A DNA stretch of 63,700 nt, counting the filler, from an uncultured Methanosarcinales archaeon (GTDB lineage: Archaea; Nanobdellota; Nanobdellia; Woesearchaeales; UBA12501): the NCBI GenBank assembly GCA_964397315.1. It is 4 parts of 4 records of this genome, joined end to end, with 100 filler letters (N's around TTAATTAATTAA, not from the genome) between each part and the next. Parts side by side here need not be neighbours in the genome. Positions count along the whole stretch, not along the records: positions 38,714 to 56,984 come from CAYNHV010000026.1; 3 more parts are not named here. One strand, given 5' to 3'. The position numbers and the translations under genes are program-made. Below the pieces are notes generated by a model, which was not told where the DNA came from, ran no database searches, and was given only the letters and a program-made list of their open reading frames with translations. Each line of letters begins with the position of its first letter. Positions within the stretch are counted from its first letter, which is position 1. This document shows positions 1 through 63,700 of this stretch, piece by piece.

Positions 1-55
1 AGTTTAAAAATGACCTATATCCTGCAGAAGTGAGAACTAATTTCGGACTTATTCA
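1..55. repeat. 55-bp contig-end sequence, exact reverse complement of 56930-56984 (probable end of a multicopy/IS-like element)
   Basis: AGTTTAAAAATGACC...GGACTTATTCA matches the reverse complement of 56930-56984 exactly; both copies are at contig termini. Confidence 0.9.
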
Positions 56-119
56 TATGCAGCACTGCCCCTCTCCTTATTCTGCTCTCCTTGTTCTGGC
101 GTGGATTTAGAGGTTAAAG

Positions 120-243
120 GGCGGCTAGCGGGACTTTCACCCTGCCTGAGGCCCTGCTCAGGGCTTAGGGAATTGAACCCGCTCCTGGGGATGTCTGCAG
201 ATGATTCCACAGTCCCCCACGCTGCCATTACGCTATAGCCGCC
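120..243 (-). tRNA. tRNA-His(GUG) with two introns (37/38: 193-206; 59/60: 134-171), genomic G-1
   Basis: Acceptor GCGGCTA/TAGCCGC, discriminator C, anticodon arm GGGGA-CTGTGG..A-TCCCC, T arm GCGGG-TTCAAT|T-CCCGC; bulge-helix motifs at both junctions. Confidence 0.9.
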
Positions 244-347
244 GTAAGCGCCTTATTCAGGCAAAATAGCCTCTAATCAGGCTGGTTTTTAAAGCTTTTG
301 GAGATCTTGTTAAACCCTCTTGTGATTCTGTCCTGCCTGGCAAGGCT

Positions 348-890
348 TTAAGAGCTCTTTTTAGGCCTGTTTTTCTTCAGCCTTCTCCTTGCTTCCCTGA
401 ATTCAGATATGATATAAGGGACAAGGAAAGCGCATATGTATGCCAGGCTTATCAGCACAGGATTCTCATGGCCTGCAATGCCGAGGGTTTGTGAAAGGCT
501 GTTGCCTATGCTTACCATCACAAAAACATTTATGAGGGCTACGGAGGGTATGAATATGGCTGCAACGACATGGTGCTTTGTTTCAATGTGCTCTACATCC
601 CTTATCACAAGGTTGAAGAGCAGGCCCAGCACGAGCCCCATCACAGCCACTATCATTCCCAGCTGGTACGGCTTCAGCACAAGAAGAAAAGGTATCAGAA
701 CTATTGACACGAGAAAGTTTGCCACAGTGAGCACAAGAAGAGTTGTCCAGTAGACAACCTTGTTCATCTCTTTCTTGTATTCTATGTGCTTCTCCTCTTT
801 TTCAGGCGAGTAGACTTTGTTCAGGGCGTTTTTTATCTCTTCCTCGCTCCATCCCTTTTCTCTCATCCTTTCAGCAAGTGATTCCGGCAT
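348..890 (-). CDS. hypothetical multi-pass membrane protein
   Basis: 180-aa ORF with ~4 hydrophobic segments and a TATA-like sequence upstream. Confidence 0.75.
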   Translation of the reverse strand: MPESLAERMREKGWSEEEIKNALNKVYSPEKEEKHIEYKKEMNKVVYWTTLLVLTVANFLVSIVLIPFLLVLKPYQLGMIVAVMGLVLGLLFNLVIRDVEHIETKHHVVAAIFIPSVALINVFVMVSIGNSLSQTLGIAGHENPVLISLAYICAFLVPYIISEFREARRRLKKNRPKKSS

Positions 891-949
891 TTTTCCCTCT
901 TTTTTCTTTTCCAGGCTTCCTGGATTAAATATTTTTCTGCGTTATCTTG

Positions 950-1696
950 TCAACGCCGGCTTTCATCTCTTATGCTCGGCGTGTAATCCTGGCCCATCAT
1001 CATTGCAGCTACCCGCTTAAACCCTAATGCAGCAGGGGATTCAGGATACAGGTAGACAAGAGGCTGCCTTGCGAATATTGATCTGGGAATGCTTATATCA
1101 TAGGGTATCGTTCCTATGAGGGGCTTTTCCAGCATGGCCTCTATGTTTTTTACTTCCATATCAGCATCTGAGTCAGAGTGCCTGTTTATTATGAATCCGG
1201 CAACTCTTATTCCGCTGTCCTCAGCCAGTCTTATTGTTTTCATGGTGTCAGTGACAGAAGGCGCGTCAGGTGTTGTAACCGCCACGAGCTCGTCTGCAGA
1301 TCTTATGACTTCCCTCACCTCACCCCCTATGCCAGCTCCTGTGTCTATGAGAACAAGGTCTGTGGTTCCTACTATGTCCAGCAGGAAGTTCTTGAAATTC
1401 CTGAACTCTCCGACCTGCCTGAACATCTCAAGTGAGATGCTGCCAGGGATTATTCTCAGGCCTGAATGGTGAAGGTATGCGGCTTCTGTTATGTGAATCT
1501 TTCCTGCCAGGACATCATGCAGCGTGTGCTGAACCATTGGGGTGCCCAGGTGCATGCTTATGTTGGGCTGGGATATGTTGCCGTCAAGCACCACGACATC
1601 CTTTCCGAAGTTTGCGAGGGCAGTTCCCAGGTTTATTGCTGCGGTTGTTTTTCCCACCCCTCCCTTTGCGGATGCTATCGCGATGAATCTTGTCAT
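950..1696 (-). CDS. minD: cell division ATPase MinD family
   Basis: Deviant Walker A KGGVGKTT, DTGAG, VTTPD motifs. Confidence 0.9.
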   Translation of the reverse strand: MTRFIAIASAKGGVGKTTAAINLGTALANFGKDVVVLDGNISQPNISMHLGTPMVQHTLHDVLAGKIHITEAAYLHHSGLRIIPGSISLEMFRQVGEFRNFKNFLLDIVGTTDLVLIDTGAGIGGEVREVIRSADELVAVTTPDAPSVTDTMKTIRLAEDSGIRVAGFIINRHSDSDADMEVKNIEAMLEKPLIGTIPYDISIPRSIFARQPLVYLYPESPAALGFKRVAAMMMGQDYTPSIRDESRR

Positions 1697-2148
1697 TCTT
1701 CCCCCTGTATGGCGCTCTCCATATGCTCAAAATAGCTTTTCACTGTCTTGTAATACTCTGTTATGTTGTCTATGTTAATCTCCACGTTCCCCTCATCAAG
1801 CTTGGCTGTCATCGTGACGTGCCTTCTGAACTCCCTTGCCCTGTCAAAAGGCGCCCGGTTTATCTTTCTCAGCTTGAGGTAGAGGTCGGTCAGTTCCCTT
1901 GTCTTTTCATCCCCGCTTTTCTCTTTCACCAGGTTGCTCTTTGCAACCGGCTGGGCAGGAACCTCCTCAATCACCTTCTGGGCCTCCATTTTTTTGAGCA
2001 GCGCGTCCAGCATGTATTCTATCGCATTGATAAGCCTTTCCAGAATACTCTTGAAAATATCGCAGGTTCTTGTATACTTAAGGCTGACATATATCAGGTG
2101 GTCCGCCCTTTTAATCTCTTCTTTTGCCTTTTCAAGACTTTCTTTCAT
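1693..2148 (-). CDS. hypothetical protein, HEPN-like helical domain
   Basis: AKEEIKRADHLIYV motif; overlaps neighbours by 4 bp (operon). Confidence 0.6.
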   Translation of the reverse strand: MKESLEKAKEEIKRADHLIYVSLKYTRTCDIFKSILERLINAIEYMLDALLKKMEAQKVIEEVPAQPVAKSNLVKEKSGDEKTRELTDLYLKLRKINRAPFDRAREFRRHVTMTAKLDEGNVEINIDNITEYYKTVKSYFEHMESAIQGEE

Positions 2149-2639
2149 TTTTGCAGATTCTTCTGTTTATCTATTATTGAGCTGACATCCTCAACAAAAG
2201 ACCTCGCTTTTGAGAGATAATCCTTCATCGGAGCGGGCTCAACTTTCCTCATGCTGTAGTCTTCCGAGCACATCACGAAAGCACCCTTTCTTGAGAACTC
2301 CACAGGGCTTTTCCTGTGAGCTGCAACCATGTTCTTGACATCCCCTATGAATTTTATGTGCTCGTTGCTTATGCCTTGCTTCCCTGCTACCTCCATCTTG
2401 AAAACATTGTACTTTGATTCAAAGTTGTCATGGAATGGAGGTATGTTCTTGTTTAACCTTTCAAAGTGAAGCAGGGCGCCCATTGAGTTTGTGAGGGCCA
2501 GGAATATGTTCTCCAGCACTGTCAGGAGAAGCCTTGGGTCGTTAAGGTGAGGGTATGTCTGCGTCAGCATATGGTCCGCTATCTTAAGATTTCTCACAGC
2601 CTTCTCCCTGAGCTCTTCGTGCCTCTCCATGGAACACAA
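2145..2639 (-). CDS. hypothetical protein, HEPN-like, paralog of the downstream gene
   Basis: AVRNLKIADHMLTQ and VEFSR resemble RADHLIYV and REFRR of 1693-2148; likely start 2630. Confidence 0.6.
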   Translation of the reverse strand: MCSMERHEELREKAVRNLKIADHMLTQTYPHLNDPRLLLTVLENIFLALTNSMGALLHFERLNKNIPPFHDNFESKYNVFKMEVAGKQGISNEHIKFIGDVKNMVAAHRKSPVEFSRKGAFVMCSEDYSMRKVEPAPMKDYLSKARSFVEDVSSIIDKQKNLQK

Positions 2640-2697
2640 ATAGGTGCTAGGATATTTAAAACTTTTGTTTGGGGCATGGTTCCTGGATTAAACGCTC

Positions 2698-3960
2698 TCA
2701 CCTGCCCTGAAACCTGAATTTGCCCTTTTTCTTCTGGATTTTAAGGTCGCTTATGCGGTGGTCGTCCATCCTGTTAATAATTATAATGAAGCTGTCAAAC
2801 CAGATCTTCTCCCCTTCTTTTGGGATTCTCCCCAGCTTTTCAAGAACAAACCCTCCAAGCGTCCTTTTTCTTGTTTGCAGGCCGAGCCTCAGGCAGTCAT
2901 TAACCTTCTGCACAGGGGTTCTCGCCTCAACAAGAGCTGTCCTGCTGTCCAGCAGCTTAAGGGGCTCTTTCCTTCTCTCATCCTCATCGTAGATTTCCCC
3001 CACTATCTCCTCAATGATGTCCTCTATTGTCACTATTCCCTGTACACTGCCGTAATCATCAACTACAATCGCAATGTGCTGCTTTTTCCTCTGGAATTCC
3101 CTAAGCAGGCAGTCTATCTTCTTTGACCCAGGGATGAACATGACCTCCCTGACAAGGCTTTTTAGGCTGGTCATGGAGTGGATGCTTTTCAGGTGTGGGA
3201 TGAGGTCCTTGACATAGAGTATGCCGATGACATTGTCCCTGTTGCCCTCATACACAGGTATCCTTGTAAACTTGTTTTTTTTGAGGAATTTCAGAAGGTC
3301 CGAGATGTTCGTGCCTGTGTTAAGCATGTACACATCCTTCTTGGGTATTATTATCTCCCTTGCTTCTGTGTCGTCAAACTGGAATATCCTGTGTATCATA
3401 TCCTTCTCTTCCTTGCCTATGCCCCCTGCCTCATGGCTTATGTTTATGATGCTCTTCAGCTCCTCCTCTGATATCTTTTGGATGTCATACCTGGCCTCGC
3501 CCGCAACCTTTGTGATGACCTTGACAAACTTGTCCAGGAAGAACGTCACAGGAAGGAATATCTTCTGCAGTATGTAAATCGGTTTTGAGACCAGGAGGGA
3601 TATCTTTTCAGCATAGACTGTTGCGAATGATTTTGGGGTTATCTCGCCGAACACGAGTATGAGCAGGGTCATGACTCCCACTGCTATGCCCGCCCCCTTG
3701 CTTCCGAAGAAATCCACTGCAATGACTGTGGCAAGGGCTGAAGCCCCGATGTTCACAAGGTTGTTTCCTATGAGTATTGTTATGAGGAGCCTGTGGGGGT
3801 CTGACTTGAGCTTCTTCAGGGTTTCAGAGCCCCTAGCTTTTTTTTCAGCAAGGTGCCTGACCCTTATGCTGCTCACGGAAAAGAAGGCTATTTCTATGCC
3901 TGAAAAGAATCCAGACAGCACAAGAAGAATCAGCAGCAGCACACCATCAATCAGGTTCAT
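2698..3960 (-). CDS. CNNM/hemolysin family protein (DUF21 + CBS + CorC)
   Basis: SGFFSGIEIA, LIGNNLVNI, FGEITPK, TRIPVY, VVDDYG, TIEDIIEEIVGEI. Confidence 0.92.
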   Translation of the reverse strand: MNLIDGVLLLILLVLSGFFSGIEIAFFSVSSIRVRHLAEKKARGSETLKKLKSDPHRLLITILIGNNLVNIGASALATVIAVDFFGSKGAGIAVGVMTLLILVFGEITPKSFATVYAEKISLLVSKPIYILQKIFLPVTFFLDKFVKVITKVAGEARYDIQKISEEELKSIINISHEAGGIGKEEKDMIHRIFQFDDTEAREIIIPKKDVYMLNTGTNISDLLKFLKKNKFTRIPVYEGNRDNVIGILYVKDLIPHLKSIHSMTSLKSLVREVMFIPGSKKIDCLLREFQRKKQHIAIVVDDYGSVQGIVTIEDIIEEIVGEIYDEDERRKEPLKLLDSRTALVEARTPVQKVNDCLRLGLQTRKRTLGGFVLEKLGRIPKEGEKIWFDSFIIIINRMDDHRISDLKIQKKKGKFRFQGR

Positions 3961-3969
3961 CTTGCAAAT

Positions 3970-4308
3970 TCATTCCTTTAGTTTTATTATTGCTTCAGCA
4001 ATATCCCCTTTTGTCTCCTTCAGGGCTTTCTCAGCGTCTTCTTCAGAGGCTCCGGTCTGCTCTGCCACAGTGCTTATGTCCTCGCTGCTTATCTCTGAGC
4101 CCCCTGACCTTTCCCTCTCATGAACACTCCCCATGACCTGGAATGTCTCCTGGCCCATCATGTTGACCTTGCTGACCTGGGGCTCTGTGATGACAAGCTC
4201 CTTGTCTTTTGTTTTTATTATGACCTCTTCTGCCTCAATCTCGGTCTGCTGGACCCCCATCTTTTTCATGGCCTGTTTCATCATCCGGGGATTCATTCCT
4301 GGCATCAT
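3970..4308 (-). CDS. nac: nascent polypeptide-associated complex protein
   Basis: MNPRMMKQAMKKMG N-terminus and C-terminal UBA-like GDIAEAI. Confidence 0.92.
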   Translation of the reverse strand: MMPGMNPRMMKQAMKKMGVQQTEIEAEEVIIKTKDKELVITEPQVSKVNMMGQETFQVMGSVHERERSGGSEISSEDISTVAEQTGASEEDAEKALKETKGDIAEAIIKLKE

Positions 4309-4330
4309 GTTAAGATTCCCTCTCCTTCAT

Positions 4331-4507
4331 TTACGGCAGCCCCACAATTGCATTTCCCTGCCAGTGCAGGAGCAGCACTATGACCACTATGACCACTACT
4401 ATTATTATGACATGGCCTGGCTTGAAGGCAATCTTTGACTTGTACTCATCAAAATACCTTACAAGCCCCCCCATTCCAGAGGGCATCTGAACCTTGTCTT
4501 TTGCCAT
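4331..4507 (-). CDS. secG: preprotein translocase Sec61beta/SecG subunit (58 aa, absent from ORF track)
   Basis: Manual translation MAKDKVQMPSGMGGLVRYFDEYKSKIAFKPGHVIIIVVVIVVIVLLLHWQGNAIVGLP; GLVRYFDE motif plus TM helix. Confidence 0.9.
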   Translation of the reverse strand: MAKDKVQMPSGMGGLVRYFDEYKSKIAFKPGHVIIIVVVIVVIVLLLHWQGNAIVGLP

Positions 4508-4586
4508 TTTACTGCCTCTTGTGTTTTTAAAGGTGAGATTTTTATTATTTAAATCTTTGCTTATGCAGAGTGTTTTAATAATGATA

Positions 4587-4932
4587 TGTAGGGTCGGGAT
4601 AAGCCGCCTTCTGTCACAGCCGAACAGGCAGCTTTATTGCAGCCTGCGATGCTGTGTCCTGACATTCTACTAAGCGTCTTAATGACTTGCACAAGCCGGG
4701 GCTCGCCGTTTCAACCCTTCCTGACAGCATGCTCAGCTGGTTATCTCAGCTGTGTCGCCACAGCCTTCGCAAGCATCACAGCGCCTGCCAGGTGGTATCG
4801 TTTCTGAGCGGTTGCCTCCTGTTTCCAGGACTTACGCCCTCTGGGGGCAAAAGCAGCCGATTATAGTGGGCGGACTTTCCTCAGCAGAAATGCTATTCAG
4901 CATTCCACCGCCAGTCAGGTCCCAACCCTACA
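4587..4932 (-). ncRNA. rnpB: RNase P RNA
   Basis: Minus strand has GAGGAAAGTCC and ACAGAAGGCGGCTTAT conserved regions, closed by terminal helix GTAGGGTTGGGA/TCCCGACCCTAC. Confidence 0.92.
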
Positions 4933-4987
4933 ATACTGGCTTATGAGAGGTCCTTTATAAATATTGCTTTTAATCGTGCCGTGCTTC

Positions 4988-6133
4988 TTATCCTATGCTT
5001 TGCTTTTCCAGAAGCAGAATCATGAGGGGTTTCCTGCCCTGGGCTGTCTGGATTGTGGTTTTCAGCCTGAATCTGCGCTCTTCAGCATTTCTCATGATGC
5101 TGTCTGATGTTTTTTCTGTGTCGCAGACAAGCGCCATGATGCCCCCCCTTTTCAGGACATACTCTGACTGGTGGAACAGCTCTTTGTGGGCTTTCTCTGC
5201 ATCTTTTTTCTCCCTCTCTGTTATCTGGGGAGGATAGGTGGCTATTATGTCAGCGCTTTCCCTCTTTAGCCTTGTGTCCAGCCAGTCAGGCCCGGCCCTT
5301 GTTATGCTTATTTTCCGGTCCACTATTGCAATCCTTGCGTTGTTCTGGGCAGCCCTTGCATAGCCTGCTGAGCTTTCAAGGCCGTGTATGCTCGTGCCAG
5401 CAGTTAGCTCTGCTTTCCTGTCTATGCTGCTGAAGAACTCGCTGAAGTCAGCGCCCTCAATGCATTTGAAGTTCAGGAATGAGAACCGTTCCTTGTTGTA
5501 ATAATTGACAGGGAGCCTGCAGGCATAAAGGGCAGCTTCTATGAGTATTGTGCCTGAGCCGCAGAACGGGTCAACAATTGTCTTTTCCCTTCTGTAGCCT
5601 GCTGCGCGGAGCAGGCAGTAGGCGAGTGTTGCCTTGAGCTGGCTCCTGTAGTTGAATATCCTGTAATGCCTCTTGCTGAGGTCAAAGCCTGAGAAATCAA
5701 CCCCTATGTAGCACCTTCTTCCGCATATGTATGCGTAGATTATTATGTCAGGCCTGTCAAGATTCACTCTTCCCCTTATATGCCTGCCTATTCCATCCTC
5801 AATCTCGCTGCTGGTGAAATCATGCTCCCCTTCTCTCCTGCACGTTACCCTGAATGATTTTCCTTCTGTTATGAAGTCAGAGAAGTCAATGCCTTTTGCT
5901 GCGCTGAATATCTCCTCCTTGCTTTTGAATTCCAGGCTTTTCCTGAGGAGGAGAACCCTTGAGACTGACTGGGCGGTGTAGCAGAGCGTACACAGGTCCA
6001 GATGCTCTTTTGCATCAAAGAGGATTACAGACTCTCCTGTGGTTATGCTCTTGGCATTTTTTCCCAGAATCTCTCTTATCTCCCCTGCTGAGACCTGCTC
6101 AAGTCCCCCATGGGTTATTGCCAGCGCTTTCAT
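4988..6133 (-). CDS. THUMP-domain RNA methyltransferase (Trm14/RlmL-like)
   Basis: THUMP N-terminus, DLSKRHYR, DPFCGSGTILIEAA. Confidence 0.85.
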   Translation of the reverse strand: MKALAITHGGLEQVSAGEIREILGKNAKSITTGESVILFDAKEHLDLCTLCYTAQSVSRVLLLRKSLEFKSKEEIFSAAKGIDFSDFITEGKSFRVTCRREGEHDFTSSEIEDGIGRHIRGRVNLDRPDIIIYAYICGRRCYIGVDFSGFDLSKRHYRIFNYRSQLKATLAYCLLRAAGYRREKTIVDPFCGSGTILIEAALYACRLPVNYYNKERFSFLNFKCIEGADFSEFFSSIDRKAELTAGTSIHGLESSAGYARAAQNNARIAIVDRKISITRAGPDWLDTRLKRESADIIATYPPQITEREKKDAEKAHKELFHQSEYVLKRGGIMALVCDTEKTSDSIMRNAEERRFRLKTTIQTAQGRKPLMILLLEKQSIG

Positions 6134-6181
6134 ATCAGGTTAGTTTTACAGAGAATATTTAAATTTGGCGGTTGCCTATTA

Positions 6182-6421
6182 TTTCCACAAAGCCGAAAAC
6201 TGCAAACCTTCAGGTTGCAGATGAAGGCTTTTGGAAACCTCAGAAATGCTTATGCATTTCTGACGGTGCTGAAAACCTTCGGTTTTCCGCATCCTAAAAA
6301 TCCGATATAAGATGCAATCGCCGTCAAACTGAAACAACAGAAAATATTTCATATTTTCTTAGTTCCAAAACCTTTGGTTTTGAAACCTTTATGTTTCAGT
6401 TAGGCGATTGCTCGGATTTTT
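6182..6421. repeat. branched cluster of short palindromes (REP/MITE-like)
   Basis: TCAGAAATGC/GCATTTCTGA, GAAAACC-TTC-GGTTTTC, CAAAACC-TTT-GGTTTTG; longer-range arms AAAAATCCGA/TCGGATTTTT and GCAATCGCC/GGCGATTGC. Confidence 0.7.
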
Positions 6422-7430
6422 ATGATTTTTTAGGGGTGTAATTTTCGTAAGCGCCTTTGCATTCGCTTAGTATCTCCTCTCTTTTTTCTGGGCTTTCTAT
6501 CCCCCTCTCTCTTATGATGTGTTTTACCTCATCCTCAAAAAAAACAATCGCCATTCCTTCATCCCCGACATCACCGCGTTTAACACTGCGGAACAAGTCC
6601 CTTATTATTATAAAATCCTTTTCAGGCAGGCTGTGGTCTTCTGGTTTTGTCGCTTCAGCATACATTGCAATGTTGTCTGTCCTGTCCACTAATGCATCCT
6701 GGTCGCCGCAATCGTTGAACATTCTAGCAAGGGTATAAGCTGCTGCGCTGTAAAGATCCGCTGCCCCCTCATCTTTTCCGCTTGGTTCTCCTGGCGGGTA
6801 TTTGCTATTGGCTGGAGATGCTTCTACAGCCTTTTCTTCAGTGCTATAGCTGTCCCTGTTCCCTGAACCCCTCACTTCCTGCTTCAATAATCGGTTTATT
6901 TCACTAAGGATGTCCTTTATGGGGGTTTCAGGAGGCAGGCCGGTTGCGCTTGAGAGGCCTCTTTTTATTGGCTCAATCTTTCTCTGGTAATCCTTGGCTG
7001 CTTCCTTGTATCCCTGCTTGTATCCTTCTCCTCTGGCTGATTCTATTGCCTGCTCCAACCTCTGGAGACCTTTTTCATAATCCTGTTCAGTGGGCTTGTC
7101 AGGCTCCTTAACTTTCAGGTAGCTTCTGCCTGTTGATATCTTAATCTCTTCAGGATAGTCTTCACCGAATAGGGGGCTTCCTGAGCTTTTAATTTTGCAT
7201 TTAACATCCTTATGGGAGATGTTCTTTTGGTCTTCTCTTGCATAAACTCTTCCATCCATGGAGAAGGCGCCCTGGCTGTCAATTATGTGGGAGACCCCCA
7301 TGAGGCTGACAGGAAACCCTATCTCATTTCCTCTGAGGGTTATCTCTCTTCCATTCAGCAATCTTCTTTCCAGGTCTATGTCAACACTAGCTTTTCTCTC
7401 CCCATCCCCACTGCCTTTAGTTGCCATATC
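6420..7430 (-). CDS. hypothetical protein
   Basis: Long ORF; likely start MATKG downstream of TTTAAATA box; no recognisable family. Confidence 0.7.
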   Translation of the reverse strand, partial: DMATKGSGDGERKASVDIDLERRLLNGREITLRGNEIGFPVSLMGVSHIIDSQGAFSMDGRVYAREDQKNISHKDVKCKIKSSGSPLFGEDYPEEIKISTGRSYLKVKEPDKPTEQDYEKGLQRLEQAIESARGEGYKQGYKEAAKDYQRKIEPIKRGLSSATGLPPETPIKDILSEINRLLKQEVRGSGNRDSYSTEEKAVEASPANSKYPPGEPSGKDEGAADLYSAAAYTLARMFNDCGDQDALVDRTDNIAMYAEATKPEDHSLPEKDFIIIRDLFRSVKRGDVGDEGMAIVFFEDEVKHIIRERGIESPEKREEILSECKGAYENYTPKKS

Positions 7431-7557
7431 TCCTGTTGTGATAATACAATATTTAAATCTTTCTTTCTTCACTATTTTGGAGTAGTATTGGTGTTGTGGC
7501 GTTCTCCTGCAGGGAGCCTCTGCTGGCTCAAAAGCAACAATCTAAAGAAAACACTGC

Positions 7558-8472
7558 CTATGCGCTGCTTCCATGGCCTGCATGGGACATCTGATGGTGC
7601 CTTCTGGCCTGTTTCAGAGCCAGCCTTCTCTTTCTCCTGATCTCCCTGGAGCCATAATTGTAAAGGGTGAAGCCAAGAGCGAACATGAGCAGAGCGGCTA
7701 TGAAGGTTTCCCTGGCCATGTACCATGTGAAAGCGAACAGCTTGAGTATGTTCTCCCCATAGAGCAGGCTTGCTATGGCCTCCACAGCAAATATTCTTAT
7801 GATTGCATAATATATGAGGCTGAACCATCCCACGAACACCATGAACTTTCCTGCAAGGAAAAGGGGAACCGGCTTTCTTCCAAGGGATTTTGTGACATAA
7901 TATATCATTGAGCCGAAGATCAGGGAGAAAAATCCGATCAGGAAAAGCAGGCCCATCATGTTCCACAACAAGACCCCTGAGCTTGCCTGGTTGAACGCGA
8001 GCTGTGTCGACACGAGCTTGGCTTTCACGAGAAGGTCGTTGAGGGAATTAACAGTGAGTATCTGGATGAACACAACAGCCACAACACCCACTATTCCCGG
8101 CACGAGTATTATCTTGCCCATGTCCTTTATAAACTCTTCTTTTGATGACAGGGTCATTATCTTTATGACAATGCCGATTAAGCAGAGCGTAACCCCGATG
8201 ATAACAGCCCATGACTGGTGCTGCTGTATGAAGCTGAAGGGGAATGTGTTTGATATTGTGCTGACCATGAGAGAGACCTCTGACTCAGAGCTTGACAGGC
8301 CAACGTTCTGGCCCAGGATTCTCATGGCCTCAACCCACTTGTCCTTTATGTTGAAGTAGGTGATGCCGCTCATGACAAGGAGAATGGCCAGGCCTGCCTC
8401 CATGATCTCGTCTATAAGCTCCCCTCCGAGAAATTCAGTCAATGCCCCTCTCCTGTTTCTAAGGATTTTCAT
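7558..8472 (-). CDS. hypothetical integral membrane protein
   Basis: 304 aa with ~6 TM segments; N-terminal RNRRG-ALTE resembles a class III signal. Confidence 0.75.
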   Translation of the reverse strand: MKILRNRRGALTEFLGGELIDEIMEAGLAILLVMSGITYFNIKDKWVEAMRILGQNVGLSSSESEVSLMVSTISNTFPFSFIQQHQSWAVIIGVTLCLIGIVIKIMTLSSKEEFIKDMGKIILVPGIVGVVAVVFIQILTVNSLNDLLVKAKLVSTQLAFNQASSGVLLWNMMGLLFLIGFFSLIFGSMIYYVTKSLGRKPVPLFLAGKFMVFVGWFSLIYYAIIRIFAVEAIASLLYGENILKLFAFTWYMARETFIAALLMFALGFTLYNYGSREIRRKRRLALKQARRHHQMSHAGHGSSA

Positions 8473-8511
8473 AATAATAAGAATATGGGGTTAGTTTATA
8501 TTATTTTTGGT

Positions 8512-10734
8512 TTACTTTCTTTTTGGGCTTCCCATCTTGACTTTTTCTGTGATGTAACCAGCAGGGTTGTCAATAGGGTCTCCTGGATGGAAATCCCCTG
8601 GTACAGGCATGCTTTCTCTGCTCACATACAAACATCCTCCGGGGAGGGTGTTAAGAGGCATTGTCTCCTTTTTTCCTGAATCTGTGATGTAAACAAGTCT
8701 TGCTCCTTCCAGCTCTCCATTCTGTTCAAAAGACAGTTCAATCGCTCCCGGACCGCCCACATACCTTGTTGAGGGAGGCACGCTCATCTTTCTGTCTTCA
8801 GGAGCATAAGACTCATTCTGTGTTATTGCGTCTCTTTTGATCTCAAGGCCTTCTTCAAAAAGTATTCTTGCCCACCCCCTCTTGTACTTTATGCCGTTCT
8901 CTGCTACAGGCGCTACAATCAGCGCCCAGTATGCTGCGTTATCTGTGGGGTCAGCTATTACTGATTTTTGCTGGACAGGAACTGCGACTGTCTTTGCCTC
9001 CTTTATCAGGGAGGCGTTGAGGCGCGCGTTACCATTCTCATATTCTTTTACAAACTCTTCAAGGCCCATCATGTGCTTTCTGCTTGCGTGAACGCTCATG
9101 AACCCCCAATGGTCTAGATAATTGCTCATTGGCTCAGGAAGGCCCAGCCTTATCTGTCTCTCAGGTTTTACCTCATCTTCTTTTGGTCCACTTTCCTTAA
9201 CCTTTTTCTCTAGTTCCACTGCAAGATTCCTCTCTATTAGAAAGAATTTAGTGTTGTCTGTCAAGTCTATATTTATTTGATAGTCTCTTTTTCCTGTCTC
9301 TCTGGAATTAAGCTTGCCGTCAAGAGATTCGTACCTGCCCAGCCTCACCCCTATAGTGGAGGTTCCTGTCAAAAGGGCTGAGGAATCATTGTTTATTCCC
9401 TTGTAGATGTGGTATACTGCTGTTTTATCCTCGCACTCTCCTACCTTAGTGATTATCAATGGATTAAGGTCCAGGTGATCCAGCCCCCACTCCTCAAATT
9501 TTTCAGGAGTAACCCTTACATATTTCTGTTTTATGCTCTTTTCATCCATCTCATCTTTTCTTATGCCTGTTTGCAATAGCGCGTGCTTTTTTACAGACCC
9601 TTCATCTATCTTATTCATGAGTTCTTCGTATCTCTGATACCCCCTGTCAAGAATGCTCTCTTCTATATCAATTTCCTCAAATCTAAGCTCTTCATCAATG
9701 AAGCTTACCATGTCTTTCACAATACCGTTGGTTTTCTCTTTTCCAATGAAGCCTCCCCTGTAGAAGTGCTCCATGCTGTATAATGACGCTATGCAGCCAG
9801 CTGCAGCATCTTTTATCTTCTCAATGCCTATTTCAGGATTTCCATGAGAATTCTCCATTAACTCGCTGAAGTTTTCCTTCAGGATTCTGGCCACATATTT
9901 TCTGTTCTCTTCAGGGCTGAGTTCTGTCATGGACTCCCTGTAATCCTCAATCATCTGGAAATTTCTCGGTGATATATCAAAATCAACTGTAAGCGGCTTA
10001 AGTATCGTCGCCTTATACTTCTCAAGCATTTTTTCTTTGGCTTCATAATCTTCCTCTCTCTTGTATTCCTGTTTTACGCTTTCGTATAACCCTTCATCCA
10101 TGTGACTCTTGAACATATCTGCAAAAGTGAACTTTGCCTTTTCTATAAGCCTGCTTGATTCTGAGTCTTTCACCACCAGGTTTATTCTGTCAAACTGCTC
10201 AAGCGCCTGTTTTACAACTTGGTTTTTGATTTCCTGAGGATAGTCTGTAGTTTCCTCAATTCCCAGCAGCTTAAGGTAGCTTGAGTCCATGCTTTCCCTT
10301 TCTGGAAGAGGGCCGGTCACCTGAATTGTGTAATGATAAGCCACGTTCAGGAGCTGTTTTGTTAGAGTGGGTGAGTCAATTTTTCCCTCGTCAAGAACAC
10401 TCCCTATGAGTGGAAGCTCGTCATCATCATCAAACCAGAAATCGTAAATGGCCGCTTCCCCTTTCTTGCTTGTTCCCTTAAAGCTGTTTGACAAGGATTC
10501 AGAAAGACGCCTCACGTCATTTCTGAATTCAGGTACAGGCAGGTCCGGGTTGAACTCTGCCAGTCCGGGGATTCTCACTTCATCATCTTTTATATACTCC
10601 TCAAGACCTTTTCTTGCAGCAGGTTCCTCTAGGGTGCTGAAGAAGCCTTCTTCAGAGTCCTCTGTAGAAAGATCTTCTGCTCCAGCTCCCTGTAAGAGCT
10701 TTTGTTTAAGACTTTCATCAGCGTTGTTTTCCAT
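8512..10734 (-). CDS. large hypothetical protein (740 aa)
   Basis: Uninterrupted ORF, acidic and helical; no family recognised. Confidence 0.75.
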   Translation of the reverse strand: MENNADESLKQKLLQGAGAEDLSTEDSEEGFFSTLEEPAARKGLEEYIKDDEVRIPGLAEFNPDLPVPEFRNDVRRLSESLSNSFKGTSKKGEAAIYDFWFDDDDELPLIGSVLDEGKIDSPTLTKQLLNVAYHYTIQVTGPLPERESMDSSYLKLLGIEETTDYPQEIKNQVVKQALEQFDRINLVVKDSESSRLIEKAKFTFADMFKSHMDEGLYESVKQEYKREEDYEAKEKMLEKYKATILKPLTVDFDISPRNFQMIEDYRESMTELSPEENRKYVARILKENFSELMENSHGNPEIGIEKIKDAAAGCIASLYSMEHFYRGGFIGKEKTNGIVKDMVSFIDEELRFEEIDIEESILDRGYQRYEELMNKIDEGSVKKHALLQTGIRKDEMDEKSIKQKYVRVTPEKFEEWGLDHLDLNPLIITKVGECEDKTAVYHIYKGINNDSSALLTGTSTIGVRLGRYESLDGKLNSRETGKRDYQINIDLTDNTKFFLIERNLAVELEKKVKESGPKEDEVKPERQIRLGLPEPMSNYLDHWGFMSVHASRKHMMGLEEFVKEYENGNARLNASLIKEAKTVAVPVQQKSVIADPTDNAAYWALIVAPVAENGIKYKRGWARILFEEGLEIKRDAITQNESYAPEDRKMSVPPSTRYVGGPGAIELSFEQNGELEGARLVYITDSGKKETMPLNTLPGGCLYVSRESMPVPGDFHPGDPIDNPAGYITEKVKMGSPKRK

Positions 10735-11070
10735 TTTAATCCCCTTTTGAGCATTAATATAGTATATAAGGCATATTATCCCACTACTATTTAAATCTTT
10801 CGTTTTTTAATCACTTGATAGTGATGAAAATCCATATGACTTGGGTGGGCTGCACTCCAGCTTTTTGCATGATCTAATGCCTGTTAGAAGGCCCGCAGAG
10901 TTATATCTTACTGGCTGAACCAATCCTTTTAAAAGGAAATAAAGCAATGACAGCCCTTATTAAAGTTCACTATTGTTTTTTAAAGGCTGTAATGAGTAAA
11001 AAAGCCCCTAAACAGCTTCCTGAAGCTTAAGAAGAATGGTAAGCCTTTAAAAAGGCCAGCAAAGAATTAA

Positions 11071-13515
11071 TCACTCCCTCACTATGTCTGCCACGCCTGA
11101 GACCCTGTCATCAGGCCCCAGCTTCATGAGCCTCACTCCTTGGGTGTTCCTTCCGATGACAGACACGCCTTTCATGGCCATCCTTATTATTATGCCCTTC
11201 CTGCTTATGAGAATCACCTCATCCTCGTCATCAACGCATTTTATCGAAACCGTCTTGCCGTTCCTGTCATTGCACCTTATGTTCCTGACTCCTACGCCTC
11301 CCCTGTTTGTTCTCCTGTAATCTGAGACAGGAGTTCTCTTGCCGTAGCCCTTCTCAGTGACTGTGAGGATTGTTTTTGGCTCCTCAGCTATGACCATGCC
11401 TATGGCCAGGTCATCATTTCTAAGCGAGACTCCCCTAACCCCTTTTGATGTCCTGCCTATGGGCCTTGCATCGCTCTCGTGGAACTTCACAGCCATGCCG
11501 TCCCTTGTTGCAATCATTATCTGCTGATTCCCGTCTGTGAGTACAGCATTGACCAGCCCGTCCCCCTCCTCAAGTGTTATCGCTATTATGCCTGACTGCC
11601 TTGGCCTTGAATACGCCATGAGGTTTGTCTTCTTAACAAGCCCTTTCCTTGTCGCGAGCACGAGATAATGCTTGTCATCAAACTCATTGACTCTGATGTA
11701 TGATGCGATGTACTCATCCTTGTCAAGATTTACGAGGTTGACTACTGCAGTGCCTTTTGCCTGCCTTGACGCTTCCGGAATCCTGTACACCTTGAGCCAG
11801 TGCACTTTTCCCTTGTTTGTGAAGAAAAGTATGTGGGCATGGGTGGATGCCACAAAGAGGTGCTCTATGAAATCCTCATCCCTTGTGCCTGCCCCTATGA
11901 CTCCCTTGCCCCCCCTCTGCTGGGCCCTGTAAGTGTCCGCGGGAATCCTCTTTATGTATCCTGCATGGCTTATCGTGACAACCACGTTTTCCTCCTTTAT
12001 GAGATCCTCTATGACAAGCTCCTCTTCCTCAATATGCTCTATCCTTGTTCTCCTTTCATCGCCGTACTTCTCCCTGAGCTCTGACAGCTCCTGCTTTATT
12101 ATGTCAAGTATCTTCTGCTCTGATGCCAGAATGGACTTCAGCTCATCAATCAGCTGGACGAGATCCTTGTGCTCCTTCTTTATCTTTTCCCGCTCCAGGG
12201 AGGAAAGCTTCTGGAGCTTCATGTCCAGTATGGCCTTTGCCTGAGCTTCTGTAAGCTCGTAATTCCCCATGAGCATCTTCTGCGCGTCATCAACAGATGA
12301 GGATTCCTTTATTCTCCTCACGACCTCGTCTATGTTGTCCAGCGCAACTATGAGGCCCTCCAGGATGTGGGCCCTCTCCCTAGCTTTCCTGAGGCCAAAT
12401 TCTGTCCTCTTCCTCACGACATCCTTCCTGTGCTTTAAATGCTCCTCAAGAAGCTGCTTCAGGTTGAGCGTCTTCGGCTCGTTGTCAACAAGCGCCAGCA
12501 TTATTGCCCCGAATGTGGTGGTCATTCTTGTGTAAGCATAAAGCTGGTTGAGCACTATGTTTGCCGTGGCATCCCTCTTTATCTCTATAACAACCCTTAT
12601 GCTCTCTCTGGCTGACTCATCCCTTATGTCCCTTATTCCCTTTATCCTCTTGTCCTTGACATAGTTGGCTATCTCCTCTATGAGCAGGGCCTTGTTGACC
12701 TGATATGGTATCTCTGTTATTATTATCCTTTCCCGGTCATTCTCCTTCTGGATCTCTGCCTTTGCCCTCACTGTTATCCTGCCCCTGCCGGTGAGGTAGC
12801 ATTCCTTTATACCGTTCGTGCCGGCTATGATTCCTGAAGTCGGGAAATCAGGGCCCTTTATTGTCTGCATCAGCTCCTCAACTGTTATTTCAGGATTGTC
12901 TATCAACGAGATTATTCCGTCTGCAACCTCCCTCAGGTTGTGGGGAGGTATGTTTGTTGCCATTCCGACAGCAATTCCGGAGCTTCCGTTTATGAGAAGA
13001 TTGGGAACTTTTGCAGGCAGCACCAGAGGCTCCTTGAGACTTCCGTCAAAATTAGGCGCGAAACCTATTGTCTCCTTGTCAATGTCCTGCAGCATCTCCT
13101 CCGAGATTCTCCTCAGCCTGCACTCTGTATATCTCATTGCAGCGGCAGAATCCCCGTCAACACTGCCGAAGTTGCCGTGGCCGTTTATCAGGGGGTACCT
13201 CATTGAGAAATCCTGCGCCATTCTCACAAGCGAGTCATAGACAGCCACATCCCCATGAGGATGGTACTTACCAAGAACCTCTCCCACAATCCTCGCGCAT
13301 TTCTTGAAAGGCTTGTTATGGAACATTCCCATGTCATGCATGGCATAGAGTATTCTCCTGTGTACTGGCTTGAGGCCGTCCCTTGCGTCAGGCAGGGCCC
13401 TGCCCACTATGACTGACATGGCATAATCAAGGTAGGATCGCTTCATCTCCTCCTCAATCAGCTGGTTGTTCACCCTTGCTGCGCTTTTCTCTTCTGGCGT
13501 GTCTTGCCCGCTCAT
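11071..13515 (-). CDS. gyrA: DNA gyrase subunit A
   Basis: [30 protein letters not shown] catalytic Tyr, GyrA-box QQRGGKG. Confidence 0.97.
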
Positions 13516-13663
13516 TTTGCAATTGGAAAATAATCATGTTTCTTTATAAATCTTTTGTTTGTAAAAACCCCTTTAGAGGCTCTGAAAAGCCTTAATTCAG
13601 GCGTTTCAGATGCATTCAATAAGTCCTGAAGAATCATTATCATGAGCGCCGCACTGTCCCATG

Positions 13664-13807
13664 TCAGTTTTGTTCGCTCACTATGTTGTCCTTTGCCTTA
13701 AAGCTGTGGCCGCAGTAAACACAAGCCTTTCTCTTGGCTCCGAGGATGCCTGTCCTTCCCTCATATCTCATCTTTTTCTTGCATCTCGGGCACTGCAGAA
13801 GCATCAT
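13664..13807 (-). CDS. small zinc-ribbon protein (47 aa, absent from ORF track)
   Basis: MMLLQCPRCKKKMRYEGRTGILGAKRKACVYCGHSFKAKDNIVSEQN; two CxxC pairs; starts right after the scpB stop. Confidence 0.75.
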   Translation of the reverse strand: MMLLQCPRCKKKMRYEGRTGILGAKRKACVYCGHSFKAKDNIVSEQN

Positions 13808-13809
13808 CC

Positions 13810-14919
13810 TCACTCACCCTCTTTTTCCTCGCCTTTCTCTCCGGGATACTCCTCACTCTCTTCTTTTTCTTTGTCCTTTTCTTTATCCCCCCCATTATCA
13901 AGCCCTGCGAATTCCTCAAGCTCTTTTGATATCCTTCCCTTCCCTTTCTCCTGCTCTTCCCCCTGTTTTTCATCTGTCTCGCGCGGGGCCTCCTCAGCCT
14001 CACCGGGATATTCCTCTGCCTGTCCGCTTTCTGCCCCTTCTTCTTTCTCTTCCATCAGGTCATCAAATGAAGGCCCTTTGTTTTCCTCCCTTTCATCTTC
14101 TGCTTCGGCTTCCTCCACCCCCTCTTCAGCATACTCTTCCACATCCTCTTTCTTCTCTTCAGGCTTCTCGTAGACCTCAAGCTGGCCCAGCTTTTTTGTT
14201 TCCATCATATCCTCTGCTTTCTCTATCTCTTTCTCCTTTTCCCTGCTGCTCTGGTATTCCTCTTCAGTGTAGGTTTCCAGCTTTCCTGATTCGCTGCCGC
14301 CCTCCGCGCCTTTTGGCGTTTGCTGAGCGGATTCATCAATCCTCTTCTGTTCCTCAGTGTCTGCCCCCATCTCCCTGCGCTTTTCAATATCAGCTGACTC
14401 CACCCCTGAGAAGAGCTCCTTTACTGACTCCTTGTCAGGAAGGTCAAAATAATCAAAGAATCTTGTTGACAGCCTGAGTATGTAGCTCCTGCCCTGCTTG
14501 ACTTTTGTTATGAAGCCCATCTCCACGAGCTCTTTTATGTGCTCGTATGCAGTGCTTCCCCTTATCTTCACCACATCAGACTGGTAGACTGGATGCTTCC
14601 ATGCGATTATTGCCAGCGTCTCAAGAAGCGCCTTGTTCAGCTCGGTGTGGGGGGCGACGTCCTTGACAAGGCCGAGGTATCTCTCTTTTACAGTCATCTT
14701 CCAGCCGTCGCCCTCCCCTATGAGGAAGATGGGAGAATCTGACTTGTTGTAATCATCCTTCAGCTCATTAAGGGCTGCCTGTATCTTCTTCCTGTCATCC
14801 TCCCTGCACAGCTTCTCTATCTCCTCAAAGCTTACTTTCCTTCCTGCTGCAAAGAGTATGGCCTCTATTTCCTTTTTTAGCTTTTCACCCTCTTTTTCCT
14901 GGCCTGTTTGGTCTGTCAT
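13810..14919 (-). CDS. scpB: SMC-Scp complex subunit ScpB with long acidic tail
   Basis: IEAILFAA, LETLAIIAWKHP, VVKIRG, FFDYFDL. Confidence 0.9.
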   Translation of the reverse strand: MTDQTGQEKEGEKLKKEIEAILFAAGRKVSFEEIEKLCREDDRKKIQAALNELKDDYNKSDSPIFLIGEGDGWKMTVKERYLGLVKDVAPHTELNKALLETLAIIAWKHPVYQSDVVKIRGSTAYEHIKELVEMGFITKVKQGRSYILRLSTRFFDYFDLPDKESVKELFSGVESADIEKRREMGADTEEQKRIDESAQQTPKGAEGGSESGKLETYTEEEYQSSREKEKEIEKAEDMMETKKLGQLEVYEKPEEKKEDVEEYAEEGVEEAEAEDEREENKGPSFDDLMEEKEEGAESGQAEEYPGEAEEAPRETDEKQGEEQEKGKGRISKELEEFAGLDNGGDKEKDKEKEESEEYPGEKGEEKEGE

Positions 14920-15608
14920 TTCTTTTTCAGCCCTTTCTTTATAGAATATTTATCCTTCTTCTTTTCTATCCATCCCTCTCTTATTAATTTTTCCAAAAAA
15001 GGGCTTAGCTGTTCCGGGGGAATGCCCGTGTTTTTTGAGATATCTTCAGCGCTTTTTTCCTTTTCCTTCAGGCTGAGCAGTATGTTGTTCCTCAGGAGCA
15101 GGCCGGCGTTCCTCTCAAGGTTTTTTGACTTGGCTTTAAGGCCCTTTATGTGAGCGTCAAGCTTGTGCAGCCTGGCCATCATGTCGTTGAAGAATGAGGC
15201 GAAGTCCTGGGCATTATAGTGGAACTTCTCAGGCTCTATTATCTCTATTGACGAGGGCATGTAGTCAAAGCAGAAGAATGCCAGCTCTGATGCGTCCTTC
15301 ACCATCATCTCCAGCTCAACAAAGGTCGTGTACAGCTTGTCCTGTTTTTTCGGCCTTGCATAATCCTCCCTCAGCAATGTTATGTTCGGGTTCTGCTTGA
15401 GCTTGTCCACGTACAGCTTGAGGGTTTTTGAAAGGTAATCCTTTGGGGCCCCCATCATCTCCACTATAGCAGTGCACCTGATCTGCCCCTTCTCAAGCTT
15501 TTCTGATATGAGCGCCCTCTTGTCATTGTCCGGCTTTTTCTTTGGCCTTTGTCCTGCCGCGCCTGCCGGCTTTTTTGCTTTTCCTGTTTTCTTTTTTGCC
15601 ATGTCCAA
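14916..15608 (-). CDS. conserved archaeal hypothetical protein with C-terminal winged HTH
   Basis: EMMGAPK, FDYMPSSIEIIEP motifs; C-terminal SAEDISKNTGI..LEKLIREGWI. Confidence 0.75.
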   Translation of the reverse strand: MDMAKKKTGKAKKPAGAAGQRPKKKPDNDKRALISEKLEKGQIRCTAIVEMMGAPKDYLSKTLKLYVDKLKQNPNITLLREDYARPKKQDKLYTTFVELEMMVKDASELAFFCFDYMPSSIEIIEPEKFHYNAQDFASFFNDMMARLHKLDAHIKGLKAKSKNLERNAGLLLRNNILLSLKEKEKSAEDISKNTGIPPEQLSPFLEKLIREGWIEKKKDKYSIKKGLKKK

Positions 15609-15627
15609 AAGAATAAGAGAGGTCTTT

Positions 15628-17496
15628 TTAAAGCTTTTGGGTGGCTTTCCCCCTCTTTTGGGACCTCTTAAGGCGGAATGCCAGTATCATTATAGCGACT
15701 GCCATTGCTCCTATGATGAAGTATACTGCAAGCCCTTCTGCCCTGCTGGAGGATGACCTGTATATCACTTTTCCTGTAAGGCTGTTTTCCCCTCCAGGAG
15801 TGTTGTTTCCTGTGCTGTTTCTCCTGCTGAGCATTGATTCCACTCCCTTGTCAATGCTGCTGTTAATGGCAGAGGGGGTGGAAATTGGTTCTGGAGCTGA
15901 GATATGCACATCATCTCTCAGGTCTTTTGTTGTCTTCTGGCTGTCCTTTCTTATCTTCACCTTGAACTTGTAATCTCCCGGCTCTGCTCTTGTAACAATG
16001 TTCTTGAGCTCCACTTCTGCTGTCTCTCCCGGATCAAGCCTTATTGTTTTTTTGTTCTCCTCTCTTTCTCCTGAATAGCACTTGCTTCCCCTGTAGACAT
16101 AGCTCCACACTTCAAAGGTGTGGCTTTTGCCGTCGTTGCTTATGCTTACTGCTGTGGAGAACTCACTTCCTATTGTGATGTTCCTCTTAAATTCACTTAT
16201 CTCGTATGACAGCCTTGGTTCCTTCTCCAGAGGCTGGTTGGGGCATAGCGATGAGACAATCCCCTCAACAACCACCTCCCTCTTGTCAGTCATGTTCAGC
16301 CCTTCCACAACAAAGGTGTAGCTTCCGCCATCATATTCCCTGTCGCAGTTGTTCTTTATCTGAACAGGAACTGTAAGGTCATACTCCCTGAACTTCTCAT
16401 AGAGTGTCATCTTTGAGATGCTGCTTATCCTCTCTCCGCTGTCAAGGTCCTCTATCCATGCCTCCACAACACTTGACCTCTCATCCCCCTTGTAGATTAG
16501 AAGCCTGGCCCTCAGCTGCTTTCCGAACTCAATGTAATCATCACTGCCGAGATAAAGCTTCTTTATATTGATTGATGATTCCTGCGGCTTCTTAACACCT
16601 ATCACGGTTATGAGGCTTTCTGACTCCATCTTCAGTGGTTCACTGCTGCAGTTCGCGTAAAGGACGGCCCTGACGAGAAATGACTTGTCCTCTTCATCAA
16701 TCTTCGGAGTCCATGATTTTGTGTTGGTGTTTGTTGTGTTATACTTTGCCTTGACTATGTTGCCCCCCAGGGTTTCCACCCAGTACTCTATTATGAAATC
16801 CTCAGTGCCTTCTGCATCAAGGTATATGCTCACCTTCTCGCTGTTGTTGTAGAGCCCCTTGTCTGTGTGGACTGAAAATTCAATTCCGCAGACTGTAGTG
16901 TTTGTTGTGTTTATCGAGCTGTTTGATGAGGTATTTATAGTGCTGTTTATGCTGCTGTTTGTTGTCTCGTTTTTCAGGACATTCTCTTTTTCTGCCGTGT
17001 TCATCCTTCCAGGTGTGCCTCCCTCCTCAACGCTCTCCAGCCATTCCCCTTCAACAAGCTCCATTGACTTCCCGTTTCCATTAGCTATTGAGCCGTCATA
17101 ACTGGCTGACGCAACCAGTGCATTGCTCGTGTTGTAGAGGAATATCTCATCAGCTGTGTTGTCCAGGTCATTCCCTATGGTTGCGCCAGCAGAATACACT
17201 GATGCGTTTGTTATGGAATAATCAAATCCCTCCTCTGTTATGAGGGCGTATGAGGAGTTCGCGCATCTCAGGCAGGCGAGGGTGTCGTTGGACTCAGAGT
17301 CAGCTATGACCCATCCCGAGAGATTGGCCGGATTTGTGGTGAATATCTCTATGAACTCCCTGTCATAATCATAGCCATCAGGGTTATACATTATCTCGTT
17401 GATCCTTGCCCCTGCAGCAGGCAATGCAAGAGATGTTGCAAGCGATGCTGCAAGGACAAGGAAAAGCAAAAACCTTGGCATCATCTCTTTTTTCAT
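15628..17496 (-). CDS. secreted lamin-tail-domain surface protein with C-terminal TM anchor
   Basis: Signal peptide, RINEIMYNP..REFIEI, GTPGRMN; many NxS/T sites; start trimmed from 17682. Confidence 0.8.
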   Translation of the reverse strand: MKKEMMPRFLLFLVLAASLATSLALPAAGARINEIMYNPDGYDYDREFIEIFTTNPANLSGWVIADSESNDTLACLRCANSSYALITEEGFDYSITNASVYSAGATIGNDLDNTADEIFLYNTSNALVASASYDGSIANGNGKSMELVEGEWLESVEEGGTPGRMNTAEKENVLKNETTNSSINSTINTSSNSSINTTNTTVCGIEFSVHTDKGLYNNSEKVSIYLDAEGTEDFIIEYWVETLGGNIVKAKYNTTNTNTKSWTPKIDEEDKSFLVRAVLYANCSSEPLKMESESLITVIGVKKPQESSINIKKLYLGSDDYIEFGKQLRARLLIYKGDERSSVVEAWIEDLDSGERISSISKMTLYEKFREYDLTVPVQIKNNCDREYDGGSYTFVVEGLNMTDKREVVVEGIVSSLCPNQPLEKEPRLSYEISEFKRNITIGSEFSTAVSISNDGKSHTFEVWSYVYRGSKCYSGEREENKKTIRLDPGETAEVELKNIVTRAEPGDYKFKVKIRKDSQKTTKDLRDDVHISAPEPISTPSAINSSIDKGVESMLSRRNSTGNNTPGGENSLTGKVIYRSSSSRAEGLAVYFIIGAMAVAIMILAFRLKRSQKRGKATQKL

Positions 17497-17672
17497 GAGA
17501 AATTCATGGCTTGTTTTTTTAATAACAGTTTTCCTTCGCAAACCGAAAATGTTCCTGCGCGGGCTGAAAAGATTATGGAGTCCAGGTGAATCAGGCAGAA
17601 GATTTCCGGAATTGCCTATGCAGCTGATTGTTTTGCAAAATATTAATAAACGAAAGTGCCTATAGATTCTGC

Positions 17673-18182
17673 ATGACATCAAAAAATAGCAGGAAGGTTG
17701 TTGTCAACGACATGATGCAGAAGAACTATGCCTATTATCTTACAGAGCCTGCTGGAAGGAATTTTGATCCTGAGTTCAGGCCAGAATTAAGCCCTAAAGA
17801 GATGCTTAAGCTGGGGGTTTTCGGAGGGAAGTACATGACAGACTGCAGGAAGGAATTCCCAAAATCATGGTTCAGCAGGGTAAAGCTCTGCCATGAGAAG
17901 CATGATCCAAAGCTGAATTATTTCAAGGTCAATGCATCCCAGCCATTGTCTGTATGGAGGAGGAAGGGCTGGATTCACAAGGATGATCCTCGCGGATGGT
18001 TCCAGTGGTACTGCAGGTATTACAGGGGAAGAAGGCATGAGGATGATGAAAGGCAGATAAAGAGGTGGAAGGCCATAAGAAGGCATGTTGCACAGGTTAA
18101 GAAGAACTGCAGGAAAAAGGACACGAAGTGCAGGCCAAGGCAGATGCTGCTGCACTGGGCATATGACAGCAGAAGGATATGA
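17673..18182 (+). CDS. conserved hypothetical protein (DPRGWFQWYCRY family)
   Basis: LSPKEMLKLGVFGGKY, DPRGWFQWYCRYY, RQIKRW, LLHWAYD. Confidence 0.8.
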   Translation: MTSKNSRKVVVNDMMQKNYAYYLTEPAGRNFDPEFRPELSPKEMLKLGVFGGKYMTDCRKEFPKSWFSRVKLCHEKHDPKLNYFKVNASQPLSVWRRKGWIHKDDPRGWFQWYCRYYRGRRHEDDERQIKRWKAIRRHVAQVKKNCRKKDTKCRPRQMLLHWAYDSRRI

Positions 18183-18196
18183 TTCTCTTTGCATGA

Positions 18197-19234
18197 TTAT
18201 GCTTCAAGTCTGCTGTTGCTCATCCCCCAAACACCTGGTATCTCCTGCCTGCAGTAGCTGCATCTTCCCCTTCTTATGTTGTCGCTTATGATTCCAAAAC
18301 CGCTTCTTGCCACCAGCAGCTTTCTGCAGTTTGGGCAGTACGTGTTTGAGCCTTTCTCTGTTGAGATGTTGCCTATGTAGACGAACTTCAGGCCAGCCTC
18401 AACAGCGGTCTCTTTTGCCTTCTCAAGTGTCTCAATCGGCGTGGGAGGGATGTCCTTTGCCTTGTACATTGGGAAGAATCTTGAGAAGTGCAGCGGTGTC
18501 TCTTCTCCAAGCTCTGAAGATATCCACTTGCACATCTCCCCTATCTTTTCCATGCTGTCATTCTTTCCGGGAATTATAAGGTTTGTTATCTCAATCCATG
18601 TTCCTGCCTCTTTCATCAGCTTCATGGCCTTGAGTATCGGCTGCAGCCTTGCGCCGCACTCGTTAAGGTAGAAGTCATTGTCAAATCCCTTGAGGTCTAT
18701 GTTGGCAGCGTCAATGAATGGATAAAGCTCCCTCAGGGGCTTTTCCTCAATATAGCCGTTTGTCACCATCACATTCCTTATGCCCTCCTCTTTTGCCATT
18801 GTGGCTATCTCAAGGGCATACTCATAGAATATGGTCGGCTCTGTGTAGGTGTAGGATATGCTTGGTGTTTCTGCCTCTTTTGCCTTTTGTATGACCTCCT
18901 CAGGCATTACCTCAGGAAGAGGGAAGTCCTTTGGGGATGCCTGGCTTATCTCCCAGTTCTGGCAGTGCAGGCATCTCATGTTGCAGCCTGGCGTGCCTAC
19001 TGAGAGTGATTCGGTTCCAGGAAGGAAATGGAACAACGGCTTCTTCTCTATTGGGTCTTTGTTTATTGAAACAGGCCTTGCGTAGGAGAGCGAGTAGAGG
19101 CTGCCCTTTATGTTCTGCCTTGCCCTGCATTTACCGAGCTTTCCCTCCTGTATCATGCAGTTGTGGGGGCAGAGTCTGCACTGGACTGTTGACCTCTTCT
19201 CATCCTTGACTTCCCAGTGCCTTGCCAGTTTCAT
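18197..19234 (-). CDS. amrS: AmmeMemoRadiSam system radical SAM enzyme
   Basis: CRLCPHNC, DPIEKKPLFHF, CNMRCLHCQNWEISQ, YTYTEP, C-terminal Zn ribbon. Confidence 0.92.
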   Translation of the reverse strand: MKLARHWEVKDEKRSTVQCRLCPHNCMIQEGKLGKCRARQNIKGSLYSLSYARPVSINKDPIEKKPLFHFLPGTESLSVGTPGCNMRCLHCQNWEISQASPKDFPLPEVMPEEVIQKAKEAETPSISYTYTEPTIFYEYALEIATMAKEEGIRNVMVTNGYIEEKPLRELYPFIDAANIDLKGFDNDFYLNECGARLQPILKAMKLMKEAGTWIEITNLIIPGKNDSMEKIGEMCKWISSELGEETPLHFSRFFPMYKAKDIPPTPIETLEKAKETAVEAGLKFVYIGNISTEKGSNTYCPNCRKLLVARSGFGIISDNIRRGRCSYCRQEIPGVWGMSNSRLEA

Positions 19235-19335
19235 ATAACAGAATTTATGAGAGCATGTTTTATAAATTTAGTGATGCTGGGGCTTTACAGAAACCCTCTG
19301 ACATAAGCTTTTTTAATAAGCTATATATCCTCTTC

Positions 19336-19435
19336 NNNNNNNNNNNNNNNNNNNNNNNNNNNNNNNNNNNNNNNNNNNNTTAATTAATTAANNNNNNNNN
19401 NNNNNNNNNNNNNNNNNNNNNNNNNNNNNNNNNNN
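19336..19435. other. artificial contig linker (N + TTAATTAATTAA + N)
   Basis: 100-bp N spacer with stops in all six frames. Confidence 0.98.
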
Positions 19436-19492
19436 CATGCCATCCGGTGTTCCACCGGTGGTAGCCGCTCAACTATATTTTTGTTTGACTCA

Positions 19493-19590
19493 AAGAACCT
19501 GCTGTCTGGTTCTGGAGTGAGGGTGGGAAGTACCACGAAAGATAACCAAAAACATATTTTTCCAAAGGGCGGGAAGCACCATGAATTACC
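19493..19590 (+). repeat. partial copy D of the dispersed leader + G-rich mini-array element
   Basis: AACCTGCTG..GGTTCTG leader end, then AGGGTGGGAAGTACCACGAA and AGGGCGGGAAGCACCATGAA 46 nt apart. Confidence 0.75.
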
Positions 19591-19652
19591 AATAACATGT
19601 TCTCATAATAGTAGAAGAATCAGAATTTAATAACTTAAACATTATTTAGTCT

Positions 19653-20243
19653 TCACTGCCTGGGCTTGTAACCCATTGAGTCATAGAACGACTCTCCCTT
19701 GAGGGGCATGAAGTGGGTTATCTCAAATGTCTCTTTTATGAACGCCTGCATCTTGAGGGCGTCTGTTATTGAGCTGTTCTTTTTTATCTCCCTCTGCTTT
19801 CTCCATATCCTTTTGACCATAAGGCCTAGAAAATGCTTTAGCAGCCAGTGGTTCTTCCACTCATCATTTGGGTCTATTATCAGGTCTCCTGTCACCCACG
19901 CCTCTATCTCGCCCTGCTGGGCCCTCTTTTTCTCCCCTTCAACCATGACCTCCACATCCTTGATATACCTCAGGTGGAAGTCAAGGTTCAGCACCTGCTT
20001 GTAGAATGTTGATTGCTCTTCCCATTTCTCTGTCCTCCACCATATCCAGATCGTTTTTGCCTCCCTTGGGTCAGAGCTCCTCTTCTCAGAGTAGTAGGTC
20101 TCCATCATGTTCTTGGAGCCTGAATAAGAATCCATGTACCCAAGGTCTGTGAGCTTCTCCTTGAAATCCCTGTATATCTGCTTGAAGTCAAAAATTCCGA
20201 AATACTTCACCCTCGTTTTTAATCCTTTGACTGTGATGGCCAT
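19653..20243 (-). CDS. conserved hypothetical protein
   Basis: 196-aa ORF with upstream TTTATAAA; KYFGIFDFKQIY, DPNDEW motifs. Confidence 0.75.
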   Translation of the reverse strand: MAITVKGLKTRVKYFGIFDFKQIYRDFKEKLTDLGYMDSYSGSKNMMETYYSEKRSSDPREAKTIWIWWRTEKWEEQSTFYKQVLNLDFHLRYIKDVEVMVEGEKKRAQQGEIEAWVTGDLIIDPNDEWKNHWLLKHFLGLMVKRIWRKQREIKKNSSITDALKMQAFIKETFEITHFMPLKGESFYDSMGYKPRQ

Positions 20244-20294
20244 GTTTTTCAGGAAAAGGCTGTTATTTATAAATATTTTGCGCTTATGATATTT

Positions 20295-20951
20295 TTAATA
20301 CCTGAAGTACAGCTGCATGAGTGTCTTCACTGCCATGAAGAACGGGAGGGGCCTTGTGACAAGCCGGGTTTTTCTCTTTCTCATTGCCTCGAACAATGAA
20401 TTGGTGTTCTTCCCGGAATCAACAAGCGTGTAAGTCCTGTCCAGCTGTCTGAATGTGTGGCAGTCTGAAGTTCCTATGAGGGGCAGCCTGTGTTTTTCAG
20501 CCAGCTTAACTGCCCTGCTGTTGAATGTCCACCATGAAAGGTAGAAATGGGAGAATTCTATTCCGTCAAACAGGCTGATGTTCCTCTCAAGGTCTGAGTG
20601 GAGGGCCTTGAACTCCGGATAAAAGGGATGGGGGGCGAGGGTGAATATGCTGTTGCTTTTCCTGTACTTCTCAAGGTCCCTGAATGTCCTGAGGCGTTCC
20701 GCCTTTTTTGTGGCATTGAGTATTATCACTTCTTTGCCCTCAATCCGCTTCTCTATCCCTGGTATCAGAAGAATGTCTTTTCCTGCTGCGTATCTTTTAA
20801 TGTCCCTGCTGAATGCCACCCTCTCATGGTTTGTTATGGAGACAGCCTCATAGCCCAGCTTGGCCATCCTGCCTATAAGCTGTCTGGGAGTGTAGAGAAG
20901 CGCATGCTCCCTGTCAGTTCCGGCGTGAGTGTGAAAGTCTGTCTTTAGCAT
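20295..20951 (-). CDS. PHP-domain metal-dependent phosphoesterase
   Basis: DFHTH, ITNH, APHPF, GTSDCH. Confidence 0.88.
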   Translation of the reverse strand: MLKTDFHTHAGTDREHALLYTPRQLIGRMAKLGYEAVSITNHERVAFSRDIKRYAAGKDILLIPGIEKRIEGKEVIILNATKKAERLRTFRDLEKYRKSNSIFTLAPHPFYPEFKALHSDLERNISLFDGIEFSHFYLSWWTFNSRAVKLAEKHRLPLIGTSDCHTFRQLDRTYTLVDSGKNTNSLFEAMRKRKTRLVTRPLPFFMAVKTLMQLYFRY

Positions 20952-21011
20952 TTTCAGAATTCGCTTAAAATCAGCTTCTTGTCATTGTTTAACCCCTGCT
21001 TCGCTCTCCAT

Positions 21012-22880
21012 TTACTTCTTTTTGAACTTGAACTTTATCCTTTTGTGCTTTGGCGTAGGCATGCTGAACATCTTCTTCCTTCTTTCAATGAAGAACACGA
21101 GAACAGAAAGCATTATTCCTATTGCCATGCCTGAAAAGAATATCGTTGCGTCCCCGCTTCTCTCAATGTCCACAGTGGCCTTCTCAGGCTCAAAGTAGAT
21201 GTCCATGTTGCTGAGCTCAAGCGCGTGCTCTGCATAAAGGAGGGCGGAGTAGATGTCCCTCTCCTTAAGGCTTTTTGCATACTCATAATAGCTGTAGCTG
21301 AGAATGGGATAGATTCCGCTTTCCTGCTGGTTTATGACTGAGGTCCTGGCTGCCTGCAGCTTCCTCTCCAGGAGCTTGTCAAGGTTCTCCTCCTTGACTC
21401 CTATTGAGCTTGAGACAACGCCAATCCTTGCCTTTGTCAGCGCAGCCTCGTAAAGGCACAGGGCATAATCTCCCTTCTTGTATGCCCCTTTTGTGCTCTG
21501 CAGCTCCCTGCCCACATCATTCATTGCTCCCCTGAAAAGGTAGTTGACATAATTATACCTTTCTTCTGCCTCTGATATCTTGTTAAGGCATGATCTCATG
21601 AGTTCTGTCTCGCTTATCCTGAATTTGCTTCCTTTCTGGCCCATGAATGTTGACCAGGACACCGCGCTCTGCAGCCTTTCCCCTGCAAAGGCCATGTTAA
21701 GGGGCAGCTGTGTTGAGTTGTGCCTCAGGTTTATCCTGCTCCTGTTGAGGTAGTCCTTTGCTTCCTCAATCCTGTCAGCCACTATCATGTAAGCCTGCAG
21801 GTCTGTTATAGTCCGTATCTCAAACCCCTCAAGTTCTGATTCCAGGGAGGTTATGTTCATCTGCAGGTCTGACATGATTCTTATGTATTCCCCCTCTGAG
21901 GGGTCTTTCAGCCTGTACAGGAGGCTCTTGTACTTCACATTGGCGCCAAAGCAATAGCTTGCGGAAGAGTAATACCTTTCATCCTCAAATGCCGCCCTGC
22001 CTTCTTCAGTAAGATTGTCTGCCTTGTTTTTTGTGTCTGCAAAGTCATTGTCAACAAGGCTTATGTTTTTTATCCTGAAATTCTGGACTTCTTTTTTCAG
22101 CTGAGTGCTTCTTTCGCAGAGGCCTTCAGCCAGGCCTTTCATGGTGTCCTCATACATGGGCTTAATCTTCACCCTTTTAGGCGTGAGGTTGTAGTCCTTT
22201 CCTGTGTAGTGAGACAGGACTTCATCAATGCTGCCCACTTCCGCAACTTTGATTCCCTTGTCAAGGCCGTACTTGACCATGTCAAGGGTCTTGTTGTTTT
22301 CCTCAACATACCTGCTTGTCTCTGGTATTAGAGCTTTCTTAAGATCTGCTCCGGCGGCAGCGTCTATCTTCTCTTTTATCCCTCCTACAGTACCTATGAG
22401 GCCTCCTGAGTTTATGGTTCCTGTTATGACAACATCATCATCAAGCTCTATGCCCTTAAGAAGCGAGATTGTCAGGGTGGTCACTGCGGCTCCTGCGCTG
22501 GGGCCGCCCACAATAGGAGAGTCAGCCCTTATTGTGTAGAAGAAATCAAGATTTGAGCAGTCAAGATTGAGGTATTTGCATGCCATGTCCTTGGCAAACC
22601 TTGTGGAGAGCTGAGTGTCAATCTTTGCAGTGGGGAATGTGTCAATGAACACCCTGCCTGAGCCCTTTTGTACGTCCAGCTCAAGTGTTGCCACGCTGCC
22701 TTCAAGCCCTGCAGGCCCTTCAGACACTGCAAGAAGCTTTATGCTGCCGTGCTGCGCTGCTGCAGGAGCAGCCAGGACCGCCAGGATGCACGCTGCAAAA
22801 ATGGCTGTGAGCAGAATTCCCGCCTGGTTCCGCTTCTCACCCTCATTCCCCTCTCTGTCCGCCCTCTTTTGCTTTATCAT
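21012..22880 (-). CDS. secreted/membrane-anchored Lon-like (S16) serine protease
   Basis: GGPSAG catalytic Ser, TGTINSGG..VGGIKEK; signal peptide and C-terminal TM. Confidence 0.88.
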   Translation of the reverse strand: MIKQKRADREGNEGEKRNQAGILLTAIFAACILAVLAAPAAAQHGSIKLLAVSEGPAGLEGSVATLELDVQKGSGRVFIDTFPTAKIDTQLSTRFAKDMACKYLNLDCSNLDFFYTIRADSPIVGGPSAGAAVTTLTISLLKGIELDDDVVITGTINSGGLIGTVGGIKEKIDAAAGADLKKALIPETSRYVEENNKTLDMVKYGLDKGIKVAEVGSIDEVLSHYTGKDYNLTPKRVKIKPMYEDTMKGLAEGLCERSTQLKKEVQNFRIKNISLVDNDFADTKNKADNLTEEGRAAFEDERYYSSASYCFGANVKYKSLLYRLKDPSEGEYIRIMSDLQMNITSLESELEGFEIRTITDLQAYMIVADRIEEAKDYLNRSRINLRHNSTQLPLNMAFAGERLQSAVSWSTFMGQKGSKFRISETELMRSCLNKISEAEERYNYVNYLFRGAMNDVGRELQSTKGAYKKGDYALCLYEAALTKARIGVVSSSIGVKEENLDKLLERKLQAARTSVINQQESGIYPILSYSYYEYAKSLKERDIYSALLYAEHALELSNMDIYFEPEKATVDIERSGDATIFFSGMAIGIMLSVLVFFIERRKKMFSMPTPKHKRIKFKFKKK

Positions 22881-22967
22881 GTGGTGTAAAATAAGATTGT
22901 TGTTTTAAAAGGTTTTTGATTTTCCTGACGCCCTGCTACCATAACACTTTCAGCCTGCTTAGGAGGT

Positions 22968-23810
22968 TCATCCCAGCATCCTGAAAAGGTAGGGGGTCAC
23001 GTATACCTCAAGAAAGGCGGCTATTATTATGAGGAGGCATGATATGAAAAGAAGTGCGGTAGCATCCTCAACCACGTGGCTGAATCCTTTTCCGCCCATC
23101 CTCTCCCTCATTACAGCTTTTGACACAACCCCTCCTGATATTGCCGCAAGGAGGAAGCCGGCCACCTCTGGAAGCATGTGGATTGAGAAAACCCCAAGTA
23201 TTGCGAATGCTGTTGAAACCTTCTCAGCCATGTACTCTATCACGAATGTTATGAAGCTTGAGAATATGCTCGCGTTGAACACCAGCAGGAATATTGCGCC
23301 GGCCCCGTACAGGAAAGAGAGCACAAATAGTATGATGACAACAATCAGGTTGTTTGTCACAAGCGCCATGACATCTGAGATTGACGGCTCAAATGACGAG
23401 CTCATGAAATCACCTATAAGCTCTGCGCTGAGCCCCTCCTGGCCCACAAGGAAGTTTCTCTGGAATTCAAACACAGAAAGGTACTGCTCTCCCGAGATTA
23501 TGAATCCAAGCAGCAGATAGCCCACAAACACGCCCATGAACAGGAAGATGTATGCTTCCACAATATCAGCGTGCTCCTTGAGAAAGTGCCTGAGCCCGAA
23601 CCTGCTCTCCCTCTTCTCTTCAATCTCAAGAAGCTTCACAAGAGAGGGCACCACAAGCAGGGTGGTGAGGAAGAGCATGGATATTGAGATAGAGCCCTCA
23701 AAGAATATTGTGGCTGCTAAGTATCCTATCAGGGTGTAGCACAGCCCGAATATGAACGCGAGATAAGGCCTGTGCTCTATCCATTTTATCCTTATTGATT
23801 CCAGGACCAT
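22968..23810 (-). CDS. SpoIIM/DUF95 family membrane protein
   Basis: NNLIV, FNAS, HMLPEV, AAFLEVYVT. Confidence 0.85.
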   Translation of the reverse strand: MVLESIRIKWIEHRPYLAFIFGLCYTLIGYLAATIFFEGSISISMLFLTTLLVVPSLVKLLEIEEKRESRFGLRHFLKEHADIVEAYIFLFMGVFVGYLLLGFIISGEQYLSVFEFQRNFLVGQEGLSAELIGDFMSSSFEPSISDVMALVTNNLIVVIILFVLSFLYGAGAIFLLVFNASIFSSFITFVIEYMAEKVSTAFAILGVFSIHMLPEVAGFLLAAISGGVVSKAVMRERMGGKGFSHVVEDATALLFISCLLIIIAAFLEVYVTPYLFRMLG

Positions 23811-23846
23811 GGTGGCAGGCCAGCCTTGATTGTTTTTTCTGCTCTC

Positions 23847-26543
23847 TCAGTTTTTTCTGTTAAGATAGTCCTCAAGCCCAAGCTCATCTTTCTTTTCAAA
23901 TCCGGGGAGCCCCCTATTTCTCATGTATAAGAGCACGATTATGAGGGCGAGAAGCATCAGCACCACCCACCAGAACAGGCCGGAGTCCAGGACTTTTGAG
24001 TTAAGGAAAGAAGTGGCCCTTCCTGTTATTCCTGTTGGGCACTCCCCGCAGTCCTCAGCGCAGTTGTGGCAGTTCTCGTTCTGGTCACATTCATTGTCTC
24101 CGCACTTTGCAAAGATAAGTTTTCCGCTTTCTCCTGCATCATCGCCGGTCTTGCCTGATTCTTCAGGCACTGAAACATCTTTTACATCCTGCTCCTCCTC
24201 TTCTCCTTTTAATGGCACACACTCTCCGCCATCACAATATTCATTCACCCCGCATGTATCATCTCCGCAGGTTGTTGGCGTGCTGCTGCGGCTGCTGCCT
24301 GAGGAGCTTCCTCCACCTCCTGATCCGGAGCCCTGAGCGGATTCTTCTTCCTCTATAGAGAGTGTTCTTGTCCTGCTGAATGTGAAGCCGTTTTCTGCTG
24401 TTATTTCCGCAGTTATGTCATAATCCCCTGTTTCTGAGTATGAGATAATATGGGTAAAGCCGCCTGTGGCAGGGTCAAGAGCAGCCTGCATGGTGGTGTC
24501 AGGCATTATGAGAGTTACGAACTCGTCAGGCACCGCGCTTCCGTTGTCAAGCCTGACCGAGCCGCTTGCTGCGACTTCCTCGCCTGTCTTTGCGGGATTG
24601 GGGTCAAGATTGAGGCTGACCTCATAACCATAAGTCACTCCAAAGATGCCGCTTCCTGTGTTGCTGTTCCCAAGAGTGTCCTCAGCATAAACAGTTATGT
24701 CATAATTTCCCAGCTCAGAGCCTTTTGTTGTCACAAAGCTTCCGGTATAATAGGAGTCCTCTTTTGAGAGGGCTGTTTCAACAACATTCCCCAAGGGTGT
24801 TGTCACGTTGGCATAGGCTGAATCCTCCTTTATTCCGCTTATGTCATACATTGATATGTTCAGCTCTGCGGTATCCCCCCTCACCACGCTGCCAATGTGA
24901 TTGACTGTTATGTCAGGGCCTGTGAGGTCCAGTGCAGTGAAATTCCATACATTGCTCTCAGCTGTGTTCCCCGCATCATCCGCGCATTCAACATACCATT
25001 CATGCCCGCCAAGGCTGACAATGTTGTCTGAGGCCCCCTCTGTTGACTGCGTTGTGTTGACTGTTATGTTGTCAAGCAGCACTCTGTCATTGTACAGCCT
25101 GCAGTCTATGAGGCTGTCATAATTGTCAGTCACATCAAATGCGAAGTGGGCGTGGTAATCCACTGAGGAGCCGTTCTCAGGCGATGTGAGGTTTATCTCA
25201 GGAGGTGTCCTGTCAACTATGACCACAAAGTTCTCTTTCAGGTTGTTTCCTGCAGAGTCTGTTGCATTGACTGTTATTACTGTGGGGCCGTCAGGCCAGC
25301 TTGTTGTGTTGAGGGTTATTGTTGAGTTTGCGCTGACCGGATCTGAGGTGTCAATAATATAATGGACTGATCCAATCCCTATGTTGTCCGTGACGCTTAT
25401 TTCCACTATCGTGCCTGCCCTGACTATGGCTCCGTTCTCGGGAGAATTCATTGTTATGTTCGGAGGAGTCCTGTCAAGTATGTATGTCCTTTCCCCGCTC
25501 TGGCCTGTCCATCCTGCAGGGTCTGTGCATGACACGCTCCAGTTGTGCCTTCCCTCCGGCATCTCGCTGACATTAACTGAAGTGTTCTCATTGCTGTTTG
25601 CTGTAATCTCCGCATGCACCTCATCATCAGAGTATACCCTGCAGTCAACTTCAGGGGCGAGATTGTCTCTGGCGAGGAATTCAAATCTTGAGAGGCTGTT
25701 CATTATGGCGTTGTCCTCAGGGGATACCAGGCTTACAACCGGGGCTATGCCGTCTATGGTGAACCTTCCTGAGGCATTGCTTAATGCTCCGCCGTTGTTC
25801 TCTGCAAAGAAAGTGAAGCACACCTCTGTGGAGTCATTGTAATCAGAGACATCTGCTGTTGCGCTGTATGTGTCCCCGCTTTTGGTGAGGTTTATGGATG
25901 ATTTGGATTCATCATTGCCTGCTTCACTGCAGTCAACATAATTGAAGAACACCTGCCTGACTCCTGTCTCAGGATCAGTTGCATTGACTTCTGACGTGAG
26001 ATTATTTGTGCCTTCCTTCACAAAGTCCCCGTCCTGAGGCGTCCAGTTGTAAAGCTCAGGCCCTGTATAGTCGTTCAGCACTGTAATGCTGACTGTCCTG
26101 TTGTCAGCAGAGCTGTCGTGGAAAACGCTTCTCACCGGCCATTCGTATGTGATGTTCTCATCCACATTCATTGCTTTTGCGCTGAACCTGAAGTTCTGCA
26201 CCGCGTCTGAGCTTATTCCCAGATTGATGTAGGGTATGTAGGTCAGCCATTCAAAGCCGTTATTGAGAAATATGTTCCAGTTGAGATTGTTTCCGTTGCT
26301 GTTAATGCTCCAGCCGCTCGGCGCCTCTGTGCCAAGCACTTCAAAACCATCTGCTGTGAGGGACACATTGTTTATTGACTCATCACTGCCTCTTTCATTG
26401 CCCACCTCCATTATCAGGTCAGCGGTGTTTGTCTCATAGATCATGTTTATGCTTGCCGAGGCAGTGGAGTTCCACGCAGATGCTGCAGGAGCAATCACTA
26501 GAAACAGGAAAATGCAAAATACGAGCTCACCTCTCTTCCCCAT
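23847..26543 (-). CDS. large Ig-like-repeat surface glycoprotein
   Basis: Signal peptide, repeated DxTxP..SPEN and D.AGN motifs, Cys-rich CGD motifs, C-terminal TM. Confidence 0.85.
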   Translation of the reverse strand: MGKRGELVFCIFLFLVIAPAASAWNSTASASINMIYETNTADLIMEVGNERGSDESINNVSLTADGFEVLGTEAPSGWSINSNGNNLNWNIFLNNGFEWLTYIPYINLGISSDAVQNFRFSAKAMNVDENITYEWPVRSVFHDSSADNRTVSITVLNDYTGPELYNWTPQDGDFVKEGTNNLTSEVNATDPETGVRQVFFNYVDCSEAGNDESKSSINLTKSGDTYSATADVSDYNDSTEVCFTFFAENNGGALSNASGRFTIDGIAPVVSLVSPEDNAIMNSLSRFEFLARDNLAPEVDCRVYSDDEVHAEITANSNENTSVNVSEMPEGRHNWSVSCTDPAGWTGQSGERTYILDRTPPNITMNSPENGAIVRAGTIVEISVTDNIGIGSVHYIIDTSDPVSANSTITLNTTSWPDGPTVITVNATDSAGNNLKENFVVIVDRTPPEINLTSPENGSSVDYHAHFAFDVTDNYDSLIDCRLYNDRVLLDNITVNTTQSTEGASDNIVSLGGHEWYVECADDAGNTAESNVWNFTALDLTGPDITVNHIGSVVRGDTAELNISMYDISGIKEDSAYANVTTPLGNVVETALSKEDSYYTGSFVTTKGSELGNYDITVYAEDTLGNSNTGSGIFGVTYGYEVSLNLDPNPAKTGEEVAASGSVRLDNGSAVPDEFVTLIMPDTTMQAALDPATGGFTHIISYSETGDYDITAEITAENGFTFSRTRTLSIEEEESAQGSGSGGGGSSSGSSRSSTPTTCGDDTCGVNEYCDGGECVPLKGEEEEQDVKDVSVPEESGKTGDDAGESGKLIFAKCGDNECDQNENCHNCAEDCGECPTGITGRATSFLNSKVLDSGLFWWVVLMLLALIIVLLYMRNRGLPGFEKKDELGLEDYLNRKN

Positions 26544-26729
26544 CTTAAGCCTCTTTTTAACGATTTTTATGTTTTTGATACACTAGTTTACAAAATCGTA
26601 TACTAGAATAGGAGATGTAGTATTTAAAGTTTTCGGTAGAAAGCCTCAAGCTCTGAAATCGCCTGTTTCACAGCTTAAGGCCCCAAAACAAGGACTGATT
26701 CAGCACTCACGCAGGGACTCATCAGTAGC

Positions 26730-28946
26730 TCATGCCTGCTTTTCTTCAGCAGGCTTCTCTTTCTCCTCAACCTCACTAAGCTTCTCAGTATACCTGCATT
26801 TGGGGTATCTGGAGCAGCCAAGGAAAGAGCCGTATACTGATTTCCTGAGAACAAGCTTTCCCTCACCGCACTTCGGGCAGGGCTTTTCCTCGCTCCTTGC
26901 CCTTTCCTCATCAACCTTTTTTGACGGGCATTCAGGGTTTATGCATATCTCCTGCGGCCTTTTCCTTGGGAACTGTATGCTCACCATGGGATGGCTGCAG
27001 TGAGGGCACTCCTTCTCTAATGACTTTACCTTTCCCTTGTTGGGCACTGAGAATGTTGTCTTGCAGTCAGGATAATTGTTGCAGGCTATGAACTTTCCGA
27101 ATTTTCCCTTCCTTGTCTCAAGTGTTCCATTCCTGCAGTTGGGGCACGGCCCCACATAGCTTGATCTGGCTATTGATCTCTTGTTCGCCTCTGCAAGCTT
27201 CTCCCCGACCTCTTTCTCCCTCTTCTTTATGTTGCCCAGGATTTCCTTGAGAACTTTTCTCGCTTCCTCAAGTATCTTCTCCCCTTTCTTTTTTCCCTGC
27301 CTGATGTTTTCCATCTCCTCCTCAAAGTGCCTTGTTAGCTTCTCGTCAAGTATCCTGGGGCTGTATTTCTCCAGTGTTTCGCAGGTCTTTATTCCCAGCT
27401 CAGTGGCTTTTATCGCCTTGTCCTCAACGTAACCCCTGTTGTACAGTGCATCTATTATTGATGCTCTTGTTGCTTTTGTGCCGAGCTCCCTCTTCTCAAG
27501 CTCCTTTATTATGGAGGCTGGAGTGTATCTTTTTGGGGGCTGGGTTTCCCTGTCCAGCATGTCAATGCTCTTTACCTTAACCTCCTCTCCTTTCTCAACA
27601 TGGGGAAGCTCTTCCTCCTCAAGCCTCACAAGGTGGCCGTAGAACTCATGCCATCCCTTCTCTATCGTCCTTGTCCCTTTTGTGAGGAATTTCTCATTGT
27701 TGACATCAATGGCCAGCTGGACAGTCTCCCTTACCGCGGGGTCTCCGAATGTTGAAAGGAATCTTCTCATTATCAGGTCATACAGCTTTGCATCCCTTCC
27801 TGATATGTTGGTTATGTTCCCTGTGGGATAGATTGAGGGGTGCGCAGGGTCTGTTTTCTTTCCCTCATTGGGCTTCAGGCTTTTTCTTGCAAGAAGCTTC
27901 TCAGCAAAGCCGCTGTAGAACTGCTGCTTTGAAACCCGCTCCAGTATCTTCCTGTAATTTATGCTCGGCGGCAGCTTCTGCGAGGATGTCCTTGGATATG
28001 ATATCAGCCCTGCAAGGTAGAGCCTCTGGGCTGTGGCAAGGGTGTCCTTAGGCGACATCCTCAGGCACCTGTAAGCCTCCATCTGGAGAGAGGTAAGGTC
28101 AAACGGGGTTGGAGGCGCCTGCTTGAACTGCTTCTTGCTAACATCATCTATGAGGGCCTTCTGCCCTCTTGTGTTCTCAATGACTTTCTCAGCCTCATCC
28201 TTTTTCCAGAACTTGTCCTTCTCATGCAGGGCTGTTATTTCCTTCTGCTTTACGCTGCCGTGCAGCTCAACCTGCCAGAAAGGCTCTGGCTTGAAAGCCT
28301 TTATCTCCTTCTCCCTGTCAACAAGTATCTTTAGGGCAGGCCCCTGCACCCTTCCTGAGCTGAGAATCTTGAATGCGCCTGTTGACTTCACTGCAAGGCT
28401 GAGAGCCCTTGAAAGGTTTATTCCATAATAATAATCCAGTATGTGCCTTGTCTCGCCCGCGTTTGCCTGGCCCCAGTCAAGGTGCTTTGAGGCCTTCTCA
28501 TATGATTCCCTGAGCTCGTCCCTGGTGAGGGTGGAGAACTTCATCCTCTTTGCATCCTTTCTGTTGCATATTTTCCTTATGACATTGAGGCCTATGACCT
28601 CACCCTCTATGTCATAGTCTGTGGCAACAGTGACTTCCCCTGCCTCCTTGCAGAGCTTCTTCAGCGCAGTTATGTATTTTGAGGAATATGATGAGGATTT
28701 GCTGACCTTGTGGGCGGGCTTCCATTCAACATCAAACACAGGGTAGGTCCATCCTTTCTTGTTCTTCTCTGCAAGCGCGTAAAGGTGGCCCACAGCGCAG
28801 CCGACCACAATATCCTTTCTGCCGTGGGTCACCTTGTAATATGGCACCTTGTTGATGTTTTCCTTTATTGCCTTGCCGTCTGCAAGAGCGTCAGCTATCT
28901 TCTTCGCGCTCTGGGGCTTCTCTGTTATAACCAGCTCATACGCCAT
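26730..28946 (-). CDS. topA: DNA topoisomerase IA with C-terminal Zn ribbons
   Basis: ITEKP, ATDYDIEGE, SSGRVQGP, ISYPRT; start trimmed to MAYEL. Confidence 0.95.
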   Translation of the reverse strand: MAYELVITEKPQSAKKIADALADGKAIKENINKVPYYKVTHGRKDIVVGCAVGHLYALAEKNKKGWTYPVFDVEWKPAHKVSKSSSYSSKYITALKKLCKEAGEVTVATDYDIEGEVIGLNVIRKICNRKDAKRMKFSTLTRDELRESYEKASKHLDWGQANAGETRHILDYYYGINLSRALSLAVKSTGAFKILSSGRVQGPALKILVDREKEIKAFKPEPFWQVELHGSVKQKEITALHEKDKFWKKDEAEKVIENTRGQKALIDDVSKKQFKQAPPTPFDLTSLQMEAYRCLRMSPKDTLATAQRLYLAGLISYPRTSSQKLPPSINYRKILERVSKQQFYSGFAEKLLARKSLKPNEGKKTDPAHPSIYPTGNITNISGRDAKLYDLIMRRFLSTFGDPAVRETVQLAIDVNNEKFLTKGTRTIEKGWHEFYGHLVRLEEEELPHVEKGEEVKVKSIDMLDRETQPPKRYTPASIIKELEKRELGTKATRASIIDALYNRGYVEDKAIKATELGIKTCETLEKYSPRILDEKLTRHFEEEMENIRQGKKKGEKILEEARKVLKEILGNIKKREKEVGEKLAEANKRSIARSSYVGPCPNCRNGTLETRKGKFGKFIACNNYPDCKTTFSVPNKGKVKSLEKECPHCSHPMVSIQFPRKRPQEICINPECPSKKVDEERARSEEKPCPKCGEGKLVLRKSVYGSFLGCSRYPKCRYTEKLSEVEEKEKPAEEKQA

Positions 28947-29335
28947 CTTTGATGCCACTATCTTTTTTGCTTCTTTTACTGATGATCTGCTTCTTGTTAT
29001 GATTTTTTTGATGATTTCTTGCTGTGATTCACTCGTGTTTTGCTTCTGCCAGTTTATCTTGTCAAGGCAGGATTTTGTCAAGGCATGACTGCCCCGCGAT
29101 TAAGGCAATGCCCTCGGGTTGAAAGGGTCTGGTATAAAAAACTTTTGAATTAGTGTTGTTTTAAATATATTTTAGAGTATATCCTTCAAAACCCCTTTAT
29201 TATGCAGAATCAGCTGACATCCCCTGCATACTTCATCTTTACCCTTATCATGCTTTATAATTCAAAATATTTATATATTCATGCGTATTAAGATGCCTCA
29301 AATAAGGAGATTCATCAAAAATAAGAGGTGATAGA

Positions 29336-29752
29336 GTGGCTAAAGCAAAAAGCAAGTCTGCTGGAAAAATAAAGGGAGTCAGCAGAAAAGTGGGCCATTA
29401 CTCATTTCTGGTCGGTGTTATCCTCGCGCTTGTGCTGGGGCTTTTCTCAGAGGAGATATCATCTGCTTCAGCCTCGTGGAGCCTGAGGATAATGTTCGTG
29501 CTGGTGATACTCGGCCTTATAGTCGGGCTGCTTAACATCCAGCACAAGGAGATGACAGAGTTCCTGCTCGCGGCAATCGCGCTGATGATAGTGGCTCCTG
29601 CAATGAACGTGGTCTCCCTCACCCTGGACAAGTTCGTGCTGGGAAGCGGGTCTTTCCTGAGGTCCATGCTGAGCTACCTGATAATCTTCATAGTGCCCGC
29701 TGTTCTCATAGTGGCAGTGAAGGTTATTGTTGAGCTGGCCGAGGAGAAGTAG
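29336..29752 (+). CDS. hypothetical membrane protein
   Basis: 4 TM segments, GLIVGLLNI..E..FL; GAGGTGA RBS before GTG. Confidence 0.8.
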   Translation: MAKAKSKSAGKIKGVSRKVGHYSFLVGVILALVLGLFSEEISSASASWSLRIMFVLVILGLIVGLLNIQHKEMTEFLLAAIALMIVAPAMNVVSLTLDKFVLGSGSFLRSMLSYLIIFIVPAVLIVAVKVIVELAEEK

Positions 29753-29824
29753 GTTCGGTTATTTTTTTCTTTTTTTTCTTTTCTTCCCAAATATTTTTAT
29801 ATTGAATGATATTCCCTTATTAGT

Positions 29825-30823
29825 ATGTATGACATCATAGCGTCGGGCTCTGCAACAGTTGATGTTTTTCTTAAGACAACAGGAGAGGAGCTTATTGACA
29901 TAAAGACAAGGGATTCTGAGGAGATATTCACCTGCTACCCTCTAGGCTCAAAAATGCTTGTCAAGGAACTGCAGTTCATGACAGGGGGAGGAGGCACAAA
30001 TACCGCGGTCAGCTTCAGCAGGATGGGCCTCAAGACAGCCTATCTTGGCAATGTCGGCGAGGATGCAAACGGCTCAAGAGTCATTGAGGAGGTAAAAAAG
30101 GAAGGGGTTGATTTCATAGGCACAAGGGGAAAACAGCAGACAAACTATTCTGTCATACTTGACAGCATAGGCCATGACCGCACAATTCTGGTGTACAGGG
30201 ATGCCAGCGACAGGCTGGACTTCAGCAAGCTCAAGAAGAGCAAACTCAAGGCAGGATGGCTCTATTTCTCATCAATGAGAGGAAAATCTTTTGGTACTGC
30301 AGTCAGGCTGGCAAAGCTGGCTGAGAAGAACAGCACAAAAGTAGCCTATAATCCGAGCTCATACCAGGTCAAGGAGGGCGCAAAGAAGCTCAGGCCCCTG
30401 CTGGAAAGGACTGATGTTCTCATATTCAACAGGGAGGAAGCCTCCCTGCTCACAGGCCTCAGGAAAGAGACTCCCATAGAGAAGCTCCTTAAGGCTGTAA
30501 GAGACCTGGGCCCAAAGCTGGCTGTCATAACAGAGGGATCAAAAGGCGCGAGCTGTTCTGACGGAATAAATGTCTATAAGATAAAGCCCGGGAAGATAAA
30601 GATAATGGAGACAACAGGGGCAGGGGATGCGTTTGCTTCAGGCTTTGTGGCCGCGCTTGCAAGAGGCAGGGACATTGAATTCTCCCTCAGGCTGGGGCTT
30701 GCCAATGCTGTTTCTGTAATAAAGCATTACGGCGCGAAAAACAGGCTTTTGAAGTGGGATGAGGCGCAGAAGAAGGCAGGGAGAGGCCCTAAAGTCAGCA
30801 GGAAAAAGGCCAGGCCGCAGTAG
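29825..30823 (+). CDS. PfkB family carbohydrate kinase
   Basis: GGGGTN, NREEA, ETTGAGDAFASG. Confidence 0.92.
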   Translation: MYDIIASGSATVDVFLKTTGEELIDIKTRDSEEIFTCYPLGSKMLVKELQFMTGGGGTNTAVSFSRMGLKTAYLGNVGEDANGSRVIEEVKKEGVDFIGTRGKQQTNYSVILDSIGHDRTILVYRDASDRLDFSKLKKSKLKAGWLYFSSMRGKSFGTAVRLAKLAEKNSTKVAYNPSSYQVKEGAKKLRPLLERTDVLIFNREEASLLTGLRKETPIEKLLKAVRDLGPKLAVITEGSKGASCSDGINVYKIKPGKIKIMETTGAGDAFASGFVAALARGRDIEFSLRLGLANAVSVIKHYGAKNRLLKWDEAQKKAGRGPKVSRKKARPQ

Positions 30824-30950
30824 CCATCAGCCATGCTCCTGCTGTATGGTGTAACCCTCAGAATATAATCTTTGGTATATAATATCAAGGACAACCATCT
30901 TTAAAAACAACCTCTTTTTCTCTCAGTAAAAGTGTGTCCGGTGATTTGAT

Positions 30951-31079
30951 TTGAAGGGATACAACAGGAGACTGGCGATTGACCCTTTTGCAAAAAAAGA
31001 GGTCAGTAAGGACAATTCCCTCAGGAACCTTGCTGTCTTTATTCTTGTCGTGGCTGTTGTGCTAATAATATTGTTTTAG
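30951..31079 (+). CDS. possible small membrane peptide (42 aa)
   Basis: TTG start after GGTGA; MKGYNRRLAIDPF...LAVFILVVAVVLIILF. Confidence 0.35.
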   Translation: MKGYNRRLAIDPFAKKEVSKDNSLRNLAVFILVVAVVLIILF

Positions 31080-31204
31080 CGTATTTCAACACAATAAAAC
31101 CCGCGCGGCAGGAGAGAATACAGGAACAACCGCAGTGAATGCAGCATACAGGAAAAGAGGGCTTATTCTAAGGGTCTTTCTGTGCCGTGATATTCACATG
31201 ATAC

Positions 31205-31828
31205 TCACTTGTATCCTCCTTTGCCCTTCAGAGGAACGAATATGAAGTCCCCCAGCTCCTTGAGTGACAGCCCCTGCTTTCCTTTAACTCCTTTTACCAT
31301 CTTCTGGCTGTAGAGAGGGCCCACTGGAGCGACTATTATCCCCCCTTCTTTCAGCTGATCAATAAGCGCTTTTGGTATCTCAGGACAGGCAGCAGTTATT
31401 ATTATCCTGTCATAGGGAGCTTCCTTCTCATAGCCGTTGCTGCCGTCAGAGTGCACAACCTCAACGTTTGACATACCCGCTCTCTTGAGGTTGTCTCTTG
31501 CATAGTCAATCAGCTCGCTGATGATCTCTGTGGTTATCACCTTTCCCGCAATCCTTGATATTAGCGCGGCATTGTAGCCTGATCCAGTCCCTATCTCAAG
31601 CACCTTATCTTCCTCTCTGAGGTCAAGCGCGTCCAGCATTATCATGATCGTGGAGGGCTGTGATATTGTCTGGCCCGCGCATATGGGAAGGGCGTGGTCT
31701 CCGTAAGCGTCATCCTCATACTCGTCAAGAACAAAATATTCTCTAGGCACATTCCTGAAAGCCTCTATAAGCCTCTCATTCCTTATCATTCCCGCCCCTT
31801 TCCATTTTCTCACAAGCTCGTCTTTCAT
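31205..31828 (-). CDS. pcm: protein-L-isoaspartate O-methyltransferase
   Basis: GQTISQP, VLEIGTGSGYNAA, APYDRII, FVPL. Confidence 0.95.
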   Translation of the reverse strand: MKDELVRKWKGAGMIRNERLIEAFRNVPREYFVLDEYEDDAYGDHALPICAGQTISQPSTIMIMLDALDLREEDKVLEIGTGSGYNAALISRIAGKVITTEIISELIDYARDNLKRAGMSNVEVVHSDGSNGYEKEAPYDRIIITAACPEIPKALIDQLKEGGIIVAPVGPLYSQKMVKGVKGKQGLSLKELGDFIFVPLKGKGGYK

Positions 31829-31961
31829 GACTGAATAAAGCAGGTGTTCATATTAAAATGTTTTTATTGAAGCCTGCTAAATGTATTAAATGGCATTTGA
31901 AGCGCTTTTTTGTTTTCAATATGGCAAACTATATAAATAAAAAGACATTACCCTCTCTTTA

Positions 31962-32324
31962 ATGCACAGAGGAAGACCTGTTAAGTCACAGATAAGACAG
32001 AACATTGTTGAGATACTCTACTTTCTCGGCCCCTCGCCGGGCTATGACATCTACAAGGTTTATGTGTCAATATACCCCAAGGTCACCATGAGATCAGTGT
32101 ATTACAACCTGAAGAAGGGGGTTGAACTGGGGGAGTTCAAGATAGACAGGATAGAGAAGGTGAAGGGAAACTACAGCTGGGGGCCTGAGGCAGAGAAGAC
32201 ATTCTACAGCCTCGGCCCTAATGCAAAGCCAAGGATGGAGTCCAGGGCAAAGGAGTACTTTGACAAAAAGAAAGATGATAACATCAATAACAGCGCTGGT
32301 GAAGATGAGAATCAAAATGGATAA
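31962..32324 (+). CDS. winged-helix hypothetical protein
   Basis: RGRP..SQIRQNIVEIL, GYDIYK, RSVYYNL, YSWG. Confidence 0.7.
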   Translation: MHRGRPVKSQIRQNIVEILYFLGPSPGYDIYKVYVSIYPKVTMRSVYYNLKKGVELGEFKIDRIEKVKGNYSWGPEAEKTFYSLGPNAKPRMESRAKEYFDKKKDDNINNSAGEDENQNG

Positions 32325-32333
32325 ATTTATATA

Positions 32334-32717
32334 ATGGCTGCCAGGAAAACACCCGAAAAGATGAGCAGTGACATAATCGCAGAGATTGAGAGGGGCAGGA
32401 AGGTAGGATATTCTGACAGGCTGATAAGAAACTCCCTTGAAGCAGAGGGCTATTCACCTGACTCCATAAAGCCGGCATTCAATGAGGCTGACAAGAGAAG
32501 AAATGGGAATGCCAACGGCAATGGTTTTGCAGTAAAGACACAGAGTGTAAAGAAGCAGAAAAGCAATGAGCCTGAGGAAAGACTAGCCTCAGGAGGCAGC
32601 GAGGGCAGGAGAAAGCACTGGATGCTTGTGGCTGCGGAAATAATCATTGGAATTCTCGTGTTCGCGATAATAGGGATACTGATTTATCTTTTTCTTGTTC
32701 CCGCGGTTCTGGGATGA
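32334..32717 (+). CDS. hypothetical membrane-anchored protein
   Basis: GYS..I...L..GY N-terminal motif, C-terminal TM. Confidence 0.7.
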   Translation: MAARKTPEKMSSDIIAEIERGRKVGYSDRLIRNSLEAEGYSPDSIKPAFNEADKRRNGNANGNGFAVKTQSVKKQKSNEPEERLASGGSEGRRKHWMLVAAEIIIGILVFAIIGILIYLFLVPAVLG

Positions 32718-32719
32718 TA

Positions 32720-33421
32720 TCATTTCAGCTTTCCCATTATCTTCTTCAGAAAGCCCATGAGGGCTAAAGCCTCCCTCCTTGTCATGAAGCTCTTTCCAAC
32801 CATTCTTTTCCAGACCTTTCTTTGAGTCTCCAGCTTCTCTGTTGTGCTGAAATCAAGCATTCCAAGAATGCTGTCAACCATGCCGAGGATAAGCTTCTTC
32901 TCCTTTCCGCTGACCGGAGCTATTTTTTCCCTCCCCTCCCCCTTGGCTGCTGCAGCAGAAAGCTCATAAAATACCACAGCAACAGCATGGCTCAGGTTAA
33001 GGGCAGGATACTCTGACGATGAGGGTATTGAGACTGCAAAATCGCATTTTGTTATCTCCTCATTGCTCAGGCCTGACGGCTCCCTGCCGAACACAATGCC
33101 TGTCTTTCTGTCCCTTATTCCTGCCAGCTTTCCCGCCAGCTGCCTTGGGGTGAGCGCAACCCTCGGAATATTGTAGTCCTTTCCCAGCTTTGAGGTTGTA
33201 GCTGCAAGATAATCAAACCTGTCAAGAAGGCTCTCATCCCCTGTTTCCGCCCTCTCAAGAATATCAATGGCATGGGATGCCCTGTCCCTTGCCTCACTGC
33301 AGAGGTGATCGCATTTAGGGTTTATGAGAACAAGGCTTTCATGCCCGAAATTTTTCAGCGCCCTCGCAGCCGCCCCGACATTGCCGGGAGTCTCTGGCTC
33401 CATGAGTATTGCTGAGATCAT
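32720..33421 (-). CDS. trmJ: TrmJ-family SPOUT RNA methyltransferase
   Basis: PGNVGAAARA, VFGRE..GLSNEE, YPALNLSHAV. Confidence 0.9.
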   Translation of the reverse strand: MISAILMEPETPGNVGAAARALKNFGHESLVLINPKCDHLCSEARDRASHAIDILERAETGDESLLDRFDYLAATTSKLGKDYNIPRVALTPRQLAGKLAGIRDRKTGIVFGREPSGLSNEEITKCDFAVSIPSSSEYPALNLSHAVAVVFYELSAAAAKGEGREKIAPVSGKEKKLILGMVDSILGMLDFSTTEKLETQRKVWKRMVGKSFMTRREALALMGFLKKIMGKLK

Positions 33422-34719
33422 CAGAAGAAACCCATTGCCACATTTATTATTATAAGAGCTATGAAGAACAGGGCAGCGTATTTCCAGATGTTCATCGCCC
33501 TTTTCTTGTCAAAATAATGAAGCAGCGCAAGGTACAGCATCTTTCCTCCGTCTGTAATTGGTATTGGAGCGAGGTTGAAAAGACCTATTCCTATGTTGAG
33601 GAGGAAAAGCCAGAAAAGCAATCCTGAAATCCACATGACCGCTGACATGGAGAATCCCAGGCCTGCAGTATCATTCACTATGACAGGCACTCTTCCCAGG
33701 CCTGCTGCCTGGGCTACAAGGAACTGGACTGCCTGCTCAGAGCTTCCATCACCCCCCCTTAACACACCCATGAAAGCATCTCCCGGCGACACGGGCTTTG
33801 TCTCAAGGTAATCAGCAAGATATATCCCCATGTAGGGCAGGCTGCTGTTCTCGGGATTGGATGCCAGCTCAAAAGAGTAGGTTGTCCTGTTGGTCCTGAC
33901 AAAAACAACATCTCCAGGAGACTTGCTGTCCAGATGCTCCGAGAGGTTCTTTATCTTTCTTATGCTGCTGTTGTCTATCTCAAGTATTATCTCCCCCTCG
34001 CTGATGCCCGCCTTTTCCGCGGGAAGGCTCTTGTTGCCGTTCTCAATAAGCCCTGTCACTGCCACTCCATTGTGCATTGTAAGGGAGTTCACCAGAGGGA
34101 ACATCACGACACTGAGCAGTAGAAGGCATAAAAAGCCGAGCACTATGTTGGAGAAAGAGCCTGCGGCGAACACAGAGAGCTGCTCTCTCCTGGGCTTTCT
34201 GGAAAGCTTCTTTTCGTCAGGCTCCACAAAAGCAGCAGGCACGACAGGAAGTATTATTCCCAAGAAGGCAAGCCCGCTTGATTTTATCTTCAGCTTGTAC
34301 AGCCTGCTTATCACGCCGTGGGAGAACTCGTGTATCACCACGAGGATGAAGATGCATATTATCCAGAAGAAGAAAGGCACATACACAGCCCCCTTGACCT
34401 TGAAAGGAAGCACAAGCGCGGCAGTTGACGCTGTCTTCGGAACCAGGATCATCTTTATCAGGTTCTCAACAAGAGAGTAGCATATCATTCCCATGCCCAC
34501 AAACCCTATGAACACGCCCAGGTATCCGGCATACTTGAAGAACCTGGGAAACCTCTTTGCTGCCCTGTCCATGAAGTCAATGCCCACCTTTGTCCTGTAC
34601 ATGATCATGTAAAGGAAAGGCCACACAATCTTCTGTATCTGGAGCTTCCTCCTGCCGTAGAAGAGCACAATAGCGAGAATTATTATGAAGATTATTGCTG
34701 CCTGGCTTTGGAAATCCAT
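33421..34719 (-). CDS. site-2 protease (M50) with PDZ domain
   Basis: HEFSH, AFVEPD, NLAP..DGG. Confidence 0.92.
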   Translation of the reverse strand: MDFQSQAAIIFIIILAIVLFYGRRKLQIQKIVWPFLYMIMYRTKVGIDFMDRAAKRFPRFFKYAGYLGVFIGFVGMGMICYSLVENLIKMILVPKTASTAALVLPFKVKGAVYVPFFFWIICIFILVVIHEFSHGVISRLYKLKIKSSGLAFLGIILPVVPAAFVEPDEKKLSRKPRREQLSVFAAGSFSNIVLGFLCLLLLSVVMFPLVNSLTMHNGVAVTGLIENGNKSLPAEKAGISEGEIILEIDNSSIRKIKNLSEHLDSKSPGDVVFVRTNRTTYSFELASNPENSSLPYMGIYLADYLETKPVSPGDAFMGVLRGGDGSSEQAVQFLVAQAAGLGRVPVIVNDTAGLGFSMSAVMWISGLLFWLFLLNIGIGLFNLAPIPITDGGKMLYLALLHYFDKKRAMNIWKYAALFFIALIIINVAMGFF

Positions 34720-34824
34720 GATTGTTACTGAACACAGGTCATATAAAAAGGTTGTTTATGATGCCCCCCGGAACAGAGAATCTCATGCAGAAACAATGCG
34801 CTTATGACCTGGGCCTTGCAGGGA

Positions 34825-34986
34825 TCATTTCTTTCTCTTGGGCCTCAGTGACTTGTTGTTGCATCTCCTGCACTTCACCCTGCCCTCAATGACTTTCATG
34901 TTAGGGGCCCTGAGCTTGGCCTTGCATCTCTTGCAGACAAATATGTTCCTGAAAAGCCTCTTGTTTGCTTCCTCAAACTTTGCCAT
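34825..34986 (-). CDS. rpl40e: 50S ribosomal protein L40e (53 aa, absent from ORF track)
   Basis: MAKFEEANKRLFRNIFVCKRCKAK...KCRRCNNKSLRPKRKK. Confidence 0.92.
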   Translation of the reverse strand: MAKFEEANKRLFRNIFVCKRCKAKLRAPNMKVIEGRVKCRRCNNKSLRPKRKK

Positions 34987-35045
34987 TTTGATCTCCCTTG
35001 TTTGCGGAATGGGTCATGGGAATCCGCACCCTGAATCATATGTGC

Positions 35046-35444
35046 CTAAGCAGGCTTTACCTGCTTCATGACCTTGTCATTAAGCACGACCCAGTAAAGC
35101 ACTGAGACACCCTCAACAACCTGCCCCTTCAGCTCCTCTGGTATCTGCAGGTCAAATGTCTCGTAAGTCTCTGAATCCATGACATTTGCTGTGTCTCCTG
35201 ACACAGAAAGCACCTGTGCTGTCCTCTTGTCCACCACAGGAGCATCCACATAATCATGGCCGGGCATTACAATCTCTCTCTTCCTGCCGTCAACAATGCC
35301 CGCTGCCTGCAGCCTTACCTTTGCATGGCCATGCTTTCCAGGCCTTGATGTCTGGGTGTCAACAACCCTGCACGCAACATCATCAATCACTATGTAATTC
35401 CCTTTTTTGAGGCTTCCTACGCTCACTTTCTTGACTTCGCTCAT
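35046..35444 (-). CDS. eif5a: translation factor aIF5A
   Basis: SRPGKHGHAK hypusine motif. Confidence 0.95.
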   Translation of the reverse strand: MSEVKKVSVGSLKKGNYIVIDDVACRVVDTQTSRPGKHGHAKVRLQAAGIVDGRKREIVMPGHDYVDAPVVDKRTAQVLSVSGDTANVMDSETYETFDLQIPEELKGQVVEGVSVLYWVVLNDKVMKQVKPA

Positions 35445-35705
35445 AAAACACCCTCCTGGATGGATAAATCTCAGATATTAGGGAGTTTAAAGAGGGCATT
35501 TATAAAGGTTTTGATGGAATTGAGGTTGCCTCTGCCCTGTTTATGAGTTAAAGATGCTGCTCATTGTAAAAAGGGGATTCCTCCTGAGTTCTCCATTGGA
35601 AGGGCATTACTCTGTTCACGCGCAGGCGGGATTTCACTGCGCTCAATCCCACGAAATGCCCTTTAAGTGTTGAAGCACTATGATTAAATCTCCTGTGCGT
35701 ATTTT

Positions 35706-36240
35706 GGTTAATCCAGACTTAACCACCACCTTCATCACAGTTACATATAGATAAATCCCCCTAAAAATAATCCCGACTCGCAAGCTTAAATATAATTCCG
35801 ACTGAAGTCGAAATTATAAGACTTGCCTAAGCTTCGCTTAGTCAAGCGTCTGGGATTACTGAAAATACAAAGTATTTTCAGGCCTGCAAAACTTTGTTTT
35901 GCAGTATTAGAATTGCCAAACTTCGTTTTGCAATCTCCCACCCCTCACACATGCTTAGCGCACCAACCCACAGAGCGCTTTAAGCATATTACTGGGTGGG
36001 CTTATTGGAGGCGGAAGCAGAGAGTTGTGCTTTTCCAGAAGGTGTAAGCCTGCTAAGTGGTTCTGCAGAAAGGGAGGGAAGTACCAGGAAGGGCCAGCAC
36101 AAACTTATTATCCCCTAGGAAGTACCAGGAATCATTATCATAAACAAACTTTCCTAAGGGTGGGTAGAACCTGGAACTGTAAAAACTAAAATATCAGCTT
36201 CCCAAGGCGGGAATTACCAGGGATAATAATCATAAGCAAG
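35706..36240 (+). repeat. copy A of the dispersed leader + G-rich mini-array element (4 units), interrupted by a hairpin insert
   Basis: Homologous to 58796-59100 and 61020-61364 (reverse); ACC cores at 36083, 36124, 36169, 36216. Confidence 0.8.
35768..35934. mobile_element. branched tri-loop hairpin insert (REP/MITE-like)
   Basis: CTGAAAATAC-AAA-GTATTTTCAG, CTGCAAAAC-TTT-GTTTTGCAG, CTAAGC-TTC-GCTTAG; absent at the equivalent site of copies B and C. Confidence 0.65.
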
Positions 36241-36246
36241 CCCCGC

Positions 36247-36414
36247 TTACATGAAAACAGCAGCTATGATGAATCCTATTATAATCCCTATGAGAAGGCC
36301 GGTTATGAGCTCTTTTGTGCCGTAGTGCATCTCCTCCTCTATCTTCTTGAGCTCTCCCAGCTCTTTTTTCTCCATCTCCTCAAGAGTTTGCCTTGACTCT
36401 TTCTTCTTTGCCAT
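36247..36414 (-). CDS. small membrane protein (55 aa, absent from ORF track)
   Basis: MAKKKESRQ...ELITGLLIGIIIGFIIAAVFM; abuts the upstream gene's stop. Confidence 0.65.
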   Translation of the reverse strand: MAKKKESRQTLEEMEKKELGELKKIEEEMHYGTKELITGLLIGIIIGFIIAAVFM

Positions 36415-36683
36415 CATTCATCCCTCACTTTTCCGGGCTTGACTTCCTTGAGCTCTATCTTTCCCATCTCCCACAGTACAGCTCCCAATCCATAGAATAT
36501 GGGAAACAGCACGAATTCCTTCCCCTTGAGGAAGTAGTCGCTTGACTGCATCAGGAGGGGCCTTCCTATAGCCCCTAGTATAGTAAGGTATATTCCAATG
36601 CCTATGAGGGTTGCTGAGAGGAATACCAGCACCAGGCCCATGACCTCGTGTCTTCTCAGGTTGTGCTTCATAAGGCCTGCCAT
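36414..36683 (-). CDS. small membrane protein
   Basis: 89 aa, two TM segments. Confidence 0.7.
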   Translation of the reverse strand: MAGLMKHNLRRHEVMGLVLVFLSATLIGIGIYLTILGAIGRPLLMQSSDYFLKGKEFVLFPIFYGLGAVLWEMGKIELKEVKPGKVRDE

Positions 36684-36832
36684 CAGAATATGTTTATTTA
36701 AAGATTGCTCACTACTTTAGGGTAGCGGAGACGGGAGGCTGGGCTGGCTTTTTGTTGTAAAAGAGCAGGAGAACATGAAAGGGCAGATAGAAGAGGTCAA
36801 GATAAGCATCCAGAGCCCTGAAGACGGGCGGC

Positions 36833-37169
36833 ATGGAGCTTGAGAAGACAAACCTTTTTGCAGTGATACTTCCACTGCTGATAATACCAATCATAGGGGG
36901 GGGCCATTGTTTATGTTGAAAAGTTCGCTCCGGAAAAGCCACATCAGAAGGCTGAAAAGCAGGGAGCTGGGCAGAAGGCAGCAGGGAAAAAGCCTGCAGG
37001 AGAGGAAAAGAAGGCGGACAAGCCCGGCAAGGATGAAAAGCAGAAGCCTGAAAAGCCAGGCGCCAAGAAAGAGGAAAAGAAGCCTCCCAGAAAGCCCTCA
37101 TTTGAGCAGCAGCTGGACAGGGAAATAGAAGAAGCGCAGAAGAAGGCTGATGAGGAGATAAAAGGCTGA
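36833..37169 (+). pseudogene. frameshifted membrane-anchored protein fragment (G8 tract)
   Basis: MELEKTNLFAVILPLLIIPIIGG then G8 at 36896-36903; removing one G continues AIVYVEKFAPEK...EEIKG*. Confidence 0.55.
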
Positions 37170-37328
37170 TTCTTGAGCCGGAAATCTTCCGGGGTATAAT
37201 CACTAAAGAGTAACTAAGAAGTAGAAATATTTATATAGATTATCTGCTTTGTTAGCTTAAGTGAGGGGGAAATTATTAGATTACGTCCATTTAATGAAAT
37301 ATTAGATAAAAAGTCTGAACTTGATGTA

Positions 37329-38588
37329 TTGCTAATAAATCCTCCTGTTACAAAAAGAATCTTGTTTAGTCAACTTTCTGATATAGAAAAAAATTACTGG
37401 AAAACAATGAACCAGATTGGCACTTTGTGGGGTGATCATAAACTAGAGCCAAATTTTGGTTTGCTTTCCATAGCATCTGTTTTAAAGAAAGAAGGATATA
37501 AGATTGATCTGATGGATTTGAATATTTATGATCATTATTGTCGTGATAAATATAAATCTTATCTTACAACTGATAAAATAAAAAGTATCATAGAAAAGAA
37601 AAAAGCTAAGATTTTTGCAATATCATCTATGACGGTAAACTTTAAGTTTACAGAAGAGATAATACAGATTATTAAAGAGGTACATTCTGAATCTTTAATC
37701 ATTATTGGAGGAATTCATGCTAGTTTTAATGTGGGAAACATTCTCAAGAATAATAAAAATATAGATTTCATAATTGCAGGGGAGGGGGAAGAAACAATAT
37801 TAGACTTCCTGAAGAGCATTGAAAAAGGAAAGAATCTTAGCAGCATAAAAGGGCTCTCAGGAAGATATCATGGGGGATTATTCCATAATCCAAACAGGAG
37901 ACTTATAAAAGATCTGGATGTTTTACCACCGCCTGCTTTTGAATTATTGCCTAAAGAATTGTTCCCTTTTTTAACAAGAATTTACACCTCCAGAGGTTGT
38001 TCTGGATCTTGCAGGTTTTGTGTTGTAAACTGTTTTTTTAATAATAGATTTAGGTTCAGAGATCCAGATAAAGTTTTTGAAGAAATACAGTACATAAAAG
38101 ATAATTTCAATCCAACCATGTTACTGATAGGAGATTTAACTTTCTTAGACAATAAGAGATTATCCCATGAACTCTGCGATATAATGAAAAGAGAAAGATT
38201 TGACCAGAAATGGTGGTGTCAATCAAGGGCAGATAGAATTAACAAGAAAACATCAGGATTGTTAAATAAATCAGGGTGTTATCAAATTGCGTTGGGTATA
38301 GAATCTCCTTCTGAGATTAAAAATAAGAATATTACACTAAATAAATCAATAAAGGCTTGTGAGAACCTAAAAAATAATAACCTAATTGTACAAACATATT
38401 GGATGTTTGGATTACCATATGAAACAAAAGAATCTTCAAAAAACACTACACATACCATAAAACAGCTTATAAGAAACAGATTAACAGACTTAACACATAT
38501 CGGTATAACCGTTCCATATCCAGGAAGTGAGTTATGTGAAAAAGCAAGTGAAAATGGATTAGAAGCTGAGCTTTCCACCAGTCTTTGA
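37329..38588 (+). CDS. B12-binding radical SAM protein, AT-rich, probably 3'-truncated
   Basis: INPP, GGIHAS, GEGEE, SRGCSGSCRFC (CxxxCxxC), PYPGS; frame stays open upstream to a possible ATT start after GTGAGGGG. Confidence 0.85.
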   Translation: MLINPPVTKRILFSQLSDIEKNYWKTMNQIGTLWGDHKLEPNFGLLSIASVLKKEGYKIDLMDLNIYDHYCRDKYKSYLTTDKIKSIIEKKKAKIFAISSMTVNFKFTEEIIQIIKEVHSESLIIIGGIHASFNVGNILKNNKNIDFIIAGEGEETILDFLKSIEKGKNLSSIKGLSGRYHGGLFHNPNRRLIKDLDVLPPPAFELLPKELFPFLTRIYTSRGCSGSCRFCVVNCFFNNRFRFRDPDKVFEEIQYIKDNFNPTMLLIGDLTFLDNKRLSHELCDIMKRERFDQKWWCQSRADRINKKTSGLLNKSGCYQIALGIESPSEIKNKNITLNKSIKACENLKNNNLIVQTYWMFGLPYETKESSKNTTHTIKQLIRNRLTDLTHIGITVPYPGSELCEKASENGLEAELSTSL

Positions 38589-38613
38589 CTGGTGGCGTAA
38601 AAAACTTATTCTA

Positions 38614-38713
38614 NNNNNNNNNNNNNNNNNNNNNNNNNNNNNNNNNNNNNNNNNNNNTTAATTAATTAANNNNNNNNNNNNNNNNNNNNNNNNNNNNNNN
38701 NNNNNNNNNNNNN
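38614..38713. other. artificial contig linker
   Basis: N + TTAATTAATTAA + N. Confidence 0.98.
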
Positions 38714-38872
38714 TGGTGATAGAGAATACAAATCAAAGAAAAAACTCAAAAATCAGCTAAACAAATACTTAAATTTTACTATTTTTTTGTAATATTTTTC
38801 ATATTTTTGGAGATAAATTTAAATTTATATAAACATACAATATTTAGAGACCATTATTAGTGGGTGGTATAA

Positions 38873-39346
38873 TTGTTATCCAAAAAAGAAAAATTATTGA
38901 TATCTCATCTTAGAGAAAACGCAAGAAAAAACTTGACAAGAATAAGTAGGGAAACAGGAATACCTGTATCCACTATATTTGAGAGATTAAAATTATATGA
39001 GAAAGATATTATTTTAAAACACACAACGATTTTAGATTTTTCTAGGTTAGGATATAACATAAAAGCGAATATAGTAATAAAAGTTCAAAGGGAAGAGAGA
39101 GACAATTTACAGAGTTTTTTAAATAAACAAGAAAGTGTGAATTCATTGTACAGAATAAATAATGGTTATGATTTTCTTGTAGAGGCGGTGTTCCTTGATA
39201 TGAAAGAGGCTAATGATTTTACTGAAAAACTTGAAAGATTTAAGATAAAGAACAAAGAATGTTTCTATGTCTTGGAAGATATCAAAAAGGAGGCATTTAT
39301 GGGAAGCCCATCTATAATAAAAGCTATAAGTATGAACCAGGTATAG
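38873..39346 (+). CDS. Lrp/AsnC family transcriptional regulator
   Basis: LRENAR..ISRETGIPVSTIFERL HTH, DFSRLGY, GYDF. Confidence 0.9.
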   Translation: MLSKKEKLLISHLRENARKNLTRISRETGIPVSTIFERLKLYEKDIILKHTTILDFSRLGYNIKANIVIKVQREERDNLQSFLNKQESVNSLYRINNGYDFLVEAVFLDMKEANDFTEKLERFKIKNKECFYVLEDIKKEAFMGSPSIIKAISMNQV

Positions 39347-39369
39347 AGTATTAAAGTAAAATAATCTTC

Positions 39370-40668
39370 TCAAGAATCAACATATTCAATTATCCTGTTT
39401 TTTATTGTGTTGAAGGTCCATTCAAACTTTTCATCGTCTGTCTCCAGCAGCGTTATCCTGAATCCCTCATGGGGGCAGTCAAAGCTTGTAAGCGGCACAA
39501 CGCATATTCCTGTTGCCCCCAGCAGATTGTAGACAAACCTTGTGTCATTGGCAGTCCCTTCTGTTATCTTCTCAACATAATCCCTTGTCTTGCTGTTGTC
39601 TATGCAAAGCCTCTGGTCCTGATTAAGAACCCCCTCCCTGAACATCACAGTCATGTAGAACGCCCCTTCTGCCTTGTGTGCTATGATATCATCTATGCCT
39701 CCGAGGATATCAGCTGCCTTTTGAGCCCTCTGCCTGAAATTCTCGTTTCTTTGTGATATGTGCTCCCTGTACCTCGGATCCCCCATGACATCAGGGATGA
39801 CCATCTGGGGGTGTGTTGTTGAGCATACTTCCAGCCTTTTCTTCTCAAGTATCTGTTTAGTGTAATCCCTGAACGCGCTGTCGCCGGAAAGATTGTATGA
39901 CTCCACCCAGCCGCTCCTTGCTCCCGGCCAGGGCCATTCCTTTGAAATGCCTTTCATTGACATTCCAGGAACACCCCTTATTATATCGCTCAATGGAACA
40001 GCTGGCTCTCCATTGTACGTGAGGTTCATGTATATCTCGTCAAATATGAGGAACTGATCAAATTCCTCTGCAAGGTCAACAATCTCCTCAAGAACTTCTC
40101 TGGGATAAACCGCTCCTGTAGGGTTGTTGGGGTTTATCACCAGTATGCCTGATATGTCCTTTACATAAGTGAGATTGTTCCTGAGTTCTTTAAGGTCAGG
40201 GTGCCACTTGTTCTCCGGATCAAGAGGGTAAGTTATTGTGTCGCTTGCAGCATGCGCTGCTTCAGCAGATGAATGTGTTGAGTAGGCGGGTGAAGGCCCA
40301 ATGACTCTTACTGAAGGGGACAGCAGGCTGTAGACCTTGCTTATGGAGTCTCCAACGCCGTTGAAGAAAAGGACATCCTCAGGGTTTACATGAGCTCCCC
40401 CTCTCTGGTTTGTAAGCTCAGCAAGAAATTCTCTTGTCCTCTCCACGCCCCTGGTGGGGCAGTACCCATAAGCTTCATCATGATCAAGGGCTGATTTTAT
40501 TATGTGCTTCATCCACTCAGGAAGCTTTTCTCCCTTAGTCACTGGATCGCCTATATTCTCCCAAGTGATGGGAATCCCCATTGATGCAAACTTTTCTGCA
40601 ACATCAACTATCGCCCTTATCTCATAATGCTGTTTCTCAGCCCCTGCGTTCAGCAAATCCTTTCTCAT
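39370..40668 (-). CDS. class I/II PLP aminotransferase (AlaT-like)
   Basis: NIGDP, INPNNPTG, DEIY, SKEWPWPGARSGW. Confidence 0.9.
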   Translation of the reverse strand: MRKDLLNAGAEKQHYEIRAIVDVAEKFASMGIPITWENIGDPVTKGEKLPEWMKHIIKSALDHDEAYGYCPTRGVERTREFLAELTNQRGGAHVNPEDVLFFNGVGDSISKVYSLLSPSVRVIGPSPAYSTHSSAEAAHAASDTITYPLDPENKWHPDLKELRNNLTYVKDISGILVINPNNPTGAVYPREVLEEIVDLAEEFDQFLIFDEIYMNLTYNGEPAVPLSDIIRGVPGMSMKGISKEWPWPGARSGWVESYNLSGDSAFRDYTKQILEKKRLEVCSTTHPQMVIPDVMGDPRYREHISQRNENFRQRAQKAADILGGIDDIIAHKAEGAFYMTVMFREGVLNQDQRLCIDNSKTRDYVEKITEGTANDTRFVYNLLGATGICVVPLTSFDCPHEGFRITLLETDDEKFEWTFNTIKNRIIEYVDS

Positions 40669-40969
40669 GAGAGTGCGCTATTACAAATCATTTATTAAGT
40701 TTACTATTGCGCAATGAGAACCTAAAAGTGTGGGTTGGTGGTTGAAGGGTTCTATCCCATAAATCCCCTGATCCTTGCGGCATGGGTTATGAGCTCCCTC
40801 AGCTGTGTACTGTTCGCTCTCAGCTCTTCTGTTATACGGCCTGTCACGCTATTGTGCTCCTTCTCAGGCTCAAAGTCAAAAGGAACCTCAATTATCGTGA
40901 GGAGCATGAGAGGCAACATCAATTCCATCAAAACATTTATAAATGAACTGCTGGTTTTTTCACTCTTAA

Positions 40970-41105
40970 GCCTCTGTGGCTTAGCGGTAGAGCAGCCGAC
41001 TTGTAGCCGGCCTTAAGCACTGCTGAGGTTGTGACAGGTTATCGGCAGGTCGGGGGTTCAAAAAACCACGCCCAAGGGCTGGTTGTGAAAGTCCCCCCAG
41101 AGGCT
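40970..41105 (+). tRNA. tRNA-Thr(UGU) with two introns (37/38: 41006-41040; 59/60: 41063-41091)
   Basis: Acceptor GCCTCTG/CAGAGGC, anticodon arm GCCGA-CTTGTA..A-TCGGC, T arm GGGGG-TTCAAA|T-CCCCC with BHB pairing TTCA/TGAA. Confidence 0.9.
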
Positions 41106-41154
41106 TCCAATATTTTAACAGGAATCATTAACTGCAGGGAGCTGCACTGTAAAC

Positions 41155-41616
41155 ATGGAACCCAAGGAAGAGTACAGCAGGATAAGGAAGAAGCATTCCC
41201 TTCCCGAGCTTGAGGAGCTCCAGAGGACCTTCAGCTTCGGAAAGCTGGACAGCGACGAGCCAGTGCTTGCTGGAATAAGGAAGAGGATAGATGAGAAGAC
41301 GGATCTCATGCTCAAGATACTCAACAGGATACTCCAGCCTGAGACAACAATAGCAGAGATGAATGAGTGCAGGGAGTTCAGCGAGGCTGACAAAAAGAGA
41401 ATATTTGAGCTCTACAAGAGGATAATGATAATACACAACTACCTTCTCATGCTGGAGGTGGACAGGGATGAGAAGGCAGAGGCTGAGTTCATCAGCAGCG
41501 CTTTTAAGAAGTGGCCCTCAATAAAGCAAGAGATAAAGTCCATCATAAGCAAGATGAGAGACTCCTGGCAGAAAGAAGTGGAAGACCTGAAGGAGGATGT
41601 GGGATATGTTGGATAA
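41155..41616 (+). CDS. conserved hypothetical protein
   Basis: KHSLP..EL, ILQPE, W..IK, C-terminal YVG; overlaps adk. Confidence 0.75.
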   Translation: MEPKEEYSRIRKKHSLPELEELQRTFSFGKLDSDEPVLAGIRKRIDEKTDLMLKILNRILQPETTIAEMNECREFSEADKKRIFELYKRIMIIHNYLLMLEVDRDEKAEAEFISSAFKKWPSIKQEIKSIISKMRDSWQKEVEDLKEDVGYVG

Positions 41617-42256
41617 ATCAAAAGGAAGGAGGCTTGTGTTTATGGGCCCTCCGGGAACAGGCAAGGGCACCCAGGCAGAGCTCGCTGAAAAAGAGTATGG
41701 CATACCTCATGTCTCAACAGGGGACATGTTCAGGGAGATTCAGAAAGAGGATACAGAGCTCGGAAGAAAGGTAAGGGAGGTAATAGGAAAAGGCGGTTTC
41801 ATGCCTGATGAGGTTACTGTGGAGATAGTCAGGCAGAGGCTTGGGAAGGATGACTGCAAAAAAGGGTTTATACTTGACGGCTTTCCCAGGACAGTCTCCC
41901 AGGCAGAGGCTCTTGAGGGAATAACAGATATTGACAATGTAATCTTCATATCATCCTCAGATGATGTCATAATAAAAAGGCTCAGCTCAAGGAGGCAGTG
42001 CAGCAAGTGCGGGGCAATATACGGCATTGAGAATCCTCCCAAAAAGGTTGGTGTCTGCGACAAGTGCGGCGGAGAGCTCTACCAGAGGGATGATGACATG
42101 GAGGAAACAATAAAAAAGAGGCTTGATGAATACAGGAGCAAGACAGCCCCTCTTATTGAGCATTACAGGAAAAAGGGAATTCTTCATGAGATAAACGGGG
42201 AGCAGCCCATAGATGACATCTTTAAGGACATAAAGCAGGCCATTGAAGAAGAATAA
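41606..42256 (+). CDS. adk: adenylate kinase (bacterial-type, Zn-lid)
   Basis: GPPGTGKGTQA, STGDMFR, LDGFPRT, CxxC..CxxC lid, QRDDD. Confidence 0.95.
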   Translation: MLDKSKGRRLVFMGPPGTGKGTQAELAEKEYGIPHVSTGDMFREIQKEDTELGRKVREVIGKGGFMPDEVTVEIVRQRLGKDDCKKGFILDGFPRTVSQAEALEGITDIDNVIFISSSDDVIIKRLSSRRQCSKCGAIYGIENPPKKVGVCDKCGGELYQRDDDMEETIKKRLDEYRSKTAPLIEHYRKKGILHEINGEQPIDDIFKDIKQAIEEE

Positions 42257-42299
42257 GCTGGTTTCTTAAAAACTGCACCATAAGCACCGGGGAGAAAGC

Positions 42300-43229
42300 T
42301 CACTCAAGCATCTGCCTTACTGCCTCTGTGGCATAGCATCCTTTTGGAAGGAAAAAGCTGATCCTGTAAGAGCCCTCTCCGATGTCCTCTATCCGCAGGC
42401 CTTCAGGCTCTGCAAAAAGCTGCCTCTCACAGCCCTCAAGGCTCATCTCAGGCATCTCCCTTATTATGAAATCCCTTTCTGTAACTCCCTCCTTCTCAAG
42501 AATATCCTTTACTATTGACTTAACTGCATCATCCTTGTATTCAGTTGCAAAGCCCACAAGAGGTATTGCAATGTTGGCACCCTCTCTGTTCTGCTTAACA
42601 TGCATTTCAGCTGTCCTGTTCCACAGCAGTGACTGGTAGGAGTGCAGGTACATCATGAGGGTTCTTCTGGGCATGCTTCTCAGCGCGCCTATGCAGTCAT
42701 TCTTGTGCTCTTTGAGGTGGCATTCAGCTCTCTTGTTGTCAGCCAGCGCTGCCGCTTTCCTGAAATCACCCTTTATGATTGCCTTTCCCACTTCTGCATT
42801 GTTCCTGCTGAACCTCTGCTCTCCGAAATAATTAACAAACCTGCTTATCCTCTCAGGCTTTTTTTCAGCATTCCTGACTATTATCTCAAAATCATTGCCC
42901 TCAAGGTCGCCAAGGCTTACAGGAGAGCCGCATTTTCCCAGGAACTCCACATCCATATTCGCGGCAGAGAGGCTCTCCAGCTTTTTCCTGAAATCCCCTT
43001 TGACAGACATCACCTGCTCGGCAACTGCAGCCCTGTCTTTTGCGCCTGCAAAGCCCACATCTCCTGAGGGAATTCCAAGGTGAGCTGCAATGGCCTCAGC
43101 AGCCTCCATTGTTGTGAGATTTCTCTTCCTGACGCGGATGTAAGAGTAACTCCCGCTTGCTTTTGGCTCTGCCAGGCTCCTCTCCCTCACTATAAAATCC
43201 TCGGGCCTTTGTTTTATCACGTAATCCAT
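42300..43229 (-). CDS. truD: tRNA pseudouridine(13) synthase
   Basis: PEDFIVRE, AGAKDRAA, NYFGEQRF, LPKGCYAT; start trimmed to MDYV. Confidence 0.92.
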   Translation of the reverse strand: MDYVIKQRPEDFIVRERSLAEPKASGSYSYIRVRKRNLTTMEAAEAIAAHLGIPSGDVGFAGAKDRAAVAEQVMSVKGDFRKKLESLSAANMDVEFLGKCGSPVSLGDLEGNDFEIIVRNAEKKPERISRFVNYFGEQRFSRNNAEVGKAIIKGDFRKAAALADNKRAECHLKEHKNDCIGALRSMPRRTLMMYLHSYQSLLWNRTAEMHVKQNREGANIAIPLVGFATEYKDDAVKSIVKDILEKEGVTERDFIIREMPEMSLEGCERQLFAEPEGLRIEDIGEGSYRISFFLPKGCYATEAVRQMLE

Positions 43230-43316
43230 CTTCCCACCTGCAATCTTACCCCTGATATCTGCGGAAAACAAAAAGAATTAAAAAATCTTTGTTATTCTTT
43301 TTAATATTAGGGCATA

Positions 43317-44492
43317 ATGGCAGTAAATAAGGAATTAAAAAAGGCTTATAGCATAGCAAAAAGGGACTTGAGAAGGTGCTATACAGGAAAGGGCATACTC
43401 GCGGGAAGGAGAAGGTTTGACGACTACTGGGCGAGAGACTCGTTCTTTGCTTCAATAGGGGCGCTGCGCATCGGAGACAAGGACAGGGCGAAAAAGAACT
43501 TCAGGCTGTTCCTGAAATACCAGAACAGGAAAGGCCAGCTTCCAAGGAGGATTGACCGCTACCATGTATGGCTTAAATACATTGGGATTCCGATAAAAAG
43601 GAAAAAGCTCAGGCCCAGGTACACGACATCTCTCATGTACTGCTTCTCTGTGGACCAGAACTCCCTGTTCATAATCGCGCTGTCAGATTACCTGATGGCA
43701 ACAGGTGATAAAGAATTTATCAAAGAGATATACAAAAAGGCAAAGAAAGCAATGGACTGGAACTTCTCCAATGACAGGACAAGGGATTACCTTCTTGAGG
43801 AGGGGTTCTTCGCAAACTGGGAGGACACAATATTCTGGAGAGGTCAGCTTCTCTACACTAATGTGCTTCACTGCTGGGCCCTGAAATGCTTTGCAGAGCT
43901 GAGCAAAGCAGCAGGCTTTGGAGAGGGTAGGGCTTACCTCAGCATGCACAGGAAGGTGAGGAAAAAGATAAACAGCTACTTCTGGAACGGAAAATATTAT
44001 GAGAAGAGCATGAAAAGAAAATCAAGATTCTTTCCCGTGGATGCGAACATGCTGGCAATAGCATCAGGAATAGCTGACAGGAACAAGGCAATGAAAATAC
44101 TCAAGTACATGCGCGGCAAAGGCATTGACAAGGAAACCCCCCTGAGGAGCAGCTATCCAGGATACCCTCTCTGGAGAAACTCGCCCCAGAGGCTCTTTAC
44201 CCTCACCACAGGATACCACAACACATATGGGTGGGTGTGGATAAGCTGCGCGTCAATACTGGCCATGCACAGGCTTGGCATGAAGAAAAAGGCAGCAGAA
44301 TGCCTTGAAAAGCTCAGCAGAAAGATAACAGAGTTTGACGGCGTCTATGAGGTATATGCAGGAGGCAGGCCTGTTGAGAGCTTGTTCCTGACTTCAGAAT
44401 GGCCCTTTGCCTGGAGCGCAGGAATGTTCATATACACATGCGAAAAGGTGATTGGAAAGGCAAAAACAAAAACCTATAAAAATAGGCTTTAA
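43317..44492 (+). CDS. six-hairpin glycoside hydrolase-like protein (amylo-alpha-1,6-glucosidase-like)
   Basis: YWARDS, WEDT, YHN..W, EVY, FAWSAG. Confidence 0.75.
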   Translation: MAVNKELKKAYSIAKRDLRRCYTGKGILAGRRRFDDYWARDSFFASIGALRIGDKDRAKKNFRLFLKYQNRKGQLPRRIDRYHVWLKYIGIPIKRKKLRPRYTTSLMYCFSVDQNSLFIIALSDYLMATGDKEFIKEIYKKAKKAMDWNFSNDRTRDYLLEEGFFANWEDTIFWRGQLLYTNVLHCWALKCFAELSKAAGFGEGRAYLSMHRKVRKKINSYFWNGKYYEKSMKRKSRFFPVDANMLAIASGIADRNKAMKILKYMRGKGIDKETPLRSSYPGYPLWRNSPQRLFTLTTGYHNTYGWVWISCASILAMHRLGMKKKAAECLEKLSRKITEFDGVYEVYAGGRPVESLFLTSEWPFAWSAGMFIYTCEKVIGKAKTKTYKNRL

Positions 44493-44507
44493 AACAGATA
44501 TTTTCAA

Positions 44508-44524
44508 GGGCCAGTAGCCTAGCC
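44508..44524 (+). repeat. duplicate of the first 17 nt of tRNA-Arg
   Basis: GGGCCAGTAGCCTAGCC at 44508 and 44603, both preceded by TTTCAA. Confidence 0.9.
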
Positions 44525-44602
44525 GTGGGAGCTGGTTACGCTCAGCTCGCACGCAATAGGCGGCTCCTAGTTGCTGACGCAACCGGAGCCTCACTTTCAA
44601 AA

Positions 44603-44755
44603 GGGCCAGTAGCCTAGCCTGGATAGGGCAACAGCCTCCTAATGAACAGAGTCTAGTCCTTCAGAACTCTGTTCTGAAGCAAGCTGTAGGTCGAGGGTTC
44701 GAACAGCCAATGCCTCTCTCATGAGAGCAGGGCTTCGGAAGTCCCTCCTGGCCCG
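44603..44755 (+). tRNA. tRNA-Arg(CCU) with two introns (37/38: 44642-44681; 59/60: 44704-44741)
   Basis: Acceptor GGGCCAG/CTGGCCC, anticodon arm ACAGC-CTCCTA..A-GCTGT, T arm GAGGG-TTCGAA|T-CCCTC. Confidence 0.9.
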
Positions 44756-44786
44756 TATTCAACCCCCAGCTTAATAGCATGCAAAA

Positions 44787-45890
44787 ATGTTCAGGCCCAT
44801 ACACCTTAAAGAAGCAATGAGGATATTCAGGAGGTCCCTTTCTGCAAGGCATAATGGAACAAGGAGGTACAGCGGCAGTGCAGAGGAGATCTGCAGGAAG
44901 ATAATATCTGACTGCTGGAATGAAAAGGAAGGCTATTTCCGGACAAGCACAGGCCACTTCTCTGAATTCTACACAAGGGATTTTGCCTTCTGCATTGAGG
45001 CGCTGCTGAAGCTTGGATTCAGAAAAAAGGTCAGGCTCACGCTTGAGTATGCCCTGAAAAGATTCTCACAGAGCGGCAGAATTGCAACGGCAATCTCTCC
45101 TGAAGGCAGGCCTTTTGACTTTCCTGCCTACGCGTCTGACTCCCTGCCCCTGCTGGTGCGCTCGCTTGTCAGGGCTGACGCTGGAGGCCTCATCAGGAAG
45201 CACGAGTCCCTCATTGTTAATGAAATAAACAGGTATTACCATGTTGTTTTTGATTCCCGCACGTCAATGGTGAGGAAGAACAAGCACTTTTCCTCAATAA
45301 AGGACTGGGCCAAAAGAAGCTCCTCATGTTATGACAACTGCATGCTCGCAATGCTCAGGAACGATCTTGAAAAGCTGGGTTTCTACAATCCATTCCATGA
45401 GCATGACATCAGGAAGAGGATAAAGGATGAGCTGTGGAGCGGAAAGTTCTTCTATGATGACATGAGAAAAAAAGATATTGTTTCAGGAGACGCCAATGTT
45501 TTCCCGTTCTGGACTGGAGTGTTCAGTAAGAGAAACATGAGGAAATCCTGCATAAGGCAGATGCAGAAGGCAAAGCTGGACAGGCCATTCCCCCTCAAGT
45601 ACACAAACACGAGAAAAGGCCAGAGGTTCCTTTTTTCAGAGATTCTTGTGAGGAATTATGAGGGCACTGCAGTGTGGCCCCACCTCGGCATGTGCTATGT
45701 TGACGTGGTCAGAAAGCACAGCAAAAAGGAAGCTGAAAGATACATTAAGAGATACAGGAAGCTCATTGAGAAGCACCGCAACTTTCTTGAGGTGTTTGAG
45801 GAGGACGGCAGGCCATTCAAGAGGCTGTTCTACTACACAGACGAGGGCATGCTCTGGGCTGCCAAGTATCTGGGGCTGGGCGGTCAGTGA
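44787..45890 (+). CDS. six-hairpin glycoside hydrolase-like protein
   Basis: FYTRD, GDANVFP, YEGTAVW, FLEVF, MLWAA; distant paralog of 43317-44492. Confidence 0.65.
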   Translation: MFRPIHLKEAMRIFRRSLSARHNGTRRYSGSAEEICRKIISDCWNEKEGYFRTSTGHFSEFYTRDFAFCIEALLKLGFRKKVRLTLEYALKRFSQSGRIATAISPEGRPFDFPAYASDSLPLLVRSLVRADAGGLIRKHESLIVNEINRYYHVVFDSRTSMVRKNKHFSSIKDWAKRSSSCYDNCMLAMLRNDLEKLGFYNPFHEHDIRKRIKDELWSGKFFYDDMRKKDIVSGDANVFPFWTGVFSKRNMRKSCIRQMQKAKLDRPFPLKYTNTRKGQRFLFSEILVRNYEGTAVWPHLGMCYVDVVRKHSKKEAERYIKRYRKLIEKHRNFLEVFEEDGRPFKRLFYYTDEGMLWAAKYLGLGGQ

Positions 45891-45909
45891 GTGACTACCC
45901 CGAGATTAA

Positions 45910-45923
45910 GAAAATTTTATATA
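45910..45923 (+). promoter_or_regulatory. archaeal BRE/TATA promoter of the sigma-70 fusion gene
   Basis: GAAAA-TTTTATATA about 23 bp before ATG 45946, leaderless spacing like other genes in the window. Confidence 0.6.
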
Positions 45924-45945
45924 ATATTCTCTGGAATCGGCTGTT

Positions 45946-48900
45946 ATGGCAAGGGGGTATGTGGAAGGGGGATGGTTTACACCTTCTGAAATAGCTGATA
46001 TTACCGGAAAGAAGCCTCAAGAGATAAAGTCTTCTCTGGAGGAGCTTGCAGACAGCGGACTTGAGATTTTATCAAGGCGTAATCCTTCTTCCAAGATGCA
46101 GCAACATTCAGAGCCGCAAGGCTTAGAATGGCAGTATTTCATAACAAAAAAGCATATCCCCTATCTTTCAGGCAACAGAGGATTCCCTGAAAAAAGATTA
46201 AACGTAAAAATACCTGCTAGGGAATATAATCAGCTCCTGGGTGATAATTCGGACAGGGAAAACTATAATACTGCTGCAGAGCCAGACATCAGTACTCCTG
46301 ATAAAATTAAAAGACTTGGAGAAAAGGCATTGGCTGACTATTGGGAATATCATGCTGGCAAGACTAGAGGTCAGATTCCTCCTAATCTACACAAAAGACT
46401 TAATAAATATGGGAAATTGCACGAGATTCCAAAATTTGATTATGAAAAACGCAGAAAACTTAAGGGGGAAGAAGCTCTTTCTGAGTACAGGGAAAATTAT
46501 AATGGTATGGCAAGAGGCCAGCTTCCTGCCGCCCTGTTGGAAAGATTAAGAATGTATGGGCAGTTAGACAAGATTCCAAGAAGAGATGATGAAGAAACAA
46601 TAAGGAAGATGGGTGAGGAAGCTCTTGCCGAGTGGAGAGAAAAATATAGTGATAAGACGAGAGGCCAGCTTCCGTCTCGTTTATATCATAGGCTTAAGAG
46701 GTCCGGGCAATTGGATAGGGTTCCGAGAAGAGATGATGAAAAAACAACAAAAGAGATAGGGGGGGAAGCTCTTGCTGAGTATTGGGAGAATCATGTTGGC
46801 AAGACTAGGGGCCAGCTTCCAAAATGTTTGTACAACCGGCTTAAAAGATCTGGACAATTGGATAAGGTTCCGAGAAGAGATGATGAAAAAACAACAAAAG
46901 AGATAGGGGGGGAAGCTCTTGCTGAGTATTGGGAAAATCATGCTGGCAAGACTAGGGGCCAGCTTCCATCTGATCTATATAGAAGGCTCAGAAGGTATGG
47001 TCTGTTGGGTGAGATCCCCACACTAGATCGTGAGGAGCGGAGGAGGATTATGGGTGAAGAGGCTCTTGCTGAGTATTGGGAGAATCATGTTGGCAAGACT
47101 AGAGGTCAGCTTCCAAAATGTTTGTACAACCGGCTTAAAAGAGCCGGACAGTTGGATAATCTACCTGGTGGTCATGGCAAAAAAAGGGAGGAAAAACAGC
47201 CAGAAACCACTGTTCATGAAACTTTCCAGGAAATACCTCCAAGTGGATATAAAAAACCACGTCGCAGAAAGTCATCATCAAAAAAGGTCAATCCAGAGGT
47301 GCAGGCTGAGATCTCCAAGGCAAAACAAGGGGCTGGAGCTGAGATGTATGCGAATCTTGACAGGGCTGCATTGGACCTGAGGTACAGGCACAATATCTTT
47401 ATATCAGAGAAGGAGCTGGAGGAGATTGTGGAGAAATACAGCCTCTACACAGAGGGAAGCGAGAGTGAAGTGCTGTTCAGCACAACAATTGACGCGGCTG
47501 TCAGTGGAGGTTTGTTCAACCAGTACAAGCCGAAAATCCAGAACAGCGAGGGGCATCCAGAAGAGAGTGATGAAAAAAATCATTATTCTGAAAAAAAGAA
47601 GCCGGAACAAAGCAGGAAAGAAAAGAAAGCCGGACAAAAGAAGCTTGCAGCAGAAGATGATGAAGACAGTGAAGAAGGCCTGGAATTAATTATTGAAGAA
47701 GGGGGGATTCTCTTTGATGACCCCTACAACCTGGATGAAGCGAAGTTGAAAGGCAGGGATGATGAAACCGATTCCCGCTTCAAAGACAATGTTCTATTTA
47801 AATATCTCAGGGAGATGGAATCTTACAGCCTTCTGACATCTGAGGAGGAGATAGAGCTCGGAAGGGGCATGCGCGAGGTTACATCAGACATAGCAGGAAT
47901 CATGTTCAGCCAGGAAAAATTCTTCTCAAATTATATAAATATGGTCTCTGACGAGAATCATGGCCTTGAGCATTTAAGCGCTGTAATGCCTGACAAGGAC
48001 TATGAGAAGACAAAGGGTTATCTCATGTCAGCAGCAAGAAAGGTTATTGAAGAAAACAAGCTTGATGATGTTGAAAAAAAGGACGTCCCTCCAGGGCTGT
48101 TATCTGAGACAGACCATGAGGGAAACAGTCTCTACAGGATTTACAAGGACATACTCACCGCGAGAAAAGGATTAAAGAAGTTCAAGTCAAAAAAAGCAAG
48201 AAAAGATGTGCTTGACGAGCTTGGTTTTGAGTCAGTGGAGCATATTGATGATTTCCTGGGCAGTCTTGAGCCGCTCTTTGAGCAGTACAGGAGTATGTTT
48301 GACAGGTTCTTCACCAGCAACCTGAGGCTTGTTGCAAAGATTGCCAATAAATACCGCAATAAAGATATACCTGTGACTGACCTCATCCAGGAGGGCAACA
48401 TTGGTCTTGCCAGGGCAGTTGGGAAGTTTGACTACAGGATGGGTTACAAGTTCTCCAGCTATGCGACATGGTGGATACACCAGAGCATAATAAGGTCTCT
48501 GGCTGAGAATTCAAGAACAATAAGATTGCCGGTCTACCTCTCAGAAAAGATAAAAAGGATTGTCAAGGCAGAATCAGAAATTTTCAAAGAGAGTGGAAAA
48601 AAGCCGACAGCAGAGGAGATAGCAGAACATGTTAACATGGAACCTGCAGAGGCTGCTGCGTACATGAATATAAACAGGCAAACACATCCGCTTTCGCTCC
48701 ACATGCCTGTTGGAAAATATGAAGACACCCCTCTGGAGAATCTCTTGGGTGATGAAACAACAGACCCTCCTGATGAGGATGTTGATAAAGGATTATTAAA
48801 AGAGATCATAGAAGAGAATCTTGAGAAGCTCTCTCCAAGACAGGAGAAGATATTGAAGATGAGATTCGGGATTGATGAGAGCCATGACCACACTCTGGAG

Positions 48901-49017
48901 GAGATAGGAGAGCAGTTCAAGCTGAGCAGGGAGAGAATAAGGCAGATAATAGACAAGGCATTAAAGAAACTCAGGCACCCGTCAGTATCAAGTATGCTAA
49001 GGCCTTACAATGAGTGA
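45946..49017 (+). CDS. RpoD-like sigma-70 factor fused to N-terminal HTH and six 49-aa repeats
   Basis: Region 1.2 YLREM..LLTSEEEIEL; region 2 NLRLVAKIA..DLIQEGNIGL..KFDYRMGYKFSSYATWWI; RTIRLPV; region 4 LSPRQEKILKMRFG..TLEEIGEQFKLSRERIRQI. Confidence 0.93.
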   Translation: MARGYVEGGWFTPSEIADITGKKPQEIKSSLEELADSGLEILSRRNPSSKMQQHSEPQGLEWQYFITKKHIPYLSGNRGFPEKRLNVKIPAREYNQLLGDNSDRENYNTAAEPDISTPDKIKRLGEKALADYWEYHAGKTRGQIPPNLHKRLNKYGKLHEIPKFDYEKRRKLKGEEALSEYRENYNGMARGQLPAALLERLRMYGQLDKIPRRDDEETIRKMGEEALAEWREKYSDKTRGQLPSRLYHRLKRSGQLDRVPRRDDEKTTKEIGGEALAEYWENHVGKTRGQLPKCLYNRLKRSGQLDKVPRRDDEKTTKEIGGEALAEYWENHAGKTRGQLPSDLYRRLRRYGLLGEIPTLDREERRRIMGEEALAEYWENHVGKTRGQLPKCLYNRLKRAGQLDNLPGGHGKKREEKQPETTVHETFQEIPPSGYKKPRRRKSSSKKVNPEVQAEISKAKQGAGAEMYANLDRAALDLRYRHNIFISEKELEEIVEKYSLYTEGSESEVLFSTTIDAAVSGGLFNQYKPKIQNSEGHPEESDEKNHYSEKKKPEQSRKEKKAGQKKLAAEDDEDSEEGLELIIEEGGILFDDPYNLDEAKLKGRDDETDSRFKDNVLFKYLREMESYSLLTSEEEIELGRGMREVTSDIAGIMFSQEKFFSNYINMVSDENHGLEHLSAVMPDKDYEKTKGYLMSAARKVIEENKLDDVEKKDVPPGLLSETDHEGNSLYRIYKDILTARKGLKKFKSKKARKDVLDELGFESVEHIDDFLGSLEPLFEQYRSMFDRFFTSNLRLVAKIANKYRNKDIPVTDLIQEGNIGLARAVGKFDYRMGYKFSSYATWWIHQSIIRSLAENSRTIRLPVYLSEKIKRIVKAESEIFKESGKKPTAEEIAEHVNMEPAEAAAYMNINRQTHPLSLHMPVGKYEDTPLENLLGDETTDPPDEDVDKGLLKEIIEENLEKLSPRQEKILKMRFGIDESHDHTLEEIGEQFKLSRERIRQIIDKALKKLRHPSVSSMLRPYNE
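46315..47169 (+). repeat. six tandem 147-bp (49-aa) coding repeats
   Basis: Consensus GEEALAEYWENHxGKTRGQLPxxLYxRLxRxGxLDxIP; unit starts 46315 through 47050 at 147-bp steps. Confidence 0.92.
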
Positions 49018-49020
49018 GGC

Positions 49021-50439
49021 CTACAACACCCTCTTCAGCATCTCCACAACCTTCCTCGGGTCAGCCCGGCCCTTCAGCTTTCCCATTGCAATGCCAATAA
49101 GGGCCTTCTCAGGCTTTCCCTTGTTCTCAGCCACAATCCTCCTGAGCTCCTTCTCCAGCTCCCTGTCAGGCATCATCTCGTATTTTGAGAGGTCAAGCTT
49201 TCCTGTCCTGCCCAGCTCAGCCATCATGTTATAGACAGAGTCCTTGGCTATCTTTCCCTTGTTAAGCTCCGCGAATATCTTTTCAAGGTCAGAGTCTGAC
49301 AGGGAGACATCAATGCCCTCCTTTCTTTTGATTGTTTTTGGCGTTGATATTATCGTTTCCGCGATGAATGAAGGCTTGACATTGCTGAACCTGCGCGCGA
49401 GGCCTGCTATGAGGTCAGCCTTTCCTTCCTTTGCTGCTGCATCAGCAAGATCATCCCCCAGCCCGAGCTTCTTCAGCTTGCCTGCCTTCTCCTCTATCAG
49501 CTCAATCTTCTCTGCCTTGACATCGCCCGGATTTATCAGGGGCACATCTGTCTCAGGGTACATTCTTGCCGCGCCTGGCATGGGCCTCAGGTATGAGGTT
49601 GTGAAGTCAGGCTCTGCCTTTCTCACCTCAGGCTTCATCTTCCTGCCCTTCTTTGACTCTGAGAGCTGCCTTTTTATCTCATTGCCAATCACCTTTGGTA
49701 TTGACCTGTAATCCTGGAATCCCTTTATCTCAACCCTGGGGCAGCCTTTTATTGACATGTTAACGTCCTGCCTTATTGAGCCTATGCCCCTCTTCATTCC
49801 AGGCACGCTCCTCAGTATCATTCCGAGCTTTGCGGCTGCGCTCCTGCACTCCTCGGGTGTTGTCATGTCAGGCCCTGTCGCGATCTCTATGAGGGGTATG
49901 CCCAGCCTTGTGAGGTTATAAACATCACACTCCTTCCCCCTCTCTATTATCTGGCACGCCTCCTCCTCAAGGCAGACAGTGGGTATTGAGACTTTCTTTC
50001 CCTCCACTTCAATAAGCCCGTCCCTGCCTATCAATGCTGTCCTCTGGAATCCTGACGTGTTGCTTCCGTCAATGACTGTCTTCCTCATGAACTGTATCTC
50101 ATCCACGATCCTGCAGTTGAGAAGTCGCGCTGCCTGAAGGGCTGTCTTGAGCGCTTCCTCATTAACCGGATGGGGGGGCTCCTCGTCAAGCTCCACAAGG
50201 CAGGTTATGTCCCTGTAGCCCTGGTAGACAAAGCGCTTCTTTTTCTTCTGCTCATGCGCTGCTGCAACATCCACCTCTCCTGTCTCTCCTGCAGAGGCCC
50301 TGAGCTCCCTTTCAACACTGAAGTGGGGGTTCTCCTTTCTAATCACAGTCGGACAAGCGCAGAAAAGCTTCTTTCCCTCAAGCTGCTGGTGGATTTCAAG
50401 CCCGCACCTGAGACCAAGCTTTGAATAGTCTGCTGCCAT
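49021..50439 (-). CDS. gatE: Glu-tRNA(Gln) amidotransferase subunit E (short form)
   Basis: GLEIHQQL, DEEPPH, IDGSNTSGFQRT, PGAARMYPETD. Confidence 0.93.
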   Translation of the reverse strand: MAADYSKLGLRCGLEIHQQLEGKKLFCACPTVIRKENPHFSVERELRASAGETGEVDVAAAHEQKKKKRFVYQGYRDITCLVELDEEPPHPVNEEALKTALQAARLLNCRIVDEIQFMRKTVIDGSNTSGFQRTALIGRDGLIEVEGKKVSIPTVCLEEEACQIIERGKECDVYNLTRLGIPLIEIATGPDMTTPEECRSAAAKLGMILRSVPGMKRGIGSIRQDVNMSIKGCPRVEIKGFQDYRSIPKVIGNEIKRQLSESKKGRKMKPEVRKAEPDFTTSYLRPMPGAARMYPETDVPLINPGDVKAEKIELIEEKAGKLKKLGLGDDLADAAAKEGKADLIAGLARRFSNVKPSFIAETIISTPKTIKRKEGIDVSLSDSDLEKIFAELNKGKIAKDSVYNMMAELGRTGKLDLSKYEMMPDRELEKELRRIVAENKGKPEKALIGIAMGKLKGRADPRKVVEMLKRVL

Positions 50440-50534
50440 ACCATCTGCCAGAACACGCCACTATTTAAATATTTAGGAAAACAATCTTTATATATGAGGC
50501 CTCTACATAAAGCGTGAGAGGAGGCATAACAATC

Positions 50535-51698
50535 ATGCAGGGAATATCAAAAAGGACAGCAGGAATCTCGCCAAGCGCAACTCTTGCCATAACAGCAAAA
50601 GCAAAGCAGATGAAAAAGGACGGCAGCGATGTTGTGGGCCTAGGTGCAGGAGAGCCTGACTTTGAGACTCCTGATAACATAAGGGAGGCTGCAAAGAAAG
50701 CCATTGACCAGGGCTTCACAAGGTACACCCCTGCCTCAGGCATTCCCGAGCTGAAGCAGGCTGTCTGCAGAAAGCTCGCAAGGGAAAATAATGTTGGGTA
50801 TTATCCTGAAGAGGTTGCGGTATCCTGCGGAGGAAAGCACTCCCTGTACAATGTGATGGAGGCTCTTCTTGACCATGGTGACGAGGCATTGCTTCCATCC
50901 CCCTACTGGGTGAGTTATGAAGAGCAGATAAGGATAGCTGGAGCAAAGCCTGTCATGATTGACACGTCACCCTCTGAATTCAGGCTCACTGCAGAAGCTG
51001 TTGAGAATGCAGTTACAGGAAAAACAAAGCTGCTTATACTTAACTCGCCATCAAACCCTGCAGGAATGATTATTGACAGGAAAGAGCTGGAGGCGATTGC
51101 AGAGCTTGCAGTGAGAAAGGGATTCTATGTTGTGTCTGACGAGGTTTATGAAAAGCTTGTCTACAAGGGAAAGAGGCATGTCAGCATCGCATCTCTCGGA
51201 GAGGGCATAAAAGAGAGGGCCATAACAGTCAATGCAGTGTCAAAAACATACTCAATGACAGGCTGGAGGATAGGTTACTGCGCAGGGCCTGCTGAGATAA
51301 TCAAGGCAGTCTCAAACCTCCAGAGCCACTCAACATCAAACCCCTGCTCAATAGCGCAGAAGGCTGCTGTTGAGGCCCTGACAGGCCCTCAGGACTTCCT
51401 GAAAAAATGGGTTGAGGAGTTTGACAAAAGGAGGAAGCTGATGGTGGAAATGCTGAACAGCATGAGGAACATAAGCTGCACTGATCCTGACGGCGCGTTC
51501 TATGCATTCCCTGACATAAACTCCACAGGATTGAGCTCAATTGAGTTTGCGGAAAGGCTGCTTGAGGAAGAGAAGGTGGCTGTTGTCCCCGGAGCTGCAT
51601 TCGGCGCGGACAATAATGTCAGGCTCAGCTATGCGGCATCATCAGAGGAGATAAAAAAAGGGCTTGAGAGGATGGAGAGGTTCTGCAGCTCATTATGA
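50535..51698 (+). CDS. aspartate aminotransferase (class I)
   Basis: GEPDF, YTPASG, NSPSNP, SDEVY, SKTYSMTGWRIG. Confidence 0.9.
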   Translation: MQGISKRTAGISPSATLAITAKAKQMKKDGSDVVGLGAGEPDFETPDNIREAAKKAIDQGFTRYTPASGIPELKQAVCRKLARENNVGYYPEEVAVSCGGKHSLYNVMEALLDHGDEALLPSPYWVSYEEQIRIAGAKPVMIDTSPSEFRLTAEAVENAVTGKTKLLILNSPSNPAGMIIDRKELEAIAELAVRKGFYVVSDEVYEKLVYKGKRHVSIASLGEGIKERAITVNAVSKTYSMTGWRIGYCAGPAEIIKAVSNLQSHSTSNPCSIAQKAAVEALTGPQDFLKKWVEEFDKRRKLMVEMLNSMRNISCTDPDGAFYAFPDINSTGLSSIEFAERLLEEEKVAVVPGAAFGADNNVRLSYAASSEEIKKGLERMERFCSSL

Positions 51699-51714
51699 AA
51701 AGGAGGATGGTACC

Positions 51715-52644
51715 ATGAAAGTAAGCATTATAGGCGCGGGAAACGTGGGAGCCTCAGCAGCATGGGTGATCTGCGACAGGCAGATGGCTGACGAGGTTGT
51801 TCTTGTTGACATTGTTGAGGGAGTCCCTCAGGGAAAGGCCCTTGACATACTTGAGGCAATGCCCCTCTCAAAAAGCAACACCAGGATAAAAGGCACCAAC
51901 AGCTACGAGGGCATAGAAGGCTCAGATATTGTTGTTGTCACGGCAGGTGTTCCGAGAAAGCCGGGCATGTCAAGGGACGACCTTCTTGAGACCAACTCAA
52001 AAATAATAAGGTCAATAGCTGCCGAGATAAAGGTCCGCGCCCCCAACTCGGTTGTCATAGTGGTGACAAACCCCCTTGACGCGATGGCATACCTCATGCT
52101 TAAGGAGACCGGCTTTGAAAGGGAGAGGGTTATTGGAATGGCTGGGGTGCTTGACTCCACAAGGTTCAGGACATTCATCGCAGACATGCTTGACATCGGA
52201 GTTGGAGAAGTGGAGGCCATGGTTCTTGGAGGCCACGGCGACTCCATGGTTCCCCTGAGAAAGCACACCACCATAAAGGGAAAGCCGCTGTCGGATTTCA
52301 TTGAAGAGAGCGACATGGAATCTCTTATTGAAAGGACAAGAAAAGGGGGTGCGGAGATTGTGGGATACCTCAAGACAGGCTCTGCATTCTATGCTCCTGC
52401 AGCGTCAATAGCAGAGATGGTTGACGCCATCTCAAAAGAGGACGGCAGGCTGCTTCCCTGCTCTGTCATGCTGAAGGGAGAGTACGGCCATGAGGGGATA
52501 TTCCTTGGAGTTCCATGCAGGCTTAACAGGAAAGGCCTGAATGAGGTTGTTGAGCTGGAGCTGTCAGGGGATGAAAAGAAACAGCTTGACGAGAGCGCGG
52601 GAAATGTTAATGAATTAACAGAAAAAGTTAATGCAGAAAGCTAA
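51715..52644 (+). CDS. mdh: malate dehydrogenase (LDH-like)
   Basis: GAGNVG, PRKPGMSRDDL, VTNPLD, LGGHGD. Confidence 0.93.
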   Translation: MKVSIIGAGNVGASAAWVICDRQMADEVVLVDIVEGVPQGKALDILEAMPLSKSNTRIKGTNSYEGIEGSDIVVVTAGVPRKPGMSRDDLLETNSKIIRSIAAEIKVRAPNSVVIVVTNPLDAMAYLMLKETGFERERVIGMAGVLDSTRFRTFIADMLDIGVGEVEAMVLGGHGDSMVPLRKHTTIKGKPLSDFIEESDMESLIERTRKGGAEIVGYLKTGSAFYAPAASIAEMVDAISKEDGRLLPCSVMLKGEYGHEGIFLGVPCRLNRKGLNEVVELELSGDEKKQLDESAGNVNELTEKVNAES

Positions 52645-52646
52645 CA

Positions 52647-53645
52647 TCATCCCCTTCCCCTCACAAGCCCTTCTGTTTCCTCAAATCCGAGCATTATGTT
52701 CATGTTCTGCACAGCCTGGCCTGATGCCCCTTTCAGGAGATTGTCAATTGTTGAGATGACCACAAGCCTCTTGCTCTCGTCAGACTCAAATCCGCCTAGG
52801 GTACACATGCTGCTGTTCTGCGTGCTTCTCATCTCAGGCGCGGATTCCTCAACCCTTACAAGGGGGTGGCTGCTGTAATAATCCCTGTAAACCCTCTCTG
52901 CCTCGTCCCTGCTTATGCTGCTGTCCAGCATAATGTGGGCTGTGCACATCATGCCCCTGAAGGTGTCAATCACATGAGGGGTGAATGAGGTATTGCTGAT
53001 GAACTGCTCTATCTCGTACTTGTGCCTGTGCCTTGCGAGCTTGTAGGCTATAAGGTTGTCCTTTATCACAGAGGGGTCCCTCGCGTAGACTGATTCCTTT
53101 CCCGCCCCGCTCCAGCCTGACTTGCAGTCAAAGATAATACGCCCTGCCCTCTCCCTGAGGGGAAGCGCTGCCAGAAGGCAGGCTGTGGAGTAACAGCCGG
53201 GGTTTGCGACAAGCTGCGCATTTTTTATCTCATTCCTGAACATCTCAGGCAGGCCGTACACAGCTTCGCTCCTGCCGTCATGCTTTATGCCATAGACTTC
53301 CTCAAATTTTTTCGCGTCTTTGAACCTGTAGTCCGCGCTAAGGTCTATGACTCTTGTATTTTCCAGGTTCAGCTGAGGCACTGTTTTCAGCGCGACTCCT
53401 GAGGGTGTTGCCAGGAATATGGCATCAAGCTCCATGCTGTTTATCTCCTCAACAGAGTGGTTTGTGAACTTCAGATTGTCATCATTGAAATCATTGTATA
53501 ATGATGAGACCCTCTCTCCCTCGTGCTTTCTTGAGTTCAGCACAACAAGCTCTGCGTTCTTGTGGCCTGAGATGAGCTTTATCAGTTCATACCCTGCATA
53601 GCCTGAAGCGCCTATTATCCCTGCTTTTGCTTTGCTGTTATTCAT
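52647..53645 (-). CDS. argC: N-acetyl-gamma-glutamyl-phosphate reductase
   Basis: GASGYAG, DLSADYR, ANPGCY, DNLLKGASGQAVQN. Confidence 0.95.
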   Translation of the reverse strand: MNNSKAKAGIIGASGYAGYELIKLISGHKNAELVVLNSRKHEGERVSSLYNDFNDDNLKFTNHSVEEINSMELDAIFLATPSGVALKTVPQLNLENTRVIDLSADYRFKDAKKFEEVYGIKHDGRSEAVYGLPEMFRNEIKNAQLVANPGCYSTACLLAALPLRERAGRIIFDCKSGWSGAGKESVYARDPSVIKDNLIAYKLARHRHKYEIEQFISNTSFTPHVIDTFRGMMCTAHIMLDSSISRDEAERVYRDYYSSHPLVRVEESAPEMRSTQNSSMCTLGGFESDESKRLVVISTIDNLLKGASGQAVQNMNIMLGFEETEGLVRGRG

Positions 53646-53646
53646 G

Positions 53647-54837
53647 CTATGCACCCTTCCCGTTGTGTTTGCCAACAATATTGCTTATTATCCTAAGTGC
53701 CCTGTCAACATCTTTTCTTGTTATCATGAGAGGCGGAAGGAATCTTATCACATTGTCAGATGTGCAGACGCACAGGAGGCCGCTGCTGACAAGCTTATTT
53801 ACTGTTTCGCTGCACTGCTCTTTCATCTCTATGCCTATCATCAGGCCCCTGCCCCTGACCTCCCTTATCCGGTCAGGGTTTATTCTCCTGAGCTTTTTCA
53901 TGAAGTAATCCCCCTGCCTGGCCGCGTTCTTCATCAGGCCGTTCTTCTCCATGAACTCAATGACAGCAAGCGCTGCAGCGCAGCTTAGGTTGTTGCCTCC
54001 GAATGTGCTGCCGTGATCCCCGCAGGCGAATGAGGATGACACATTCTTCCCTGCTATGGTAACCCCTATGGGCACTCCGTTGGCAAGGCCCTTTGCCATT
54101 GTCACCATATCAGGCTTTATCCCCTCATGCTGGTATGCAAAGAACTTCCCTGTCCTGCCCATTCCGCTCTGCACCTCGTCAATTATGAGCAAAGCCCCCT
54201 TTTTCCTGCATATCTCTGAAACTCTTTTGAGGAACCCCCTGTCAGGCATGGTTATTCCTGCCTCTCCCTGTATGGGCTCTGCGATCACTGCAGCTGTCTT
54301 TTTCGTGACAGACTTCTCAAGAGCCTTTGCATCATTGTAAGGCACCTGCCTGAATCCAGGGGCCATGGGCCTGAACTGCTTCTTGATATTCTCCTTTCCT
54401 GTCGCTGCCAGGCTTCCCAGCGTTCTTCCATGGAATCCGTGCCTGAAGGATATTATTTCCTTCCTGCCTGTGTGCTTTCTCGCCAGCTTTATGGCTGCCT
54501 CATTAGCCTCTGCGCCTGAGTTTGAGAAGAAGCACATTCCCCCTCCATAATAGGATGAGAGCTTTGCTGCCAGTCTCGCCTGCGGCTCTGAGTAGAACAG
54601 GCAGGTGGTGTTTATTATACTTTTTGCAGCCTCGTTTATCGCCCTGCACACCATGCTGTTGGCGTGGCCGACAGTGCAGGTGGCTATGCCTCCGAGAAAG
54701 TCAAGGTATTTTCTTCCTTCTGTATCATACACATAAGCTCCTTTCCCCCTTGTGATCACAGGGTCAAACCTGCTGTAAACAGGCATCATGTGCTTCTTCT
54801 CTGTCCTTTTTACCTCTTCCGGCCTCATGGTGTTCAA
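53647..54837 (-). CDS. argD: acetylornithine aminotransferase
   Basis: NSGAEANEAA, FHGRT, EPIQGE, DEVQSG, HGSTFGGN. Confidence 0.93.
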   Translation of the reverse strand: MNTMRPEEVKRTEKKHMMPVYSRFDPVITRGKGAYVYDTEGRKYLDFLGGIATCTVGHANSMVCRAINEAAKSIINTTCLFYSEPQARLAAKLSSYYGGGMCFFSNSGAEANEAAIKLARKHTGRKEIISFRHGFHGRTLGSLAATGKENIKKQFRPMAPGFRQVPYNDAKALEKSVTKKTAAVIAEPIQGEAGITMPDRGFLKRVSEICRKKGALLIIDEVQSGMGRTGKFFAYQHEGIKPDMVTMAKGLANGVPIGVTIAGKNVSSSFACGDHGSTFGGNNLSCAAALAVIEFMEKNGLMKNAARQGDYFMKKLRRINPDRIREVRGRGLMIGIEMKEQCSETVNKLVSSGLLCVCTSDNVIRFLPPLMITRKDVDRALRIISNIVGKHNGKGA

Positions 54838-54854
54838 ATCTTCCTTTCTTCCGC

Positions 54855-55697
54855 TTATCTCACTATCTCTGTTCCAACCCCCCTGTCAGTGAATATCTCA
54901 AAGAAGAGAGAGTGGGGTATTGTGCCGTCTATGAGGTGCGCTTTTGGACACCCCTTCTTTACAGCGTGGATGCACGCCTTTACCTTTGGTATCATTCCCG
55001 AGCTTATCACTCCGTTATCTATCTTGCTCTCCGCCTCTTTGATGCTCAGGTGCGAGATGAACTTCTTTCCCTCCATCACCCCCCTTACATTGGTGAGTAT
55101 TGTGAGCTTCTCTGCCTTCAGGGCTATGGCCACTGCTGTTGCTGCGGTGTCAGCGTTTATGTTGTATGTCCTGCAGTCCTTTCCCTTTCCAAGGGGTGAT
55201 ATCACCGGAATCATGCCTTTTTTCAGGACCTCTTTTATCCTCCTGCTGTCCACTTTTGTTATCTCTCCCACAAGCCCGAGCCTGCTGTCCTTCTGCCTGA
55301 CTTGTATCACGCCCTTGTTTCCCATGAGGCTCTTTGCACTGCAACTGTTATCCCTTATGATTCCTGCAATCTCCCTGTTCTTCTTCCTGAAGATGTCCTT
55401 CACTATTTTGATTGTGCTGCTGTCAGTGACCCTCAGTCCGTCAATGAACTTTGGCTTCACGCCTCTTTTCTCAACCTCTTTTGTTATGAAAGGCCCTCCT
55501 CCGTGGACTATGACCGGCTTCATTCCCACATACCTGAGCAGGGCTATGTCCCTGAGCACGGACTTCCTGAGTTTGTTGTCTGTCATTGCATTTCCGCCGT
55601 ATTTTATCACCACAATCTTGTCATGGTACTTCTGGATGTAGGGCAGGGCCTCCACCAGAGTGTGTGCTTTTTTTGTTGCTGTTCTCATCTGCATCAC
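54855..55697 (-). CDS. argB: acetylglutamate kinase
   Basis: KYGGNA, VHGGG, GLRVT, NINAD, GMIPK. Confidence 0.95.
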   Translation of the reverse strand: MMQMRTATKKAHTLVEALPYIQKYHDKIVVIKYGGNAMTDNKLRKSVLRDIALLRYVGMKPVIVHGGGPFITKEVEKRGVKPKFIDGLRVTDSSTIKIVKDIFRKKNREIAGIIRDNSCSAKSLMGNKGVIQVRQKDSRLGLVGEITKVDSRRIKEVLKKGMIPVISPLGKGKDCRTYNINADTAATAVAIALKAEKLTILTNVRGVMEGKKFISHLSIKEAESKIDNGVISSGMIPKVKACIHAVKKGCPKAHLIDGTIPHSLFFEIFTDRGVGTEIVR

Positions 55698-56876
55698 CTA
55701 TGTTGAGTATTCCGCATTGATCCTCACATAATCATAGCTCAGGTCGCACCCCCACGCCTTTGCGCGCCTGCTTCCTGAGTTCAGGTCAGCCTTTATCCTG
55801 ACCTCCCTGCTCTTTTTAAGATAGTCGCTTATGCTTTTCCTGCTGAACTTCACAGGAGTTCCAGCTTTCACCACTTTTCTGCCCCCTATGTAGAGGTCTA
55901 TCCTGTCCTGGCTGAGCCTGCTGTTGCTGTAGCCTGCAGCGCAGATTATCCTTCCCCAGTTCGGGTCGCTGCCGAAGACCGCTGCCTTGACCAGGCTTGA
56001 GCTTATTATGCCCTTTGCCACGTCTCTTGCCTGTTTTTCTGTTGCGGCATTTACAGCCTCTGCCTCTATGAGTTTTGTAGCTCCCTCTCCGTCAGCAGCT
56101 ATCTTTTTCGCGAGGTCAGTGCAGAGCATTTCCATGGCCTGCCTGAATCTCTTCGTGCTGGTTTTCTTTTCTCCTGTGGCCAGCGCAATTACTGTATCAT
56201 TAGTGCTCGTGTCCCCGTCAACTGATATCATGTTGAATGTTGCGTCAGCAGTGTCCGCCAGCACCTTCTGGAGATCCTTCTGCCTTACTGACGCGTTTGT
56301 CGCTATGAAACACAGCATTGTCCCCATGTTTGGGTGTATCATTCCGGAGCCTTTTGCTATTGCAGCAATTCTTATGCCTCCATAATCAACGCAGCTTTGC
56401 TTTGGGTAAGTGTCTGTCGTTATTATTGCTCTTGCAGCTTCATTGCCGTGTTTTGATCCTGAACTCATCTCTTTTTTGATGCCCTTTATTCCTTTCTCTA
56501 TTTTTTTCATGTCAAGGTGTTTTCCTATGACTCCTGTTGAGCTCACCAGCACCCTGCTCTTCTCAATGCCCAGCTCTTCTGCTGCCAGCTCAGCAGTATG
56601 CTTTGCATCCCGCATGCCTCTTTCTCCTGTGCACGCGTTTGCATTGCCGCTGTTCACCACCACAGCCTGAGCTTTGCCCCCTGACGCCCTCATCTGCCTG
56701 AGGTTCAGGAGAACCGGAGCTGCCCTTACCCTGTTCCTGGTGCTCACGACCGCGGCTGAGCATTCTTTTTCAGCGTATAACACAAGAAGATCCTTTCCTC
56801 TTTTCTTCAGGCCTGTTCTTCTGGAGCCGGCCTTCACCCCCCTGACTGAGGTTATGCTCTTGTCTGTCAGACTCAT
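55698..56876 (-). CDS. argJ: bifunctional ornithine acetyltransferase
   Basis: NSGNANA, STGVIG, KGSGMIHPNMGTML, DTSTND, DGEGA. Confidence 0.95.
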   Translation of the reverse strand: MSLTDKSITSVRGVKAGSRRTGLKKRGKDLLVLYAEKECSAAVVSTRNRVRAAPVLLNLRQMRASGGKAQAVVVNSGNANACTGERGMRDAKHTAELAAEELGIEKSRVLVSSTGVIGKHLDMKKIEKGIKGIKKEMSSGSKHGNEAARAIITTDTYPKQSCVDYGGIRIAAIAKGSGMIHPNMGTMLCFIATNASVRQKDLQKVLADTADATFNMISVDGDTSTNDTVIALATGEKKTSTKRFRQAMEMLCTDLAKKIAADGEGATKLIEAEAVNAATEKQARDVAKGIISSSLVKAAVFGSDPNWGRIICAAGYSNSRLSQDRIDLYIGGRKVVKAGTPVKFSRKSISDYLKKSREVRIKADLNSGSRRAKAWGCDLSYDYVRINAEYST

Positions 56877-56929
56877 TCCCCGGCTGGAATAAAGGTTTGT
56901 TTATAAAGGTTGCTGTGTGAGAATTAAAT

Positions 56930-56984
56930 TGAATAAGTCCGAAATTAGTTCTCACTTCTGCAGGATATAGGTCATTTTTAAACT
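56930..56984. repeat. 55-bp contig-end repeat (reverse complement of 1-55)
   Basis: Exact match. Confidence 0.9.
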
Positions 56985-57084
56985 NNNNNNNNNNNNNNNN
57001 NNNNNNNNNNNNNNNNNNNNNNNNNNNNTTAATTAATTAANNNNNNNNNNNNNNNNNNNNNNNNNNNNNNNNNNNNNNNNNNNN
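56985..57084. other. artificial contig linker
   Basis: N + TTAATTAATTAA + N. Confidence 0.98.
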
Positions 57085-57086
57085 GA

Positions 57087-57242
57087 GACTGCGATGATGA
57101 TGACGAGGCAATAAACCCTGGTGCAGAAGAGGATTGCGACGGCATTGACTCAAACTGCAACAATATCCCTGATGTTGAGGAAAAGAAACAAGATGGGAGC
57201 AACCTGTGCAGCTGCAACTTCATAAAAGAGTCAACTTTCTAA
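57087..57242 (+). CDS. 3' fragment of a surface protein with MopE-like putative metal-binding motif
   Basis: DCDDDDEAINPGAEEDCDGIDSNCN; 5' end lost at contig edge. Confidence 0.7.
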   Translation, partial: DCDDDDEAINPGAEEDCDGIDSNCNNIPDVEEKKQDGSNLCSCNFIKESTF

Positions 57243-58499
57243 AAGCCATTTCCACAATGGCATGAAATTAATCCTGGCCTTCATCCCGAACCATTCAGCT
57301 TTTTCTTCTGCTTCATAATTCTCTGTGATTATTAAAAGCTTTCTGCATCTTAATTCCTTGCCTGCTTTTATCAATGCCCTGACCTCCCGTTTTTTTGTTT
57401 CCGGATTCTGGAGATCATAACACACTTGTATGAGCTGGTCAACTTTCATATCTTTTTTTATGAGAAAATCAACCTCCTCCTGCTGGGCGTTTTTCCAATA
57501 ATAAATGTTGATCTTGCCAGCAGCTTCTTTTTTCTTCAGCTCAACTGCCACAATATTTTCATAAAGTTTTCCCTTATCCCGGCTTGATTTGAACGCTTTT
57601 GAATAGATAAAGCCATTATCAATGCAGTATATTTTTTTATTTGAGGATATTTGATTTTTTACTTTGTATGAGAAACTATGCAGGCTGAAAAACATGTATG
57701 ATTCTTCCATGTAAGAAAGATATTTTTGAATTGTGTGTATGCTTTTTATTTTTGTTATCCTGCATAGAGAATTATATGAGTATTCATTTGATATGTTTGA
57801 TAAAAGATAGAATGCCAGGTCTTCTATTCCCTGTATAACTCTCAGCTTATATCTTTTGACAATATCCTTGTAGATTATGGAATTGAAAAGGGTGGATAAA
57901 TATTCCTTGTGGTCTATCTTTTTTATAAGGGGTTCTGGGTAACCTCCAAAAACAATGTAATCATCCAATTTTGATTTTATTTCAGCTGATGTCAATTCTT
58001 TTTCATTAAATTTTAAGAATTCTCTGAATGAGAAAGGAAACATGTTTATGACAGTATGCCTTCCTGTGAGGTGTGTTGCAAGCTCTCTGCTTAAAAGTTT
58101 AGAATTGCTTCCGCTTAGGATTATGTCATACCCCTGCCTCTGCAGCCTGTTCACAAAAAGCTCCCATTTCGGCAGATTCTGTATCTCGTCAAAAAAGACT
58201 AGTTTTGGGCTGCCATAGACAGCATCCACAGCAGCCATTATCTCATTATAATCTTTTACATCAACCAGCTGTTCATCATCAAAATTAACATAGCCAAATT
58301 TTTCCTGCTTTTTTAGGTGATGGGTTGTAAAGAAGGATTTGCCGCTCCTTCTGGGGCCTATTATGATTTTCATTAGGGGTGTTTTAAGCCTTTTTGAATC
58401 CAAATCCCTTTCTATATATAACTCCTTAAGCTTATTGCCTAATTCACGCTTCTGAAGTATTAATATATCTTTTACCGTCATTTTTGAACTGTAGTGCAC
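57231..58499 (-). CDS. AAA ATPase with DUF4143 domain, AT-rich
   Basis: GPRRSGKS, FDEIQ, SGSNS, GGYPE, KIYCIDNG, EVDF. Confidence 0.9.
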   Translation of the reverse strand: MHYSSKMTVKDILILQKRELGNKLKELYIERDLDSKRLKTPLMKIIIGPRRSGKSFFTTHHLKKQEKFGYVNFDDEQLVDVKDYNEIMAAVDAVYGSPKLVFFDEIQNLPKWELFVNRLQRQGYDIILSGSNSKLLSRELATHLTGRHTVINMFPFSFREFLKFNEKELTSAEIKSKLDDYIVFGGYPEPLIKKIDHKEYLSTLFNSIIYKDIVKRYKLRVIQGIEDLAFYLLSNISNEYSYNSLCRITKIKSIHTIQKYLSYMEESYMFFSLHSFSYKVKNQISSNKKIYCIDNGFIYSKAFKSSRDKGKLYENIVAVELKKKEAAGKINIYYWKNAQQEEVDFLIKKDMKVDQLIQVCYDLQNPETKKREVRALIKAGKELRCRKLLIITENYEAEEKAEWFGMKARINFMPLWKWLLES

Positions 58500-58795
58500 A
58501 AAAGTATATAAATCTTTGCATTTTGTTTTTAATATAAATGGATTCTGTTAAAAGGTCTAACTTAATAGTCTTCTCACCGCCCTCCAATGACTACAGACCT
58601 AAAGGTTCTGGCTGTGTTCCTTAAGGAGAAATCAGCCTGAACAGGAGAACATGACACAGGATGAGATTAAGGTCAGCATCAGCAGGCCTGAGAATTGCAT
58701 TTGGTTGTGAGAGTGAGATTGCGCTTTGAGATTTAGTGCGTGGCTTGTTTTTCTATACAAGTTTTAGCAGGTCTTTTGTTTTCCTGAGTTTTCTT

Positions 58796-59100
58796 TTCCT
58801 GGTGTTTCCCTCCCTTTCTGCACCACTGCTTAGCAGGCTTATTGCTTCTGGAACAGCACAACTCTCTGCTTCTGCCTCCAATAAGCCCACCCTTTAATTT
58901 GCTTAAAGCGCTCTGAATGATTTGCTGCTCTCAAGCTGTTAAAGGAGGTGGGCGGGATTTATCCCTCTGTAATTGTGTCTGGGGCGGCGGTTATGCCTGG
59001 ATTATTCTTTTTGCTCTTGACTCAGAACAAAACATTGGTTTATCATCACTCTTAAATGACGAAAACCGAAAGCTTTAAATAGGAGTAATACCTAACAGGT
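58796..59100 (-). repeat. copy B of the dispersed divergent-promoter/leader element (1 repeat unit)
   Basis: Highly similar to 61060-61364 and homologous to 35971-36090. Confidence 0.85.
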
Positions 59101-59229
59101 GTTGGGTTTGGTGGAAATCTTTTATGGTCTTTAGGTTGTTTATTATTCATGCACTCTGTGAAGGAATTGATTAAATATTCTGGGATAACAGTATTTTTAT
59201 TTATGAGAGGTTTTCACCAGAGCCCAGCA
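59100..59229 (+). ncRNA. candidate rod-shaped small RNA
   Basis: 59101-59125 pairs with 59203-59228; every non-Watson-Crick position is G-U on the + strand; starts ~20 nt after TTTAAATA. Confidence 0.45.
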
Positions 59230-59270
59230 ATAGTAAAATTTTTATATTCTTTTTAAGAAAATGTGGTATT

Positions 59271-60074
59271 ATGGAAATTTCACATATGAAGTGTATAAAT
59301 AAGAATATTGTTTTTAGTGTTTGGTATCTTAAAAATCATTTTAAAAGAAAAAAACCTTTTGTAGGGATTATGTGCCATGGCCTACCTAGTCATCCCTATC
59401 AGCATAATCCTGCTAAAATTGAAAAATTAATTTTAGATGGTTGGATCCTTGTTTATCCTAACTACCAAGGTACATGGGCGAGTAAAGGTGATGTGTCTTG
59501 GGAGGGCTGTGTTGAGACAATAATTGATGTAGCGGAATTTATAAGTAAAGGCAATCTAAAAAGCATCAAAAATCAAAAACTTTCTTTTAGAAATCCTAGG
59601 TTGGTGTTGATAGGTGGGAGTTTCGGTGGTTCTGTTGCGCTTGTTGCAGGTGCAAAATCATCTTTGGTCAAAAATATTGTTTGTGTTGCCGGCGTAACAA
59701 ATTGGAGAAATCATCAACAAATACCAGAAGAATATGCAGAGCCTTTTGATGAATTATATAAAACTGTCTTGGAGGGGTTTGGTCCTTTATGGAGAATACC
59801 TTCTAAAAAAGAATGGTTAAGGTTAGAGAAAGGGCTTGTAGATCTAAATCCTATAGATTATCATAAAAAACTTAGTAAGAAGAGTATATTTTTGGTCTAT
59901 GGGAAAAAAGATAATATAGTTTCTTCAAAAAGAGGCATTGAATTATACAAAGAGTTAAAGAAGGGTTCTGGAAATCATGAATTAATATTATTAGACAGGG
60001 GGCATTGTGATTATAATGTTTTCTCAGAAGATAGCCTGTATAAAAAATTGTCTTTATGGTTGAAGAAAGGTTAG
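59271..60074 (+). CDS. alpha/beta hydrolase, AT-rich
   Basis: CHGLP, YQGTWAS, GGSFGG nucleophile elbow, D and GH triad candidates. Confidence 0.85.
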   Translation: MEISHMKCINKNIVFSVWYLKNHFKRKKPFVGIMCHGLPSHPYQHNPAKIEKLILDGWILVYPNYQGTWASKGDVSWEGCVETIIDVAEFISKGNLKSIKNQKLSFRNPRLVLIGGSFGGSVALVAGAKSSLVKNIVCVAGVTNWRNHQQIPEEYAEPFDELYKTVLEGFGPLWRIPSKKEWLRLEKGLVDLNPIDYHKKLSKKSIFLVYGKKDNIVSSKRGIELYKELKKGSGNHELILLDRGHCDYNVFSEDSLYKKLSLWLKKG

Positions 60075-60645
60075 ATCTGTTTCCTTCTCGACCAATACCC
60101 TTCTCTATCAGCTGATTCTCCACATGCGACGCATTCTCCATCTATTATCTTATGGAGATTCCAACCTAAGAATTTTCCTTGAGAAACTAATCCATTTCTT
60201 CTTTCTTTAGTTTTGGGGTCTGTTTCTCCATACATATCTTCTATGCAACTATCTTGACCGCACCAATTAAATAATCCTACAAAACCAGAAGAAACTGCTT
60301 CACTAAGAGTGTCGGAATCTGAAGAAAAAACAAGCGCCCTCTCTTTGGTTGTTTCTTTTTTTCTTTCTAAATATTCTTCAAATCTTTTTTCACAATCATC
60401 CAAATAGGATAATAGATTTTCCGCAGAAACTTTCATGGGCATATATCCTTGCCCCTCCCACCTATGCCATATTGGTAAATTTTTCTTTTTCAGTTCTCTT
60501 TCACCAATCTCAATTCTAATAGGGTGCCCTTTTAATTCCCAATCTTGTCTGCATTCACCTAATTTTTTATCGACATCAACTTTTACCAGGTATCCTTGTT
60601 CTGATAAAGTTGAGTTTAGAGTACCAACATACCTTGAAACATCTT
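60071..60645 (-). pseudogene. proS: 5'-truncated prolyl-tRNA synthetase fragment (anticodon-binding + C-terminal Zn domain)
   Basis: Frame upstream of 60442 reads DWELKGHPIRIEIGEREL; downstream WCG..C..GECVACG; no start codon or catalytic domain. Confidence 0.7.
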
Positions 60646-61002
60646 GAGAATCTCCAGCCCCAGAACATTCAGGAGGTAAGGCTCTTCATAAGCAAAATAC
60701 TAAAAGAAGAAGACCTGAAAAGCGTGGGAGTGAGCGCAAGAGCAGACAACCAGGCAATAATGGACAAGTACCAGAAAACCAAAGAAGCGCTCAAGATAGA
60801 CAAGCAGGTGGAGGAATACGACAAGGACGGGCAGAAATACACCAGGATAAGAACAAAAATAAACCCCAGGAAAAACATGAGCGGCCTCGCACTCTACGAG
60901 AGCATACCAAAATGCCTCGCCAAAAGAATAGACGACATCAAGATAGACCCAAAAGTCAGGGACAAGATAAAAATCGTAAACCCAGACCCTCTGGTGATGT
61001 GA
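60640..61002 (+). pseudogene. internal fragment of a probable surface-protein gene
   Basis: Coding-like codon usage; no promoter or clear start; YESIPK..IVNPDPLVM then stop. Confidence 0.45.
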
Positions 61003-61019
61003 TATTTAAGTTAGTAAGT

Positions 61020-61364
61020 CCTGGTCCCACCCTTAAATAGGCTTGCTTATAATTATAATTCCAGGTACTTCCCACCCTTACTGCAGAACCACCTAGCAGG
61101 TTTTTTCCTTCCAAAACCGCACAACTCCCCCTCTTCTTTAGCCAATAAGCCCACCCAATGATATGCTTAAAGCGCTCTGAATGATTTGCTGCTCTAAAGC
61201 TGTTGAAGGGGGAGGAGGGTGGGATTTATCCCTCTGTAATTGCGTCTGGGGTGGTGGTTATGCCTGGATTATTCTGGCTCTTGACTCAGAACAAAACATT
61301 GGTTTATTATCACTTTTAAATGACGACAACCGAAAGCTTTAAATAGGAGTAATACCTAACAGGT
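61020..61364 (-). repeat. copy C of the dispersed divergent-promoter/leader/mini-array element (2 units)
   Basis: CCCACCC cores at 61026 and 61071 (45 nt apart); forward TTTAAATA at 61338. Confidence 0.85.
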
Positions 61365-61382
61365 CTTGCAAGGTGGTTTATA

Positions 61383-62459
61383 ATGTTTGGAAAGCTTGAG
61401 AGCATTGTCAGCAGCGCTTTGGGACTTTCTTCTAGCCCAAGGTCTTTCTCAAGAAGGGGCTTTCTCTACGCAACAGGCATCTCTGCACTTGCAGCAGCCT
61501 GCGGAGGCAGCTCAGGAGGCTCCTCTTCAGACGACAATAACACACCTTCTGATACTACTGCTCCTGGTCAGATTAATGATTTGGAGGTTTACGCTTCTTC
61601 ACAGGCTGGGGAGACAGCAGGGATTGAGTTCACTGTTCCCGGTGATGACGGCTTTTCTGGAAAGCCGGAATACCTCAGGATAAGGGCTTCTGCCTCGCCT
61701 ATTGAAACAGAGCAGGACTGGTATGATGCCAAGACCGTTGCTGTCCTGTTCAATGACGCGGACTTCCAGGCGTCAGCAGGCACTTACTTCAGCAGGGAAT
61801 TTGACCTCTCACAGGTGCAGGAGCTTGTAGACAACAACCTCAACCACGGAGAGCTTTACTTCGCGGTTAGAGCAGGAGACGAAGCAGGAAACGAAGGAGA
61901 ACTCTCAAACCCAGCAGCAACAGGCTCAGACCACACATACATCAAAAGCAAAGCAGAATTTTATGTTGATAAATGGCTTGCTCCAGGAGGATTTGACCTT
62001 AACTATGACGAGTCATTTTTAGTTCATAGAGGAGATTCCACAAACGGAATTGATTCTAATGTGGATGCATTGGCTCAAATACTAGTGAATGCAGATGATA
62101 ATAATGACTGCCCAATCTCAGCAGATGACCCTGATTGTTGCGCTTGTCTAACATGGCAGGAGATAAGGGATATACTCCTTAGCTATACTGATGGGCAGCC
62201 TGTCGTAGCCGGAAATGCAGAATTAATAGATGCATCAGATGCCACAAAATTAAACAGTTTCATGAAGTATGCATGTCAAATAGAAGTATATGACCCTGAT
62301 ACCGGAGGAACAACAATAAAAACACAGGCATTCAACAATCTAACACAAAATGAGTGGGATGATATATATAATATGCACAGAAACGCCCTTATACAGATAG
62401 TCTCTGCCTTCCCAGAGAATTACGGCAATCTTGACCCTTCCTATGACCCTGATTGGTAG
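61383..62459 (+). CDS. twin-arginine-signal lipoprotein with FN3-like domain
   Basis: SRRGFL...ALAAAC lipobox; DTTAPGQI.DL, PGDDG, YFAVRAGDEAGN...SN. Confidence 0.75.
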   Translation: MFGKLESIVSSALGLSSSPRSFSRRGFLYATGISALAAACGGSSGGSSSDDNNTPSDTTAPGQINDLEVYASSQAGETAGIEFTVPGDDGFSGKPEYLRIRASASPIETEQDWYDAKTVAVLFNDADFQASAGTYFSREFDLSQVQELVDNNLNHGELYFAVRAGDEAGNEGELSNPAATGSDHTYIKSKAEFYVDKWLAPGGFDLNYDESFLVHRGDSTNGIDSNVDALAQILVNADDNNDCPISADDPDCCACLTWQEIRDILLSYTDGQPVVAGNAELIDASDATKLNSFMKYACQIEVYDPDTGGTTIKTQAFNNLTQNEWDDIYNMHRNALIQIVSAFPENYGNLDPSYDPDW

Positions 62460-62496
62460 AAATATTTATAAAACATATTCTTATAAATAGCCTATT

Positions 62497-63700
62497 ATGG
62501 CAAAAAAGAGGGCTTTAGTATTAGTTCTAATGGTAATCTTACTCACAAGTGTGAGTTTTGATGTTGCTAATGCTGAATGTGGAAATGGTATGTGTGAGGC
62601 AGATGAAAGCCAATATAGCTGCCCAGACGATTGCCTCTCAGACCAATATTGTGGAGACGGTACTTGTGATTCAGGCAACAACGAAGATTGCTCTATGTGC
62701 CCCGAAGACTGCGGAGCCTGCGATGGAGAGCCTTGCGATTCTCATTCAGAGTGCAACAGCGAAAACTGCCAGTATGACTGCACAGAGGAGCAATACATAT
62801 GCATGCCAGAAGGGGAAACCACTCCCGAATGCTGTACTAATGATGATTGCGATTATCCTTTGAAGAAGTGCATTTCCGGCTCCTGCCAGCTTTACTGCGG
62901 CAATGGCCAGTGTGATGAGGGTGAGACTTGTGAGGCTGACTCGTGCTGTTCCGGCTCTTCGGTTGATTTGGATTCTGATCCTGATAATTGCGGCTCCTGC
63001 GGGAACTCCTGCTCTGATGATGAGGTCTGCGAGTCAGGAGAATGTGTTACTGCTGCAGAGTGCGACACTGCAGACGACTGCCCTGATGATGACAACCCAT
63101 GCACTAATCCTGCCTGCGTGGATGGCAGCTGCACTTTCACTTATAACTCTAATTCCTGCGATGATGGTGACGCTTGCACTGTAGATGACCAGTGCTCTAA
63201 TGGGGTTTGCATTGGCTCAACAATTAACTGCGATGATGACAATCCGTGCACTATTGACTCCTGCGATTCCTCAACAGGCTGCGTTTACGAGAACGAGCCT
63301 TCAACAACACAATGCGGAACAAAAGACTGCGATAATCTTGACACCGCGTGCAGGGATTATGCTGACGTGACAAGGTACTGCGATGGCAGCGGAAGCTGCG
63401 GTAGCCCGGAGTGTGATGATTACACCAATGCTGAAGAGGGAACGCCCTGCGGTGACAGCAAGGAATGTGACGGCAGCGGGAATTGCGTTGCAGAGTCAGG
63501 CTGCGTTGATGAGTGTGGTGAGGGAAGCTCAAGATGTCATGATGAGGAGAGCAGGCAGCTTTGCGAGCTTTCTGGAGACTGTTATGAGTGGGCGAGTGTT
63601 GTGAGCTGCGGTGATAATGAGGCCTGCTCTAGCGGCAGTTGCGTTTGCGCTTCCGGCTTTACTAAATGCGATAATGCTTGCGTTGACTTAAGCAGTGATG
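62497..63700 (+). CDS. secreted Cys-rich repeat surface protein, runs off the window (absent from ORF track)
   Basis: Signal peptide MAKKRALVLVLMVILL; CGDG.C..E.C..CP.DC, CDDDNPCTIDSC and Stig1-like DLDSDPDNCGSCGNSC motifs. Confidence 0.85.
   Translation, partial: MAKKRALVLVLMVILLTSVSFDVANAECGNGMCEADESQYSCPDDCLSDQYCGDGTCDSGNNEDCSMCPEDCGACDGEPCDSHSECNSENCQYDCTEEQYICMPEGETTPECCTNDDCDYPLKKCISGSCQLYCGNGQCDEGETCEADSCCSGSSVDLDSDPDNCGSCGNSCSDDEVCESGECVTAAECDTADDCPDDDNPCTNPACVDGSCTFTYNSNSCDDGDACTVDDQCSNGVCIGSTINCDDDNPCTIDSCDSSTGCVYENEPSTTQCGTKDCDNLDTACRDYADVTRYCDGSGSCGSPECDDYTNAEEGTPCGDSKECDGSGNCVAESGCVDECGEGSSRCHDEESRQLCELSGDCYEWASVVSCGDNEACSSGSCVCASGFTKCDNACVDLSSD

Follow-up and report, generated by a model that had tools for sequence, protein, structure and literature searches.

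The locus at positions 35,971 to 36,240 raises the question of what kind of genetic object a conserved upstream region followed by a few short units and variable segments represents. The window, that is the whole stretch of 63,700 nt analysed here, consists of four contigs of one draft genome with N linkers between them (Table 1). An archaeal RNase P RNA encoded at 4596-4923(-) identifies this genome (1.47 Mb, 61 contigs, 46% G+C, 93% complete) as archaeal. An earlier note had described four such loci in the window, each made of a leader and of repeat and spacer units, and had interpreted them as a transcribed guide-like array of CRISPR- or TIGR-like organisation, with an array of protein-binding or recombination sites, or a degenerate tandem repeat, as fallbacks.

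The four loci are present where they had been placed, far beyond chance expectation: the unit pattern, with at most 3 mismatches, matches six times in the window (19520, 19566, 36071, 36157, 58796(-) and 61059(-)) and not once in any of 100 dinucleotide shuffles. Direct reading of the sequence also agrees with the periods that had been claimed (41, 45 and 47 nt; 46 nt; 45 nt). The first 16 nt of the leader have three exact occurrences, at 35971(+), 58900(-) and 61164(-), and longer alignments join 35971-36090 to 58796-58915 (88% over 120 nt), 36022-36090 to 61059-61127 (81% over 69 nt) and 19492-19554 to 61044-61106 (78% over 63 nt). The leader is real, but its supposed length of ~100 nt was too short, the conserved element reaching ~110 nt farther upstream. 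Locus 2 is devoid of most of it because its contig begins at 19436. Tandem Repeats Finder reported nothing at 35900-36300, the units of locus 1 being too degenerate.

Table 1. Contigs of the window and parts of the four loci (window coordinates; C25 and C48 coordinates in the last column are those of the contigs).
Feature	Position	Strand	Source or remark
Contig C24	1-19335		contig of joined stretch
Contig C25	19436-38613		contig of joined stretch; carries loci 1 and 2
Contig C26	38714-56984		contig of joined stretch
Contig C48	57085-63700		contig of joined stretch; carries loci 3 and 4
Locus 1, left module A (C-rich blocks and weak inverted unit copy)	35709-35760	+	nhmmer model 2-53, C25:16274-16325
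Locus 1, module B insertion splitting the locus (different, hairpin-rich repeat; outside the family proper)	35761-35940	+	
Locus 1, core (the 'leader' of the earlier note)	35941-36070	+	nhmmer model 52-209, C25:16500-16654
Locus 1, BRE/TATA-like box TTTAAGCA in core	35971-35989	+	read from sequence
Locus 1, unit 1	36071-36090	+	unit pattern, 0 mismatches
Locus 1, unit 2 (degenerate, without first G-run)	36112-36131	+	41 nt past unit 1; read from sequence
Locus 1, unit 3	36157-36176	+	unit pattern, 2 mismatches
Locus 1, unit 4 (36204-36223, degenerate) and last spacer-like segment	36204-36242	+	read from sequence
Locus 2, 3' part of core and units 19520-19539 and 19566-19585	19437-19605	+	nhmmer model 159-209, C25:53-103; self-BLAST
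Locus 3, full element, TATA-like box 58900-58915, single unit 58796-58815	58796-59004	-	nhmmer model 2-209, C48:1920-1713
Locus 4, full element, TATA-like box 61164-61179	61019-61271	-	nhmmer model 2-209, C48:4187-3976
Locus 4, unit 1 and shortened unit 2	61059-61078 and 61019-61033	-	

Iterated nhmmer searches of the whole genome returned 90 matches, 52 of them full length (~210 nt), so that the four loci are in fact four of about 90 copies. The element is composed of a conserved core of ~210 nt, in which invariant sequence blocks alternate with variable stretches; degenerate units of 45 or 48 nt come after it, from a single one up to four or more. Scanning with a weight matrix of the unit (threshold 10 bits) gave 172 matches in the genome and 3 in a shuffled genome. 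Spacings between units (n = 57) are 45 nt in 31 cases and 48 nt in 15, and one to four units can be detected per array, an undercount, as degenerate units escape detection. The unit array is a minisatellite in which about a dozen unit subtypes recur.

The 20-nt motif of the unit, AAGGGNGGGAAGTACCAGGA, recurs at the left end of the element in a weak inverted form. The reverse complement of the left end scores against the unit with a median of 16, where controls reach 10-12, and 35 of the 52 full-length copies exceed both controls; the left-end motif itself has 127 matches in the genome against 13 in a shuffled one. At least two left-end motifs, spaced by 64-80 or 103 nt, are carried on the left side of 25 of these 52 elements. 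Copies often lie head-to-tail or nested with other repeats, and many are preceded by a unit, or by the remnant of a promoter-like box plus a unit, of another copy, with the same form of head-to-tail junction at several loci. At locus 1, the element is split by a nested insert of ~180 nt (module B), which occupies the same place in copies on contigs C1, C2, C9, C33 and C3 and is also found alone; in most copies, module A abuts the core directly. Repeated DNA at this locus stops at 36242, at the end of a self-BLAST block (C25:16087-16807, window 35522-36242).

Is this a guide array? The organisation does recall one, with a conserved upstream region bearing a promoter-like box, then a short motif alternating with variable segments of ~25 nt at dispersed loci, and archaeal CRISPR loci offer a precedent for dispersed mini-arrays with a long conserved leader. 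The variable segments, however, do not behave as spacers. When compared with the segments at other units, 102 of 187 matched another one at 80% identity or more, whereas no such match was obtained for any of 187 random genomic 24-mers. The segments form few recurrent types, the largest with 17, 14, 12, 9 and 8 members, and thus a small vocabulary common to several loci. The repeats are not identical either: at locus 1, several positions vary among the four units, one of which is without half the motif. Outside repeat blocks, the post-unit segments had a single non-self match of at least 20 nt in the genome, adjoining another copy, and the family pattern had no match in viral contigs. A search for Cas1 (PF01867) was negative in this 93%-complete genome, control genomes being positive, and the TnpB zinc-ribbon was not found either. 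Eleven ORFs (eight flanking the window loci and three from other contigs), scanned against Pfam, belong to unrelated families and include no Nop, Cas, RT or integrase domain; among them there is thus no Nop-domain Tas gene such as accompanies the array in TIGR-Tas systems. The pairing proposed between the TTCCY end of a spacer and the next unit is not supported either, with -5.7 kcal/mol at the junctions versus -6.4 +/- 0.16 kcal/mol for swapped partners. Finally, the covariance check suggested in the earlier note, which had itself counted missing covariation as a refutation, yielded neither a consensus fold nor covariation. The element stores no guides. We give next to no credence to an array served by some unrecognised effector; the two fallbacks of the earlier note fit what was observed.

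A second possibility is a family of small genes, encoding peptides with RVGST-type repeats of 15 or 16 residues. The earlier note had argued against a conserved peptide because of indels that are not multiples of three. Its conclusion holds, but the argument does not, as 49 of 57 unit spacings genome-wide are divisible by three (predominantly 45 or 48 nt). In most copies, one forward frame moreover remains open for ~33-55 codons, beginning in the core and reaching the first unit. Against a coding function, the first codon of this long frame varies between V, A, E, Q, L and G, with no conserved start; frames break within arrays, another frame is also open, and in the common unit subtypes one or the other of these two frames contains stops. 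The entropy of the core columns shows a period-3 signal of 1.5 times the mean power, that is no codon periodicity. By-eye reading indicates that the frame differs between the two genera that carry the family (see below), and that the other genus has an interrupted version of a 40-codon frame seen here on the reverse strand. That 45 and 48 nt predominate reflects few unit subtypes and not many independent events. The element encodes no peptide, and repeated peptide genes appear to us extremely improbable. Both the guide-array and the peptide readings are rejected.

The position of the copies relative to genes was next considered. Among 55 copies with both flanking genes called, the downstream gene is co-oriented in 29 cases and opposed in 26, and tandem, convergent and divergent gaps hold 33, 12 and 10 copies, following the background. 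It follows that the element serves the neighbouring genes neither as a dedicated promoter nor as a 3' element. Gaps that contain a copy have a median length of 693 nt, against 62 nt for the other intergenic gaps. Copies that are neighbours on a contig and more than 1 kb apart have the same orientation in 26 of 37 pairs (0.52 expected; one-sided p = 0.019), and all 10 copies of contig C1 point in one direction. Copy orientation was related neither to local GC skew (p = 0.81) nor to the gene-strand majority (p = 0.48).

The family has a very narrow distribution. BLAST searches of 41 related genomes found it in two, this one and G007, which belongs to another genus of the same family, and in none of four genomes of the same genus. 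A strict pattern matched a single MAG, of Candidatus Woesearchaeota, among 185,579 species representatives, and the family pattern had no match in metagenome contigs. A two-unit pattern, searched in 301 genomes of the order, gave 27 matches in this genome and one or two in each of six others, where the matches listed are all unrelated sequences. A 10-nt motif is enriched here (115 occurrences) and in G007 (43), and mildly in a further genome, G013 (31), in which BLAST found no copy of the element.

The two holders have more in common than the sequence. Five of the six G007 loci with flanks lie beside genes whose orthologues here have a copy within 230-400 nt (a metallophosphoesterase, a GT2 glycosyltransferase, a lipoprotein, an HTH protein and one more), and, from a reading of coordinates, copy and gene have the same relative orientation in both genomes at four of these five sites. 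The copies at shared sites nevertheless have closer relatives among the other copies, ranking 17-53 of 65 for each other, with a median identity between copies of 74% within each genome and of 66% between the two. At the GT2 glycosyltransferase locus, the alignment between the genera is limited to the promoter region of the gene, and the repeat blocks have different borders. For these two reasons, a single ancestral insertion is not demonstrable. The gap upstream of the metallophosphoesterase gene measures ~685 nt and is filled here, is ~50-80 nt long and empty in two same-genus genomes, and contains unrelated GC-rich sequence in two others. DNA identity over C25 is 66-77% with G007 and 67-78% with the same-genus genomes. 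As G007 is about as close as the latter, ancestral presence followed by loss in one branch is as open as repeated insertion into permissive gaps. The shared sites are at least as compatible with long residence as with free mobility.

Conservation along the element is strongly uneven. Of the 206 columns compared across 65 copies, 79 reach at least 95% conservation, where equal rates predict 0.2, while 37 are below 60%. The G007 base is identical in 69 of the 79 conserved columns versus 16 of 60 variable ones. Such block-wise conservation points to selection on the blocks, acting either on each copy or in the copy lineages that multiply; decaying junk would not be expected to produce such blocks, which argues that copies are constrained or that only competent copies multiply. 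The best pair of copies is 94.8% identical, and without near-identical copies recent movement is not supported. Blocks and sites common to two genera thus suggest constraint or very long residence.

These blocks do not correspond to a conserved fold. Alifold consensus structures on the two strands (~270 columns) reach -8.5 and -5.7 kcal/mol with no conserved helix, and those of 72 copies from two genera reach 0.0 for the left half and -1.16 kcal/mol for the core with unit 1. The predicted locus-1 transcript folds like its shuffles (z = 0.05), and no Rfam family was matched (best E = 0.77). A covarying hairpin in module A had looked plausible by eye and was ruled out by alifold. The promoters of this genome have TATA boxes of TTTATA/TTTAAA type, peaking 21-40 nt before start codons, and its genes are mostly leaderless. 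The TATA-like box of the core, TTTAAGCA, resembles them in type and spacing and could, judging from its sequence, act as a promoter. It is present in the TTTAA form in at least 34 of 65 copies; many of the remaining copies have another sequence, and in most of the other-genus copies that were read it is replaced by non-TATA sequence.

We propose that the elements form a lineage-specific, non-coding composite family of intergenic repeats, BOX/BIME-like in design, an explanation that we hold to be probable with appreciable room for doubt. The unit motif is probably a protein-binding site, in mirror arrangement on the two sides of the core, and could be bound by a transposase or recombinase or by a host DNA-binding protein. 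Slippage or unequal recombination between units would lengthen and shorten the arrays, and copying or gene conversion between copies would keep the family similar within a genome. The box, found in about half or more of the copies, could start a transcript through the units; as it is not kept across the family, transcription would probably be a side effect and not the purpose of the element. Several observations count against a repeat of this kind: no target-site duplication is seen in 37 copies, inverted ends are weak (35 of 52), no autonomous partner was found, conservation is uneven along the element, near-identical copies are lacking and five of six sites are shared.

The same box invites another explanation, in which the family would consist of ~80 small non-coding RNA genes whose transcripts start ~30 nt past the TATA-like box and cross the G-rich units, the single-stranded repeated motif binding or titrating an RNA-binding protein or pairing with targets. 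The match of the box, present in at least 34 of 65 copies, to the genome's own promoters speaks for such genes, as do the conserved blocks common to both genera and the five of six G007 loci beside the same genes. Replacement of the box by other sequence in many copies here and in most of the G007 copies read speaks against them, together with the lack of fold, of covariation and of an Rfam match; furthermore, since copy orientation ignores the neighbouring genes, many such transcripts would run antisense into genes. We regard RNA genes as unlikely. A further explanation concerns a possible enzyme partner of the family. By analogy with REPIN/RAYT systems, a single-copy Y1 (HUH) transposase could copy or maintain the elements through single-stranded DNA, both being inherited vertically together. 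An IS200-type Y1_Tnp gene is indeed present once here (C20:6920-7330) and once in G007, was not found in the four same-genus genomes, all likewise without the family, and is flanked by hairpins that are homologous between the two holders. The shared orientation of neighbouring copies (26 of 37 pairs, and 10 of 10 on C1), the lack of visible target-site duplications and the combination of shared positions with genome-specific sequences would also suit persistent, vertically inherited repeats. On the other hand, 8 of 39 searched relatives without the family have a Y1_Tnp gene too, the flanking hairpin (loop TTTA between CC and GG) has ~9 further copies in the genome, none of them element-like, the element offers no conserved hairpin that a Y1 enzyme might recognise, and orientation follows neither GC skew nor gene-strand majority. 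Because of these relatives and of hairpins unlike the element, the Y1 link is a lead only, and we consider the partnership a long shot. The element copies nearest to the Y1 gene on its contig are ~6 kb away. One copy of the Y1-type hairpin is seen near 58597 in the window. A stronger version of these ideas would have ~80 position-stable, constrained modules whose mirror arrays of the 20-nt motif serve a dedicated protein and are maintained with Y1, or else promoter-bearing RNA genes that titrate a protein. It seems to us quite unlikely; the first of its two forms, if true, would give archaea their first REPIN/RAYT-like or BIME-like partnership.

No target-site duplication was visible in the 37 simple copies, for which self-BLAST borders are approximate and fuzzy. 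No autonomous partner was found, the genome being without a long multi-copy element. The ends of ISL3-type and IS200-type transposase genes bear no resemblance to the element in a by-eye reading, rve-type transposases were not found in this genome or in G007, and none of five genomes (this one, G007 and three of the same genus) yielded the TnpB zinc-ribbon domain.

Several known families share features with the composite repeat proposed here. BOX elements of Streptococcus pneumoniae and S. suis consist of boxA and boxC with a variable tandem array of boxB between them; they occur in clusters and nested in one another, and all strains have about half of the sites in common (PMC3049150). The combination of conserved modules with a tandem module of variable number, here one to at least four units, follows the same plan. 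Clustering and nesting with other repeat families, sites common to relatives and the lack of any sign of current movement are likewise reported for BOX (PMC3049150). The likeness is one of design and not of sequence, between unrelated hosts, the present one being an archaeon. In addition, the tandem units stand here at one end, after the core, with a second, inverted motif array opposite; BOX is predicted to fold, whereas no stable fold or end-module stem-loop is predicted here; and no insertion sequence with similar ends was found. REP/BIME and REPIN-RAYT families are similarly extragenic and of high copy number, with a mosaic of motifs in both orientations, genome-specific sequences at shared sites and, as in both holders here, a single-copy Y1 gene. 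Unlike in REP/BIME, the motif is no palindrome and forms no conserved hairpin, and unlike RAYT genes the Y1 gene has another hairpin at its flanks, one with a small family of its own, and also occurs in relatives without the element family. The elements resemble MITEs in being small, non-coding, multi-copy and intergenic, with weak inverted similarity of their ends. They differ from them in that these ends are weak and gapped, with no target-site duplication seen, no parent insertion sequence found, no base-paired structure and no near-identical copies. In a published MITE census, a Woesearchaea genome figures among the MITE-richest archaea, with 105 per Mb (PMC11602168).

DPANN archaea have small and tightly packed genomes. 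All repeat families of this genome together, several of them nested, amount to 58 kb (3.9%), so that about 4% of the DNA is repeated despite a median gap of 62 nt between called genes. The present family also looks enough like a leader-repeat-spacer locus to deceive array finders, differing from CRISPR arrays in its non-identical repeats, its recurrent 'spacers' without targets and the fact that Cas1 was not found. If a binding protein or the Y1 enzyme proves to be its partner, REP/BIME-type biology would extend to archaea.

Copies of the element coincide with breaks of the assembly. Contigs from three DNA runs of one study end at elements, where depth is ~10 times that of the flanks, and no empty element site was seen in the contigs of these runs. 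Locus 1 also lies at a break of gene order, its flanking genes being on different contigs or distant in three same-genus genomes. One contig of run X2 links 58931 to 61196, which we read as a recombinant or chimeric join between loci 3 and 4, and one contig of run X1 goes back from 61100 to 58856, again as a recombinant or chimeric join between the same two copies.

Locus 1, one of the window copies of the non-coding intergenic element, is interrupted by a separate nested hairpin repeat, module B, in which an outer hairpin encloses a loop holding a 60-nt hairpin-rich insert. Copies of module B within the source genome (G000) are 97–100% identical to one another. Identity is 83–93% with G007, the only other genome that holds the element family, and 88–89% with one genome of the same genus; in these comparisons the surrounding coding DNA is less conserved, at 66–78%.

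Hairpins with a TTTA loop lie on the left and right of the IS200-type Y1 transposase gene of G000. Genome-wide, the 10-nt core of this hairpin is matched 11 times: twice at the flanks of the gene and nine times elsewhere, and five of those nine represent one larger repeated hairpin. The Y1-type hairpins seem to form a small family in their own right, of REP- or PATE-like kind. On the same contig (C20), 600 nt separate the Y1 gene from the ISL3-family DDE transposase gene upstream of it; a second copy of the ISL3-family gene was not found in the G000 assembly. In G007, the contig terminates just upstream of aIF5A, within a transposase-like ORF at its 3′ end. Judged by eye, the C-terminus of this ORF resembles an integrase core; the ORF gave no match to Pfam rve. 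Locus 1 occupies the same side of aIF5A in G000 as this ORF does in G007.

Coordinates of transposase-type genes, hairpins and the ORF near locus 4
Feature	Location	Strand	Remark
Y1 transposase gene (IS200-type)	G000 C20:6920-7330 = L024 1462-1872		single-copy
Weak copy of Y1 hairpin	window about 58597-58606	(-)	upstream of ATPase gene adjoining locus 3
ISL3-family DDE transposase gene	G000 C20:5105-6319		intact, 404 aa
Transposase-like ORF, 3′ end	L017 1-160 (G007)		upstream of aIF5A
130-aa ORF	window 60610-61002		without Pfam family
Module B	window 35761-35940		separate nested hairpin repeat

Around the 130-aa ORF near locus 4 (window 60621-61062), contig depth is 3 to 4 times that of the neighbours in all three DNA runs, and this region may be multi-copy or common to other strains. 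The start of contig C24 (window 1-55) and the end of C26 (window 56930-56984) are exact reverse complements over 55 nt, which makes it probable that these contigs are adjacent in the assembly graph. A further small hairpin module, of CCACCGGT...ACCGGTGG type, is present at window 19436-19480 and at about 4760-4800 on C20; it recurs at contig starts and beside several element blocks.

Across the whole genome, most G000 genes are leaderless: the frequency of TATA-type hexamers is highest 21–40 nt ahead of start codons, and a Shine-Dalgarno-like word occurs in only 118 of 578 upstream regions. Within a long coding region of the window (46315-47185), a 147-nt repeat is present six times in tandem, with 66–84% identity.

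Follow-up and report, generated by a model that had tools for sequence, protein, structure and literature searches.

Results

The sigma gene and its surroundings

The stretch of DNA that was analysed, here called the window, covers 63.7 kb and is made up of four contigs, joined by three N44-TTAATTAATTAA-N44 linkers. A sigma-70-family gene with an ATG start lies on the plus strand at 45946..49017, recognised from its open reading frame and from Pfam and NCBIfam matches; the frame is uninterrupted over 3069 nt and encodes a protein of 1023 aa, referred to below as P0001. The gene is located mid-contig, 7.2-10.3 kb within the 18,271-bp piece at 38714-56984, and 3 bp separate its stop codon from the convergent gene gatE (49021..50439, minus strand), which encodes the archaeal Glu-tRNA(Gln) amidotransferase subunit E and scores 508 bits with NF003107 (cut-off 456) and 462.6 bits with TIGR00134 (cut-off 319.55). 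These coordinates and scores agree with the initial annotation, which had placed the gene in the middle of a contig and 3 bp from archaeal gatE. It had also described tRNAs with bulge-helix-bulge introns on the same contig, and we find a tRNA-Thr(UGU) with two inserts 5 kb upstream of the sigma gene (40970..41105, plus strand), one insert at 41006-41040 after position 37 and the other at about 41063-41091 in the T-loop. The unedited sequence gives no tRNA with ARAGORN or with Rfam at the gathering score (the partial match to the Rfam tRNA model reaches 23.7 bits, under the gathering score of 29), and only after both inserts were removed in silico does ARAGORN call a tRNA-Thr(tgt), the acceptor stem of which closes.

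Ahead of the sigma gene, the sequence contains an archaeal-type promoter (45908..45925, plus strand), in which a BRE-like, purine-rich AAGAAAA is followed by TTTATATA (45916-45923), which lies 30 nt ahead of the ATG. The TATA box that the initial annotation had reported is thus present, and the same box (at least 7/8 matches) precedes 12 of the 49 window ORFs, the sigma gene and 11 others, at -27 to -36. Four of these ORFs are on the sigma contig, with the box at -30 for the sigma gene, -30 for gatE, -27 for aspartate aminotransferase and -31 for argJ, so that archaeal-type TATA boxes flank the sigma gene on both sides within its contig. The spacing of 30 nt between box and ATG suggests a leaderless or near-leaderless mRNA. 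Judged from these signals, the promoter appears to be an ordinary, housekeeping-style, leaderless one of the archaeal TATA/BRE type, like those of gatE and argJ, and the gene is apparently expressed.

The archaea-specific genes and signals on the sigma contig therefore comprise gatE, the two-intron tRNA-Thr and the TATA boxes at -27 to -31, as an archaeal chromosome would carry them. Composition shows no break at the sigma gene: the tetranucleotide distance of 3-kb windows centred on it is 1.64-1.75, compared with a median of 1.54 and a 90th percentile of 2.06 over the whole window, and its GC content of 0.44-0.46 is slightly under the 0.48-0.50 of the flanks. No bacterial RNA polymerase gene (rpoB/rpoC), anti-sigma gene or Mza partner was found among the window ORFs scanned (48 NCBIfam, 23 Pfam; 63.7 kb of genome), and the genes next to the sigma gene include none for secretion or injection.

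Sigma-70 regions of P0001

The C-terminal 400 aa of P0001 consist of sigma-70 regions 1.2, 2, 3 and 4, and all four pass their Pfam gathering cut-offs, as had been proposed for this part of the protein. All lie on the plus strand: Sigma70_r1_2 (PF00140) at residues 620-644 (47803..47877; 27.4 bits, cut-off 22), Sigma70_r2 (PF04542) at residues 789-858 (48310..48519; 64.7 bits, cut-off 24), Sigma70_r3 (PF04539) at residues 867-943 (48544..48774; 54.3 bits, cut-off 25.3) and Sigma70_r4 (PF04545) at residues 959-1011 (48820..48978; 61.8 bits, cut-off 24.1). The sigma-70 superfamily model TIGR02937 scores 128.9 bits (cut-off 42.9), and P0001 is thus a member of the sigma-70 family. The three motifs described earlier as intact are found at the expected regions, the core-binding helix DLIQEGNIGL at residues 812-821, the melting aromatics YATWW at 839-843 and the -35-type helix SRERIRQI within region 4 at 994-1001. 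The -10 segment, WWIHQSII at residues 842-849 of the altered -12 reading helix WWIHQSIIR, does differ as claimed, and the change is retained across the clade described below; just upstream of region 3, residue 864 is Y where E. coli has H455. Regions 1.2 and 2 are separated by an insert of about 145 residues (645-788; 47878..48309, plus strand), which aligns from end to end with P0004, P0005, P0006, P0125, P0178 and P0270 only, and in which a Pfam search for PF04546 gave no match. P0001 has no hydrophobic or signal-like segment, the maximum Kyte-Doolittle value being 0.77 over 19 aa.

The initial annotation called the gene a complete RpoD-type factor. That it is an intact, RpoD-like sigma gene stands; "complete" does not, because region 1.1 is absent and the RpoD equivalog cut-offs are missed. 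We reject P0001 as an RpoD orthologue on its scores of 312.4 bits with NF004208 (cut-off 555) and 269.3 bits with TIGR02393, the RpoD C-terminal model (cut-off 354), and it falls below the cut-off of all remaining NCBIfam RpoD models as well. Region 1.1 (PF03979), which most bacterial matches to P0001 carry, was not detected in P0001 at E up to 0.01 for the whole protein or up to 10 for its N-terminal pieces.

The N-terminal extension

An extension of about 600 aa, containing a winged-helix-like module and six repeats, precedes the sigma regions. The module (residues 1-100; 45946..46245, plus strand) occupies the place of region 1.1 and is modelled by AF2 as a strand, two helices and two strands (pLDDT 75.5, pTM 0.63, from a 3-row alignment), with the same secondary structure in another model. 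It has no Pfam match; BLASTP matches it to P0006 (residues 25-110, E 3e-7; residues 685-748, E 3e-5). A Foldseek search with the module returned wHTH regulators for nearly all of the top matches, with a best E of 0.065 and none at or below 0.001, and the TFE-alpha winged helix is among these non-significant matches at rank 37 (E 0.44).

Residues 118-412 (46297..47181, plus strand) form six tandem basic helical repeats of 49 aa, detected by TRF with a period of 147 nt and with the consensus GEEALAEYWENHxGKTRGQLPxxLYxRLKRxGQLDxIP. Each unit is modelled by AF2 as a long helix followed by a short helix (pLDDT about 80-90), and the array has a pI of 9.7. The repeats are under purifying selection, their synonymous sites having diverged while the protein is kept: of the 15 pairs of units, 11 give a dN/dS of 0.18-0.39 and the other 4 are saturated at synonymous sites. 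Homologue, Pfam, Atlas and Foldseek searches found no relatives of the repeats; the "transcriptional repressor" profile phrog_16553 reaches a summed E of 1.4e-10 against them, with no single stretch passing. Neither the winged-helix-like module nor the repeat array therefore has a recognisable relative, and the fold assignments at the N-terminus are below significance. Further along, residues about 448-518 (47287..47499, plus strand) form a module common to P0001 and the N-terminus of P0178 (BLASTP E 2e-8, 33% identity over 75 columns).

A clade with the altered -10 segment

Relatives sharing the WWIHQ motif form one branch both in the quick tree (8/8 labelled rows, SH-aLRT 100) and in the careful tree (7/7 rows, 99/91), and P0245, an unlabelled row that carries the motif, is its sister (100/99). 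Core identity among the members is 42-64%, save for one close pair at 79%, and the end branch of P0001 is 1.01 against a median of 0.24 in the quick tree; on these trees the clade is small, deep and fast-evolving. Besides P0001 itself, just one clade member has a named archaeal source, P0005, the nearest named relative, which comes from a Woesearchaeota genome; a relative sits on a 142-kb Woesearchaeota contig. The initial annotation had raised a possible pseudogenisation of regions 2 and 4 in homologues; regions 2, 3 and 4 are above cut-off in all six relatives scanned. One clade, diverged members and the kept regions suggest that the sigma gene has been long maintained. The winged-helix-like module occurs once in P0001 and twice in P0006, and P0178 has a second HTH that matches HTH_23, HTH_10 and GerE, so extra DNA-binding-like parts appear to have been added repeatedly within the clade.

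Region 2.2 of sigma-70 proteins is the core-binding part, which docks on the clamp helices of the polymerase. As a reference we took those positions at which 254 bacterial-like cores show conservation of at least 90%, with E. coli numbering through the 4jk1_X row. P0001 itself keeps 83 of 106 such positions, including 21/28 in region 2.1-2.2 and 29/34 in region 4. In region 2.1-2.2, 17 of the 28 reference positions are kept in 7/7 clade members, including D403, L404, I405, Q406, E407, G408, N409 and G411; F427, Y430, W433, W434, Q437 and R441 are likewise kept in all seven, and Y425 in six, P0001 among them. The least conserved parts in the clade are region 3.0, kept in 7/7 at 3 of 15 positions, and the 3.2 finger, at 1 of 9. 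R436 is replaced by H in 6/7 members and H455 by Y in 7/7, compared with conservation in 98% and 99% of the bacterial-like cores, respectively; P0001 in addition has I for T440, and in P0178 and P0270 residues R584, E585 and R588 of the -35 helix are changed. The canonical readers of the -12 and extended -10 elements are thus absent from P0001, which has H, I and Y at R436, T440 and H455. The passages of PMC2613000 that bear on these residues assign the melting aromatics their roles and name R436, T440 and H455 as readers of -12 and the extended -10; they also describe T440I as a known suppressor in E. coli, with an altered -12 preference. The clade retains the face that binds the polymerase clamp helices and the DNA-melting aromatics, while its promoter-reading residues differ.

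Discussion

In this study we describe what is very probably an intact gene for a cytoplasmic sigma-70-family protein, resident in a DPANN (Woesearchaeota-like) chromosome under an archaeal TATA/BRE promoter and belonging to a clade that derives from bacterial group-1/2 sigma factors. The likeness to RpoD/SigA (groups 1-2) is considerable: regions 1.2, 2, 3 and 4 come in the same order, the features present include region 1.2, the core-binding region 2.2 (D403, Q406, E407, N409) and the melting aromatics, and P0001 is 45-50% identical over regions 2-4 to the solved RpoD/SigA chains. Like many RpoD proteins it has an insert between regions 1.2 and 2, although its own is unrelated to PF04546. Unlike RpoD/SigA, however, P0001 carries the substitutions R436H, T440I, H455Y, S389K and T429S, has a 600-aa N-terminal extension and lacks region 1.1, its host and promoter are archaeal, and its gene evolves several-fold faster.

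Sigma-70 genes have been described from DPANN archaea before: Castelle et al. 2021 (Front Microbiol, PMC8204110) report them mainly from Woesearchaeota, with mis-binning excluded, and the parts of that paper that deal with them report TBP, TFB and TFE, no anti-sigma factor found, and a function described as "unclear". Their family fam00359 (K03086 annotation, 221 sequences, length 280 aa) resembles P0001 as a set of sigma-70-type genes in DPANN, and the nearest named relative of P0001 is also from Woesearchaeota. In a comparison made with the family's summary row, P0001 differs in its 1023 aa and in having region 1.2, the clade-specific insert and the long N-terminal extension, and the passages of PMC8204110 devoted to these genes describe no architecture like it.

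From these data we propose that P0001 has ceased to be a general initiation factor and is a gene-specific promoter-binding and DNA-melting cofactor, with the RNA polymerase of the archaeon itself as its docking partner; we give this reading a probability of a little under 40%. DNA would be bound by regions 4 and 2-3 and also by the winged-helix-like module and the basic repeats, at a site that resembles a promoter but has an upstream -10 edge unlike the bacterial consensus; R436H, T440I and H455Y point to an altered promoter specificity. The unchanged region 2.2 would then dock on the clamp coiled coil of an RNA polymerase. The kept residues of region 2.1-2.2 and the melting aromatics imply a partner of the polymerase type, and since the archaeon's Rpo1N would be the sole candidate clamp in the cell, the factor would act beside TBP, TFB and TFE and not as their replacement. 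The data show the gene with its domains, surroundings, promoter and pattern of conservation; we infer the DNA binding by the N-terminal parts, the docking on the archaeal polymerase and any effect on transcription. Against this reading, region 3.0 and the 3.2 finger are weakly conserved, as would suit a protein that has ceased to enter the polymerase cleft. Long branches could also mean relaxed constraint, and the conserved residues of region 2.2 may partly serve the fold and not a partner. In bacteria region 4 contacts the beta flap-tip helix, of which we know no archaeal counterpart. TFE-alpha and TFB help to open promoters, and they bind promoter DNA as well as the clamp coiled coil; their resemblance to P0001 is limited to its proposed role, as there is no sequence relationship. 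Sigma-70 has been listed as functionally analogous to TBP/TFB in a table note of PMC7289017. The more far-reaching version, in which a sigma factor of bacterial descent has been adapted to the archaeal (Pol II-like) RNA polymerase, docks through region 2.2 on the Rpo1N clamp coiled coil and opens special promoters alongside TFE and TFB or in their place, strikes us as rather unlikely.

The initial annotation had offered two functions, a repurposed DNA-binding or melting regulator and an effector delivered to a bacterial host; repurposing fits the winged-helix-like module and the repeats, whereas nothing specific speaks for the effector. A repurposed protein might also work alone, with sigma domains 2, 3 and 4 serving only as HTH-type readers that, in company with the winged-helix-like module and the repeats, activate or repress through operators without RNA polymerase. 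We regard such a stand-alone DNA binder as doubtful in itself, and still as nearly as likely as the polymerase-docking cofactor. Loss of region 1.1 would have freed it from autoinhibition, several clade members have gained accessory HTH-like modules, the repeats are basic, conservation is poor in region 3.0 and in the 3.2 finger, the -35 helix changes in P0178 and P0270 are what a separate operator for each protein would lead one to expect, and archaeal regulators are mostly HTH proteins of the bacterial type. However, the exposed core-binding residues of region 2.2 and the aromatics that capture single strands are kept in 7/7 members at about 42-64% identity, a pattern difficult to account for unless there is a clamp-helix-like partner as well as a melting step. 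Free sigma-70 is also a poor promoter binder, as the relevant part of PMC11217687 indicates.

The docking cofactor that we favour would use the archaeal enzyme. That P0001 should instead act on a bacterial RNA polymerase, either as an effector for a bacterial partner or host or with a polymerase encoded elsewhere in the genome, seems improbable. All known core-binding determinants are present, in the proportions given above for region 2.1-2.2 and region 4, and the core from region 2 to region 4 has a median identity of 47% to the bacterial-like cores. Nevertheless, it differs from all 254 of these cores at the R436 and H455 positions, and with its -12/-14 readers so changed P0001 would not read standard bacterial promoters. 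The protein is devoid of any signal-like segment, its gene is neighboured by no secretion or injection genes, and its promoter looks as leaderless and housekeeping-style as those of gatE and argJ; in the portions of PMC8204110 concerned, the known DPANN hosts are archaea, and the archaeal initiation factors are reported without an anti-sigma factor.

It is very improbable that a bacterial fragment was mis-assembled or mis-binned here, or that the gene is a recent acquisition decaying without function. The window consists of binned contigs, the GC of the gene is slightly lower than that of its flanks and the branches are long, but the frame is uninterrupted, gatE is 3 bp away, the two-intron tRNA and the -30 TATA boxes are within the same contig, the tetranucleotide distance is in the normal range, and the repeats have diverged synonymously and are conserved as protein. 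The conserved clade, the relative on the Woesearchaeota contig and the exclusion of mis-binning for the DPANN sigma-70 family in the pertinent part of PMC8204110 argue in the same direction. An MzaA-like sigma of the MZA anti-phage defence system, likewise a long protein of the sigma-70 family and extended at the N-terminus, is hardly credible, since NF041931 matches residues 606-1022, from region 1.2 to the end, with 289.9 bits, far under its curated cut-off of 800, the PADLOC MzaA match of 186.8 bits is confined to regions 2-4 common to all sigma-70 proteins, the two upstream ORFs have no PADLOC match, no partner genes are seen in the window, and gatE and metabolic genes make up the rest of the neighbourhood, a different context.

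Since archaea start transcription with TBP, TFB and TFE, textbooks offer no job for a sigma factor that is conserved in their genomes. P0001 offers a well-defined test case, being intact, in a clearly archaeal context, with binding and melting residues kept, promoter readers changed and extra DNA-binding-like modules. Were it to bind DNA unaided, it would illustrate how a general factor becomes an ordinary regulator; docking on the archaeal enzyme would show that a Pol II-like polymerase can take on a bacterial initiation factor. Should a sigma factor of bacterial descent indeed work on the archaeal polymerase, it would represent a natural cross-domain hybrid initiation system, which would give a direct experimental handle on the old question of the extent to which the mechanisms of sigma and of TFB/TFE are interchangeable.

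Results

The open reading frame at 45946-49017 on the plus strand, open over 1023 codons, encodes a sigma-70-family protein (P0001) in which four Pfam models score above their gathering thresholds: Sigma70_r1_2 at residues 620-644, Sigma70_r2 at 789-858, Sigma70_r3 at 867-943 and Sigma70_r4 at 959-1011. The motifs singled out in the initial annotation are found as described, namely DLIQEGNIGL (812-821), YATWW (839-843), WWIHQSII (842-849) and SRERIRQI (994-1001), and residues 780-1021 align with solved RpoD and SigA chains at E values of 1e-55 to 6e-68 and about 45-50% identity. The designation "complete RpoD-type" stands as far as RpoD-like character and the four regions are concerned, but not as to completeness. 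Region 1.1 (PF03979), present in most of the bacterial homologues matched, has no Pfam match in P0001, and neither has the non-essential region PF04546. The NCBIfam cut-offs for RpoD are likewise missed, by the top-scoring RpoD models (312 bits against 555) and by the C-terminal RpoD model (269 against 354). By these comparisons, P0001 is best classed as RpoD-like without being an RpoD orthologue.

Relatives that share the motif WW(I/V)(H/N)Q, where bacteria carry WWIRQ, are treated here as one clade with P0001. Searching 1.84 billion representative proteins gave 104,565 matches, few of which (P0004, P0006, P0125 and P0178) align throughout regions 1.2 to 4 and the clade-specific insert at residues 645-788; two further members, P0005 and P0270, come from a second protein collection. 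P0005 (PIN86629.1), the one relative with a named source, lies on a 142-kb contig of a Candidatus Woesearchaeota genome; P0125 and P0245 lie on contigs of 28.7 and 82.8 kb. The motif occurs in 12 of the 294 collected proteins examined. A profile search with the insert alignment among longer proteins returned four proteins and missed P0004, P0005 and P0125, so that the clade size is a lower bound. The pattern N[LY]RLV[VA]KIA, drawn from the insert alignment, gave no archaeal locus among the matches listed from genome contigs; it occurs at no fewer than 14 bacterial loci, mostly of Desulfobacterales, that match weakly and in region 1.2 only.

In trees built with bacterial cores, the clade forms one branch both times. 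A quick tree of 85 cores, which took every second representative and left out P0131 and P0245, unites the eight labelled clade members (SH-aLRT 100, stem length 0.99). A careful tree of 49 cores, whose bootstrap had not fully settled, unites the seven labelled members at 99/91 and places the unlabelled, motif-bearing P0245 as their sister at 100/99. End branches are long (1.01 for P0001 against a median of 0.24 in the quick tree), and core identity among clade members is 42-64%, save for one close pair at 79%, compared with a median of 69% among bacterial sigma cores. A viral origin was rejected: the best phage match has 44.6% identity over 68% of the query and is no closer than bacteria. No donor lineage could be assigned, the nearest bacterial rows being metagenome-assembled Proteobacteria or Deltaproteobacteria whose branching lacks support.

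As a reference for residue conservation we used 106 positions, each at least 90% conserved across a set of 254 bacterial-like cores, with E. coli numbering taken from the aligned 4jk1_X row. P0001 keeps 83 of the 106. Residues are kept in all seven clade members at 17 of the 28 positions in region 2.1-2.2, 9 of 20 in region 2.3-2.4, 3 of 15 in region 3.0-3.1, one of nine in region 3.2 and 11 of 34 in region 4, where 27 of the 34 are kept in at least five members. D403, L404, I405, Q406, E407, G408, N409 and G411, the residues through which sigma contacts the beta-prime clamp helices, are kept in all seven. The same is true of F427, Y430, W433 and W434, the aromatics of the open complex, and of Q437 and R441, while Y425 is kept in six; the roles of these aromatics, of Q437 and of R441 are as described in PMC2613000. 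Changes run through the clade as well: S389K and H455Y in all seven members, T429S and V454I in six, and K392 replaced by N or H. The initial annotation had noted an altered -10 recognition segment in this one protein, and the alteration extends across the clade, with R436 replaced by H in six members and by N in one. According to PMC2613000, R436 influences binding to the duplex upstream of -12, the extended -10 element is read by H455 together with E458, and a promoter mutation of -12 from T:A to C:G is suppressed by T440I in E. coli. Position 440 carries I in P0001 and three other clade members. The -35 helix (R584, E585, R586, R588 and Q589) is unaltered in five members, P0001 among them, and changed in P0178 and P0270. 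The clade has thus retained the partner-binding and strand-separating parts and re-tuned the part that reads -12 to -14.

Of the N-terminal 600 residues, the first 100 are modelled as one strand followed by two helices and two further strands (pLDDT about 75-87). They have two matches in P0006, one at the N-terminus (E 3e-7) and a second copy at the C-terminus (E 3e-5); similarity to P0004 falls short of significance, yet the sequences of P0001, P0006 and P0004 align. The top Foldseek matches of this stretch are, with few exceptions, winged-helix regulators (MarR, ZitR, CodY, Phr), none of them significant (best E 0.065). Six 49-aa repeats make up residues 118-412; the model of each pairs a long helix with a short one, and the array is basic (pI 9.7). 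Between units, pS is 0.36-0.86, with synonymous sites near saturation, while the proteins remain alike, and dN/dS is 0.18-0.39 in 11 of the 15 pairs, the remaining four being not computable; these values point to an old array maintained by selection, not to a stutter of assembly. For the N-terminal 420 residues we found no homologues among proteins of 231-735 aa, no usable match in the ESM Atlas and nothing significant in Pfam, and for the N-terminal region no Foldseek match at E ≤0.001 among the best 500 listed from each of PDB and BFVD. For the repeats, the sole lead comes from PHROG, where summed weak stretches match a phage family labelled "transcriptional repressor". P0178 resembles residues 448-518 at its own N-terminus (E 2e-8) and carries a second helix-turn-helix (HTH_23, HTH_10, GerE) C-terminal of region 4. 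P0001 has no hydrophobic segment (maximum hydropathy 0.77), which marks it as a predicted cytoplasmic protein.

Three spacers of the form N44-TTAATTAATTAA-N44, six-frame-stop linkers at 19336-19435, 38614-38713 and 56985-57084, divide the window into four contigs of one draft genome, and features on different pieces are tied together by binning alone. The sigma gene lies on the third contig (38714-56984, 18,271 bp), a length that agrees with the one recorded in the protein collection for the contig of P0001. The other contigs carry the archaeal markers MinD_arch, Trm14, archaeal topoisomerase I, aIF5A and an archaeal RNase P RNA (RF00373; 4596-4923, minus strand, 108 bits), the last of which confirms the archaeal assignment of the first contig. 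On the sigma contig itself, the archaea-specific gatE (49021-50439, minus strand; NF003107, 508 bits against a cut-off of 456) is convergent with the sigma gene and lies at the initially annotated distance of 3 bp. GatE, with 472 aa, is shorter than its profiles (622-630 positions) and matches in two stretches, which suggests that it lacks the usual insertion domain; no gatD adjoins the gene. BHB-intron tRNAs had also been claimed for this contig, and one tRNA with putative introns is present at 40970-41105 (plus strand), a tRNA-Thr(UGU) with two inserts, after position 37 and in the T-loop. Even when run in intron mode, ARAGORN overlooks this gene, and calls it after in silico removal of both inserts; Rfam misses it at the gathering score, matching the 5' part and acceptor at 23.7 bits, and the predicted fold closes a 7-bp acceptor stem. 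More than one intron in a tRNA is an archaeal trait. No further tRNA was detected in the 63.7-kb window.

A TTTATATA-like box (at least 7 of 8 matches) begins 27-36 nt 5' of the start codon in 12 of the 49 window ORFs, for example 4988-6133, 11071-13515, 18197-19234, 49021-50439 and 55698-56876. The sigma gene does lie behind such a TATA box, at -30, as do three other ORFs of its contig, gatE (-30), aspartate aminotransferase (-27) and argJ (-31). The spacing has the layout of archaeal leaderless genes and suggests that mRNAs in the source organism are mostly leaderless. Tetranucleotide distances are 1.64-1.75 in 3-kb windows centred on the sigma gene and 1.40-2.03 in all six windows that overlap it, within the normal range (median 1.54, 90th percentile 2.06 over 54 windows), and composition thus shows no break. 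As far as sequence can tell, the sigma gene is real and archaeal in context, and no artefact.

Consensus-like -35/-10 pairs of bacterial sigma-70 type number 128 on the four contigs and are commoner than in dinucleotide shuffles on every contig (35 against 19.1 +/- 4.7 on the sigma contig). Nearly all are intragenic, and just five of the 128 have their end in the 60 nt that precede an ORF start; the excess is probably compositional. We saw no sign of bacterial-type promoters before window ORFs, in what is a weak test, since P0001 itself probably does not read the consensus.

Several other features of the window deserve mention. Low-GC stretches (0.30-0.40) at contig ends, 35436-38613 and 57085-61084, have tetranucleotide distances of 2.7-3.65 against the median of 1.54, and may be foreign islands or assembly break sites; encoded there are a B12-binding radical SAM protein (37329-38588) and an AAA_14/DUF4143 ATPase (57231-58499). 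Bacterial-type genes besides sigma include DNA gyrase subunit A (11071-13515, minus strand; 1237 bits, above cut-off) and adenylate kinase (41597-42256, plus strand; 282 bits against 251). Three large ORFs on the minus strand, 15628-17682 (Lamin-tail), 23847-26543 (bacterial Ig-like) and 8512-10734 (740 aa, no match), may encode surface proteins such as have been discussed in connection with cell contact by DPANN archaea. Directly 5' of the sigma gene and on the same strand lie two glycoside-hydrolase-like ORFs, 43317-44492 and 44787-45890 (both plus; weak GH116/GDE_C/MGH1-like matches), the second without a good TATA box of its own.

Discussion

The reading we tentatively prefer as the most economical, at a probability of about 0.38, is that P0001 may serve the archaeon's own polymerase as a cofactor that binds and melts the promoters of specific genes; beyond residue conservation, we infer all its steps. 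P0001 would still dock on the clamp coiled coil of RNA polymerase and still handle single-stranded promoter DNA, the added DNA-binding modules would anchor it, and the site it reads would be unlike the bacterial consensus. Retention in archaeal genomes over a divergence down to about 45% identity, together with the kept exposed polymerase-binding residues and the melting residues, is what we take as a sign of such docking and single-strand handling. A predicted complex of sigma region 2 with the clamp region of a stand-in archaeal Rpo1N, RPO1N_METJA residues 200-360, scored 0.00 twice, in runs that had no controls and an uncertain partner fold, and speaks neither for nor against binding. No bacterial polymerase gene was seen among the scanned ORFs of the 63.7-kb window.

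Nearly as likely, and likewise doubtful when taken by itself, is that P0001 serves as a stand-alone DNA-binding regulator, a role in keeping with three features: region 1.1 has been lost, the 3.2 finger is weakly conserved, and helix-turn-helix modules have been gained repeatedly in the clade. The initial annotation had also raised an effector acting on a bacterial polymerase; the conserved residues would suit this and nothing further does, while the missing export signal, the altered reading residues and a promoter of housekeeping style speak against it, and we regard it as improbable. Contamination or a decaying gene is contradicted by the archaeal contig context, normal composition and conserved clade residues, and is very unlikely. 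An MzaA-like defence sigma is the least credible of these alternatives, since the NCBIfam MzaA model scores 290 against a cut-off of 800.

Sigma-70 genes in DPANN genomes, Woesearchaeota especially, were reported by Castelle et al. in 2021 as the family fam00359 (PMC8204110), and the occurrence of sigma-70 in DPANN was therefore already known. In the accessible text of that report, mis-binning was excluded, anti-sigma factors were not found, the authors call the controlling mechanism unclear, and the transcription factors mentioned are archaeal only. Its Table S3 row gives 221 sequences, a length of 280 aa and K03086, and the family is present in 38% of Aenigmarchaeota, 16% of Diapherotrites, 15% of Micrarchaeota and 38% of Pacearchaeota genomes (PMC8204110). 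The long architecture of P0001 is not described in that text. A full-text search of papers outside subscription found no others on sigma factors in DPANN archaea. Undescribed in the literature searched are the long form, with its region 1.2, own insert, winged-helix-like module and repeat array, and the pattern of kept and changed sigma residues in the clade. The earlier publication lessens the surprise of a sigma gene in this archaeon, but the gene offers a good way into a question that is still open.
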